This document shows, piece after piece, positions 1 to 64,000 of a stretch of DNA of 64,000 bases (positions are counted from its first letter, which is position 1; each line of letters begins with the position of its first letter). The stretch is from contig OZ360253.1 in assembly GCA_977017645.1 (NCBI GenBank), forward strand, positions 34,968,001 to 35,032,000. Direction: 5' to 3'. Below the pieces are notes generated by a model that made no database searches, was not told where the DNA came from, and saw only the letters and a program-made list of their open reading frames with translations. The position numbers were made by a program, and so were the translations under genes. Source of the DNA: Torpedo marmorata. Its lineage: Eukaryota.

Positions 1-1277
1 ATGATAGGTGCAGAAAGGAGGGAGGGGGAGGAGGGATGGCTGGGTGGGTGGAAAAACTGGAAGGACAGGTGAGTGGGGAGGGGAAGGAAACGACAAGCAG
101 GTTTAGTAGAAAGCAGAAAAGTCAATGTTAATGCCATCTGGCTGGAGAGTGCCCAGACGGAAAATGAGATGTTGTTCCTCCAATTTGCGGGTAGTCTGGG
201 TGGGATAGTACATAAGGCCATGAACAGACATCTGAGTGTGGGAGTGTGACTCGGAATTGAAATGGTTGGCTACTGGGAGGTCGCTGTTGTTGCGGACGGA
301 GAGGAGGTGTTCAGCAAAGCGATCTCCCAATCTATGACCGGTCTCTCCGATGTAGAGAAAGCCACAAAGGGAGCACCGGATGCAGTAAATAAGTTCTCTG
401 GATGTACAAGTGAAGTGTTGCTTCACTTGAAAGGCCTGTTTGGGGCCCCGGACCGTGGTGAGGGGGGAGGTGTGGGCGCAGGTGTTGCACCACCTGAGGG
501 TACAGGGGAAGGTGCCGGGGGTGTGATGGGTGGGGAGGGATGAGTGCACGAGGGAATCGCGGAGGGAGCGGTCCCTGAGGAAGGCCGAGAGGGGAGGAGA
601 AGAAAAAATGTGTCTGGTGGTGGGATCCTGTAGTAAGTGCTGGAAATTCCGGCAGATAATGTGTTGGATGCGGAGGCTGGTGGGGTGGTAGGTGAGGATG
701 AGGGGGATTCTATGTTTGTTGCATCTGGGGGCAGAGGGGGCCAGGGCAGATGAGTGGGAAATAGAGGAGATGCGGGTGAGGGCTGAGTTGATGATGGTGG
801 AAGGGAAGCCACGTTTGTGGAAGGCGGCAGACATTTCAGAAGGTCTGGACTGGAAGACCTCATCTTGGGAACAAATGCAGCAGAGACGGAGAAATTAAGA
901 GAAGGGGATGGAGTCCTTGCAGGGGACAGTGTGAGGATGTGTAGTCCAGATAGTTGTTGGAGGATTTGTAGTAAATTTCGGTGGAAAGCTTGTCTCCCGA
1001 GATGGAGACAGAGAGATCCAGGAAGGGGAGAGTGTTATCGGAGATGGACCAGGTGAGTTTGAGATCGTGGTGGAAGTTGGATGCGAAGTGGATGAAGTTG
1101 ACAAGCTCATCGCGGGTGCATGAGGCAGCCCCGATGTAGTCGTTGATAATAACGAGGAAGAGATGAAGGGTCTTGCAGCATGGATTGCTCCACAAAGCCC
1201 ATAAACAGGCAAGCGTAGCTGGGACCCATGCGGGTACCCATGGCTACTCCTTTGATTTGGAGGAAGTGGGATGAGAA
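1..1277 (-). mobile_element. Penelope-like retroelement, 5'-truncated and frameshifted (RT plus GIY-YIG endonuclease)
   Basis: [19 protein letters not shown] and LPFLDLSV (PLE RT motifs); LIYCIRCSLCGFLYIGETG...RFAEH (GIY-YIG). Confidence 0.92.
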
Positions 1278-1857
1278 GACTTGTTTGGAATCTGAACATC
1301 ATGATGCAGTTGGGCCAAAGGACACATTTCTGTAAATACCCTGTACAGTATAATGTTTCCAATTTGATCAACTTTCTAGTTGATTGAAGAATCTATCCTG
1401 GGGGCGTTTGTTGGGACAGTGTAAACATCGAGCTCATGCTATACTTGCCCTGGAATGTTTGATGGGACAGTCTGGAAGGAGTTTTACTCTAAACTTATAC
1501 TGCCTCTGACAGGTGTAAACTCAAGGGAACACAAGAGGGAGCTTTGATCTTTATCTCGTTGTTTTAAGTCTGTCCTGGGAACAGATACCAATGTGTGATA
1601 CCCAAAGTGTAAAACCTTTCATTTTTACTTCAACTTGATGAGCACAAAGAGGAATTCATTAGATCATGAAAGTATTTAGACCTAAATTAGGTTACAGTAA
1701 TAAAATACAGTAATGGCTCCAGATATTAAAATCCAAATATTTCCCTTAGTTGGAATGAGATGAGTTTGTCACATACATGTACAAATGCCCTGAAATTCTT
1801 GCTTGCTGCAGTTACACAGGTACTTAAAATACACTAACAATGAGCATAAACTAAATC

Positions 1858-3190
1858 TAGGTGTTCTTCTACCCTAATCTCCGCATTCTCATTCTGATTC
1901 CCACCCCCTACCAAACTAGTTTAAACCCTCCCCAACAGCTCTAGCAAACCTGCCCGACAGGATATTGGTCCCCCTCCAGTTCAAGTGCAGCCCGTCCCTT
2001 TTGTACAGGTCAGACCTTCCCCAGATGAGATCCCAATAATCCACAAATGTGAACCCCTGCCCCCTGCACCAATTCTTTAGCCACGCATTCATCCTCCACA
2101 TCTTCCTATTCCTACCCTCTCTAGCGCGTGGCACAGGCAGCAATCCCAAGATTACCACCCTTGAGGTCCTACTTTTTAACTTCCTTCCTAACTCCTTATA
2201 TTCTTAATTCAGGACCTCATCCCCACTTCTATCTATGTCATTGGTCCCCACGTGGACCACAACATCTGGCTGCTCGCCCTCCCCCTCCAGAATGCTGTGT
2301 ACTCGATCAGAGACATCCCTGACCCTGGCACCTGGAAGGCAACATACCAACCAGGAGCCACGATCTCGTCCAGCAAACCTCCTATCCGTTCCTCTAACCA
2401 GCGAGTCCCCAATTACAAGAGCTCTCCTCTTTCCCCCCCTTCCCTTCTGAGCCGAGGGGCCAGCCCCCATGCCAGAGACCTGACCCCCGTGACTTGTCCC
2501 TGGTAGTTCGTCCCCCCCCAACAGTATCTAAAACAGTATACTTATTATTGAGGGGAACGGCCACAGGGGTTCTCTGCACTGTCTGTCTGTCTCCATCCCC
2601 CCCTTCCATTTCCTCACAGTCACCCAGTTAGCTGACTCCTGTCTATTTGGGGTGACTATCTCCCTGTAACTCCTATCTATGATTTCCTCTGCCTCCCTCA
2701 TGATCCGAAGTTCATCCAGCTGCAACTCCAGCTCCCTAACATGGTCTTTCATGCGTTGTATCTGGATGCACCTTTTGCAGGTATGGTCACCAGGAACATT
2801 TGTGCTGTCCCTGACCTCCCACATCCTGCATTCAGAGCACATGACTACCCCAACTGTCTCTATAACCCCCTCTTAACTTCCACTTCCTGCAACCCAAACT
2901 ACGAGAAATAAACTTACTAACCTTACCTCACTGTTAGCACTTCCTCAGCCTCTGCTCGCCGAAGCCTCTTGAGTCAAAGCCTCCAAGTCCCATTCCTTCC
3001 CTATGCCACTCGCTCCTCACTGGCCGCTCCCTCAGCTTCCCCTCCTGTTATTGATCACTGCTAATTAACTCAATTACACAATTTCTCATTACTACTGATC
3101 AACACTTAACCTAACCCTTTGCCCTCCCACCCTTTTTAAATGAACAATTAACTCACCAAGCTCCAATCACTAGTCGCTCCTCCTTCTCCA
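1858..3190 (-). mobile_element. CR1 LINE 5' UTR and ORF1 (zinc finger, coiled coil, SGNH esterase); ORF2 absent
   Basis: CSECRMWE...HTCKRC, LVIGDSLVR, VVVHVGTND, RDGLHLN motifs, with frameshifts. Confidence 0.88.
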
Positions 3191-3191
3191 A

Positions 3192-3790
3192 CGCAACATA
3201 AGGCACAACAGCGACTGCACTTCCTGAGAAGACTGAAGTGGGCAAGGCTACCGGCCACTATCATGTCAACCTTCTACAGGAGCTCTATCGAGAGCGTCCT
3301 GGCCGGCTGCATCACAGTGTGGTACGGTTGTTGCAGAGAAATGGATCGGAGGTCAATCCACAGGACCATAAGAGTGGCAGAGAGGATCACTGGAGTCTCC
3401 CTCCCCCCATCGACGCGATCTACCAGGATCGTTGTCTGAAGAGGGCTCGCAAAATAATTGAGGACCCCTTCCACCCCGCACACAGCATCTTTCAGCTGCT
3501 CCCGTCAGGGAAGATATACAGGAGTATCAGAGCCAGCACCACCAGGATGAGGAACAGCTTCTTCCCACGGGCAGTGAGAATGCTGAACGACCAAAGGAAC
3601 TGCTCACAATAACCATCCGAGACTCTCATATTCATGAAACAATATGTATTTATTTATTTGTATATATGTATTGTTTATCAGTCTATGTGTTATGTCTGGT
3701 TGTGTGTCTGCGTGTTTTGTACTGAGGACCGGAGAACGCTGTTTCGTCGGGTTGTACTTGTACAATCAGATGACAATAAACTTGACTTGT
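3192..3790 (+). mobile_element. Rex1/Babar LINE 3' fragment
   Basis: KAQQRLHFLRRL...CITVWYG...LLPSGKIYRSIRASTTRMRNSFFPRAVRMLN; tail gacaataaacttgacttg. Confidence 0.85.
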
Positions 3791-4332
3791 CTCATTAGGT
3801 TTAATATCCTCCAGACATGGAAACATCTTTGAAATTTATGAGCAATTCCTTTAAATGAAAGAGCTTTGACATCAGCCTGTTTTTTCTAAAAAAAATGGTA
3901 TTTGAATAAATGCCTCCCAATTCTTCCACTTCCTGCAACCCAAACTACGAGCTTCCCATTAGCTCCCCCAACCCTCCTTTTAACTTGTACCCTCTGCTGA
4001 TTCACCAAATTACATGGCAAATATTTTTAATTCCTCCTTCTGACTAGTACCACCTCAGCATAATGAGGTGATAACGTTGGTCTCAGTGTCACCGCTAAAT
4101 ACTTTTGAAAAGTAATCACTACTTTAATGGAGAGGATCAGGTGAAACTAATACTATTGGTTGGCCCTTGGGATGTAGATTGGAAGACAGTTAGAAAAAGA
4201 CCTGGAAGGTGGGCTGACATGGCGAGAGATTATTTTGGGTTTTATGTTGATACGGGGTGGTCTCCAGAGATTGGAATAGCAAGACTGAAATTCACTGCTG
4301 CCAAGGATAGTTGTAATGAATAGCTTTTAAAA

Positions 4333-4790
4333 GGAGTGAAACACAAAAGTCTGCAGACGCTGTGATTGTAGTAAAAACACAGAAAAGCTGGAGGAACTCA
4401 GCAGGTCTCGCAGCGTCCGTAGGAAGCACAGTATATTATTGACGTTTTGGGCATGAGCCCTTCTTCAAGGTATAGGCAAAAAGCAGGCAGACATCTGAAT
4501 AAAGACTGGGGTGAATAAGAGGGAAGAATGGGGGAAGGAGTCCAGACCAACAAACAAAAGGTATTAATTGGATATGATAAGAGGAAAGGTGAGAATTGAT
4601 TTTGGTTCTGTGAAAGGAGACAGAGGGAAAAGAGAGAGAATAAGAGGAAAGGAGATAGGGACAAAGATGGTGGGGGGTTGGTGAGCTTTTAAAAGGAGTC
4701 TCACGAATACAGACGGGACTGGAGTGAGGGCAAGAACTGGTCGAGAGGGAGAGGGAAACGTTGATATTAATGTCAGCGCTGATGGGGTTG
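4333..4790 (-). mobile_element. Penelope-like 3' terminal (pLTR) fragment
   Basis: Family tail (...gacctgctgagttcctccagc...gtctgcagactt) with a decayed hammerhead motif. Confidence 0.75.
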
Positions 4791-6789
4791 GTTGAATAAT
4801 CTGCCTCCCGTCGACTGCATTCCATACACGTCTTTCAATCCCGACGACATTTTTAAAATAAGATTTCCATTTCAGCTCTTCACACGACTGTCAACTTCAA
4901 TATATTGACCTTATTCACAATCACAGGATGATTGACATTAAGCTGACTGAAAAGATAAGGAAAGGTTACGTCCACTTCCTTTGAGCTAACCGTAACAAAC
5001 AAAATTGAACAGATGTGTAACCTTGAAGGAAAAAAACACAGGATCTTTTGCAGAGGTTCAGTGAACTAGAAGTAATTTAGTTGTAAAAATCAGATGACTA
5101 TCGGCTCCTTACAGATAGTAAAGAGATGAGCCTATCATCAGATCAGCCATAATCACATTGACTGGCGGAGCAAGCTTGACGGGCCAGAAGGCCTACTCCT
5201 GTTCCTATTTATGTTCTTATGACTGGACCCCAACCCAAGTTTTCTCCCTTCCCAATGCAGTGAGTGCCAACTCTCACTGGAGAAATATTTTCAGGATTCT
5301 TTGTTTTGGGAACGCCAGAACAAAGCCTAGAACTCCCATGGAAATGTAGTACCCGAGGTTTTTCGGCCCAAGAGCCCTATGCTGGCTAGTTGGAAAAGCA
5401 ATACACTTTGCTTGTTCATATGGACCTGTAACTTTTCAAAATGGGTTGAGGTTTGAACAAAAATAAAATGTGTACCGTTCATCCATCTTTCACAAAGGTC
5501 AAGGCTACTTAACTACAACTCCACTTTCCCACTCAATCCCAGATTTAACATCATTCAAACATCTATTAAACTTGGAAGCATTCTGTTGTCTGGCGTGGGG
5601 AATTCCAAGGATTTACACCTCCCAAATGAATCCAAAAGGGCCAGCCTGAGAATGTGAGTCTTAAAATATTGACAGAAGTGGAGAAGCAGAGCGCAATCCA
5701 TTGTGAATGTTGATGATTCAGCAAGGCGAAAGCTGATTGTGAAGAACCACTCCTTATTTGGCAAAGACAGTAAAAGATGATTAACCATTGGGTAAGGGAC
5801 GCGGTTTAGCAAATCCTAAGAAACATGTACTTACATGGTAAAATCTTTGTGAAAGTATGTTCAAATGTTCTGGTAAGCTGGAAGTTTGTCTGTATAAATA
5901 TGCAACCCTTGAGCCACGTGGCAGACTCCCGAGCTGCAGGTGGCAATGCCTCTTGCTGTAACAGAGTTCTTATGCTTTGCAAGGCAACAATAAAGTATGG
6001 TGAAATTTGTAGCCGTATTTACGTTCGCTTGTCAAGTAATCTCAGGTCGACTTTAACAAGCCCTTAACTGAGTTTAATTCCAGACCGTTCAGCGCAGGAT
6101 GCTTGTTGAATCACCTTCCAGATCATACACGAGTTGTGTTAATGGTCTCCTGCTGAATATCCACTGCTAAGAACAGCCCACAGCATAAACAATTCTCAAG
6201 GCTTCTCCACTTACCACTCTCTATCAACCAGCTTCACATTATTGCCTTCTGCCAATGCTCAAGTTACTCTATGGGATAATTTCCCATTTTTATAAAGGAC
6301 GATGATAACTGACAACAAACATGGAATATATAAAGTGGGGGTGCAAGATGCCATTGTGAGGAGTGGGCAGGGAGAAGGAAAATTGGAGAAATAACACCCC
6401 TCTCCGCCACTGTAAACCACCACTAAACCACTCAGCGAGCACGGTCCACAGAGAAATGTACAGTATCATTCTGAGTGGATTCCTTGGGCTGCTTCACACT
6501 TGAAGATCAATGAGCTGATAATCGGTGGTTGCAAAACATAAACCAGCTGGATGGGGGTCACTGGTTATCAATGGTAATTAATGATGAACGTCACCATTCC
6601 TCCAATGTCATTACCATTGCAGACCAGGTTGCATACTGGAGAGCTGGCCACTGTGTATGAACGTGGAGTGGAGATGGTGACTGTGCTGACGCAGGGGGGC
6701 ATCATGTCAATTACAAGCGTTGTGGAAGTAAGTGCCTGCCTGGTGGGGGTGGGTGTAGATTGATCAATGTTAATTAATGCCCCCATGTC

Positions 6790-7898
6790 AATGGGGCCAT
6801 TGTTGTTTGTCATCTATATCATTGATCTGGATGATAATGTGGTAAATTGGATCAGCAAGTTTGCAGATGACACTAAGATTGGAGGTGTTGTGGACAGCGA
6901 AGAAGGTTTTCAAAGATTGCAGAGGGATCTGGACCAGCTGGAAAAATGGGCTGAAAAATGGCAGATGTAATTTAATGCAGCCAAGTGTGAGGTGTTGCAT
7001 TTTGGAAGGACAAACCAAGAAAGGACATACACGGTAAATGGTAGGGCACTGAGGAGTGCGGTAGAACAGAGGGATCTGGGGATACAGATACATAATTCCC
7101 TGAAAGTGGCATCACAGGTGGATAGGGTTGTAAAGAAAGCTTTTGGCATATTGGCCTTCATAAATCAAAGTACTGAGTACAGGAGTTGGGATGTTATGGT
7201 AAAGTTGTATAAGACATTGGTGAGGCCAAATTTGGAGTATTGTGTGCAGTTTTGGTCACCTAACTACAGGAAAGATATCAATAAGATAGAAAGAGTGCAG
7301 AGAAGATTTACTAGGAAGTAAACACGAAAATCTGTAGACACCGTAATAATGTAGTAAAAAACACACAAGCTGGAGAACTCAGCAGGTCAAACAGTGTCTT
7401 TTATGTAGCAAAGGTAGAAATACATAACCGACGTTTCGGGCTTGAGCCCTTCATCAAAGTATGAGAAAATGCATGTTGCCCATACTTCAGGAACTGAGTT
7501 ACAGGGAAAGGTTAAACAGTTTAGGACTTTATTCCCTGGAGCGTGGAAGAATGAGGGGAGATTTGATATTTAAAATTATGAGGGGGATAGACAGAGTAAA
7601 TGTAGGTAGGCTTTTTCCACTGAGGGTAGGTGAGATACAAACCAGAGGACATGGGTTAAGAGCAAAAGGGGAAAAGTTTAGGGGGAACTTCTTCACACAG
7701 AGAGTGGTGGGAGTGTGGAACGAGCTGCCAGCTGAAGTGGTGAATTTTAACATTTAAGAAGAATTTGGACAGGTACATGGATGGGAGGGGTATGGAGGGC
7801 TATGGACTGGGTGCAGGTCAGTGGGACTCTGCAAAAAAATGGTTCAGCACAGACTAGAAGGACCGAAGGGGCCTGTTTCTGTGCTGTAATGTTCTATG
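6790..7898 (+). mobile_element. CR1 LINE 3' fragment interrupted by a minus-strand Penelope tail (about 7317-7472)
   Basis: GPLLFVIYI, KFADDTK, LVRPNLEYCVQFWSP; tail tgtaatgttctatg. Confidence 0.92.
7423..7463 (-). ncRNA. Putative minimal hammerhead ribozyme
   Basis: Identical to the motif at 34896-34936. Confidence 0.62.
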
Positions 7899-7931
7899 GG
7901 CCTTGCTGCTGTGTAAAAGAACACAGAGGGT

Positions 7932-8391
7932 TGTAAATATTCAGAGTGAGGGGACCCATGACTTGTGTTGCCGCGTAACTCCAGCCGAGCCAGTAAATCT
8001 CCAACAGCCTGGAGATTCCCCAACAATGCCCGAGTAAAGGGGGAACTGGTTACATGATTGGTTCACATATGATGCAACTTGCAGATGAATAATGTGTAGC
8101 TTAATGCTGATAGGGTAATGCTTGACACATAGGAGACAGTATTTTGATTGGTCAATCAGACTGTGGCAGGGTAAACAAATCGATGTAACTGTATGTTCGG
8201 TGAGCTCCTGGATCCCTCCGGGGGGCGGTGATGGACCTCCCACCAAGCTTGTGTGTAAATAAAGGAGTACTGGGAAACTAAAGTGTCCGAGTCCTCCCTT
8301 CCTTACTGCTGACGAAGAGCACCGCCCTGGACCTGGACGAAAGGGGTCGAAAAGCGACCATCCACAGGGTCGACATTTATTACTCATTACA
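7932..8391 (+). mobile_element. Candidate solo LTR
   Basis: TGTAA...TTACA ends, internal ATTGG boxes, AATAAA near 8258, CpG retained; no clean target-site duplication. Confidence 0.5.
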
Positions 8392-9811
8392 ATCCTGCCC
8401 AGCATCCGATAATTCACTGAAGGGCATGATTAAAAATAAAAGCTGGCATCAACTCAGGGCTGAGAATCTTTACAGGAGATTCATGAATAGAAAACCATAG
8501 AACATTACAGCACAAAAAAGGTCCCTTTAGATCTAATCTGTGCCGAACCATCACTCTGACTCGTCTCATGGACCTGCACCCAGTCCCTGTCCCATCCATG
8601 TACCTGTCCAAAATTTTCTTACTTTTTAAAATTTAAATTGCTAAAAACTGAAAATGCTGGTAAAATCTCAGATCAGGCAGCATCTGTGGAAAGAGAAGCA
8701 GAGTTGATGCTTCAGGTCTGTTACCTTTCATCCAAACTGGGAAAAGATAGAGACCAAATTTCAAGAGGACAGCGACCTTTTGCAAGCATGCACTTTGTTC
8801 TTTTCACCCTATCTGCAACTTTAAACACGTTTAATTACCAACTTTTCCAAGTTCTGGTTAACCTAAAACACAAACTTTGCTTCTCTCTCCACAGCTGGAG
8901 CCTGACCTGCTGAACATTGCTATCATTTCTCTCTCCACAGCTGGTGCCTGACCTGCTGAACGTTGCTATCATTTTTCATTGCATCTTTCCAGCATCTGCA
9001 GTTTTCTTTTTCCAATAGTAATCCGGCACACATTGAGTTAGTTGTCCCCTGAACATGTTTTAACAGGAAGAATGCTGCTAGTTGAGGGACAATTGCAATG
9101 GACACAACAGTCTGTAGCTAGAAGCGGCTGATGGCAGCTGGTAAAATGGATTTGCTAATCCAGATTCAAACTTTTGCTTGAATGTCACTTGTAATCTCAA
9201 CCTGTCACTATTGGATGTATTACAGTTCATGAAAATATAAGTTGCGGAAAGAGAAATAGAACTAACTTTTCAGGTCGGAAACCCTAACAATCTGTCGTGT
9301 ACCTGCATACTAACCTTTTGTAAATCATGCATTTGATTCCCAAGCCTCGACATAAGATTCTTCTACATTTTCCCACCTCACTCGATCTTTGCTCACTCAC
9401 AGCCCATCTATATCCCTTTGTAGCTTCTTGTGTCCTCTCAACAACTTACTTTCTGACTTATCTTTGTGTCATCAGCAATTTAGGAACCATATCTTCAGCG
9501 CCTTTATCCAGTCAGTTGTATGAATTTTAAAAAGATAAGGTTCCAGCACTGATCCCTGTAGCACATCAGCTGCTATTCAAAAGAACCGTTGTCAGTTTCA
9601 CATTTTTATCCACAATATTACCTCCACCACCAATAACTTCTATCTTCCTTAATATCCTTTGAGGTGACACTAACCAAATGACTCAGAGAAATGTGAGGAT
9701 ATCCACCAGTTCCCCTTTACCCACCACTTGTTATCTCTTCAGATAACTCCAATAAATCGTTCAAATGCAGTACCCCTTTCACAAATCATGCGGACTCTGT
9801 GCCTGATTACG

Positions 9812-10045
9812 TTTTTAAAAAATTTAGACATTCAGCACAGTAACAGGCCCTTCCGGCCCATGAGCCTGTGTCGCCCAAACACCCCAATTAACCTACAACT
9901 CCCGTACGTTTTTGAATGGTGGGAGTAAACAGGAGCACCCGGGGGGAACCCACGCAGACATGGGGAGAACGTACAAACTCCTTACAGACAGCGCCGGATT
10001 CAAACCCAGGTCACTGGCGCTGTGACAGCGTTGCACTAACCATTT
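9812..10045 (-). mobile_element. tRNA-derived V-SINE (HE1-like)
   Basis: B-box-like GGTTTGAATCC and V-domain ctgtctgtaaggagtttgtacgttctcccc; other copies at about 23340-23560 (+) and 30412-30640 (-). Confidence 0.85.
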
Positions 10046-10309
10046 ACTTTGAAGTTTTCTAGGTGCTCCGCTATGCCACGAGTTATAGTAGGGCCCTTTT
10101 CTGTCTGTGTGGTGTGTGCAGCAAGGACGATGGAAGCGAGCTCCATTTATCATAATCCAAACAGAAAATGGCAGCAAGATTCAGGCAGCACCATCAGAGG
10201 GAGAAATGTTCATTTCTTTCTTTCCCCACAGATATGCCCGTTGTCAACTTCAGATCTCCAGCACTGCATTTCGGTCTCCAGGTGCACAAAGCTCACAATC
10301 CACAGTATC

Positions 10310-12322
10310 CACTTTCTCTGAAGTTTTATTGAGCATTTGCAACTGTGTTTTGTGCCTACAAAAGTGCAACTGTGACAATGAAAAATCAAATATCCCCCCA
10401 AGTTCAGGCAATACTGCTGGCAGCAGGAGATGGCGGTCTGATTCCATCAGGAGAATTGTGGGTCTTTTACAGAAACGGAGAATGGTTGAATCTGATGAAG
10501 AGGCATTTCTAGACTTTCATAAAGTAGCCCCCAAACTGAAGATATCACAACAAAAACACCAGGCAACTGCAGCAAATAGGATATGATTCTTGTATAAAGA
10601 GTTGGTACCATGGTAATAAACAAATTAATTGGTTTACCTATAACTTGCCCCCTTATGCTGCGCCAATGACTCTCAACTATTGTGAGGCTCTGCTCCAAGT
10701 GTCATATTAAGCTCAAATTAGTTTCTCCAACATTTCCCCTTTGAAAGGACAGAGACAAAAGTTGTCCTGCTAGAAGTGAAGACATTAAAATTCCAGTCCC
10801 ATTTCAGGAAGCCTGGTTCTCATCAGTGCAACAAAACATTCCTTTAGAAAATCTGTCAATTAAATTAATTTTAGTAACTATCCATACTTGGATGCCTTTA
10901 AATATTTTTTTTCACAGAACTATTTTTTTTAAAGAATACTTTGAACAACTCTTACAGCTGCTTCAACACAAGACTAAATTATTCTGGAATTTTTTTTTTG
11001 TTTTAAATTTCTTCTGGACATTTTTCTAGTTTCAATTATGAATAGAAGATATTCATAATTTTCAATTGCTGGTTTTCCTATTTCCTATTGCCTTTGACAT
11101 TTATTTTAAAAAAGTGATTAACTCCAAGAGCAGCAAGTTAACGTTTAAAAAAACCTTCCAGTAGAACTTATTCCCATCAGTTTGCAAATTATCATACAGC
11201 TCACATTGTGAATCATATCACATCAAAAGAATATTGAAAAATGAATTACAGAAATGGTGAAAATACACAGCACCTCCTTCAGAAAGTGAAAAGCCAAAAG
11301 TTCCAATCTGAGAGCTCAGCTGACTGTGGGACAGAAAAGCCCAGATGTGGCTCGGTATTTTTGGTTCCAGACATGCTGTGAAGTTCCAGCATTTTTTCCA
11401 AATGTCACTGATCAGGACACTTCAGGTCTTTGTGTGGGGTGTAAATATTACGACAGTCACTTGGCAGAGTGCAGTTCAGTCGAGTCTGAAGAGACCTGAC
11501 CACAGCCCGCACTTTCAGCTCCGAATATGTAGCAAAACCACATACTCACTGCACAAACGCCCACAGGAGATGCCAACAAATGAAGCCAAGACTTTAAATA
11601 TTCCAGTCACTAGAAAAAAATATCCTGAACATTGTGATAACAGGAGACCAACTGGCCTCTGATTTACTGACAAAATGCAGCAGGATGGTGTGGTCATGAA
11701 CTTTGGAACTACTACCCCACCCCCAACCCTAGCTTTGAGTGGGAGAGACCTCGGGGGGAAAATTCATCGCCAGTCCTTTCATGAATGCATTGCACAAGTC
11801 AGATCAGAACAAGTCAGGTCCACACATTGACTTTGACGACTCTGACACCCATGCACGCAAATGACACTTTCACACCTGCCTAGTCTGTTCTTGCACTCTT
11901 GTGCTTTTGCATCACTGAGACATGTAAACTGACCACTTTCACATTCCCCAGAACTCTACTCCTTGCTTTTCAAGGAATGAATTTACAGTCACATCAGGCT
12001 TGCCCATTAAAGTGATGAAGTGACATACTTTGTAGTGGTAAATGCATAAACCGCATGTAGAATTTCTACATAAAGTGCATTGGTTTGGGTGGTTCTTCTT
12101 TGCTGTCACTACACAAGCAACTTGAAATCCACGGTTTGATTCAAACTGAGGAAGTTTGTTGAGTTCCGCATTTTCCAGCTCTGACTGCGTCTGCTCCACG
12201 ACCATTCCCCTCCCCATCAACTCCTTGGGGTTTATGGATCCAAGAGCTGAGGTTCCTACTGGTAATTGGTAGCTATCTTGCAACTCCTAGCTCCAGGTGA
12301 GGAAGCAATGTTGTTAAATCGC
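10310..12322 (-). other. Probable MAN2A2 3' UTR with candidate poly(A) signals
   Basis: Stretch after the stop with no recognisable transposon; AATAAA on the minus strand at 11100-11105 and 10325-10330. The true 3' end cannot be determined from sequence. Confidence 0.5.
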
Positions 12323-12472
12323 TCAAACCATCCGGATACGGAAGGTGGAAATCTCCATTGGTCTCAGGAAGACAAGGCTGTTGTTGGAGGGCTTGGCGGG
12401 ATACAGGAGAGACAGGGACGTTGGCTGCATATTCACGACATCCAGACCCTGAAACAGGCTCCCCACGGATAA
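12323..12472 (-). CDS. MAN2A2: MAN2A2 exon 22 (last coding exon)
   Basis: [49 protein letters not shown], typical GH38 PMEIxTF C-terminus, TGA at 12323-12325. Confidence 0.96.
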
Positions 12473-12494
12473 CTGCAACAGAAAGGCAAGAGAC

Positions 12495-12692
12495 ACACGA
12501 GGCTGTAATCAAGTACGAAAGTAGAGCATTCCTATGAAACCTTTTGTAAGCTGAAATGGCGTAAAGCGAAGACCCATTCACTACTATTGAAGGCTATTTT
12601 CGTAAAAGCAAAAACCCATTCAAATTTCTTTCAGATAGCGAACTCAGGTTTCTTCATAAAAGCGAATTTGCGTAAAGCGAGGTATACCTGTA
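12495..12692. mobile_element. Tigger/pogo-like DNA transposon end
   Basis: Minus-strand terminus (TA)CAGGTATACCTCGCTTTACGC. Confidence 0.55.
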
Positions 12693-12998
12693 TTTTCAAA
12701 AAATTATGAGATATAAATGTTTTCCACAGTTCCTGCTGTGCTTAAAGTATCCAGATGGAATTACTGGTATTCCCAAATTTACAGCAATCTGAAACTTTAG
12801 ATGAGGTTTGACACGCTGCTTTGCAAGAGATTTAACTAGAAATTAAACAATTATTGTCTTCTCACCGAGAACACAGTTCGGCAGACCATTATCCACCCAT
12901 TTGATCAGCAGTTAAAAGTGCAAAACACTCAAATTAAAATGCTAGAAATATCCAACAGCATCTGTGGATGGAAAGATAGATCATTCTGATGAAAGGTC

Positions 12999-13987
12999 CA
13001 TCAGTGGAGTTCTGCAGGGATTTGCTCTGGGACCCCTGCTCTTTGTGATTTTTATAAATGACCTAGATGAAGAAGCGGAAGGATGTGTAAGTTTGCAGAT
13101 GATACGAAGGTTGCAGGAGTTGTGGATAGTGCTGAAGGTTGTCGTAGGTTACTAAAGGATATAGACAGGATGCAGAGTTGGGCGGAAAAGTGGCAGATGG
13201 AGTTCAATCTGGTTAAGTGTGAGGTGATGCATTTTGGAAGGACAAACCAGAAGGCTGAGTGCAGGGTTAATGGTCAGATACTTAACAGTGTGGAGGAACA
13301 GAGGGACCTTGGGGTCCAAATCCATACATCTCTCAAGGTTGCTGCACAGGTTCATAGGACAGTTAAGAAGGCCTATGGGATGTTGGACTTCATTAATAGG
13401 GGGATTGAGTTTAAGACTCGAGAGGTCATGTTGCAGCTCTATAAATCTCTGGTGAGACCACACTTAGAGTATTGTGTTCAGTTCTGGTCACCTCATTATA
13501 GGAAGGATGTGGAAGCTATGAAGAGGGGGCAGAGGAGATTTACCAGGATGTTGCCTGGATTGGAAAATAAGTCTTATGAGGCAAGGTTAGCAGAGCTGGG
13601 ACTTTTCTCTTTAGAGCGAAGGATGAGAGGAGACTCTGATTCTGAGAGGCAGAGATAGGGTGGACAGCCAGTGCCTGTTTCCCAGGGCAGGAATAGCAAA
13701 CACCAGGGAACATCTGTACAAACTGAAGGGAGGAAAGTTTAGGGGAGACATCAGGGGTAAGTTTTTTTACACAGAGTTTTGGGTGCCTGGAATGCCTTGC
13801 CAGGGGTGGTGGTGGAGGCTGGAACATTAGGGGCATTTAAGAGACTCTTAGACAGGTACATGGATGAAAGAAAATAGAGGGTTACAAGGTAGGAAGGGTT
13901 TAGTACTTTTTTTTGGTAGGAATATGTAGGTTGGGACAACATCGAGGGCCGAAGGGCCTGTACTGTGCTGTAATGTTCTATGTTCTC
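12999..13987 (+). mobile_element. CR1 LINE 3' fragment nested in an older Penelope-type fold-back element
   Basis: KFADDTKVAG...LVRPHLEYCVQFWSP; tail tgtaatgttctatgttct; flanked by aggtc(c)atc on both sides. Confidence 0.9.
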
Positions 13988-14669
13988 AGGTCATCGTCCT
14001 GAAACTTCAACTCTCCTTTTTTCTCTCTGCAGATGCTGCCTGACCTGAATATTTCCACCATTCTGTTTTTATTTCAGGTTTCCAGCACCCGCAGCTTTTC
14101 AATGACAGGGTAGGAACTAAACAGGAAAACCTCCAGGTGTCGTGGTGCGATGCAGTCTACCCAGCATGAGCTGAGTTCCACACACACACACAAGCAATTG
14201 CAGATGGGAGATCAGCACTGAGGACAGGAAGTCCCCGCTCAACCTTTCTCCCTCTCCAGTGCTACCAACCTGAGCACCTGTACCAGACCCAGGACAGAGG
14301 TAGAGGGTAGGTTTGGGGAAGAAACTGGAGGTCCCATTGCCTCTTAGCGGGCAGATCAACCACAGGCCACATCATTTTTAAGGAAGTCACTGGGCAAAGC
14401 CTCGTCTGAGAGACAAAAATCAAATTGAATAGAACCAAGATTGCTTGTGAAAATCAGCCACTGCTTCTTTTAAAACTTGGAATTTGCAGAAAACATTAGG
14501 AGTTCCTCTGCATCAGGCTGCTGAATCGTGGATCCCACAATTAGATAGCAGCATAACGGACTGTGCCAGACCCATGTCCGGGAAAAGTAAAAATTGTGTA
14601 AAGGTTGTGGTTAATCGATTTCAGCCCAGTTATCAGACTTTCAACTGAGTTCAATAATCTGTTTCGTAC

Positions 14670-14780
14670 CTTGCCCTGCGTGGTCGTGCAATTGAAGCCC
14701 AGGTTCCTGGCCTCAAGCCCACAGTCAAAGCCTTTCCGATGAAGGATCAGCGCAGCCTCTAATCCAGGGGCTGAAGCCAC
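14670..14780 (-). CDS. MAN2A2: MAN2A2 exon 21
   Basis: [37 protein letters not shown], 111 nt. Confidence 0.96.
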
Positions 14781-14907
14781 CTGCAGCAAGAAAGTGTGAG
14801 AGAGACAAAAGGAAGAGAGAGAGATACAAGGGGTGAGAGAGCGAGACAAGGGGTGCGAGAGAGAGAAGGGATGAGAGACATACACACAGGATGCGAGAGA
14901 GATCGAG

Positions 14908-15130
14908 ATCAGAATAACAATTTATTGTCATGAACAGGTCACGAAATTCGTTGTTTTGCGGCAGCATCACAGTGCAAACATTTATATAAACCACCTTACA
15001 ATATAAATAAAAATAGTGCAAGAAAAAGACAAAGTAAGGTAGTGTCTATGGTTCATTGATCATTCAGGAATCTGATGGCAGTGGGGAAGAAGCTGTCCTT
15101 GTGCTGCTGAGTGCTCGTCTTCAGGCTCCT
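14908..15130 (-). mobile_element. Rex1/Babar 3' tail within a GA/CA low-complexity tract
   Basis: RSLKTSTQQHKDSFFPTAIRFLN; tail catgacaataaattgttattctga. Confidence 0.8.
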
Positions 15131-15766
15131 GTGTGTGTGTGTGAGAGAGAGAGAGAGAAGAAAGAGAGGGGAGAGAGAGAGAGAGATACAGAGCATGCAA
15201 GAGAGAAAGCCACACTCGCATGGAGGTGAGACACACACACACAGATTTTGTGAATCAGAGAAAGACAGAGGTGTGGTGAGAGAGAGAGAGTGGTATCCAC
15301 GTTGGATTGCATGGCGTTAGTGCAGAGGACATTGATTCACTGTTAAAATTCCATACCACGTTCAGCTGGGGCGCAGGGGCTGGGAGATCAAAAGCAGTGT
15401 CCATACTCAAATTACAGTGAGCAGTAATGCTTCCCACGTGCGTCCCGTTGGACACTGTTCAATCCCACAGCCAATGTATTGCCAGCACTAAGGTGTGATG
15501 ACCCAGCTTTCTTCAACTGCTGCTGTCCACATAGCAAGGACTGCCTCAATGCTGCTTTGACCCAACTCTCCTGTGCAGAGTGGAAAGCTCTGCCCAGCTT
15601 TGTCGGACCATTTGCAGGAGGGCAAAGCTTGAAGAACCAAGGGATCCCAGTGAGAGACTCGGTGAATTACGTGGCTCCAGGGCCACCAACCTGTCACATT
15701 GGGGCAAGGAGGTACTCCGGCGCGGAGTGGCCAGTGACCAGCCCGGCTCCCCATCACATTCCTCAC

Positions 15767-15961
15767 CTCAGACTGCAGAGTTCTGACATTCAGCACGTGG
15801 AAGTCACATGGTACAGCGGTGGAAAGCGGGCACCAGGTTCGGATGGGGGGAATCTTTTGTGGCCGGGGTACCACAGGCATTGCCAGGACCTCATGGTTCA
15901 TCAGCATCGAGGTCATGTGACTGAGCAGAGAGGGGAAGCTCACCGGTCTGCTGTCCTGTAC
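15767..15961 (-). CDS. MAN2A2: MAN2A2 exon 20
   Basis: VQDSRPVSFPSLLSHMTSM...PCDFHVLNVRTLQSE, 195 nt. Confidence 0.96.
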
Positions 15962-16168
15962 CTGCGGGGACATGGATCAACATCTGGAGTGAGACCAGTA
16001 GCCTGCAGTGGACCCAGCTAATCCTGGGGGTGGGGGGAGTTGAAGAGGAGGTGAACTCTTCCAAATCCACCAATCCCCAAACTCCACCCTGGTCTCCCAC
16101 AAGCCCTGATGGATTAATTTAACCATCCCCAGAATATCAATACTGCACCGTCTCAGCCCTGGGACTTA

Positions 16169-16575
16169 AAGGAGTGAAACACGATAGGCTGCAGACGCTG
16201 TGATTGCAGTAAAAACACCAAAATGCTGGAGGAACTCAGCTGGTCTATTCAGCATCTATAGGACAAAGATATATTGCCGCCGTTTTGGGCCTGAGCCCTT
16301 CTTCAAGGAAAAATCAGAAAAGACAGAAGCAGGTTATATCAGAAAGTCTCAGAATTCAAACAATGGGGGAGGAATCCAGACCAACAAAAGGTGTTAATTG
16401 GATGTGATAAGGGACTAGGTAGAATTTATCATGTCTGTGCGAAAGGAGACAGGGAATGGAGAAGCAGGGGGTGGGGGGTTTAACGAAAGCCAGAGAAGTC
16501 GATATTAATGCCATCTGATTGGAGGGTGCTCAGTCAGAAGATGAGGTGTTGTTCCTCCGATTTACGGGTGGTTTG
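16169..16575 (-). mobile_element. Penelope-like 3' fragment
   Basis: KSEEQHLIF...DGINIDF-like end plus the family tail. Confidence 0.8.
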
Positions 16576-17161
16576 TTTCCCAGGAGAGCATCCAAACATA
16601 ATCCACATTCCCTGCTCGACCTGCTGAATCAAGTCTTCATCAATTCTCATATCTGCAAACTACTGATTTGAGTGAGGCTGGAGCTTGTTTCAGATTTATC
16701 TACCGGTGAGAGGCCTGCCCCAATATCTGCACTCTCCAAACCCATCAGATTCAACCAGGATGGGAGAGCCAGAGATCAGCTCCACTGATATGGCTTGGGG
16801 AGTTACAAACAACGCATTGAGCTGGACGAACTCAGTTGCAGTTCATGACTGCAGCACCTCCTCACTTCCTCAGTAAATTGGTATTCTTAAACTGGCACTG
16901 TGAACAAGGGTCACAGTCAACCCATCCTAATCAGAATTTCACAACAGGAAACAGCAGGGGTCAGCAGTGAGGTACTGGAACACTGACTATCTCGCCCACC
17001 AACGTGGGGGAAAAGGTGAAATGCTAAGCAGCGACTGGGACATGTACACAGACAGGCAGCTACAGGCTACACTGCACAGGCAGCTACAACTGACGGCACT
17101 GAGGAGGTCAAAGTTAACTAGCAAACTATACTTTGACCTAGGCTGCTTGCTAAAAGGTTAC

Positions 17162-17242
17162 CTGATACGTGCTGCTCCGGGAAAAGACGGAGGCTGCCAG
17201 CGCCTGAAACATGGAGTACAGCCTTGACAGTAAGTCAATGTG
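17162..17242 (-). CDS. MAN2A2: MAN2A2 putative alternative cassette exon (27 aa, phase 0/0)
   Basis: ttcttttcttcattcccattgctgctcctcag|CAC ATT GAC...TAT CAG|gtaacc encodes HIDLLSRLYSMFQALAASVFSRSSTYQ; 81 nt, no stop, inside phase-0 intron 19. Confidence 0.8.
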
Positions 17243-17540
17243 CTGAGGAGCAGCAATGGGAATGAAGAAAAGAATGAACATGTAGGAAAGCAGTACAGCA
17301 AATGGGCAAATCCTGCCTGTCACACTCCCAACATATTATCCACCAGTCATACCCAAAACCACCAATCTCCTCTCCTCACCCTGCCGGGGGAGCAATCTGC
17401 AACTTCCTTATGAGCTCCCCCAACATGTAGCCTTGCAAATACTCGGACACAAATGCCCAGGCGGTTTATACCCTGGAACATAGTGGTTGGTTTGCATTTG
17501 TGAAACCCAGGTTCCTATCTGAGACACAACAATTGACAAT

Positions 17541-17767
17541 AGAGTGAAACACGGAAGTCTGCAGACGCTGAGATTGTAGTTAAAACCACACAGACGTGCT
17601 GGAGGAACTCAGCGGGTCCGCAGCGTCCATAGGAGGTAAAGATATATTACTGATGTTTCGGGCCTGAACCCAAGAAGGGCTCAGGCCTAAAACGTCAGTG
17701 ATACATCTTTACCTCCTATGGTTGCTGTGAGACCAGTCGAGTTCCTCCAGCGTTTCTGTGTAGTTTT
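17541..17767. mobile_element. Fold-back (inverted) Penelope-tail element
   Basis: Two inverted tails meeting at the hammerhead stem II; imperfect TSD acaattgacaat/acaactgaaaat. Confidence 0.8.
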
Positions 17768-17987
17768 ACAACTGAAAATGTTTGGAGCACAAGAAATTCC
17801 TGCAAATTCCACCCTTTTCTAAGTAATCCCAGTTGCAGACTGGGCAATTCTAATTAATTGTTCCCCAACTGCAGAACTCCTCACTATTTACAGGTGTCTG
17901 CTCTGCACCATTCACTGGTTTCACTGCTTTGACATTTCACATAACGTTTCCTTCAACCCCTGGTATCGTGTAGTACAGGAAGGGCAT

Positions 17988-18650
17988 TTTAGAACATTAC
18001 AGCACAGTACAGGCCCTTCAGCCCTCGATGTTGTGCCGACCTATATATTCCTACAAAAAAAAACTTAAACCCTCCCTACCTCATAACCCTCTATTTTTCT
18101 TCCATCCATGTGTCTGTCTAAGAGACTCTTCAATGCCCCTAATGTTTCAGCCTCCACCACCACCCCTGGCAAGGCATTCCAGGCACCCACAACTGTGTAA
18201 AAAAACTTACCCCTGATGTCTCCCCTAAACTTTCCTCCGTTCACTTTGTACATTTGTCCTCTGGTGTTTGCTATTCCTGCCCTGGGAAAAAGCTGCTGGC
18301 CGTCCACCTTATCTATGCCTCTCAGAATCTTGTAGACCTCTATTAAGTCACCTCTCATCCTTCTTCGCTCCAAAGAGAAAAGTCCCAGCTCTGCTAACCT
18401 TGCCTCATAAGACTTGTTTTCCAATCCAGGCAACATCCTGGTAAATCACCTCTGCACCCTCTCCATAGCTTCCACATACTTCCTATAATGAGGTGACCAG
18501 AACTGAACACAATACTCTAAGTATGGTCTCACCAGAGATTTGTAGAGTTGCAACATGACCTCTCTACTCTCGAACTCTATCCCCCGTCTAATGAAGCCCA
18601 GCAACCCATAGGCCTTCTTAACTATCCTATCAACCTGCGTGGCGACCTTG
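17988..18650 (-). mobile_element. CR1 LINE 3' fragment
   Basis: MLPGLENKSYEARLAELGLFSLERRRMRGDLIEVYKI; same subfamily as 12999-13987. Confidence 0.92.
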
Positions 18651-19547
18651 ACTCCTTATTCACTCTTTTATCAGTGACTGGTCAAGAAGGGAGCAAAATA
18701 AAGTTTGATCATGTAAAATTTCATCTGACACTCCGACTGAAACACAAAGGCTTCTCTCCTGAGCCAGTCCCTCAGGGTAAAGGATGATTTTCTTCCATTT
18801 GAGTTCTGCACGTTCCAAGGTGGATGAAGAATCCTAACGAGGGATCTGCAGACTCTCCCACGGATGATACTTAAAGTACTTAGCATCTCCCCAGATGCTC
18901 CTTCCCTGAGCGTACATGCTCACACACCTGTGTTCAGACTGAACTTTAATTGGCTGACTCACACATTGGCTCATGCGGATGTCATTAAAGCAACGTCATT
19001 AATGGGAGCGGCTGTTTGGCATGAAATGCAAGACAAGAGATACCCTTCAGGCTACGTATTTTTCTAACACATCCACACAACTTACTAAATTCAGAACAAC
19101 AGTGTGAAAAGAAGACAACAGGGAGGAAACAAATTCCAGAAAGTCCACGGCAATCTCCCCAATTTGTTCCTTCCCTCTAATTGCCCATCCCATCCTGTTT
19201 CCTCAAGCCGTATTGGAGTTTTGCAAGATCAGTATTTGTTGTGACCCTCTGATCTCAAGCAGGATTTCAAGTGAAACCTCCCCTGCTCTCAGCCAGTAAG
19301 ATCACTGGACAATGGCAGGTGCATCTCAGCTGATTCTCATTCTCCCAACTACTCAAACATCAAGGCTATCAGCTGCCTCAATACAAACCAGGTATGGAAT
19401 GGACATCTCTGAAATACAAAGGTCAAAGCCAATGTCAAATGGATCGTTAATCCTAACTGAAACTGAGAACCAATGCTTTAATTTCAATCTATCTCCTCTC
19501 CACAGAGGCAATGGCTCATTCACAACAGTTTGCAAAGCATTAGATAC

Positions 19548-19681
19548 TTTGTTTGATGTCACTCTCCTCTCCAGCAAGATACGGAATCTGTTGCAGGTCA
19601 ATTTATTGTCCTTTAGTCCTTGTCCCAGGCCTCGATTATCATCCTGCATCAAGCGACGATCCAGAATAATTTCCAACTGAC
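19548..19681 (-). CDS. MAN2A2: MAN2A2 exon 19
   Basis: [44 protein letters not shown], 134 nt; the donor AAA|GTATCT is weak but phase-consistent. Confidence 0.93.
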
Positions 19682-20526
19682 CTGTAAATGAAAGGGGGAT
19701 ACACATCAGCTCAGGTTTTGGCATTGAAACATCACAGATGTCCTGTTCACCTTCTTTTTAATTTCTTCACAGAAGGGGCTTTAGAAATTTCCCCGACTGC
19801 AGAATGCTGGAATCTAGTTCTATAATCGAGGGTCATTCTTCACTGCTACCTGTACAACCACAACAAAGCCTACGTGGTTAATATGATGAACAAACTTTGT
19901 CAATGGATCACGGAGGTTCTCCATTCCGCACACAAGAACACGACTAAATGGGAATAGGTCACCCGTCCCCCCACTCAATACGATCATGGCTGATCTACCC
20001 GAGACCTCAACTCCTCCTATACGCCAGTTCTTCATAGCCCTGTTCCCCAATTCAAAAATGTATTTATTTACAGTAAATTTAAATATTTCTCATGATCTGG
20101 CCTCCACAACTCTGTATGTAGAGGATGCCAAAATTCACTACCCTCTGCAAGAAGAAATTTACATACACATCAGTTTTAAAAGACTGGCCTCTTCCAACTA
20201 TGTCCCCTTGTTTGAGACACCCTCACCAGTGAAAACATCTCAACATCTACCCTGTTGGTCACTGCAGGATCTTGTATGTTTCAATAAGATCATCCCTCAT
20301 TCTTCTAAATTCCAATGAGTAGAGAGTCAAACTGTTTAACGTCTCTAGATAGGACAACGCTCTCGATCCAGGAATTAGGTCTGACCAATCTCCTTTGGAC
20401 CACTTTCAATGCTAATATATATTTTCTTCATGGGACCTTACCTGCTCAGGAGGAATTCTGACATCAGTTCTTTTTGAAGTGAGTAGCAAGCCAAAGCAAA
20501 ATACAGGAGTACAAAAATTATATTGC

Positions 20527-20674
20527 AACCATATCACTTTCTGAACCTAGAGCACAGGATTTCACAATGCTACCACCAAGCTCTCCCATCCACAGTGACC
20601 AACCATATCACTTTCTGAACCTAGAGCACAGGATTTCACAATGCTACCACCAAGCTCTCCCATCCACAGTGACC
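20527..20674. repeat. Perfect 74-bp tandem duplication in intron 18
   Basis: aaccatatcactttctgaacc...catccacagtgacc occurs twice in tandem. Confidence 0.95.
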
Positions 20675-20806
20675 CTGGCATGCTACTGATCACAGTGAGA
20701 GGGAATGTAAGGGAAGGTCATGATTGCCACCTCTACCACAAACCTATGGCCAGACATACTTTCTTCCCACTCTAATGGTGTCTGGGAGTGTGATAAAGGT
20801 ACTTAC

Positions 20807-20948
20807 CACTATGTAGGCTCGACACGCCCAGAGATTGAGCCGTGTGCACCGTGAGGCGGGAACGGTTGTCCTGAATATAGGCCATGGCTGGCATTGGGTA
20901 GAAGTTGGCTTGAATTGGCAATTTTTGAAAGTATTTCCTCAGTTGAAT
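20807..20948 (-). CDS. MAN2A2: MAN2A2 exon 18
   Basis: [47 protein letters not shown](G), 142 nt. Confidence 0.97.
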
Positions 20949-21278
20949 CTGTATCAAATTAGAGAAATATCCATTCTACTGTGCAAAGTCTTCCTTATTT
21001 GAAACGATAATATCAATTGGGAATTTAAATTTAAAAATCTGGAAATTAGGGTGTTACTGCAATAACCAGGAAAAGACGAAATTGTTATACAACCTAACTA
21101 AATCACTGAATTTAGGGAAGGAATTTGTGGTCCTGATGCAACTCCAGACCTATTGTACTTTGATTGCTCTTAACTGGTCTCTGAAATGCTCTGGTAAGGA
21201 CAACTCAAGATGGGTAATAAATGGAGCATTACTCATGATGGCTGCACTCTGTAAAACAGAGATTGAAGAAAATATTTA

Positions 21279-21872
21279 CAGTAAAAACACTGGTATCCGG
21301 AATTCAAGCAACCAGCAGTCTCAAGCAACCGGCAAAAAAAAAATCGAGGAAAATAAATTAAAATAAATAAGAATAAAATAATAGGTAAAAATAAGCAAGT
21401 TTAAAATTGTAAAAGTAAATGTTCTCTGAAGTAACACATAAACCTTTGGTGAAGATGGGAGCAAATATTCAGCCAGCAGAGTGCCTTGGTTGTGCTTTTC
21501 TCGTAGCAGCTGTTTGAATAAAGTTGTGTGAAACAGCAATGGCGTCACCCAGGATGAAGAGCTGGTTGATGCCGCTCGCCGTTGGGGTGACTCTCTTAAA
21601 GTGTCTCCTTATCCCTGCTTAGTATGAGTCGTCCCGGTCAGAGGCTCTATCTGTAAACTTGGGGGAGAGTGGGGGGGGTTAATTATCTATAATTTTATTG
21701 TTCGTCTTTTGGGCGTCTCCGTGGAGGGGGAGGAACCTGCAGATACTGCGACGGTTAAATGTTTTCAAAGAATGTGACTGAAAATAAAGTAAAATGCTTT
21801 AAGGTTTATATATTCATGCAAGTGGAGTTTGTTCAGTGTAAGTACAGTGCAGGAAAATAGGGATTTTACTGT
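21279..21872. mobile_element. Non-autonomous Tc1/mariner (Tigger-like) element
   Basis: TA-CAGTAAAA...TTTTACTG-TA termini; related copies at about 32698-32913 and 57000-57355. Confidence 0.75.
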
Positions 21873-22756
21873 ATTTACAAAGACTCGCCCTCATGGAAAC
21901 CGATTCAAGCCCCTCCTGTTACCCTCCCACCATCAGACGTTTCCGAAACCACACTGAACCAGCTTCAAGATCTGATCTCTCATGGAATGGAGTCAGGGAT
22001 AGAGATGTGGGATCCATTTAACATCTATAAATTTACCTTGTATAAAATTCTATGTCTGCGTACACTTTCCATCAAAACTAGCTTTCTGTATTTATAATGC
22101 AGGCTGCGATTATTCTGACTTCACTTAACACCAGGAAGGTGTAATAACAGGGCAATAAAAGTTCAATTTGGTTCCATTGTGAGTTTTGAATGAAGAGATG
22201 ATGGGGAAAATTAGGCCAAAATGCAACAAAGAGTGATTATATCTGTGGATCCTGTTCCAAATGTCCTCACCATCAAATATCTATTAATTCATTTCCTTGA
22301 CTGGCTCTGCAGCCCATGACATGTCCAGTGTTTGAAAAATAAATCAATGGATTTATATAGCACCTGTCAACATGGCAATATCTTGGTGTTTTACACAATG
22401 AATTATTATTGAAGGTCAGTGAGGGTTTTGTACACACAGCAATCACACTGCACATTAATGGCCCTAAACTGTAACAGGATGACTAAGCAGCTAATCTATG
22501 TTTGATATTCGTCGCTACCTCAGAGCAGCCACCTGGCCTTCAGATAATGTGACAAAGCTATTCTCATCCACCGGAGGAACAGCAAGAGGCAAATGGGATC
22601 AGTTTCAGACTCTTGCCAAGTGGAGCTGCTCTGGAGAAATAGCTAACATCAAAGCTGGATATTTTTTTGAAACACTTTCTGTTTAATGTTCGACCATCCA
22701 CCACATACAACTTTCCAAGTCAGTGCATGATATGTACTAACTTTCGATGGAGTTAC

Positions 22757-22890
22757 CTGAAACCCATTCAGATCAGTGAAGAACATGTCTCCGCTTTCAA
22801 TACCAGTGGACAGTCGCATTGCCAGCTCCCTGTTGATCTGATCGTGAATGTCAACGACGATGGAAACATCCAACGAAAGTCCTTCAGCTC
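22757..22890 (-). CDS. MAN2A2: MAN2A2 exon 17
   Basis: AEGLSLDVSIVVDIHDQINRELAMRLSTGIESGDMFFTDLNGFQ, 134 nt. Confidence 0.97.
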
Positions 22891-24329
22891 CTGTCAGTAC
22901 AATGGATTGCACCACGTTAGCAATGAGTGGCATTTGACAGAGCCCGTCATAATGACCAGAACCATTCCCTTCAATCTAGCTCCAGTTACAGCAGCCCTAA
23001 ACATTTTCTGCTTAAACCTCCTGGATCCCAGACATTTCTCTGTCCTGTTGGATAGTGCCAAGAGACGAGGAGTATGCATTGGCCACTCAAGCCTACCCTG
23101 CATTCAATATGATCATGGCTGATCTGCCCCACAACCCATTTGCTCTTTTGTGCCAGTCCCCCGGAGCCCTCAATTTTCTAATTTCAAAAAATTATCTACT
23201 TTCTATTTTAAAATATCTGATAATCTACCCTCCACAACCCTGAGGTAGAATATTCGAGAGATTCTCCATCTTCTGCGAGGTTGTTCATGTGAACCTCAGT
23301 TTTAAATGACTGCCTCTAACCACGTGCCTACTAATGAAACGTTAGTGCGATGCTGTTACAGCGCCAGCAACCGCATTCAAATCCTGCGCTGTCTGTAAGG
23401 AGTTTGTACGTTCTCCCTGTGTCTGCGTGGGTCTTCTCTGGGTGCTCCGGTTTCCTCCCACCCTCCAAAACGTATGAGGACGTAGGTTAATTTGGGTGAA
23501 ATTAGGTGGCACGGGTTTAAATGGGCGAAATCGGCTTCTACCGTGCTGTAAATAATTTTTTTTTTAATTAAAAAATTTAAAGAACCATCTCCACATGTCG
23601 TTCCACCTAAAGACGTTTTAGAGTCAGAGATGCACAGCACAAACCTCTCGGCCCAACATGTCCATACTGACCAAATTGTATCAGCGTTGGTCCCATTTGC
23701 CTGCAGTTGGCCCTGATACCTCTAAATCTTTCCTATCCATGTGTCTTTTAAAAGTCTTCATTGTAGCCACCTCTACCATTTTCTCTGGCAGCACGTTGCA
23801 CTTACCCATCACCCTCTGTTTGATACATTGACCCCTCAGAACCCTTTTAAATGTTTCCCCCTCACCTTAAATACATGCCCTGTCGTTTTGGAATTTCCTA
23901 CCCTGGGGAAAAGACCATGACTCTGTATACATCTATGTTAATCCTCAGCCTCCTCTGCTGCAGGGAAAGAAGTTCTGACTGAAGCTTTCCAGTCCCCAGT
24001 AACATCCTTGTGAATCTTTTTATTGCACTTTCCAGTTGGATGACATTCTTCCTATATCTCGGTGACCAGAACTGCACGCAGTACAGGTGTATTCCAAATG
24101 TTGCCTTCGTAATGCATTGTAGAGACCTTATCCAGAATGTTCAGATCACCCCTCATTCTTCTAATCTCCAAAGAATATGAATCTATTTTTTTTAGCAGCT
24201 CATGGAAGGATAGACCTCTCATTCCAGTGATTAGTCTAGTCAATGTCTCAGCGTCTCCTACTCCCATTGCAACTCCATGGAAATTCTGCATCATGAGAAG
24301 GGGCTATAGACAAAGAAAGCTGCTGTTAC

Positions 24330-24444
24330 CTGGCAAATTGTAAAGACGAATTATCTGATGGAAATGCCGATAGAAGCTAATAACCTCGGAGAACAAAGGG
24401 CCTTGTGTAATGCGAGTGATTGGAGTCTGTTTGGAAATATAGGC
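24330..24444 (-). CDS. MAN2A2: MAN2A2 exon 16
   Basis: AYISKQTPITRITQGPLFSEVISFYRHFHQIIRLYNLP(G), 115 nt. Confidence 0.95.
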
Positions 24445-24675
24445 CTGTAACCAGAGACAAAAATGCACAGCCATGACGGAAAAACAAAATTAAACTAGAT
24501 AAAAAGCATCCAAGCGTGAATAATGTTTCAATGTCTCCTCTATAATTTATTCTCAATGAAGGAATTAGTTCAGGGCTGAAGCTTTAATGGCATCTCAAGG
24601 AAAAAGAATGCACTTCTACAGTGACTTTTACTGCCTCAGGTGACTTACAAACACTTAAAAATGTTAAATATTATC

Positions 24676-25253
24676 GCTTCTCTGAGCACATTCGTTCTGT
24701 CCGCATCAGTGACAGGGATCTCCCAGTGGCCAGCCATTTCAATTCTGCGCCCCACTCCCGCGCTGACATGTCTGTCCATGGCCTCATGTACTGTCAAACC
24801 ACGGCCACACGTAAATTGGAGGAGCAACACCTAATTTTCCGTCTGGGCACTCTCCAACTGGATGGCATTAACATCGACTTCTCCAGTTTCTGCTAGCCCA
24901 CTCCCCGTTCTTCCTCCCTTCCCCGTCCCTCTGTCTTCTTTCCTCCAGCTCTCCACCCCCTTCCCTCTCCATTCACAGAGCCATCCCCGTTTGATGGTAT
25001 GCCCTCCCTCCCTCCCTTATCCACCTATTACCTCCTGCCTGTGGGCCTGTGCTCCTCCCCCTGCCCCTCCCCACCATTTTGTTCGGGCGCCTGCCTACAT
25101 TTTTTCATACCTTGATTAAGAGCTCAAGCCTGAAAAGTTGGTTATGTATCTTTATCTTTGCTATATAAAGTACATTGTTTCACCTGCTGAGTTTCTCCAG
25201 CATTGTGTTTTTACTTCAACCACGGTGTCAGCAGACTTTCGTGTTTTACTCCC
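24676..25253 (+). mobile_element. Penelope-like 3' fragment with TSD
   Basis: RFSEHIRSV...KLEEQHLIFRLGTLQLDGINIDF; flanking aaatattatc duplication. Confidence 0.88.
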
Positions 25254-25651
25254 AAATATTATCACTGTTGTAATATGGGGAATGTGCAGAATAAAGAAAG
25301 CGTCCACAGTACACACTTAGCCATCGCTACAAAGTGGTACACTTGGTTCCAGCAGCTTCTCTGTGAATCACATGGCAGATGAAATTTAATGCTGGGATTT
25401 CTGAGTTGTTACATCACAGGAAGATGAGAAGAGCCATTTCTTTAATTTAGAGGGCACAATTCTCAGAGGGGAACAAGAACAGAGAGGTCTGGGGAGACAT
25501 GTGCACAGCATTTTGAAAAGGGGCAGAGCAGGTCATGGAAGTGCTTACATTTAAAAAAAAAATCAGAGATGGGATCCTGGGCTTAGTGCACAGAGGAAGA
25601 GGTTACAAGAGTAAGGGTCAACCTTCACAAAGCATTGGTTTGGCCATAACT

Positions 25652-26159
25652 CAGGGGTGGCCATACTTGCTTAACACAAGAGCCACATGCAATAAACTTC
25701 AGATGTTTGAGAGCCGCAAGACATTAAAAAATATTACTCTTTTATAAAAAATATTTACTCTTACATGCACATTTTGTTACATAGATTTTATAGAAATATT
25801 AAGAAATACATGTATGTAATAATATTTATTCATGTATGTAGTTTTTAAACTGCTAATTTGTATTAGTTTCAATAATCAAAAAGTACACATACCGTATATA
25901 CGCATGTAATAGTCGAATTTTGTGGTCCAATTTTTCGGGTAAAATTTAGGGGGTCGACTATTACACGCGTACTACTTTTGACCCGGTAAGTATCTGAGTC
26001 ATTCGGGGCCTCGTCAGCTCGGATGGGCGGGTAGCCGGGGCCTAGGCGAAAGTCTGCAGTCGGGAGCTCGGATGGTCTCAGCCAATATATTTCCGTGAGC
26101 TGCATATTATATGTCAAAGAGCCGCATGTGGCTCCTGAGCTGCGGTTTGGCCACCCCTG
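25652..26159. mobile_element. Non-autonomous hAT element with a nested pogo-like fragment
   Basis: TIR CAGGGGTGGCCA; 8-bp TSD ccataact/ccataaat. Confidence 0.85.
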
Positions 26160-27169
26160 CCATAAATGAAGGTCTCGATGCCCCGATCAGGTGAGCTGCA
26201 GGTTTTGGACAGGGTGCAGAAGAGATTTGTGGGATGAGGGACTTCAGTTGCATGGACAAACTGGAGAAGCTAGACCAAGGAAGGTCAAAAATTATCAGAT
26301 GTTCAGTGTAATGATTATGGAAAGCTGCTCCCAATGGAGCAATTTTGGGAGGAGGCGTCAAAACCTAGGGCCCATTAAAGTGAAGGAGACGGCCAAAGGC
26401 AAACGTGACTGGAGGCTATTCTATGCAGGGGATGGTTAGTGCTGGAATATTCTGCCAGAAAAAGATTCAATTGTACCACTGAAAAGGGAGCTGGATAAGT
26501 ATCTGAACGGATTACGTTTGATGAGAGAGAGCTGCTTCCAATTTGACAAGCCAAACACTGAAAACATTCTATGATTCATCAATGATCGTAGGCAGCAACT
26601 GTTTGACAGTGAGGGGCAACAGCCAACTCCACCGGTGTATAATTTCCACTGGAAAGTTGAACAGGAGGAAATCACTAACCCACGCTGAAGCTGCATACTG
26701 GACAAGAAGGCATGAAGTATTGCAGTTTATGCATCTCAGAAAGGTGCTTTTGGAATTACTATGGAGTTCAAGCAATGCCATAATACAATACATTTAGTTC
26801 AGTTTTGCAAAGATATTTGTCATTATGACAGTAATCTGTAAACTGGGAACAACACCAAAAATGGAGAGTTTATAAAGAATGTAGATTAACGAGAGTATAA
26901 AATGAAATCCAGCGGAATATCCTTGAGACAACAGCCCCCAAAAATGGATAGTTTTGGACGAATCCTAATTATTTGTTTAAACATCCAGATATAGAACTTA
27001 CAAGAGTCTACAGTAAATTTCAGTACTTTTGTTTTAAATGATCTTTTGACAGCTTTACTCATGTGTCAGCGAAGGCTTTTCACAACGTGCATAAAGGAAA
27101 TCTCGCACCATTGAAGCCCCTCCACACTTATGTGATGACGAGTTTGACTGCGGCTTTAAAGCTTCTTAC

Positions 27170-27292
27170 CCTGGCTTCACCATCTGGCAGGAAGAGATAT
27201 GCTCCACTTTTATCTTTAAATGACCGTGTCCCGTACCAAACAAACTCCATCCGCACCTTTTGTTCCTGTTGGTCGTCTTTTCTTTTGATGCT
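27170..27292 (-). CDS. MAN2A2: MAN2A2 exon 15
   Basis: SIKRKDDQQEQKVRMEFVWYGTRSFKDKSGAYLFLPDGEAR, 123 nt. Confidence 0.97.
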
Positions 27293-27444
27293 CTGGAAAA
27301 TAAATCGCACAGTTAAAGAGCTACAGCTAAACAACCAGGATGGCCATATTCTACCTGACCTACATCTGTAACAAAGAATAAAATGCATCAGACTGAAAAA
27401 ATGCATCACTAATTCTGGGTTCCAAACTACAGAACTACACACCT

Positions 27445-27688
27445 GTAAAACAAAGTCTGCAGACTCCGTGGTTGAAGTAAAAACATAATAGGTCAAAAAG
27501 TGTACTTTATATCACAAAGATAAAGATACATAAGCAACGTTTCGGGCTTGAGCCCTTCGTCAAGGTATACTTGATAAAGTACCTTGATGAAGGGTTTAAG
27601 CCTGAAATGTTGTTTATGTATCTTTATCTTTGCTATATAAAGTACACTGACCTGCTGAATTTCTCCAGCTTTGAGTTTTTACTTAAAA
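27445..27688. mobile_element. Fold-back Penelope-tail element
   Basis: Inverted tail pair, each arm carrying a hammerhead-type motif. Confidence 0.8.
27529..27569 (-). ncRNA. Putative minimal hammerhead ribozyme (GUU site) in a fold-back element
   Basis: TATACCTTGACGAAGGGCTCAAGCCCGAAACGTTGCTTATG. Confidence 0.5.
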
Positions 27689-27986
27689 CTATATACAGTA
27701 CCTATTGAAGGTCAGCCTCCAAATTGTGAAAGTATAAACTTATTAATTTGTTTTACAAAAAGCTTTTCAATACAAGCAGATTTGCTTAACACCAGAACGT
27801 TGGGAAATAACAACAAACCCAAAAGCACAAATCACTGAAGTCTCTCAATCCAGGTAAAATGCTTCAATCTTGTTCAGCTCTCCTACAGAAATATCTGTAC
27901 ACAATCAAGAATTGCGTACAACTGTCTTAAAATATTCCCACGCATTTCAAGCCAGTGATTTTCTTTATTTCTGGATCGAGACCTAC

Positions 27987-28217
27987 CTCCATCAGTCCAG
28001 TTACTCCATTAAACCACACTTGCATGTGCCGGTTTTCTATGAAGAAATCATTGGTCGAAGACTCCAGGATCTTCACGCTGAATGGCTCCTTCTTACTCAC
28101 AGTTATGTCTCTGTTGCGAAGGTAGATGGCCACGTTGGAATTCACTGGTGCGGTAAATGATTCAGACAGCTGAAACACAGCAAGTCCCAGAGCAGGGAGG
28201 CGAGCAACAAAGGAGAC
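27987..28217 (-). CDS. MAN2A2: MAN2A2 exon 14
   Basis: VSFVARLPALGLAVFQL...ENRHMQVWFNGVTGLME, 231 nt. Confidence 0.95.
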
Positions 28218-28915
28218 CTGAAGTGAAAGACATCATGACGTTATAGTGGAGGTTGCTTCAACAAATTATTTTGTATTGAATAAAGGGGTTCACTCATTGA
28301 AGTTACAAATAGTCACTGATTTTCTTTGCTGAACAAGATGCTTACCATTATTGAAACTAACTTTTGGCTGGAATTCCAGATTTATTAAATTACTTGAATT
28401 TAAATTAAATTAGAACATTTGAGCTCAGGTGAAAGGGGAAAAGTTTAGGAGGAGCATTAGGGGGAACTTCTTCACACAGAGAGTGGTGGGAGTGTGGAAC
28501 GAGCTGCCAGCTGAAGTGGTGAATGCAGGCTCAATTTTAACATTCAAAAAACTTTGGACAGGTACATGGATGGGAGGGGTATGGTCTGGGAGCAGGTCAG
28601 TGGGACTAGGCAGAATAATAGTACAGCACAAACTAGAAGGGCCTGTTTTCTGTGCTGTAATGTTCTATGGTTCTAAGAAATGAAGCATCCCCAGTAACTC
28701 CTGGGAATCTGTCCATGTGGAGAAAGATCATTGTCATGATTTTGGGAATCATGCGGCCGTGTGCTTGGAGCACGCAGAGCCCTGCAAAGGCCTTCAAAAT
28801 ATCAACCTGCTTGGCCCTTCAAGCACCTTCTGTCAAAATGAACACAGCAGGAACATGACAGATAATGAAATTCTAAAACACACAAATAGATTTAGATTCC
28901 CACGCTCTCCACTAC

Positions 28916-29081
28916 CTGGTACGCATCTGTTGCCATATCAGTCGGAGATTTCCACACGGCACTGATCTGTGTGGCCAGATTGCTGCCATCGATTAGTGTA
29001 ACCTTGACCCGTGGCGTGGTGGTGAGAACAGAAATCACACAGAGACGGTCTTGTTCAATGGGATTGAATACAACCACGTAC
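28916..29081 (-). CDS. MAN2A2: MAN2A2 exon 13
   Basis: YVVVFNPIEQDRLCVISVL...QISAVWKSPTDMATDAYQ, 166 nt. Confidence 0.96.
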
Positions 29082-29692
29082 CTAGTAAACACAATACAAG
29101 TCTCACTTAACCAACTTTTGCACTATGATGCTGCTGCAAAACAAAGAATTTCATGACATGTTCATGGCAATAAATTCTGATTCTGACTTAGGATTCATGG
29201 TGGCAAGGCATTGTTATGATGACTTTCAGAACCTTAGGGAGTGCCAAAGTACTTTAGAACCAATGAAGTTTAGTCATTGCTAGGTTTGGCTAAGGAAGGT
29301 AGCTAATTTTCAGAGTACTCAACAGCTCCATCATTCCTTACAAGCAATGAGTCTGCAGCCACCTTCAATATTACAGAAATTTAAAGGCTGATATCAAGAG
29401 TTTCTACGGATATTTCAGAAAGAAAAAAGGTTAAAGCGAGTGTTGGTCCCATAGGAAGGGATTCAGGGGAAATAATAATGGAAACAAAAAGACAGCAGAT
29501 GAAGTAAACAGAAATTTTGCATCACTCTTCACTATGGAGGGTACAAGCAACCTCCCAGAAATAGCTATGAATCAGGAATTAGAATGGAGAACAAAAGAAT
29601 AAAAGAAGCGGGACTGACCAAATCGTTGAAACTGCTCATTCACAGGATTCCACTCTTATGGTCTTAAATAAACTGGCCAGAAGGACAGCTCC

Positions 29693-29930
29693 ACCAATAG
29701 CCTGAATACGACTGGGATTGTCTGATCTCAGAAGCTAAGCAGGCACAGGACTGGTCAGTACTTGGAGGGGAGACCGCCAAGGAACACCAGGTGCTGTAGG
29801 TTTCTGTGAGGGGCGCTGGACAAAGTAGCGACCCTCTGTCTGCCTTACGGTAGACAAAAATTAAAGAATTTCATGTATATTACATTCTAAATGTAGTATT
29901 ACGTGACAATAATGGAACCTTTACCTTTAC
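29693..29930 (+). mobile_element. 5S rRNA-derived SINE (SINE3-type), copy 1
   Basis: gtctgatctcagaagctaagcagg...gtacttggaggggagaccgcc...ggtgctgtagg is the 5S head (box A, box C); non-5S tail ending (ctttac)n. Confidence 0.88.
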
Positions 29931-32004
29931 CGCTTTAGTTTTAATTTTTCCAAAATTTCTTTATTGGGGAAGATTCTAATGGATTGAGAAATAGCAAGGA
30001 CAGCAGGGGAAATTATTGGTTGCTTAATTTTGCAGACAAGGAAAATGTTAGAAGCTAATAAAAACATGGCAGGGCACTTCAGAAAATTCAAAGTAATCAA
30101 GCTATCATCATGGTTTTGTGAAGGAAAAATCAGTGGACCAGATTCTTGGAGTTCCTTGCAAAAGTGACACTTGCTGTGGATAAAGGGGATCCAATGAACG
30201 CACTGTACTTAGATTTCCAGAGAGCAACAGAAGTTATTGCAGATGATTAAAGATCTACATAGGAGATGACATAATGGCACAGACAAAGGATCAGCTCGCT
30301 ATCAGGAAAATGACCGTGGACACAAATGACCTTTTCTGGTTGTAAGACGTAATGAGTGGCAAACAACAGTGGCTGGGGGAACCCAAGTGATTAACAATTT
30401 ATATAACTGACTTTTTTTTTTAGACATACAGCACGGTAACTGGCCATTTCGGCCACGAGTCCGTGCCGCCCAATTTACACCCAATTAACTTTTCGAACAA
30501 TGGGAGGAAACCGGAGTCCCCGGGGAAAACCCAGGCAGACACGGGGAGAACGTACCAACTCCTTACAGACAGCGTGGGATTCGAACCCCGGTCCCGATCG
30601 CTGTAAAGGCATTGCGCTAACGCTAGCCAACCACGCAGCCCCAATGTGTTAAAGGTATGATTGCTAACTTTGCTAATGATACAAAGATGGATAGATAAAT
30701 AGATTGTGAGTAGCAAAAGAATAATAATGTGGCTGGAAAAAATTAAAAAAGGATATTACTTGAGTCGTGTGCGATTGTAGAGTCAAATGCAGAGGGATCT
30801 GTGATTCTTGGCTTGTAAAAGACTGGGTTACAGGTATTGCACATCGGTAGGCTAACAGAATTGTTTTATTGTGAGGGGAACTGAATAAAAAAAAAGCAGC
30901 AAGATTGTTCTTGTATAAATATGGAATCGGGGAGACCACGTCTGGAGCAGTGTGTGCTGTATTATTCAAGGATGTAAATACAACAGGAGCAATTCAAAGA
31001 AAGTTTAAAGTTCAAATTTATTGAATAATAGATGAAAATTTGGATCAGGGAGGTTGTCTTATAAGGTTGTACAAGTTAATAGACTGTCTCCCACTGAGGA
31101 AAGGTCGCACTCGCCACAGATGCTGTCTGATCTGTTGAGTTAGTCCAGCATTTTCTGCTGTTATTTCTGAATAAGCTGAGGATGTTTATTTGGGAGGTTT
31201 AATCAGGATTAAATCTTGAGAAGCCTCGAAGTGATGCACAGAAAGGAAATTTATTCACCAGAGAGGTGATAACTGCAGAATGCAGGTTTTGGATCCTTGG
31301 AGGAAAGGGTAAAGAAGAGGATTTTTATTTTCTCCTAAGAGTAATGGTGCTCTGGAACTGGACTGGATGACAAGTTTAACTGCTGTAACCAATAAAACTA
31401 TGGCCCAAGAACTAGAATGTGGGATTAGTCTCAATTGTTAATTTTTGGTGGGCAAGGAAAGGACGGGCTGAATGGCCTCATGTGCTGACTGTCTATGACA
31501 TTTCTACAACTCTGAATGCACTGGTGACACCTACTCAAACAGAAAACGTGAATTTCCTCAAAGTAAGTTCAATGTTTGGATACAGCCGACAGAAAGGGCA
31601 TTGTACAGTCATCTAACCCCAAGGTGACTGTGATCCATGACCATCTGGACCTATTCAGGGATGAGGGGGGCAAAATAAAGACAACAAAAGGCTCTGTAAA
31701 TTGTTCAACAGACAAATGTTAACTTACGGGTTCTCGTCAGTTACTGAGATAATATTCACCTTCAACCTAAAGCATGCAGATCATCTGATCATTATCACTT
31801 TGAGAACTTGCTCTGTGCACATATCGACTGCTAGATTTTCCACATATCAACGGCAACACCGAACTTCATGACTTGTTCATGACAATAAATTCTGATTCTG
31901 AACTGCATCTCAAAAAAGCTTCTCTGGTGTTCACTGAGATGTCCTGAGGCTTGTTCTATTCAAAATTTACGAAACTCGTTGCCTTAATTAATGTAAATTT
32001 ATAC

Positions 32005-32072
32005 CTGGGAAGAGATTCAAGTTTTATCACCGTTTTCTCTGGTAGTGTATCATGATTTTGGCGTCTGTCATC
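32005..32072 (-). CDS. MAN2A2: MAN2A2 exon 12
   Basis: DDRRQNHDTLPEKTVIKLESLP(R), 68 nt, TTTTAG| acceptor, AG|GTAT donor. Confidence 0.93.
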
Positions 32073-34171
32073 CTAAAATTAAAAAAGAAAAGGCATTATA
32101 ATTCTCAAACATAATCCCCAGTTCCATATATAAATCTGGTACACCACTTGTAAACTGTGACAGGCTCCAGCTCTGATCTGGGAGATTACAGAACATGTGC
32201 CACTTCCAACTGTGGTGTCTGGCCTTAGAATGGAAATGTAATTAAAGCCAGATACATGAATGAGTTCTGCCTTTCCCAAGGGGAGGAGATGTAAGGCACC
32301 AATGTCAGTGTTCAGACTCAACATTTCACTTGGCATACTGACTGGCTAAGAAAAAAGTAACAGGAAATTACTGCAGAAGAGGAAACCCAGGAAAATCGAT
32401 AGCTAGTTTGACTTCAGCTATGCCACTGGATTTCTTGCAGTCTTCTCTTCTGGATATCCAAAAATGGCTGAGGTGCAGACCTCAGATCAAAACAAAGTGG
32501 CAAGACAAAGTTAAATGTCAGGAACAAAGGTAACACCAATCCCAGCGTTGAGAAGTCTGGGATAACTCAGCAGTAACCAATTTATCTGTCCCCAAAAGGA
32601 CCCAAGAAGCAGCAAACGTCTGGCCCAAGGTGGATGAAATTAAAGGAAAAAAAAAAAAAAAAAATAAGTGACAAGATTTGTAACTCGTTTTATAGTACAG
32701 TAATACCTCTGTTATCTGGAATTCAAGCAACCGGCAGCCTCAAGCAACTGGCAAAAAAAATTTGAGGAAAATAAATTGGTAAAAAATACAGAAGTTTAAA
32801 ATTGGTATGCCTCGCCGTTAGTTCGCCACCATGCAATCTCAAGCAACCAGAAAATACACTTATCCGGCATCTACCAATCCCCATACGTGCCGGATACCGG
32901 GGGTTTTACTGTATTTAGGATGAGCTATTATTATTAACAGCCTGAAGACTCAAGCTCTGGATCTAGTCCATTGGTAATGAGATTCCATTCTTGTTTTTGC
33001 ACATCCAAGATGATCGATAAGGGTCGCAGTGGATGTTCTCAAAACAATGTCTAATGATCTGATCTGCATACTTTAGGTTGAAGGATGAATATCAGCTCAG
33101 TAACTGACGAGAATTCACAAGGAAGTATTTGTCTGTTCAAAAATTTGAAGAACCCTTTGTTGTCTTTATTTTTCCCCTCACTTCTAAAGAGTAGCAGGTA
33201 GCTATGGTTCCTGTTACCCAAGGGTTTGATTGCTGCAGTGTCTTTTCTGTTTGGTGTTTCTAAATAGTGAATTCACTGAGAAGTTTGAGCAATTTGCCAG
33301 TTGAGGGATTGAGTATAAAAGTTGAAGTCATGTTGCAACTGTTTTAAACTTTGGTTCAGCCACATTTGAGGTATTATTTAAAATTCTGGTTACCACACTA
33401 TAGGAAGGATGTGGAGGCTTTGAAAAGGGTGCAGAGAGGATCACCAGGGTGTTAAGACAGGATTAGCTCCAAGGAGAAGTTAGACAAATTTGGATTGTTT
33501 TCTCTGAAGCGTGGGAGGCTGAGGGATATATAGAAGTATATCAAATTATGAGAGGGATAGATAGGATAGAGAGAGTTTTTTGTACAGAAGTAGACCTTCC
33601 ATTCAACTCCACCATGATTCACTTACCACATGGAGTAAAAATGTGCAGTAGAGTTACGCAAGGAGGATGTCAGGAGGTATTGAAACAAGAAGAGCCACAA
33701 CTAGAATCTGAAGAGCACTTCGGCCGACCTTAATCACCAGATGCAACTTCTATTGCAAGGGAAATAATGACCAGCAAAGTCCCCCTGGAATCTTAATTGT
33801 GCTCAGCTTTCTTCCCTGTCACTAGTTTAGTGAATCTTCGCTGCACACGTTCTATAAGTACTTCTTCTTGAGTATGGAGACCAAAACTGCACATCAACTC
33901 GAAGGTCGCAATAAGACTTCCTTACTCCTGTAATTAAACCCTCTTGTAATAAAGGCCAAGATATTATTTACTTGCTTGAATACTTCCTGCATGTTGACCT
34001 TTGTACAAGTGAACAATCTCTCACCATTTACCAAATCTTCTGCTTTTCTGTGTTGTACTCCGAAGTGGATGACTTCACAACTTTCTGCATTTTACTACAT
34101 CTGCCATGTTTGCTCACTCAGTTTGAAGCCTCTTCATATCTTTCTGCGTGCCCCACAATCAAGAGAAAAAA

Positions 34172-35005
34172 AAGTGAAACTACACTTCACTTGTACATCC
34201 AGAGAAAAAAATCACCACGGTCCGGGGTCCCAAACAGGCCTTCCAAGTGAAACTACATTTCACTTGTACATCCAGAGAAAAAAAGGCACTTACTACAGGA
34301 TCCCACCACCAGACACATTTTTCCTTCTCCTCCCCTCTCGGCCTTCCGTAGGGACCGCTCCCTCCGCGATTCCCTCGTGCACTCATCCCTCCCCACCCAT
34401 CGCACCCCCGGCACCTTCCCCTGTGCCCGCAGGAGGTGCAACACCTGTGCCCACACCTCCCCCCTCACCAGGGCCCCAAACAGGCCTTCCAAGTGAAACT
34501 ACACTTCACTTGTACATCCAGAGAAAGCAACCTCCCAGTAGCCAACCATTTCAATTCCGTGTCACACTTCCACACTCACATGTCTCTCCATGGCCTTATG
34601 TACTATCCCACCCAGATTACCCGCAAATTGGAGGAACAACATCTCATGTTCCGTCTCAGCACTCTCCAGCCAGATGGCATTAACATTGACTTTTCTGCTT
34701 TCCACTAAACCTGCTTGTCGTTTCCTTCCCCTCCCCCCTCACCTGTCCTTCCTGTTTTTTTCCACCCACCCAGCCATCCCTCCTCCCCCTCTTTGCTGCT
34801 GTCCCCTCCCTCCTTTCTCCACCTATCATCTCCTGCCTTTGCCCCCCCGCCCCCCCACCCTAACTCTTTTGTTCGGACACCTGCCGGCATTTTCTCATAC
34901 TTTGATGAAGGGCTCAAGCCCGAAACGTCGGTTATGTATTTCTACCTTTGCTACATAAAAGACACTGTTTGACCTGATGAGTTTCTCCAGCATTTGTGTT
35001 TTTTG
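34172..35005 (+). mobile_element. Rearranged Penelope-like insertion with reiterated internal segments
   Basis: GIY-YIG region pieces, KLEEQHLMFRL, tail with an intact hammerhead motif. Confidence 0.88.
34896..34936 (+). ncRNA. Putative minimal hammerhead ribozyme, antisense to MAN2A2
   Basis: CATACTTTGATGAAGGGCTCAAGCCCGAAACGTCGGTTATG. Confidence 0.62.
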
Positions 35006-35430
35006 CCTTTCTTAACTTACAGGTTGATGTACCTGTGTTGGACGGAGAGCTAAGAGCAATATAATGAACAGGCACTTTGCAAGGCAGCACTAAGTTAGGT
35101 CTTTGTGTAACTCAACCCTCTGAAACTGAGGACTAATGCAATGATTCTCTGAACCATATTCAGAAACAAACTCAGTATATGAGAGGCAATCTAACAGGCA
35201 GCTCTTAAAGCCAATTCCTCTGATTAGAACAAACTTGTATGTTGGCATCACAGACAAATTAGTTTGGTGCTAACCTGCACTGAACTTTGGAGTCTAATAC
35301 TCAATTTTGGAATACTGCACTCAGCCTATAATTGGATAACAAACAGCCTGTACCTTAGAAAAAGGTGCTCAAATTGGATGTTCAGTTTTTTCAAAAGGGA
35401 TATATTCCAAATATCACAGGTTTAATTTAC

Positions 35431-35545
35431 CAGTTGTAGGAAAAGGGAAGATTCGTCGTATTTGTAGTCATTTTTGCTCTGAAGCACCAAGAAGTGAGCT
35501 GCGTTAATTATCACCCGTTTCAAATTCATGAGAGAGTGAAAAAGC
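35431..35545 (-). CDS. MAN2A2: MAN2A2 exon 11
   Basis: LFHSLMNLKRVIINAAHFLVLQSKNDYKYDESSLFLQL, 115 nt, AG/GT. Confidence 0.94.
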
Positions 35546-35680
35546 CTGAAAAGGAAGAACACTCACATTACACAACATCCCATCAAATCGCAACATGAAG
35601 ACTCGCATTTATACGGCACACCAGCATCTTATCAAGTGTCCAGTCGTCTTTAAATCTTTGGTCATACTCATGTTTATACA

Positions 35681-36165
35681 CCGTATATGTCGTTGTATAG
35701 GACGATCCTCGAAACTTAAAAATGTCAGCTTAAAATTGGGGTCATCCTTTACGCCGACCTAAAATTCTTACCTTGGCGACAAAGTCTCAACACCGCTGCC
35801 ATCTTCCTGCCGGCTCTGACGCAATCTCGCGCATGCCCCGTTAGTTATCAACGAAGTCTCAGCACTCCTCCGCGGGGTCCATCCGCCGTCAGTTCTTTAC
35901 AGGCTTTAAATGGCCTGTTACAGGAGCCGACAGTGGTTAATTTTAAAATGTCCAAATAAAATTAAAACCTTTAAATGATCATTTGTTATTAAAATATTGT
36001 GATTTGCTTTTAACAGTATCCACTGGTCAGTGGTAAGTGCCAGATTTATTTTGGGGGTGGGGGGGGGAGGTCGTTCTATACAAAGGGTATCGCTCAAAAC
36101 CAACATTTTAGGTGGAAATTCCGAGGGTCGTCTTATCCAGTCGTCCTATACAACGGCATATACGG
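35681..36165. mobile_element. Non-autonomous pogo/Tc2-like DNA transposon
   Basis: TIR CCGTATATGYCGTTGTATAGGACGA; sister copies at about 37743-38224 and 50670-51107. Confidence 0.82.
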
Positions 36166-36644
36166 TACTGTCCCAGCAGGTTCCTCTTAGTGCTCTCTAA
36201 AATCCTCAGGTTTGGCATTAAGAGTGGGAACTTTATATAACATCCCTCTGAGTTAACTTGGCAAGTATAAACTGCTATAATAAGACTTCATTAGTCTTCA
36301 TACACAAGGCCACTACTACACAGTTCAACGTCAGGAACATTTACACACTTTGGTATTTATTTCTGTAACAGCAGACCTTGTCCCTGAGGAATAGGAATAA
36401 AAATTCTATACAGTAAAAGCAAGCTGGGAAGATTAATCACCAATGGTGCACTTTGTTCACATTCTACTTCAGGGCCCCCAACCCTTGGGTCGTGCCAATC
36501 TCACCACACATGCTTTCATGCCAGGCTAACAGGAACCATTTGTGTGTGTACTTAATGTTCAGAATGCAGCGATGGACTTCCAAACTAATAATACCCAGTA
36601 TTGCTCAAATTGGGAATTTTAGTCTCATTAAAAGAAACAGGTAC

Positions 36645-36827
36645 CTGAGCCCGTAGTCAACAACCACAACTTCTTTCGAGGTGCCAGTAATGGCATCATG
36701 GTGCTGGAACAAGCCTACGTTTCGCCGAGCTTCTGTTAAGAAGTGATAATCAGAAACTGGGTACTTAATGTCTACACCAGTGTGGCGAGCATGATTCAAG
36801 GCCAAACTGTAGAGGATCTCAGCTGCT
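36645..36827 (-). CDS. MAN2A2: MAN2A2 exon 10
   Basis: AAEILYSLA...[28 protein letters not shown], containing the Zn-ligand His of QHHD; 183 nt. Confidence 0.97.
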
Positions 36828-37161
36828 CTGCATTAAAACAACAGGGTTCACAGAAGGCTGATGTTATTTACCAAATATACTCACACACACTCCATGTTAG
36901 CAAAAATGTACAGGTGGAAGTCATTCAGTTCAATACTCTAGCCAAAACTCCTGAACTGTCACTCACTAAAAATAAAGTTTGACTTTCCCTCTTTCTGAGC
37001 TCTCCCTAATCTCCTCTGCCCAATTGTTTTCTTTTTTTTTTACATCTACTACATTTTATGTTGTAATTGTTTTCTCAAGAGCTTCTCAATCATTTTCAGT
37101 ACAACACTATGAAAGCAGCAGGAGCAGAAGTGCTTGCACATGCCCTGTGGAGGCTCCTTAC

Positions 37162-37364
37162 CTGAGATGTGATTCCAGCACTCGGTCCAGATTCTTATAG
37201 AAAGGTCTCGACGTAAAATATCCACTCCAATAATGATCCTCACGATCGGCATATGTGAAGAAGTCACCACTGAGGACCGGGTAGGATGGAGGTTTGCTGC
37301 CAGGGTTGACACCATTTGCCTTGTAAACTGCACCAAAGTATTCAGATAGGGATCCAAACTGTAT
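37162..37364 (-). CDS. MAN2A2: MAN2A2 exon 9
   Basis: [10 protein letters not shown]...[37 protein letters not shown], 203 nt, AG/GT. Confidence 0.97.
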
Positions 37365-38318
37365 CTGGAAGTGAACAACAGACATTCAGGACACCACATG
37401 AGCAAATAATGTCTTTCACCCTCAAATGTTTCTCCCCAGTTTTCCCTAATTTCCCACGATAGGCTTCCAACTTCAGTTTATTTTTTTGGTGGTCCTCGAG
37501 TACTTTTACCAGAGAAGATAATTCTTCCATGAGTGTTGCAGACGATGCAATCGTGGAAGCCATCAAGGCCGAGTTCAATTTGACCTCAAACTGCAATGTG
37601 CTCCCAGGTTTTTTTCCTACAGCAGCAACTGACAGACAGAATTCCAGTAATTTCCCCTCAGCTATCCCAGACACCGCAACCTCCTGTTGTCCCAATCAGT
37701 ATCCTGGCTAAGTAACTGAGTGCAGAGAGTGGATCGGAAATACCGCATATGCCGTTGTATAGGACAACCCGAAACTTAAAACTTTCACCTTAAAATCGAG
37801 TCGTCCTATACAAAGAGTCTAAAATTCTTACCTTGACAACAAAGTCTCAACACCGCCGCCATCTTCCCACCGGCTCTGACGCAATCTCGCGCATGCCCCG
37901 TTAGTTATTTGCGGTCTCAGCGCTCCCCCGCGGGGTCCATCTGCCCGGTCCAACTGCTATTGGCTCTGTACAGCCTTTAAACAGCCTGTTACATGTGCCG
38001 ACAGTGGTTTATTTTAAAATATCCAAATAAAATATAAACCCTTAAATGATAATTTGTTATCTAAATATTGTGATTTGGCTTTTAACAGCATCCGCTGGTC
38101 AGCGGTAAGTGCCAGATTTGGGGGGGCCGTCTTATACAAAGGGTATCGCTCAAAACCACCATTTTTGGTGGAAATTCCAGGGTTGTCCTTTACACGAGTC
38201 GTCCTAGACACTGGCATGTAGGGGTATTTCTGATCAGCACAGCTCATAGCTAGAGACTTTAGAAATAAACCAATGGAATCTGAACCAGCAAAACCTGCTC
38301 TCAACACAGAGGACTTAC

Positions 38319-38496
38319 TTGCACATGGAGGTCTGGGTGAGAGTTCATGTAGTTGAAGAGCTTCTCATAATTCTGGAACTGCTGGTCCCACTCCAGAGCT
38401 TTGTCATATCGAAAGTCATCTCCAAGCGGAATCAGAACAACTTTGCTTTTATATAGTTTGGACTTTTTCCGGTATTGATCCAAAAGTAAATTTGCC
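38319..38496 (-). CDS. MAN2A2: MAN2A2 exon 8
   Basis: [43 protein letters not shown]...LHVQ, 178 nt, donor GTAAGT. Confidence 0.97.
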
Positions 38497-39429
38497 CTGA
38501 GAGAAGAGAAAAAAGATCTAGTGGAACAGAATCAAACAGGTATAGACGGAAGGCAGTAGTAATAAACAAACTGGACCATACCAATCAATCTCAATATTCC
38601 TTGAAATGTGAATAACAGCAGAAACTAATAAAAGTGGGGATACCAAATTGAGTATAAAACCTTGCAAAATAAGTCGATGAAGCCAATTATTTTGCACACA
38701 TTTCCCATAACATTTCCAGATATAAATTCCACGTCTGTTTATAATGGAAATAACTCATGTAAACACATCAAGCTGTAATTGAGCTCTTGCTAGCAGAGGT
38801 GTCATAATCACACCAAGTGTCAGGACCAGGTAAACAAGCTTAACCCATTTTGACTGACAGATTCCAATATTAATGTGAAACATAGAAATAAAGGCAAAAT
38901 TGCATGTCAATCATGTCCCATGATCTGCCCAGTTCCAGCCACCAGTTTTCAAAATATTCACCACTTTCTGTGCCTTGCAGCATCCCAATCAAGTTACATC
39001 CTCTCTGAAGCTTCAACTTCCTACATAACAGAGCGGAACACTGCACAAACACCAATCTTGATTCCTTGCATGCAGACTTGGGAGATCAGATACTATTTAT
39101 TGTCGTAATAAAACAGAAATGAAATATTACACAAAATTGCCTTTAGTCTATCACAAGGCAAAGATTTGCCATTAGCAATGCCCGGTGCCCCTTACAGTCA
39201 GAGAAAGAGAAGCAAAAAAGAGTCCCCCCAGAGTCACTGAGTGTCCGTGGATTCATCTCCAGTGCTCCCGCAGCCTCTGCAGCTGCACAAGATTCCAGTT
39301 CAGTTCAAACCATTGCAACCCGAGCCCAGATCCACACCTTCGACAAGATAAGGAAGCCTTCAGCGCCCAGGACCCTTCAGAACACTCAGCACCCTCTCGA
39401 ATCCCGGCCCCAAAACCCGGCTCCCATAA

Positions 39430-39895
39430 ACCTCCTCTAACCCTTTCATTCCCGGAATCATCCTTGTGAACCTTCTCTGAACCCTCTCCAACGTCAGCAC
39501 ATCCTTTCTTAAATGAAGAGCCCAAAATTGCTCATAATACTCCAAGTGAGGTCTCACCAGTGTCTTATAAAATCTCAACATCACATCCCTGCTCTTATAT
39601 TCTATTCCTCTTGAAATGAATGCCAGCATTGCATTTGCCTTCTTCACCACCGTCTCAACCTGCAAGTTTACCTTCAGGCTGTCCTGCACGAGGACTCCCA
39701 GGTCCCTTTGCATCTGGGTATTTTCAATTTTCTCCCCATTTAAAAAAGTCTGCTCGTTTATTTCCTCTACCAAAGTGTGTGACCGCACACTTTCTGACAT
39801 TATATTTCATTTGCCTCTTCTCCGCCCATTCTCCTAATCTGTTTAAATCCTTCTGCAGTGTCTGTGTTTTCTCCACACTACCTGCTCCTCCACCC
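39430..39895 (-). mobile_element. CR1 LINE fragment abutting a Rex-tailed non-autonomous element (about 39085-39430)
   Basis: QRDLGVLV...LVRPHLEY...QRRFTRMIPG. Confidence 0.85.
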
Positions 39896-39985
39896 ACTCA
39901 GACAAACTAAAATGTTATCTCATGAACAAGAGAGAACTCAGTCGAGAACAACAGACCCATAATAGTGCATGAGATTAGCTCCTAC

Positions 39986-40172
39986 CTCTCAGCCACATTG
40001 GCATCATTTATCACTTTAGGTGGGACTTTCCAAGGACAACTGATGCGTCCTCCGGGGAGGCGCCGAAAGTCAAACTGGCAGCAGATTTTGGGGTCTGGTC
40101 CACAGGTGTGAGGAACGTCATAACTGTAGAAAGGCATCAGTTGACAGAAGATATCTGTGTTTGAGTCAGTGT
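39986..40172 (-). CDS. MAN2A2: MAN2A2 exon 7 (acid/base Asp)
   Basis: [61 protein letters not shown], 187 nt, AG/GT; translated by hand, not in the ORF track. Confidence 0.96.
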
Positions 40173-40871
40173 CTAGAAAAAAACATGGAGTTGCGGGAAG
40201 AAAAATATTTATTTAAGTCAAAAACTTCAGTTTTGAGAAATTTAAAATGTATGGAATTCCTCTCACATATTCAAATTGCGTGAATTAAAAGAAACAAAAT
40301 ACGACATTGGAACTGATCAAATCAGTATCTGGAAGATACAAAATAATCTGTGTCCTTTCTCCCCTGGCCCAGTTCCTCCCGAATTACATCGTGACATTTT
40401 GGATGTCCTCCACAGCTTCCACTTCTCCGGTCCCAACCAATTCATCTTCACAACAGTCATATCTCTACACTTCCTGTCACTATCAAGAGGGTCTAAGGAA
40501 GACCCAAACTATCCCTACCAATCACTCCACATCTTTGGCACTTTCCCATGAAATCACAGAAGATGCAACACCAGTCCATTCACCAATTCTCTTCTCACTA
40601 TCCAGGAACCCAGCCTTCCCAATTCACTCGCACTTCTTCCAAACTAGCCACTGTATCTGCTGTTTGCAATGCAGCCCCCAATGAGAATCCAAATGAAGAT
40701 TGGGTGATCACTTTCCAGGTAATCTGTATTTAGTCTGCAGGAGTGATGCTGAGTTTCCAGTTGCCTGCCACTTCATGTCTTCATCCTACTCTGACCTATG
40801 TCTGTGGCTTTCTTCACTGTTCGAACAAGACTGAATGCAGGCTTATGGAACAATACCTCATCTGCCCAAGG

Positions 40872-41555
40872 AAAGTAAAACATGAAAATCTGTAGACACC
40901 GTGGTTGAAGTAAAAAACACAAATGCTGGAGAAACTCAGCAGGTCAAACAGTGTCTTTTATGTAGCAAAGGTAGAAATACATAACTGACGTTTCGGGCTT
41001 GAGCCCTTCATCAAAGTATGAGAAAATGCCGGCAGGCATCCGAACAAAGGAGTGAGGGGGGAAGGGGGGTGGCAAAGGCAGGAGATGATAGGTGGAGAAA
41101 GGAGGGAGGGGACAGCAGCAAAGAGGGGGAGGAGGGATGGCTGGGTGGGTGGAAAAAAACAGGAAGGACAGGTGAGGGGGGAGGGGAAGGGAACGACAAG
41201 CAGGTTTAGTGGAAAGCAGAAAAGTCAATGTTAATGCCATCTGGCTGGAGAGTGCCGAGACGGAAAATGAGATGTTGTTCCTCCAATTTGCGGGTCGTCT
41301 GGGTGGGATAGTACATAAGGCCATGGACAGACATGTGAGTGTGGGAGTGTGACCCAGAATTGAAATGGCTGGCTACTGGGAGGTCGCTGTTGTTGCGGAC
41401 GGAGAGGAGGTGCTCAGCAAAACGGTCTCCCAATCTACGACCGGTCTCTCCGATGTAGAGAAAGCCACAAAGGGAACACCGGATGCAGTAAATAAGTTCT
41501 CTGGATGTACAAGTGAAGTGTAGTTTCACTTGGAAGGCCTGTTTGGGGCCCTGGA
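40872..41555 (-). mobile_element. Penelope-like 3' fragment (GIY-YIG domain plus tail)
   Basis: LIYCIRCSLCGFLYIGETGRRLGDRFAEH; nearly identical to the copies at 1-450 and 34470-35005. Confidence 0.92.
40980..41020 (-). ncRNA. Putative minimal type I hammerhead ribozyme (PLE-type), sense to the MAN2A2 pre-mRNA
   Basis: CATACT-TTGATGA-A-GGGC TCAA GCCC-GAAACGTC|AGTTATG: core boxes, stem II, palindromic ACGT stem III, GUC site, bulged stem I. Confidence 0.65.
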
Positions 41556-41604
41556 CCATGTTGTAGCCTTCTGGACTCAATATAATTTTTTTTAACTTTA
41601 GGTA

Positions 41605-41842
41605 ACCAATAGCCTGAATACGACTGGGATTGTCTGATCTCGGAAGCTAAGCAGGCACAGGACTGGTCAGTACTTGGAGGGGAGAACGCCAGGGAACACC
41701 AGGTGCTGTAGGTTTCTGTGAGGGGCGCTGGACAAAGTAGCGACCCTCTGTCTGCCTTACGGTAGACAAAAATTAAAGAATTTCATGAATGTTACATTCT
41801 AAATGTAGTATTACGTGACAATAATGGAACCTTTACCTTTAC
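41605..41842 (+). mobile_element. 5S rRNA-derived SINE, copy 2
   Basis: Nearly identical to 29693-29930, with the same start and end. Confidence 0.88.
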
Positions 41843-42290
41843 TCACTTTTTCTCCTGACTGTATCAGAATATTTGCACTATGATGCTGCCGCAAAACACC
41901 GAATTTCATGACTTGTTCATGACAATAAATTCTGATTCTGAAATTCTGATTCTGCTATTTCTGCCTGTCAGCATTTTGGCTTATTTTGTTTCCACAAGAA
42001 TGGCCTGGTCTGCTGGGTGTGTCCCTGTCACACATTATGCAGAGTACGAAGCTGTTCCATTTGCCCTGCTCATCCTTTCGTCACATACCCTCCTACTGAA
42101 AACTAACTTGTTTCTCTTGCTTAGTTCGACCCAGGATTTCAGATCCAAATCGTTAACCGCTTCTCTTTTCACAGATGCTGCCTGATCTGCTGAGGATTTT
42201 TTTGACACTTCGTTTTTATTCTAGCATTTGTGCATTTGTTTTCTGAATTTCAAATTCACGGGGCTTCTTTGAAGAGCTGTTCTCACCTAC

Positions 42291-42464
42291 CCCAGGTCTG
42301 CCTCCACATGAATTCCAGATTTTTGTTGGCTGCAAAGTGTTTTTTAATGGAGTAGTGCACTCTCTGGATGAGCATACTGGTCAAGTTGGAGCGCTTGAGC
42401 AGATAGGACATAGTTGAGCTGTGTCCAAAAGGATCGATTGCCCAACCCGATTTTGGGATCACTC
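42291..42464 (-). CDS. MAN2A2: MAN2A2 exon 6 (catalytic nucleophile)
   Basis: [22 protein letters not shown]...QRVHY...EFMWRQTW; the Asp of DPFGH is the GH38 nucleophile; 174 nt, AG/GT. Confidence 0.97.
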
Positions 42465-43473
42465 CTGCAAATACAAAATACAGGAACTCACTACAAGGTG
42501 TACACATCAAATCAACGGAAGTGTTGATCATCTCATGTCCATGGGAAGATAATATTACAAACATATTTTCAAACACTCCCAAAGAGAACAATTTTAAGAT
42601 AAAAGTGCAACTTCAATCTCTGGAATGGAAGTTTGTCACTTCAAGGGAATCTTTGCTGATCCAACGTCAGGGTCAGATGTTTTAATCTCAGAAACATTAA
42701 TGTTCCAGCTTGAACTGCAAAGTTCCCACAGGAAAGTTTAGAAACCCGGGGTGGGGGTCACTGCTAGCAACATTTTCTTTTCATTGATAGGATGAGGACA
42801 ACACTGACGAAGCTCACACACTGGCCATTCCTCTTGAGATGGTAGTGATGAACTACCTTCTTGAATTGCTACAATCAATGTGGTGAAGGTACTCCATAAC
42901 AATGCTGGATATGGAGCAGCACGAATTCACAACCTCAATAAGGAACAACCTTTTGCCAAATCATAACAATCTGCAACTTAAAAAAGGAACCTACAGATGG
43001 TTGTTTAACTTAAGCTTGCTGTCCTTGTCCTTTCTGGTGAGAGAGCTCACAGGACTGGGAGCTGCTGCCAAAGTATCCGTAATGAGCAACATGGAATATA
43101 TTGTATCCATGGTGAAATGGTGGAAAGAATTAATGATTTTGGATAGAGCTTGGGAAACCAAACACAGAAGACATCTTTGTTCTGGATGCTATCACGCTTC
43201 CAGGGAGTTATCTGAACTGCAATCACCTAGCCAAGAATATTGCCTCATCATCCAAAGATACGAGGTATACGTGTCAACTTGCGGGGAACTTAACAGTGTT
43301 TCCAACTCTTCCAGGCATGTTTGATGGGACAGGGTAGGAGATAAAGTTCAAACCCTTGCAGGCATGTTTGACGGGACAGTGTAGGAGATATAGTGTTATC
43401 TAAGACATGCTGACCTTGTCCTGGACCATTTGATGCAACACTGTAAATGGAGCTATACTCTGTACCTAATCTG

Positions 43474-43696
43474 AAGTAAAACACGAAAATTTGCAGACAC
43501 CGTGGTTGAAGTAAAAACACACAAAGCTGGAGAAACTCAGCAGGTCAAGCAGTGTCCTTTATATAGCAAAGGTAAAAATACATAAGCGACGTTTCGGGCT
43601 TGAGCCCCTCATCAAGGTATGAAAAATGCCGGAAGATGCCCGAACAGTAGGGGGGGGGGGGAGGTCGCTGAGTTTCTCCAGCTTTGTGTGTTTTTA
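43474..43696 (-). mobile_element. Penelope tail with a short inverted end and a 15-bp TSD
   Basis: TSD tctgtacctaatctg (43459-43473) / tctgtacctaacctg (43697-43711). Confidence 0.85.
43581..43621 (-). ncRNA. Putative minimal hammerhead ribozyme, sense to the MAN2A2 pre-mRNA
   Basis: CATACC-TTGATGA-G-GGGC TCAA GCCC-GAAACGTC|GCTTATG; one stem I mismatch. Confidence 0.55.
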
Positions 43697-43917
43697 TCTG
43701 TACCTAACCTGTGCTGCCATACCATGTGGAAGAAGCCATATAATTTGTGATTAGAAAATAGCTTTTTGTAAGTAGTTTGTAATTGACAATGGGAACACCG
43801 GTTTCAGGATCAATATTCTGCACTTTGACAAGAAAAGAAATCCGTATTTCAACATAATCTCTCAGATGTTAAAGCACCAGTTCATCAACTTCATGATTTT
43901 TCAACGTAGATAGTTAC

Positions 43918-44045
43918 CAATATTTTTCTCCAGCCACTGATGTCCTTCGATTAGTTGATCAACCATTGCAAAATAGTGAGAGTTAGCTTCATCCGTCATT
44001 ACCCAGCCTCCAGTTACAAACTCCAACTGACCATTAGCTGCCAGC
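43918..44045 (-). CDS. MAN2A2: MAN2A2 exon 5
   Basis: [42 protein letters not shown], 128 nt, AG/GT. Confidence 0.97.
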
Positions 44046-44451
44046 CTAGTGACCAAAACAAACATCGAGGAAAGTGGCAATAAATCACACATGACACAAA
44101 CTCAACTGGAGGAAAGATGCCCCTTTACTTTAAAATTAATTCCAAGATGAAACAACATCAACATATGATAATTGATTCTGCAGAATTAATTCTGGAGGTT
44201 GGTTCATGACAAAGTATTCTGAAGATACTCTGAAAGGTGTGAATAGTCTTTAGCCACCTATCCCAGAATGGCAACATAGACAATAAGTCATCAGAAAGAC
44301 TGACCCATACTGTCCCTGTTGATCCACAGCCTGTCTTGGCTTGATGACTGTCTACAGCACGAGAGGGTAACTGGGGCTGGGATTGGGAACTGTGCACCTT
44401 GAGCAACACAAGGCAATGCTTTCACAAAAGAAAATTCCCATCTCTGCATAC

Positions 44452-44623
44452 CGGCGGACAGCTGCCCTTTTCTGAGCATCAATGTTGTCCCACCACTTGG
44501 AGAAAAAGGAGATCTCTGCCCAAATAAAGCGACGCTTCGTGTCCTCCTGGAGTTTCAGCAGCATGTTGTTCAGGATGTGCTGCGTCTGGTCAAAGTAATA
44601 TTTGTCAAATGTCTTAATCCATC
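44452..44623 (-). CDS. MAN2A2: MAN2A2 exon 4
   Basis: [44 protein letters not shown]..., 172 nt, AG/GT. Confidence 0.97.
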
Positions 44624-45084
44624 CTGCAGAACAGAATCAGATTACAACTGTGAAGGTCCCAATGTGCAGTATTTTTTTTTAAATGTCTCAGAAACAATTG
44701 GAAATACATAAAGAGAATCACCCAGATATACAGCCAAAGCAACTCTATTTGTGTAAAGGTGACAATCTATGGCAGGATCAAGCAAATGACAATCAAATGA
44801 ACTGTACGAATCTGCTGCAATGGTTTACAGTACACCATAATGCTGAACAAAATGTCAAAGGTCAGTGCCTTTTAACTATGCTTAGCAGAACCATCAGGCT
44901 GTTGGGGTCTCCACTTAATATCACTGCTGAAAGAAGACAATTCAATATTCCCTGGATGTTACACAGAGTACAGTAAAACAGAGATAATCCTTTATCTGAT
45001 TGTTTTGAAATGCTGATGGCGTGACATCTGACTCACTCACTTGTCTGGAGTGTGAGCTGGGGGATTGGAGTGTGAAGGGTTATT

Positions 45085-45590
45085 TTACTGGGGTGTATGG
45101 GGTGTCTAAGGAGGGGTAGCACCTCTGGTGGGGCGGGGGGCCTGCCATGCCCTTTTCGGGCAGCTCATCCACCTTTGGTCCCCACCTGGCGCTCAGCTCT
45201 CACCTGTGGCTCCAAGTAGCGGCCACACCCCGGTAAACCACCTCGGCAGACGGGCTAAACCAGGTGAGGGTAGCCAACGGGTCTTCGAACCTCGGTGAGG
45301 TAGGTGATCTGTCTATCCCAGCGTGTGAAGTCTGGCCCTGGCGGATTGAGCGGAAGAGACCGATTAATGGTCCAACGGTCAAGAAGGCAGGCCCAGCAGG
45401 CGTTGTGGAGCGCTAAGAGCACGACAAGACACTTAGACGTCCTGGTCATCCACTGCAGCAAGAGAGGTCTCCAGCCGTAACGGTTGTCTGTGCCACTGGA
45501 TCAAGGTCTCTTCTGCCGAGAGAGTGGGACCGCCCCTGTGCAACTGCTGTTCCACTTAAAACTCCATCACACACAGGTTTCTGTTGTGCA
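45085..45590 (+). mobile_element. Probable RTE-clade LINE 5' region
   Basis: CpG-rich block with ctctcacctgtggctccaag...gggctaaaccaggtgagggtagcc, which resembles RTE 5' UTRs as I recall them (not verified). Confidence 0.55.
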
Positions 45591-46335
45591 ATTCATCTCA
45601 GTCCAAGTATCCACAGATGAACTGCACAACAGCGTGTCTTCTTCGAATCGAAAGACTACCAAAATAAACTGGGATGGAGGTCCAGATTCTGGACGGGGTG
45701 TACAGCCAGAGCTGGGGTCAGGATCAGGTTTGCATTTCAGCTGGTTTTGAAATACACAAGCTGAAACTCACTGGGTTCTACTAAGTCACCAGGTACATTG
45801 GAAAATTTATTATGCTACTGTGTAACAAGTTATAAAAAAAATTGAAATAAAAGTGTTTAGAGGTATTGGTAGGATTAACATCCAGAAAATCTGCAAGTCC
45901 AACACCAAAGTTCTGAGGGTGGGTGGATTATCGGAGCTTTACTGCAACAATCAAGACTGTGCATAAGCCCTTGACTTGAACCTCCAATGTCAGATGCAAG
46001 GAGTGGCTGATAAAAAAATCCAATCTTCCTGTAAGCTTTTTTTTTTTGCGCAGGGTGTTCTCACCAGCTCAACAAAGCTGACATGCCGCACATCTAACAC
46101 CAAAGCAAAAGCAAGTGTCCAGAGTTTACATCTCTACTGTTTTAGTCACAATCTAAACATACAGGAATCCTGTCAAGAATTTAACCAATCATTCTGACCC
46201 AAAATAAACCATTCTTATAAAACCACCAGCAATTTTCTAATAAACAGTAACACCCAAAACAAAAGACATCATTGTTATTTCATCATCATATCGATTTGAG
46301 GCAATTCTGGAAATCCTTCAATATGTTCCCCTTAC

Positions 46336-46480
46336 CTGGATCATTGTGGGAATGGGGCACCACAAACACCTGCAGTGGTTCATTGTCCCACTCACGCTGA
46401 TCATAGGTGATCTCAAAGCCCTGCTTCCAAGCACCGCCATCCACATTATCGAACTTCAGGGCTGAATAAACATCCAGCAT
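46336..46480 (-). CDS. MAN2A2: MAN2A2 exon 3
   Basis: [22 protein letters not shown]...[11 protein letters not shown](G), containing the GH38 Zn-binding HxD motif; 145 nt, AG/GT. Confidence 0.97.
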
Positions 46481-46731
46481 CTATAAGGGCAAAAAAAGAC
46501 ATACTGTATACGAAGAGAGCTTGAAATTATTAAATTGACAGTGAACAACTGGTCTGTGTCCCAAGGCACTTGCCAGAAATTCAGAAACATGGGAAGGGGA
46601 GAATGAGGCAGCCATCATATTCTCAGACAAAACCCAGGTGACCACAGGTTTCTGCTCATGCTCCAAGCACACTGAAGGATCTGGTATCTGATTGAAAATC
46701 TTAACTCCAAGTATCAGCACGGATTACTTCC

Positions 46732-48722
46732 TTTTTTTTTGGGAATATTTTATTTGTATTTTTTAAAGCCAAACATATTATCAATAACAAAAATAATACA
46801 TCATCAAATATAATATTCGTCTGTTGACTATTATACTAAAAAACAACAACAAAATTACAAACAAACGAAAACCCACCCACCCAATTCCCCCCTAAAAGAA
46901 AAAAAAAAGGAATAGAATAAGAAAAGGTTGAAATAGAAAAGGAAAGAAGACGTTGGAGGCTCGTCGTCCACCCCGCAGGCTTAAATTACTTGGCATACTC
47001 GGATTTCTGAAGAGGAAATGGACATAGGTCCTGGAGGTGAGGGGGGGGGCCTGGTTATAGATTTACAGGCATGTTGTAAATATGGAGTCCAAATCTTTAA
47101 AAATCTATTTCTAAGATTATAGGTAATCTTCTCAAGGGGAACACAACTGTACATTTCCTCATTCCATCTTGTCATACCTAGATGGGAATCAGACTTCCAT
47201 GTGACCGCTATACATTTCCTGGCCACCGCCAATGCGATCTTCACAAATTTTATTTGAAATTTTGACAGCCTCATCTTAGGTCTTACGCCAGAAATACTGC
47301 CCAATAGAAATAATTCTGGGCGTTGTGGGAACTGAATTTCTGTAATTTGTTCTAAGAGTTTCCCTAAGTCCATCCAGAAAGGTTTTACTTTGGGGCATGA
47401 CCAGGTTAAATGTAAAAACGTTCCTATTTCTTTGCCGCATCTAAAACATTTATCTGATATTTCTGATTTAAATTTATTAAATTTTTGCAGCGTGAGATAC
47501 AACTGGTGCAAAAAATTATATTGCACCAGTCTGTATCTCACATTTATTGTGTTTTTCATACTGTCCCGACATAAGTCGGACCAGTTTTGTTCATTAATTA
47601 TTATATCCAAGTCTGACTCCCATCTCTGTCTAGATCTATGTAGCCCCTGTTTAGGGGTTCCTTTTTGTAGTAAAAGATAGGCTGCTGAAATAAACTTCTT
47701 TGTGATCCCTTTTCGAATCAAAGACTCCACTTCACTGCATGGGCCCAATTTATCCCTTAAGTAAGATCTCAGCTGGAAATAGCAGAAGAGTGTATTATTC
47801 ATAATACCATACTTATTTTTTAATTGTTCAAATGACATAAGTTGTCCCTGCCCATAACAATCCTCGACACATCTGATCCCTTTCCGGGACCAGACGTCCA
47901 GGATCTTATTATCCATTGTAAAAGGTATACACCTATTTTGAGCCAGGGGCGTTTTTGGAGATAACCTCCCCTTATTCCCAATTTGATAATTTATTTTATA
48001 CCAGGTATCAATTATGTGTTTCAACAGGGGGGTTTCTTTCACACAAGATATTAATTTTTAATCCCATTTGTATATAAAGTCTTCTGCTATCTTTTCTCCC
48101 ACCTTATGCAGTTCCATCTTTACCCAGGAAGGCTTGTCTTCCCCTTCAAAGAAGGAGGTGACAAATTTCATTTGGGCTGCCCAATAATATTTTTTGAAAT
48201 CTGGAAGTTGTAAACCTCCCAGTTTATATCTCCATGTTAATTTTTCCGTGGAGACTCTATCTACCTTACCTCTCCAAATGAACTTCCTGATATATTTATT
48301 TAATTCTTGAAAGAACCCTCGAGGCAATGGCATAGGTAGTGTTTGGAAAAGATATTGGATCCGTGGCAATATATTCATTTTTATACAATTGACCCTGCCA
48401 ATAAGTGTTATTGGCAGTGCCGTCCATCTGTTAAGATCCTTTTCAGCTTTTCTAAGCAAGGGGAGGTAATTTAACTTATACAAATCTTGTAAGTTGTTAT
48501 TTGTTTTAATGCCTAAATATTTTAACCCATTTGCCGGCCACTTAAAACTTATATTCCTTTGGTATTGAGTATAATCTCCACCCGTAAGTTGCATTATTTC
48601 ACTTTTGTCCCAATTTATCTTATAACTGGAAATTTTCCCATAATCTTCCAATTTTAAGTGCAATTTTTCTAAAGAAACTGCTGGTTCTGTCAGGTATATC
48701 AGTACATCATCCGCAAATAACG
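46732..48722 (-). mobile_element. L1-clade LINE, 5'-truncated ORF2 with A-rich tail
   Basis: LFADDVLIYL, GYKIN-like motif, YLGI, GGLQLPDF, CFRC...HLTWSC zinc knuckle; internal stop at about 48058. Confidence 0.93.
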
Positions 48723-49089
48723 GATTACTTCCTTTGACCATGAGAGTCACAGAAACAGCTGTGAGAGGACAGAGAGCAGGCGAGGCAAGAGTGGCCATCA
48801 ATGACCTCACTGAGTAATTGAATCTGCTCAGCTCAACCCAGCCTGATTGTTACAGCTCAGGAGAGAGGGGATGGCAAGAGAAGGCATGTGGAAATGCCCT
48901 GTTCCCTCCTAGCAGAAGATTTAAAAAATGGCAGCACTGCCGCTGGTGTGGATCCTGGAGAGTGGAGACAGAGGGCTGCTCCAAAGGGTTGAACCGCCCG
49001 GTCCTAATGCCAGCGGTTCCATACAGGTGTTAAATAGCCTGTTAGAGGAGCCGATGGTGTTCTTAACTAAAATCCTGCAACCTTGGGTG

Positions 49090-49647
49090 TGTGCCCAAGA
49101 TGGCGGCGCCTGTGCTCAGCAGCGGCCACGAGGGGTTGCAGACTCTGGGGAGCAGCAGACCGGCGCAGGGCACCAGAAAGGGGGAGAGCACCCACTGTTG
49201 AGAAGGAGGCAGAGGAGATGACACGGTGACGGACTGGCAAGGGGCTCAGCGGTCGGGGGACCCGCACTGGCTGCTGGAGACTGGCTCGTGGGAACCAGGT
49301 ATCGGAGCTGGGATTCAAGAGGTTGCTGAGGGCAAGAAGGTTTCTCGAATGGCCTTGGGCACTGAAGGCTTCCTGATCGTTGGAGGTTTGGATCTGGAGC
49401 CTGGGCTGCCGATGGATCAAACAGGGGTCTGTGTGGGTGCAGAGGCTGCGTGAGCGCTGGAGGCGAATCCACGAACACTCAGTGACTCTGAAGGGACTCT
49501 CTTTTGCTTCTCTTTCTCTTGTACTGTGAGGGGCACCGGGCGACACTAATGGCGAATCTTAGTCTGTCTTACGGCAGGCAGAAGGCAATTTCGTGTAAAT
49601 ATTACATGTTCTGTACTATTACATGACAATAAAGGAATCTTGAATCA
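49090..49647 (+). mobile_element. Non-autonomous retroelement with a Rex1-type tail
   Basis: Starts caagatggcggcg; ends catgacaataaaggaatcttgaatc; relatives at about 39085-39430 (-) and 63165-63415 (-). Confidence 0.7.
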
Positions 49648-49724
49648 TTTATCCCCACCCATGCTGCAAGCCCGTTCATAATACCCATGAGTCAGAGAGG
49701 ACCTGTACAAAGCAGCACAGTACA

Positions 49725-49883
49725 TGACCTTGGATAGGGGAGAGCGTTTGGGGGGGGGGGGGGGGGGGTGTAGGAGGGTGATGCGCTCATTATATCACTG
49801 TTCACTCAGAAGAACTGTATCAGTGATATAATACATGCATCACCCTACTCCCCCCCACCAACGCCCTCCCCTATCCAAGGTCA
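49725..49883. repeat. Fold-back / MITE-like palindrome
   Basis: tgaccttggatagggg...cccctatccaaggtca with inner inverted pairs. Confidence 0.8.
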
Positions 49884-51303
49884 CAGGATAAAGAACTGCT
49901 TTATTGATCCTACGGTTTTTGTCTAGATTAGCATACCTGCAGGTCACCCACACACTGACCAATGGTTGAGGAACACATCACTGCCTGAAATGAATCCTCT
50001 GCAGATTTGAACACTTGCCTGACGTGATTTGAATTTGCTTCTCTAATTTACCTTTTTCCTTCCACTTCCTGTCAATCTAAATAGTTACTTCATTGCTGCC
50101 TCTTCCTGTGGAAATCCCACATTTCTCCCAGATAATATTTTGAAATTCAGAATCAGCCCGGCTCTCCACTGAACTGCTTCCAAAGTCAGAGCATCACAGC
50201 TTGGGCACTGGACTTGTTTCTCAATGTGGTTTTAAATTTCTGGACAGAAACTATCAGAGGCAGGAAGGCAGCCTAACATTGAAGCAGGTGATTTTTACCA
50301 CTATTGGCATTCAAAGGTAATGGGAGACCTTTTATCACCCCCCCAATGAGAACAAATTTGCATTTATGTCTTCAATGTGCCTTGTGACTAATGCACTGGT
50401 TTTGAACTTGTGCTACTTAAACACTAATACAACAACACTAAAAGTTCACAAAACAGATTGGTGAGGAATGAACATTGGCCAGGAAATTACAATGTCATTC
50501 TTCAGATAGTGCCTCAAGGTTTTACATTTACTTTGACATGCAGACAGGACTTTGTTTCAGCTCTCATTTGCAAGGTGACTCAGTGTTGCACCCAAACATT
50601 TACCCAGGTTATATCACCAAATCCTTGAGTAAAGTGGCAGTGATGGGGGAAGGGGCTGCAGGATCAAAACATATACGCCAGTGTATAAGACGAGGCATGA
50701 AACTTAAAAGTGTCACCCCAAAACCAGGGGTCGCCTGATACGGGAAGTATAAAATCCGAACCTTGACAGCGAAGTCTCAGCGCTCCCCTTGGCAAGTATA
50801 CAACACGAACCTTAACAGCGAAGTCTCAGGGCTCCCCCGCGAGGTCCATCCGCCCAGTCCGACTGCCGTCAGCTCTGTACAGGCTTTAAACGGCCAGTTA
50901 AAGGAGCCGACGGTGGTTTATTTTAAAAGATGCTAATAAAATTTAAACCTTTTCTGGGTAATTCGCTTTAAAAATATTGTGACAACATCACTCCAACTGG
51001 TCAGCGGTAAGTGCTAGACTTGGGGTAGTCTTATACAGTGAGTGTAGCTCAAAACCAACATTGTAAGTGGAAATTATGGGGATTGTCTTATACGCCGGCA
51101 TATACGGTAGATTATCAAGACTGGATAAAAACTGCGATCACATTGAAGACTGACAGTTTAAAATTAATCGTACCTTCTAATCAGTTTTACAATCTCATCA
51201 ACATAGCTTTGGATAAAGGAGAGTGTCACTGATCCATATGGATTAGAAACAGATACAACCCAGCAGAAATATGCAGGGTGAGCATTCAATCAGCTTTCCC
51301 TAC

Positions 51304-51558
51304 CTGCAGGTCAGTATTTTGTTCTTTATTCCCGAGGGCAAACTGACAATCCTGTGGAAACACTGAGAGAAAGGTCTGGTGATTGTCGGTTGGTAAAACC
51401 CAGGAGCCATTCCCTTGCAAAGCCAGCAGACCTGGAGGCGCATCTGCATTCCCGGTGAGCTCCAGGACAGAGTCCTTGATGTGGCTGATGATTTGGTGAT
51501 TTTCCTCCAAAAGCTGCTCCAACTGCTCAATGCGATTTTGCAGCACCGAGATCTGATT
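51304..51558 (-). CDS. MAN2A2: MAN2A2 exon 2 (stem region)
   Basis: [35 protein letters not shown]...[16 protein letters not shown], 255 nt, GTGTAG| acceptor, CAG|GTAGG donor. Confidence 0.96.
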
Positions 51559-52794
51559 CTACACGGGCGAAACAGAGGAGAACGTTGGGGAATGTTACAT
51601 TGTGATTTTGCAGCACCGAGATCTGATTCTACACGGGCGAAACAGAGGAGAACGTTGGGGAATGTTACATTGTGATTTTGCAGCACCGAGATCTGATTCT
51701 ACACGGGCGAAACAGAGGAGAACGTTGGGGAATGTTACATTGTGATTTTGCAGCACCGAGATCTGATTCTACACGGGCGAAACAGAGGAGAACGTTGGGG
51801 AATGTTACATTGTGATTTTGCAGCACCGAGATCTGATTCTACATGGGCGAAACAGAGGAGAACGTTGGGGAATGTTACATTGTGATTTTGCAGCACCGAG
51901 ATCTGATTCTACACGGGCGAAACAGAGGAGAACGTTGGGGAATGTTACATTGTGATTTTGCAGCACCGAGATCTGATTCTACATGGGCGAAACAGAGGAG
52001 AACGTTGGGGAATGTTACATTGTGATTTTGCAGCACCGAGATCTGATTCTACACGGGCGAAACAGAGGAGAACGTTGGGGAATGTTACATTGTGATTTTG
52101 CAGCACCGAGATCTGATTCTACACGGGCGAAACAGAGGAGAACGTTGGGGAATGTTACATTGTGATTTTGCAGCACCGAGATCTGATTCTACACGGGCGA
52201 AACAGAGGAGAACGTTGGGGAATGTTACATTGTGATTTTGCAGCACCGAGATCTGATTCTACACGGGCGAAACAGAGGAGAACGTTGGGGAATGTTACAT
52301 TGTGATTTTGCAGCACCGAGATCTGATTCTACACGGGCGAAACAAAGGAGAACGTTGGGGAATGTTACATTGTGATTTTGCAGCACCGAGATCTGATTCT
52401 ACATGGGCGAAACAGAGGAGAACGTTGGGGAATGTTACATTGTGATTTTGCAGCACCGAGATCTGATTCTACACGGGCGAAACAGAGGAGAACGTTGGGG
52501 AATGTTACATTGTGATTTTGCAGCACCGAGATTTGATTCTACACGGGCGAAACAGAGGAGAACGTTGGGGAATGTTACATTGTGATTTTGCAGCACCGAG
52601 ATCTGATTCTACACGGGCGAAACAGAGGAGAACGTTGGGTAATGTTACATTGTGATTTTGCAGCACCGAGATTTGATTCTACACGGGCGAAACAGAGGAG
52701 AACGTTGGGGAATGTTACATTGTGATTTTGCAGCACTGAGATCTGATTCTACACGGGCGAAACAGAGGAGAACGTTGGGGAATGTTACATTGTG
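51531..52794. repeat. 70-bp tandem repeat, 18 near-identical copies, overlapping the intron 1/exon 2 junction
   Basis: Unit tgtgattttgcagcaccgagatctgattctacacgggcgaaacagaggagaacgttggggaatgttacat; period exactly 70 bp; a few single-base variants. Confidence 0.99.
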
Positions 52795-53235
52795 CATCCA
52801 GAATTCAGCAAATTTTACTGTTTTAATTTGCTGTCTTCAGAATAGACGAAAAGATATATTGTACACTTGTCCAACATATCCTCAAAAGCTTTCAACAATC
52901 ACTTCTTCTAGACGTCAAGGACCTGCTTAAAGTAATGTGAAGGTCACAGACCCACGGTGCACTTCCAGATGTACAACATTTTCTGGCAAGGAATACAGAA
53001 CTCTACACAAGTCAATCCATACATGATCAAATTACTGTACTAAACTATAAGAGCATATGCACTATCATTTAACACGCATTTCATTCTCAATAAGATGATA
53101 CTGCAGTTAAAGTGCAACAAGCCAATCATATATTCCCATTTCTGATCTGGCACCTGAAATTTACAAGGATAACAAAAAAAATCTTCAATCTGAGACTATT
53201 TACTTGACACTAATTAGGTGTTATACACTTTATGT

Positions 53236-53412
53236 CAGGGGTGGCCAACCTTTAAATTTTTAATTTAGACATACAGCACGGTAACAGGCCATTTCGGCCC
53301 ACAAGTACGTACCGGGGGTGTAGGTTAATTGGGCGGCACGGACTCGTGGGCTGAAATGGCCTGTTACCATGCTGTATGTCTAAATTAAAAATTAAAAGGT
53401 TGGCCACCCCTG
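53236..53412. mobile_element. hAT MITE with a perfect 8-bp TSD and a SINE-derived palindromic interior
   Basis: TIR CAGGGGTGGCCAACCTTT; TSD ctttatgt at 53228-53235 and 53413-53420. Confidence 0.9.
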
Positions 53413-54639
53413 CTTTATGTGAACACTGACATCCTGAAAAATCCAAACTCACAAACCCCCATTCCCTCCATTACCATTCCAACACCAACTCCAGCTCAAT
53501 GAAGAAATAGAGTTTGTCCTTCTTCCTTCCCATCCCCTCTTGATTTCATGAACTCAGCAAGGCTCCCAAATTTAGCTTCCTCATCCTTATCAATGGTTAG
53601 CACAGTGTTCAATTCTGGGCACATTATTCTGAGAAGGATGTGAAGGCATGGGGCAGTCCAGAAGAGATTCACAAGAATTATTCTAAAAATGAAGGACTTC
53701 AGTTACATGGATTGACTGGGGAAGCGATGGGTGGGAGTGGGAGGATATGGGGGGATATCCTTAGAGCAGGCAGTGATGATGGACAGTTGAAAGTAATATC
53801 CAAAATCTAGGAAAGGCCCCCCTCAGGGTAAATAAAAATGATGTCATGGGCAGAAGAATTGAGAACCAGATGATTAAGACAGGAGATTGGCATTGGAACC
53901 AAATGAGAAAAGGCCTTTTCTTTAATGCAGCAAGTTGTTGTGTTTTAGAACTCATTGCCTCAAGGATGCTGGAAGCATTTTTAATCACAACCTTCACAAA
54001 GGTATTGGATAAATAGTGCAGAGCTGAATGTGAAGAGCCAGAGTATGGGGCCAATTGGATTGGTCTTACAAAGAGAAGCACAAGATCAATGAACCAAAAA
54101 TAATCTTCTCATATTCTCTAACAACTTGAAAAAAATCAAGGCACTCATCTTCTAAAGACATTTTTTCTCTCTCAAAACATATTGTTACATTAATATAATA
54201 AGAGACATCCTGAACAACAGGAATGGGACGGGTGAAAGAAAACCTGTCTTGGAGTTTAAACATCCTCTTCCTTTGGGCTGGGAAGGAGGTGATGATAGGC
54301 ATGAGAAGAGAATAATACATTATGCCAGGATCGGCTGGGTTTTTTAAAATTTGTGTTTATGCATCAGCAGAAAGTAAACTCGATGGCTCATGTTTAGCAA
54401 CTAACCTGACACAAGGCTATTCATATCCTGATCAGTATCCTCTTCCCATCCTTCCCTCATACCTGCTGTGTTCTAGGTGATTTACACGCTTCTTTCATTC
54501 TTTCTTAGTGGTTGCAAACCCTGCCTCACCACCTTGGGTCTGCCCACCCACTTATTCCCCACTTCTTTAGTAATAGCATCTTATGTCATGTCCTTGCATC
54601 TTCCACTTTAGCTGATCAGATAACTCTCACACATTGGTT

Positions 54640-55130
54640 AGATAGCACTTGCAGTATTGTGTTCCATTCTGGTCGCCACATGACTGGAAAGATGTGGCAG
54701 CATTAGAAGGAGTGCAGAAGAGATTCATCAAAATATTGCCTGGAATGCAGGGTGTTGGTTACAAGGAGAGATTGTTTTTACTGCAGCACAGTAGTTTGAG
54801 GAGTGACCTACAGAGATTTATAAGATTATGAGGGGCATAGATGAGGTAGACATCACCAAAGTTCTTTTCCTAGGATGGGTAAGACTAAAATTAGAGTGCA
54901 TAGATTTGAGAAGTGAAAGAAAAATGAGATCTGAGGGACAAGTTTTTGCCCACACAGGGTGTGGTTATATGAGATGTTAAAGGCAGATACAATTATAACA
55001 TTTAAAATGCATTTGGACAGGTACTTGGATAGCAAAAGAGGCTTACACACCTAATGCAGGCAAATAAGATCAGCGTAGATAGACATCATGAGGCTGGAGG
55101 GCCTTCTTCTCTGCTGAACAGCTCTATGAC
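54640..55130 (+). mobile_element. Decayed CR1 3' fragment
   Basis: QYCVPFWSPH...QKRFIKILPG; further CR1 pieces at about 23620-24120, 28425-28675, 33300-33570 and 58175-58500. Confidence 0.8.
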
Positions 55131-55967
55131 TATTTGAAAGTTACATAGAAAAGGAGGGCTGAATAATGAAACTTGGTACTACATCATGTACACAATAAAA
55201 CATCGGACGCACAGGTCACTGAATTGGCTACTACAGAAATAACAAAGGTCAAATGAACTTCTCTGGAAAGAACCCTAATTTATTTTGCATATCCGGCAAC
55301 TGTTCATCCCGTTGTATCCGTGCAAGCCAAAAATTGCATATTCCAATTAATTTTGCTTCCCAGCTATTGACCCGTTGATTGTAAACTATGGTTCTGCAAG
55401 AGAAAATCTGACAAATGTGCGAGGCGGTAGGTTAATTTGCCATCTATCATAAATTGCCCTGTGTGTGTAGGTGAGTGGGTGAATCTCAGGTGAGTTGATG
55501 GGAATGTGGTGGGAATAAATAATGGGATTAATGTAGGATTTGGCAGTGAGTTTCAGAGCCCCACTATTTATTAAGAAACAATTTCTGTTGCAATCTTTCT
55601 CTCATCAATCCACCCTTAATTACTGTCCTATCTGCGAGGGAAATAGGATCTTGCTGCACAAACTGTCTAGTTATGTCATAATTAAATGATATATCAGATA
55701 GAGACGAGTTTCAGTCTGATGGTCTGCTGCTCCAAACTGTCACTAGTCCACTGGGCAACACAAGCGGCAGGAGGCCCATTAATTTGCCAAATCAGAAATA
55801 AATATTTACTTTTGTGATTGCATATAAAACTCCAACTGAGTTTATCCAATGACAAAAACTGTCTGTGAGAAGAGACTAACAGAGGATGAAGTCTATTACA
55901 AGAATAAATAAATTCACAATGTAGAGGACAAGGATAATCAAGTGCTCAACTTGAATAATACTGGGCA

Positions 55968-56249
55968 AAAGTATAATCACAACGCTGGAGAAACTCAGCA
56001 GGTCACACAGTGTACTTAATACAGCAAAGATAAAGATACATAACCAGTGTTTTGGGCTTGAGCCCTTCAAGGTATGAGCAAGATGTTGGCAGGCGCCCAC
56101 TCATACCTTCATGAAGGGCTCAAGCACGAAATGTTGGTGATGTATCTTTATCTTTGCTGTATATAGTACACTGTTTGACCTGCTGTGTTTCTCCAGCGTT
56201 GTGTTTTCACTTCAATCACTGTGTCTGCAGACTTTTGTGTTTTACTCCT
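55968..56249. mobile_element. Fold-back Penelope-tail element with a 13-bp TSD
   Basis: TSD ataatactgggca (55955-55967 / 56250-56262); inverted arms. Confidence 0.87.
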
Positions 56250-59089
56250 ATAATACTGGGCACCAGTGTAAAAACTCAGCTAAACTGAACGGGTGACAAA
56301 GATGCAGATCCATTCCTCACAAGCTTCAAAGTGCAAAGTGGGGGCAACACGCTCTTGCACCATCCCCCTAACTGTTTACCAATGCAGTAAGTCATCTTAA
56401 ATTCTGTCATTTAATCCATGACAGGAGAGCAACTAGTGATTGTGAAATAATTCTTCAGAAGGGGAGGGGTGGTGTAAAAGCTGCCCGGGAGAAGGTGATA
56501 GGCAGAAAACAGAGATTAATTATCCATTATTATAGTGCAATCAATATCAGCAGATGCATTAGACGCAATGCAAATAACATATTTGATAAAAATGCATGAT
56601 AAATGGTTCAAGAAACACATAACATTTATTATTGTATACCAGACAGTTGATCCATTTGTTAATAATTGTGCTGCTGCTCTATCAGGGGACACACACATTT
56701 GTCAATGGAATGTGCTTTGTCCTCTGCATTACTTGTTTCCTTACAGGTACATGATTAATGCCTCAAATAATGCAGAATTGAGCCACATTCAGTTGCATCC
56801 TTGGGCTGTTGAGTATCACAGAGAGATATATAATGACTGAAAGTGCTCAAGGTGAAGGGGAGAGGGAATCAATGTCCCTGCAAGCATTAACAATCCTGCT
56901 GGGAAAAATATAGAGCGGTGACATTCAGGTAAATTACCAGCTATGTTTAAATAGATCCAAACCCCACAAAAGAAAAGTATTTGCATCAAATCAAGTGCAC
57001 TTACCGGTAATTATTAATTATCTTAACAGAAAAAAATGACAGGAAAAATAAAGTTAGCAAAAGTTTATTTCTTTTACCACAAAATTAATCAAAATGTACT
57101 TTAACTTATTTATATTAGGATTGCTTTTTATCTCTGGATTTGCTTTTTATTTGTCAATTTTCAGGATGTTGGCATTCACTGGAAACACCTTCAAATTAAT
57201 TTACATTTTGCACTATCTTTTGTCTTTTAAACTGCTTATTCTTAATGCTGGTGTATTAGTTAGGCATTGTAAGAGTGAGTTTCAAGCAACTGGAAAATTT
57301 GCATATCCGTCATCTACTAATCTCCGTAAATGCCGGATACCAGGGGTTTTACTGTATATTTGAAAGTCAGGATGTCATTGACTTGGAAGAATAGCTGCTG
57401 ATTTTCCCATGTTCTTTGTCATTATGCATCATGATATGGAAGTCACAGGTTTGGGAGGTGCTCTCTGAGTAGCCTAGGTGAGTAACCTCCAACGCATTTT
57501 ATAAATGTCACACCCAACAGCTAATGGTAAAGGGGGAGAAATTAAGTTTAGGGTGGTGAATGGGATGTCAATCAAAAGGGCTGATTTGTCCTGGATTGTG
57601 CTGAGCTCTTTGTGTGTTGTTATCCAAAAGATTCCATCTCACTCCTGACTTGTGCCTTGCAGATGGTGCTAAGTGTATGGGAGGGAAGTCACTCCACATA
57701 CTTGTAGCTATAGCATGCAAGCAGCTGTATCGAGTCAACGGTGACCCCCTACCTGCACATCCCTCTCCAGGATGTTGATAACAGGCACCCTTCACTGGCA
57801 ATGCCTCTGAATGTCAAGGGTTGGTTCGAACCTTTGTTGTTGAAGGTCATTTTGTAGCTTGAATGTTACTTGTCTTTTATCAGCCTGTGTCCAAACATTA
57901 TCTAGCTCTTGCTATTCAGAATTTCCTTCTTAATTTGCTGTCGAGGTTACAGATGGAATTGTGCATTGTTCAATTGTCAGAAGACATCCCGACTTCCAAA
58001 CTTACGAGGAAGATTGTGTCCTTTGTTGTGTGCTAATAAGAAACTGTGACAACTGATTCTCATTGGAAATGCAAGTAGGTGACTTACACAAAATATTAAC
58101 ATTAATCTTCTAATATTGCATTAAATATTTTGCATTTCAAATACAAACACATTCATTCGTCCATTGGGGATTCTGGATTATGAGAGGCATAGATAAAGTG
58201 GACACTTTTTCCCTGGGACGACAGTAGCAAATACCAGAGGACATGTGTGTAAGGTGAGGGAAGATTAGGGGAGACGTCAGGGGTAAGTTTTTTTTTTATA
58301 CACAGAGTAGTGGGTGCCTGGAATGCATTTCCAGGGGTGGAGGCTGGGACAATTGGGGCGTTAAAAGACTCTCAGACATGCACATGGATGCAAAAAAATA
58401 GGGAATAGGTAGGGAAGGTTTAGATTGTTGAGGTTCATACAGGTTGGCACAACATCGTGGGTCGAAGGGCCTGTACTGTGCTGCAATGTTCTATGCTCTA
58501 AGAATACCAAAGATCATCAAGTCTATCGTGCTCAATGATTTGAACGTTCTCTGACGACTCACACCCTTTCATTGCAATGGTCTAGATTTTTTCTTATGTT
58601 TTTATTAACACAACTTAATCTTCTTGCATCATCTTTTCAAGCAGATCTTCTAGCTTATTACGGCTCATTGTGAGGTGTTTTGTTTGCTATTTAATAAGCA
58701 GCTTAAAACGGTGAAAGCACTGACAGCAGAGGTACAAGGTTCAGGTCCCTGTTTGGCTATGGTTGGGTGTTGCACCCTGGTTAATCAGGTTCAAAACTAG
58801 GTGCCTGGGGCCTAGTGTCAGGTCACAAAAGGCATCAGCGGTGGAAATGGTCGACAGGACTGGGGTGACCTGATGGTGGAAGATGCCCAGATGTTGCTGG
58901 GTGCCCAAGGATACGGGGTGATGCTGGGTGCTGGGGATACAGGGTGATGCTGGGGTTTACGGGGTGATGCTGAGTGCCAGGGACACAGGGTGATGCTGAG
59001 TGCCAGGGATACAGGGTGATGCTGTGTGCCGTGGATACGGGGTGTTGCTGGGTGCCGGGGTGATGTTGTGAGCTGGGGTGATGCTGGGT

Positions 59090-59393
59090 GGTCACTATCC
59101 TGGAGGATCTTTCCTGGACCCAACATACCAATGGCATCGTGAAGAAAGCACGTCAGCGCCTCTACTTCCTCAGGAGTTTGCGGAGGTTTGGTATGACAAC
59201 GGAAACCCTGGCAAATTTCTACAGATGTGTGGTGGAAAGTATGCTGACCAGCTGCATCACGGTCTGGTATGGGAACACCAATACCCCTGAGCGTAAAGCC
59301 CTGCAAACGGTAGTGGACACAGCCCAGGATATTACTGGCAAAATCCTCCCCACTATTGAGTACATCTACAGGGAATGCTGCCGTCGGAGAGCA
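59090..59393 (+). mobile_element. Internal Rex1/Babar fragment embedded in the minisatellite
   Basis: EDLSWTQHTNGIVKKARQRLYFLRSLRRFG...CITVWYG. Confidence 0.88.
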
Positions 59394-59394
59394 T

Positions 59395-62300
59395 TGGGTG
59401 CCGGGGTGATGCTGGGTGCCGGGGTAATGCTGGTGTGACGTTGGGTGCCGGGGTGATGTTGGTGTGATGGGGTGATGCTGGGTGATGGGGTGATGCTGGG
59501 TGATGGGGTGATGTTGGGTGATGTTGGGTGATGGGGTGACGCTGGGTGATGGGGTGACGCTGGGTGATGGGGTGACGCTGGGTGATGGGGTGATGTTGGG
59601 TGATGGGGTGATGCTGGGTGATGGGGTGATGCTGGGTGATGGGGTGACGCTGGGTGATGGGGTGACGCTGGGTGATGGGGTGATGTTGGGTGATGTTGGG
59701 TGATGGGGTGATGCTGGGTGATGGGGTGACGCTGGGTGATGGGGTGATGTTGGGTGATGGGGTGATGTTGGGTGATGCTGGGTGATGGGGTGACGCTGGG
59801 TGATGGGGTGACGCTGGGTGCCGGGGTGATGCTGGGTGACGCTGGGTGATGGGGTGACGTTGGGTGATGGGGTGATGCTGGGTGATGGGGTGATGTTGGG
59901 TGATGTTGGGTGATGGGGTGAAGTTGGGTGATGGGGTGACGTTGGGTGATGGGGTGACGTTGGGTGATGGGGTGACGTTGGGTGATGGGGTGACGTTGGG
60001 TGATGGGGTGACGTTGGGTGATGGGGTGACGTTGGGTGATGGGGTGACGTTGGGTGATGGGGTGACGTTGGGTGATGGGGTGATGCTGGGTGACGCTGGG
60101 TGATGGGGTGATGCTGGGTGATGGGGTGACGCTGGGTGATGGGGTGATGCTGGGTGATGGGGTGATGTGGTGATGCTGGGTGACGGGGTGATGCTGGGTG
60201 AGGGGGTGACGGGGTGATGCTGGGTGATGCTGGGTGACGGGGTGATGTTGGGTGATGGGGTGATGTTGGGTGATGGGGTGATGTTGGATGATGCTGGGTG
60301 ATGGGGTGATGGGGTGATGTTGGGTGATGCTGGGTGATGGGGTGATGCTGGGTGATGGGGTGATGCTGGGTGATGGGGTGATGCTGGGTGACGTTGGGTG
60401 ATGGGGTGATGCTGGGTGATGGGGTGACGCTGGGTGCCGGGGTGATGCTGGGTGATGGGGTGACGCTGGGTGATGGGGTGATGCTGGGTGATGGGGTGAT
60501 GTTGGGTGATGTTGGGTGATGGGGTGATGTTGGGTGATGGGGTGATGCTGGGTGATGGGGTGATGTTGGGTGATGTTGGGTGATGGGGTGATGCTGGGTG
60601 ATGGGGTGATGTTGGGTGATGTTGGGTGATGGGGTGATGTTGGGTGATGGGGTGATGCTGGGTGATGGGGTGATGCTGGGTGATGGGGTGACGTTGGGTG
60701 ATGGGGTGACGTTGGGTGACGGGGTGATGCTGGGTGATGGGGTGACGCTGGGTGATGGGGTGACGTTGGGTGATGGGGTGATGCTGGGTGATGGGGTGAC
60801 GTTGGGTGATGGGGTGACGTTGGGTGATGGGGTGACGTTGGGTGATGGGGTGATGCTGGGTGATGGGGTGACGCTGGGTGATGGGGTGACGCTGGGTGAT
60901 GGGGTGATGCTGGGTGATGCTGGGTGATGGGGTGATGCTGGGTGATGGGGTGATGCTGGGTGATGGGGTGATGCTGGGTGATGGGGTGACGCTGGGTGAT
61001 GGGGTGATGCTGGGTGATGGGGTGACGTTGGGTGATGCTGGGAGACGGGGTGATGCTGGGTGATGGGGTGACGCTGGGTGATGGGGTGACGCTGGGCGAT
61101 GGGGTGATGCTGGGTGATGGGGTGATGCTGGGTGATGGGGTGACGTTGGGTGATGCTGGGAGACGGGGTGATGCTGGGTGATGGGGTGACGCTGGGTGAT
61201 GGGGTGACGCTGGGCGATGGGGTGATGCTGGGTGATGGGGTGATGCTGGGTGATGGGGTGATGTTGGGTGATGGGGTGATGCTGGGTGACGGGGTGATGC
61301 TGGGTGAGGGGGTGACGCTGGGTGACGCTGGGTGATGGGGTGATGCTGGGTGATGGGGTGATGCTGGGTGACGGGGTGATGTTGGGTGATGGGGTGATGC
61401 TGGGTGATGGGGTGATGCTGGGTGATGGGGTGATGCTGGGTGACGGGGTGACGCTGGGTGATGGGGTGATGTTGGGTGATGGGGTGATGCTGGGTGATGG
61501 GGTGACGCTGGGTGATGGGGTGATGCTGGGTGACGGGGTGATGCTGGGTGCCGGCGTGACGCTGGGTGATGGGGTGACGTTGGGTGATGGGGTGACGTTG
61601 GGTGATGGGGTGACGTTGGGTGATGGGGTGATGCTGGGTGATGGGGTGACGTTGGGTGATGGGGTGACGTTGGGTGATGAGGTGACGTTGGGTGATGGGG
61701 TGATGTTGGGTGATGGGGTGACGTTGGGTGATGGGGTGACGTTGGGTGATGGGGTGACGCTGGGTGATGGGGTGACGTTGGGTGATGGGGTGACGTTGGG
61801 TGATGGGGTGACGTTGGGTGATGGGGTGACGCTGGGTGATGGGGTGACGTTGGGTGATGGGGTGATGCTGGGTGATGGGGTGACGTTGGGTGATGGGGTG
61901 ACGTTGGGTGATGGGGTGACGTTGGGTGATGGGGTGATGCTGGGTGACGGGGTGACGCTGGGTGATGGGGTGACGCTGGGTGCCGGGGTGACGTTGGGTG
62001 ATGGGGTGACGTTGGGTGATGGGGTGACGCTGGGTGATGGGGTGACGTTGGGTGATGGGGTGATGCTGGGTGATGGGGTGACGCTGGGTGATGGGGTGAT
62101 GCTGGGTGATGGGGTGACGTTGGGTGATGGGGTGATGCTGGGTGATGGGGTGACGCTGGGTGATGGGGTGACGTTGGGTGATGGGGTGACGCTGGGTGAT
62201 GGGGTGACGCTGGGTGATGGGGTGATGCTGGGTGATGGGGTGACGTTGGGTGATGGGGTGATGCTGGGTGATGGGGTGATGCTGGGTGATGGGGTGACGC

Positions 62301-62625
62301 TGGGTGATGGGGTGATGCTGGGTGATGGGGTGACGTTGGGTGCCGGGGTAACGTTGGGTGATGGGGTGACGTTGGGTGCCGGGGTGACGCTGGGTGATGG
62401 GGTGACGTTGGGTGATGGGGTGACGCTGGGTGACGGGGTGACGTTGGGTGACGTTGGGTGATGGGGTGACGCTGGGTGATGGGGTGACGTTGGGTGATGG
62501 GGTGACGTTGGGTGACGGGGTGACGCTGGGTGATAGGGTGACGTTGGGTGATGGGGTGACGTTGGGTGATGGGGTGACGCTGGGTGACGGGGTGACGCTG
62601 GGTGACGCCGGGGTGATGCTGGGAG
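59395..62625. repeat. G-rich 18-bp minisatellite (gggtgatggggtgaygyt)n with interspersed 10-bp half units
   Basis: Directly visible; a degenerate extension lies at about 58860-59092. Confidence 0.99.
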
Positions 62626-63115
62626 CCCGTGACGAGCACCCTTGGGCGCCGGTGCGTGCGGTGACAGGCCGGCCGGACGCTGCCCTTACCCGGGGGAAGC
62701 TGACGCCGCCGTGCCGCCGGCCCGGATCGTGCTGCACCCGGTCCAACATGATGTAGAGCGAGAAGACGGCCACGCAGAAGATGGCGCCGCTGCACACCGT
62801 CACCTGCTTCCTCAGCTTCATGCTGCCGCTCCCCGGCAGCGCCGCTCTCGGCCGCCCGCGCCTAGGCCCCTCGCCGCCGCCGCCGCTCCATCCCCGGCAC
62901 GCCAGCGGAGGCCTGCTGGCTCCGTCAGAGCCGGGGGGCGCGGAGAGAGGCGACAGCGAGCTCAACTCCGAGCACCTCCTCCCACCCCGCTGCTCCCAGC
63001 ACTGACCGCCCGCCGGCTCCAACCGCGCCACAGCGCCCCTAGCGACGCGGAGGACCAAACCCCCACTGCCCCCCCTCTCCTCCCACACGCCCGCTCTTTA
63101 CCTCCATCTAGTGGT
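62620..63115 (-). promoter_or_regulatory. CpG island / probable MAN2A2 promoter and 5' UTR
   Basis: Very GC- and CpG-rich, with GC-box-like motifs, over exon 1; CTCF-like CCACTAGATGGAG at 63102-63114 (minus). Confidence 0.75.
62690..62821 (-). CDS. MAN2A2: MAN2A2 coding exon 1 (cytoplasmic tail and type II signal anchor)
   Basis: [44 protein letters not shown], 132 nt, donor CGG|GTAAG. The N-terminus matches MAN2A2 ([33 protein letters not shown]) rather than MAN2A1. Confidence 0.97.
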
Positions 63116-63414
63116 GCGGATGAACAACACAATGCTGGAAAAACTCAGGACAGTGTCCTTTATAGATTCAAGATTCAATTTATTGTCACAGTAATAAAAC
63201 AGTGTCATATTCCATGAAATTTCTTTTTGCCTGCTTCAAGGCAGACAGATTCGCCACCGGCAGAAATTGTCTAAGCACCTCTAACATTCCTTACAGTCAG
63301 AGAAAGAGAAGCAAAAGAGAGTCCCCCCAGAGTCACCGAGTGTCCGTAGATTCGCCTCCAGCGCTTCCGCAGCCACAGAGTCCAGTCCAAACGATCGGCA
63401 TCCCGAGCTCCATC

Positions 63415-64000
63415 ACATACAACCCTGAGATTCCTGTTTCCTGCGGGCGCGTCAGAATTACCACTTATTGGTAGTGCAAAAAATAAACTGTCCACAACGT
63501 ACACATGTAAACAAATAAAGAACTGTAAACAGATAACAAATATAAACAAACTAACTGTGCAATACAGAGAGAACAAAAAGAAAATCAATAAAGTGGACAA
63601 GTAAGAGTCCTTAAGTGAGTCCCTGATTGTCGTTGAGGAGTCTGACGGTGGAGGGGTAGCAGTTGTTCCTAAACCTGGTGGTGCGAGTCTTGTGGCACCT
63701 GCACCTCTTTCCTGATGGTAGCAGCGAGAACAGAGTGTGTGCTGGGTGGTGGGGGTCTTTGATGATTGCCGCTGCTCTCCGATGGCAGTGTTTCCCTGTA
63801 GATGTTCTCGATGGTGGGGAGGGTTTTGCCTGTGATGTCCTGGGCTGTGTCCACTATCTTTTGCAGGGCTTTACGCTCAGGGGTATTGGTGTCCCCATAC
63901 CAGACCGTGATGCAGCCGGTCAGCACACTTTCTACCACACCTCTGTAGAAATTTGCTAGGGTTTCCGATGTCATACCAAACCTCCGCAAACTCCTGAGGA
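63415..64000 (-). mobile_element. Rex1/Babar LINE 3' part (continues beyond the window)
   Basis: RRFGMTSETLANFYRGVVESVLTGCITVWYG... Confidence 0.88.

Follow-up and report, generated by a model that had tools for sequence, protein, structure and literature searches.

A minisatellite made of copies of the MAN2A2 intron 1/exon 2 junction carries 18 intact acceptors, of which probably only the last is used

Which acceptor would the spliceosome choose when the 3' splice site of an exon is preceded by 17 near-identical copies of itself? This question is raised by the MAN2A2 locus of Torpedo marmorata, which we analysed in a stretch of 64,000 nt (the window, to which all positions refer). A minisatellite of 18 units of 70 bp occupies 51534..52794 on the minus strand, and each unit joins the final 45 nt of MAN2A2 intron 1 to the initial 25 nt of exon 2. 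TRF, run on the window, returned 51534-52794 with a period of 70, 18.0 copies, 98% matches, 0% indels and a score of 2466. The copies lie head to tail, and on the gene strand each opens with 45 nt whose end is formed by a pyrimidine tract and TAG, and continues with 25 nt that code for NQISVLQN. Their AGs fall at 51560-51559 + 70k (k=0-17), and 18/18 are intact. The preliminary description had claimed an 18-fold tandem repeat of the exon 2 3' splice site, which the TRF copy number and the AG positions bear out; its 70-bp minus-strand unit and its AG grid of 51559-60 + 70k matched exactly on re-reading.

The authentic acceptor belongs to unit k=0 (51534..51603, minus strand), where the AG at 51560-51559 follows the pyrimidine tract and a candidate branch site, GTAAC, would lie ~37 nt upstream. 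Units k=1-17 (51604..52793, minus strand) supply 17 decoy acceptors with just 25 nt of exon sequence behind each, and use of any of them would lead to an early stop. Every unit also contains a weak donor-like 9-mer, AAT/GTAACA (51593..51601, minus strand), that would close a 30-nt in-frame micro-exon behind the preceding decoy AG. Ten of the 18 units have the k=0 sequence and the other eight a single substitution each; none of the eight touches an AG, a count without the power to judge selection against decoy AGs. Six nucleotides into exon 2 lies a second AG (TAG/AATCAG/; 51552-51558, minus strand), a would-be in-frame alternative acceptor that is missing from units 14 and 16. Recursive (ratchet) splice sites consist of an acceptor with a donor immediately behind it (AG/GT); we rejected this identity for the array, as AATCAG follows each of its AGs and AG/GT is absent. 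Rfam gave no match at the gathering score across 50800-53600. A search of the 6.22-Gb assembly listed at least 18 matches to the unit, all at the MAN2A2 locus, and at least one to exon 2; neither a dispersed repeat family nor a second haplotype of the unit was among the genome matches listed.

The host gene, MAN2A2 (alpha-mannosidase IIx), spans 12323..62821 on the minus strand and has 22 coding exons, which form an intact 1146-aa ORF when the k=0 acceptor is used. Coding exon 1 (62821-62690, minus strand; 44 codons) ends at a donor GT at 62689. Exon 2 (51558-51304, minus strand) is 255 nt long, in phase 0-0, and encodes residues 45-129, ahead of the GH38 N domain; it ends at the donor CAG/GTAGGG (51302..51303, minus strand), with the GT at 51303. 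It is the longest of the 20 internal MAN2A2 exons and is flanked by introns of 11,131 nt (intron 1) and 4,823 nt (intron 2). The top protein matches to an exon 2 query were cartilaginous-fish MAN2A2 (alpha-mannosidase IIx). The protein read through k=0 is identical to sawfish MAN2A2 at 1076/1146 positions (93.9%), without a gap, and is 95.9% identical to MAN2A2 of Narcine, in whose orthologue the GH38 domains start near residue 166; these identities point to a ray, probably an electric ray. Of the 141 proteins retrieved, 124 show the exon 1/2 junction FPR/[SN]QISVLQ, one carries an additional Q and 16 fall outside the pattern.

Several other features of the gene were observed along the way. 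At 51437 the window codes for Pro85, and 4/4 aligned sequencing-run contigs carry the His base, like sawfish. Between exons 19 and 20, at ~17160-17245 on the minus strand, lies sequence matching a 27-aa cassette exon of skate and catshark MAN2A2 isoforms, and the exon 19 donor is the sole MAN2A2 donor without both -1G and +5G. An 18-bp minisatellite of ~184 copies (59395-62623) begins 66 nt past the exon 1 donor; its gene strand is rich in C and A and contains 484 YCAY motifs, a motif of the NOVA type. With this array near the exon 1 donor and the 70-bp array at exon 2, intron 1 has arrays at both ends.

By translation, the conserved MAN2A2 protein is obtained from the k=0 AG only, and the other 17 AGs give early stops. 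The k=1 acceptor yields 77 aa before a stop, k=2 yields 183 aa with a stop within exon 3, and each of k=3-17 yields 101 aa, ending at a TAA inside the repeat. These outcomes agree with what was first proposed for the locus: that only k=0 produces MAN2A2 (its 1146-aa ORF aligns gap-free to the sawfish protein), that k=1 and k=2 shift the frame and that k>=3 runs into the in-repeat TAA. Decoy use would lengthen exon 2 to 325-1445 nt (325 for k=1, 395 for k=2). Since the decoy-derived stops lie far upstream of later exon junctions, transcripts containing them are NMD candidates under the usual rule, which concerns stops upstream of later exon junctions. Exon 2 is symmetrical in phase (0-0), so skipping it keeps the frame and leaves 1061 aa in which residues 45-129 are gone and the anchor and GH38 domains are retained. 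The 30-nt micro-exon from a decoy AG to AAT/GTAACA is likewise in frame and without a stop, and would add 10 residues. Given these two in-frame routes, which the preliminary description had overlooked, an effect of the array need not act through NMD.

Contigs from other sequencing runs bear on the origin of the array. A 1015-nt contig from organism B aligns in two parts, record 1-545 to 51059-51603 and record 477-992 to 52725-53240; these placements overlap by one unit, which indicates that in B the upstream intron runs straight into a lone unit. In the alignment that gave the second of these placements, three of four runs (X1, X6 and X20) gave none, an outcome that is no proof of absence. B differs from the window at 18 positions in 992 bp (~1.8%, hand count). 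One unit in so close a relative makes the array derived, and, as read from these alignments, it is a lineage-specific expansion from a single-copy boundary. A 1514-nt contig from organism C extends past 51603, and no backward joint is listed in its alignment, which suggests that C is a candidate for a second single-unit case. The ends of the duplication show imperfect microhomology (C-ACAATG vs C-GCATTG). One 70-bp tandem duplication at this microhomology may have seeded the array, and the repeat could then have expanded through slippage or unequal exchange.

The differences among the units also speak to whether the array exists as assembled. There are five distinct variants, two of which are common to several units (three and two copies). 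CpG transitions account for 2/5 distinct variants (p=0.013 vs uniform changes), and variant units are concentrated upstream (p=0.008, post hoc). Mean divergence between units is 1.2%, with no indels; this is comparable in size to the distance to organism B, although CpG sites inflate the former. CpG sites also set organisms B and C apart from the unit, in C's case at the base that varies in units 4, 6 and 12. Variation at this level implies that the array persisted long enough to mutate, and the sequence data suggest that it is real and has been tolerated for some time, its variants looking like germline mutation. The preliminary description had read its single-base variants as the mark of a real array and not an artefact; as "probably real" this stands, supported by the shared and CpG variants and the lack of indels, which is evidence at the level of the assembly. 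That the array is an assembly artefact and the true locus has one or few units is very unlikely. In favour of an artefact, the 24 sequencing runs listed include none of this individual or clearly of this species, none containing half of the query words (best shares 0.48 and 0.42); against it, the shared variants, the CpG-type changes (one at the same base in organism C), the upstream polarity and the absence of indels all argue for a real array, the window contains no N, and scaffolds of 42-323 Mb suggest a long-read assembly. One contig from run X6 has GATC inserted where GATC already occurs (window 51230 and 51549), likely through Hi-C religation, which would make the insertions artefacts and non-biological.

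To place the array among repeats of the same genome, we used a baseline of 704 kb (the window, 400 kb of flanks and 24 spots of 10 kb, mostly on contig C76). It contained 16 repeats with a period of at least 40 at >=90%, five of them with at least five copies, the MAN2A2 array included. The five long arrays include one of 67 x 9.3 and one of 69 x 6, and arrays of 60-75 bp are common nearby. A rough expectation, which assumes 150,000-250,000 acceptors and no selection, is ~5-43 acceptor-containing arrays per genome; an acceptor array would thus be rare per gene yet expected per genome. In an informal reading of five neighbouring arrays by eye in six frames, adjacent coding exons were not evident. 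The literature, searched mostly outside subscription papers, yielded no acceptor-side array of such copy number in a jawed vertebrate. Two-copy duplications lie at 8881-8974 (46 bp) and 20526-20674 (74 bp); the former contains the acceptor-like TTCTCTCTCCACAG, and no gene is tied to TTCTCTCTCCACAG. Sampled stretch L036 has a 73-bp x 3.8 array at 403-679 that, with its 3' flank, resembles by eye a retroelement leader with a gag-like frame behind it, and in L006 (1-10000), which lies 1 Mb into C76, a 45-bp satellite runs throughout the 10 kb.

What, then, do the decoys do? From gene architecture and precedent, we consider it likely that the 17 upstream acceptors of this boundary-derived minisatellite are ignored and the last is used, the array being silent or nearly so and a tolerated by-product. 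Exon definition from the donor at 51303 would select k=0: with long introns on either side of the exon (11.1 and 4.8 kb), U1 at 51303 would be expected to pair across the exon with the nearest acceptor. The exon made from k=0, 255 nt, is already the longest internal exon of the gene, and the decoys would enlarge it to 325-1445 nt. In the available text of PMC9225289, sites nearest across the exon are favoured between long introns and exons longer than ~500 nt are poorly included; the same text describes the preference for upstream 3' sites between long introns as "significantly reduced" and leaves a clear reversal unstated, a point against the exon-definition reading. The decoys would be further disfavoured by having 25 nt of exon behind each and no good donor. 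On crude matrices built from MAN2A2's own 20-21 sites, the best GT in the unit scores 2.9, a value reached by 255/2087 intronic GTs. The acceptor matrix leaves the array sites indistinguishable (decoys 8.1-9.6 vs 8.8 for the real site), which counts against silence. In favour of silence, the real acceptor is equalled or surpassed on the same crude scale by 8 further AGs of intron 1 and by 32 within introns 2-21, which together span 34.9 kb. A minor leak to k=1 or k=2, removed by NMD, would fit a nearly silent array. Hiding of the decoys by RNA folding was rejected as an explanation: the AG is unpaired at 0.04-0.27 in decoys vs 0.16 at k=0, with no consistent difference, another point against silence.

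Spliced contigs from two further organisms, A and D, cover 51304-51559 and nothing of 51560-51603, as expected of a k=0-type site, neither organism being established as an array carrier. The contig from A (run X1) has 2 differences in exon 2 and a depth of 7.9; its RNA status is guessed and it may come from another species. That from D (run X7) has 11 differences, and its loose ends match exon 1 (29/30) and exon 3 (30/30). None of the 24 sequencing runs listed is recorded as RNA, which says nothing on expression. Two readings had been offered at the outset, copy number as a heritable dial on productive mRNA and silence by exon definition; architecture and precedents support the latter better.

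A leaky array, in which k=1 and k=2 (exons of 325 and 395 nt) are used substantially, NMD takes part of the mRNA and MAN2A2 output is tuned by the length of the allele, appears unlikely. The decoys are near-identical to the real site, an early stop follows from every one of them, and in the available text of PMC1557585 the nearest two pseudo-sites of the human 6-16 and CBS donor arrays are used; but the acceptor-side mirages of amphioxus are reported silent in what is available of PMC3087553 and PMC3902484, and a second allele is absent among the genome matches listed. Should competition be confined to the one or two decoys closest to the exon, copy number above 3 would matter little, which would make the array a switch and not a dial. 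We are similarly doubtful of a broader possibility, that the 17 decoys tax MAN2A2 splicing measurably and in proportion to how many there are, trapping U2AF/U2 and causing intron 1 retention or in-frame exon 2 skipping, with a leak of NMD isoforms besides. If true, a jawed vertebrate would possess in this array a natural acceptor-side rheostat, passed on by inheritance, for its N-glycan processing, and the skipped form would be a stemless 1061-aa Golgi mannosidase IIx.

The purely kinetic version, in which U2AF and U2 snRNP sit on several decoys simultaneously and this slows intron 1 removal or causes in-frame skipping to the 1061-aa enzyme, is quite unlikely. Skipping does preserve the frame and the GH38 domains, but exon 2 is present in 21/21 aligned cartilaginous-fish proteins, a biased set that derives from a search with exon 2; and splicing in extracts was inhibited when duplicated 3' sites were occupied together, but on short in vitro constructs, as given in the available text of PMC5389562. 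Far less probable than any of these is a route in which a decoy AG pairs with the AAT/GTAACA 30 nt on, inserting 10 residues in frame into the stem in a Rogers-type intron birth. The 30 nt keep the frame and contain no stop, and the donor score of 2.9 is within the range of the lowest real MAN2A2 donors (2.0, 2.3 and 3.8); however, the donor has neither -1G nor +5G, as in 1/21 real donors, and 255/2087 intronic GTs score equally high. From this donor to the next AG there are 40 nt, shorter than the minimum usual in vertebrates, so the route would have to jump a unit. The likely outcome remains selection of k=0 with the decoys passed over, and the importance of the array would be greater if copy number were shown to alter mRNA output.

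Tandem or duplicated splice sites have been described before. In human CBS 844ins68, 68 bp of an intron/exon junction are duplicated and the distal site is used (available text of PMC2630376); that allele has two copies, the upstream one with c.833C, whereas the MAN2A2 array has 18. Engineered beta-globin transcripts with duplicated 3' sites spliced exclusively to the distal site, with poor efficiency in vitro, and double occupancy of the sites was inhibitory (PMC5389562, available parts). They resemble the array in that a short exon piece (14, 55 or 205 nt) lies behind the upstream copy, and differ in having two copies on short in vitro substrates; their poor splicing is a point against silence. 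Human donor-side minisatellites occur at F7 IVS7 (37 bp), CBS IVS13 (31 bp), 6-16, LMNB2 and PDGF; according to the available text, 3/5 use the authentic site alone and 2/5 (6-16 and CBS) also the next two pseudo-sites (PMC1557585), the latter again a point against silence. As in MAN2A2, the terminal unit there contains the authentic site, whose further copies extend into the intron. In these human arrays the exon-nearest site is mostly the sole one used. Those arrays are of 5' sites, for which scanning and exon definition predict the same one; in the acceptor array of MAN2A2, by contrast, the site transcribed first (k=17) and the one closest to the exon (k=0) are at opposite ends, 1.2 kb apart and sequence-identical. 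The array is therefore a natural test, in which junction reads would separate first-come or scanning choice from exon definition, with a single-unit relative as the control.

The closest counterparts are the "mirage" minisatellites of amphioxus, tandem copies of exon-intron boundaries in Adh3 (units of 10-72 bp), troponin C, the globins BflGb6 and BflGb9, and PGBD5, which leave splicing normal in the available text of PMC3087553 and PMC3902484. The MAN2A2 array shares structural features with them: its head-to-tail unit straddles a host exon-intron boundary, its terminal unit is authentic (k=0 gives the conserved protein) while the intronic units keep the splice signal (18/18 AGs), and it descends from a single-copy boundary, as seen in one unit on one contig of organism B. 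By structure, as far as the sequence allows, it is a mirage, a kind already described, and its layout is that of BflGb6, where an intron's 3' end together with exon 2's 5' portion is repeated. Haplotype length variation and somatic instability are demonstrated for the amphioxus mirages in the parts available, whereas the MAN2A2 array is known from one haplotype. It differs from them in occurring in a jawed vertebrate, with 18 copies at 98% identity and every AG intact, and so offers a clean vertebrate case of a known oddity.
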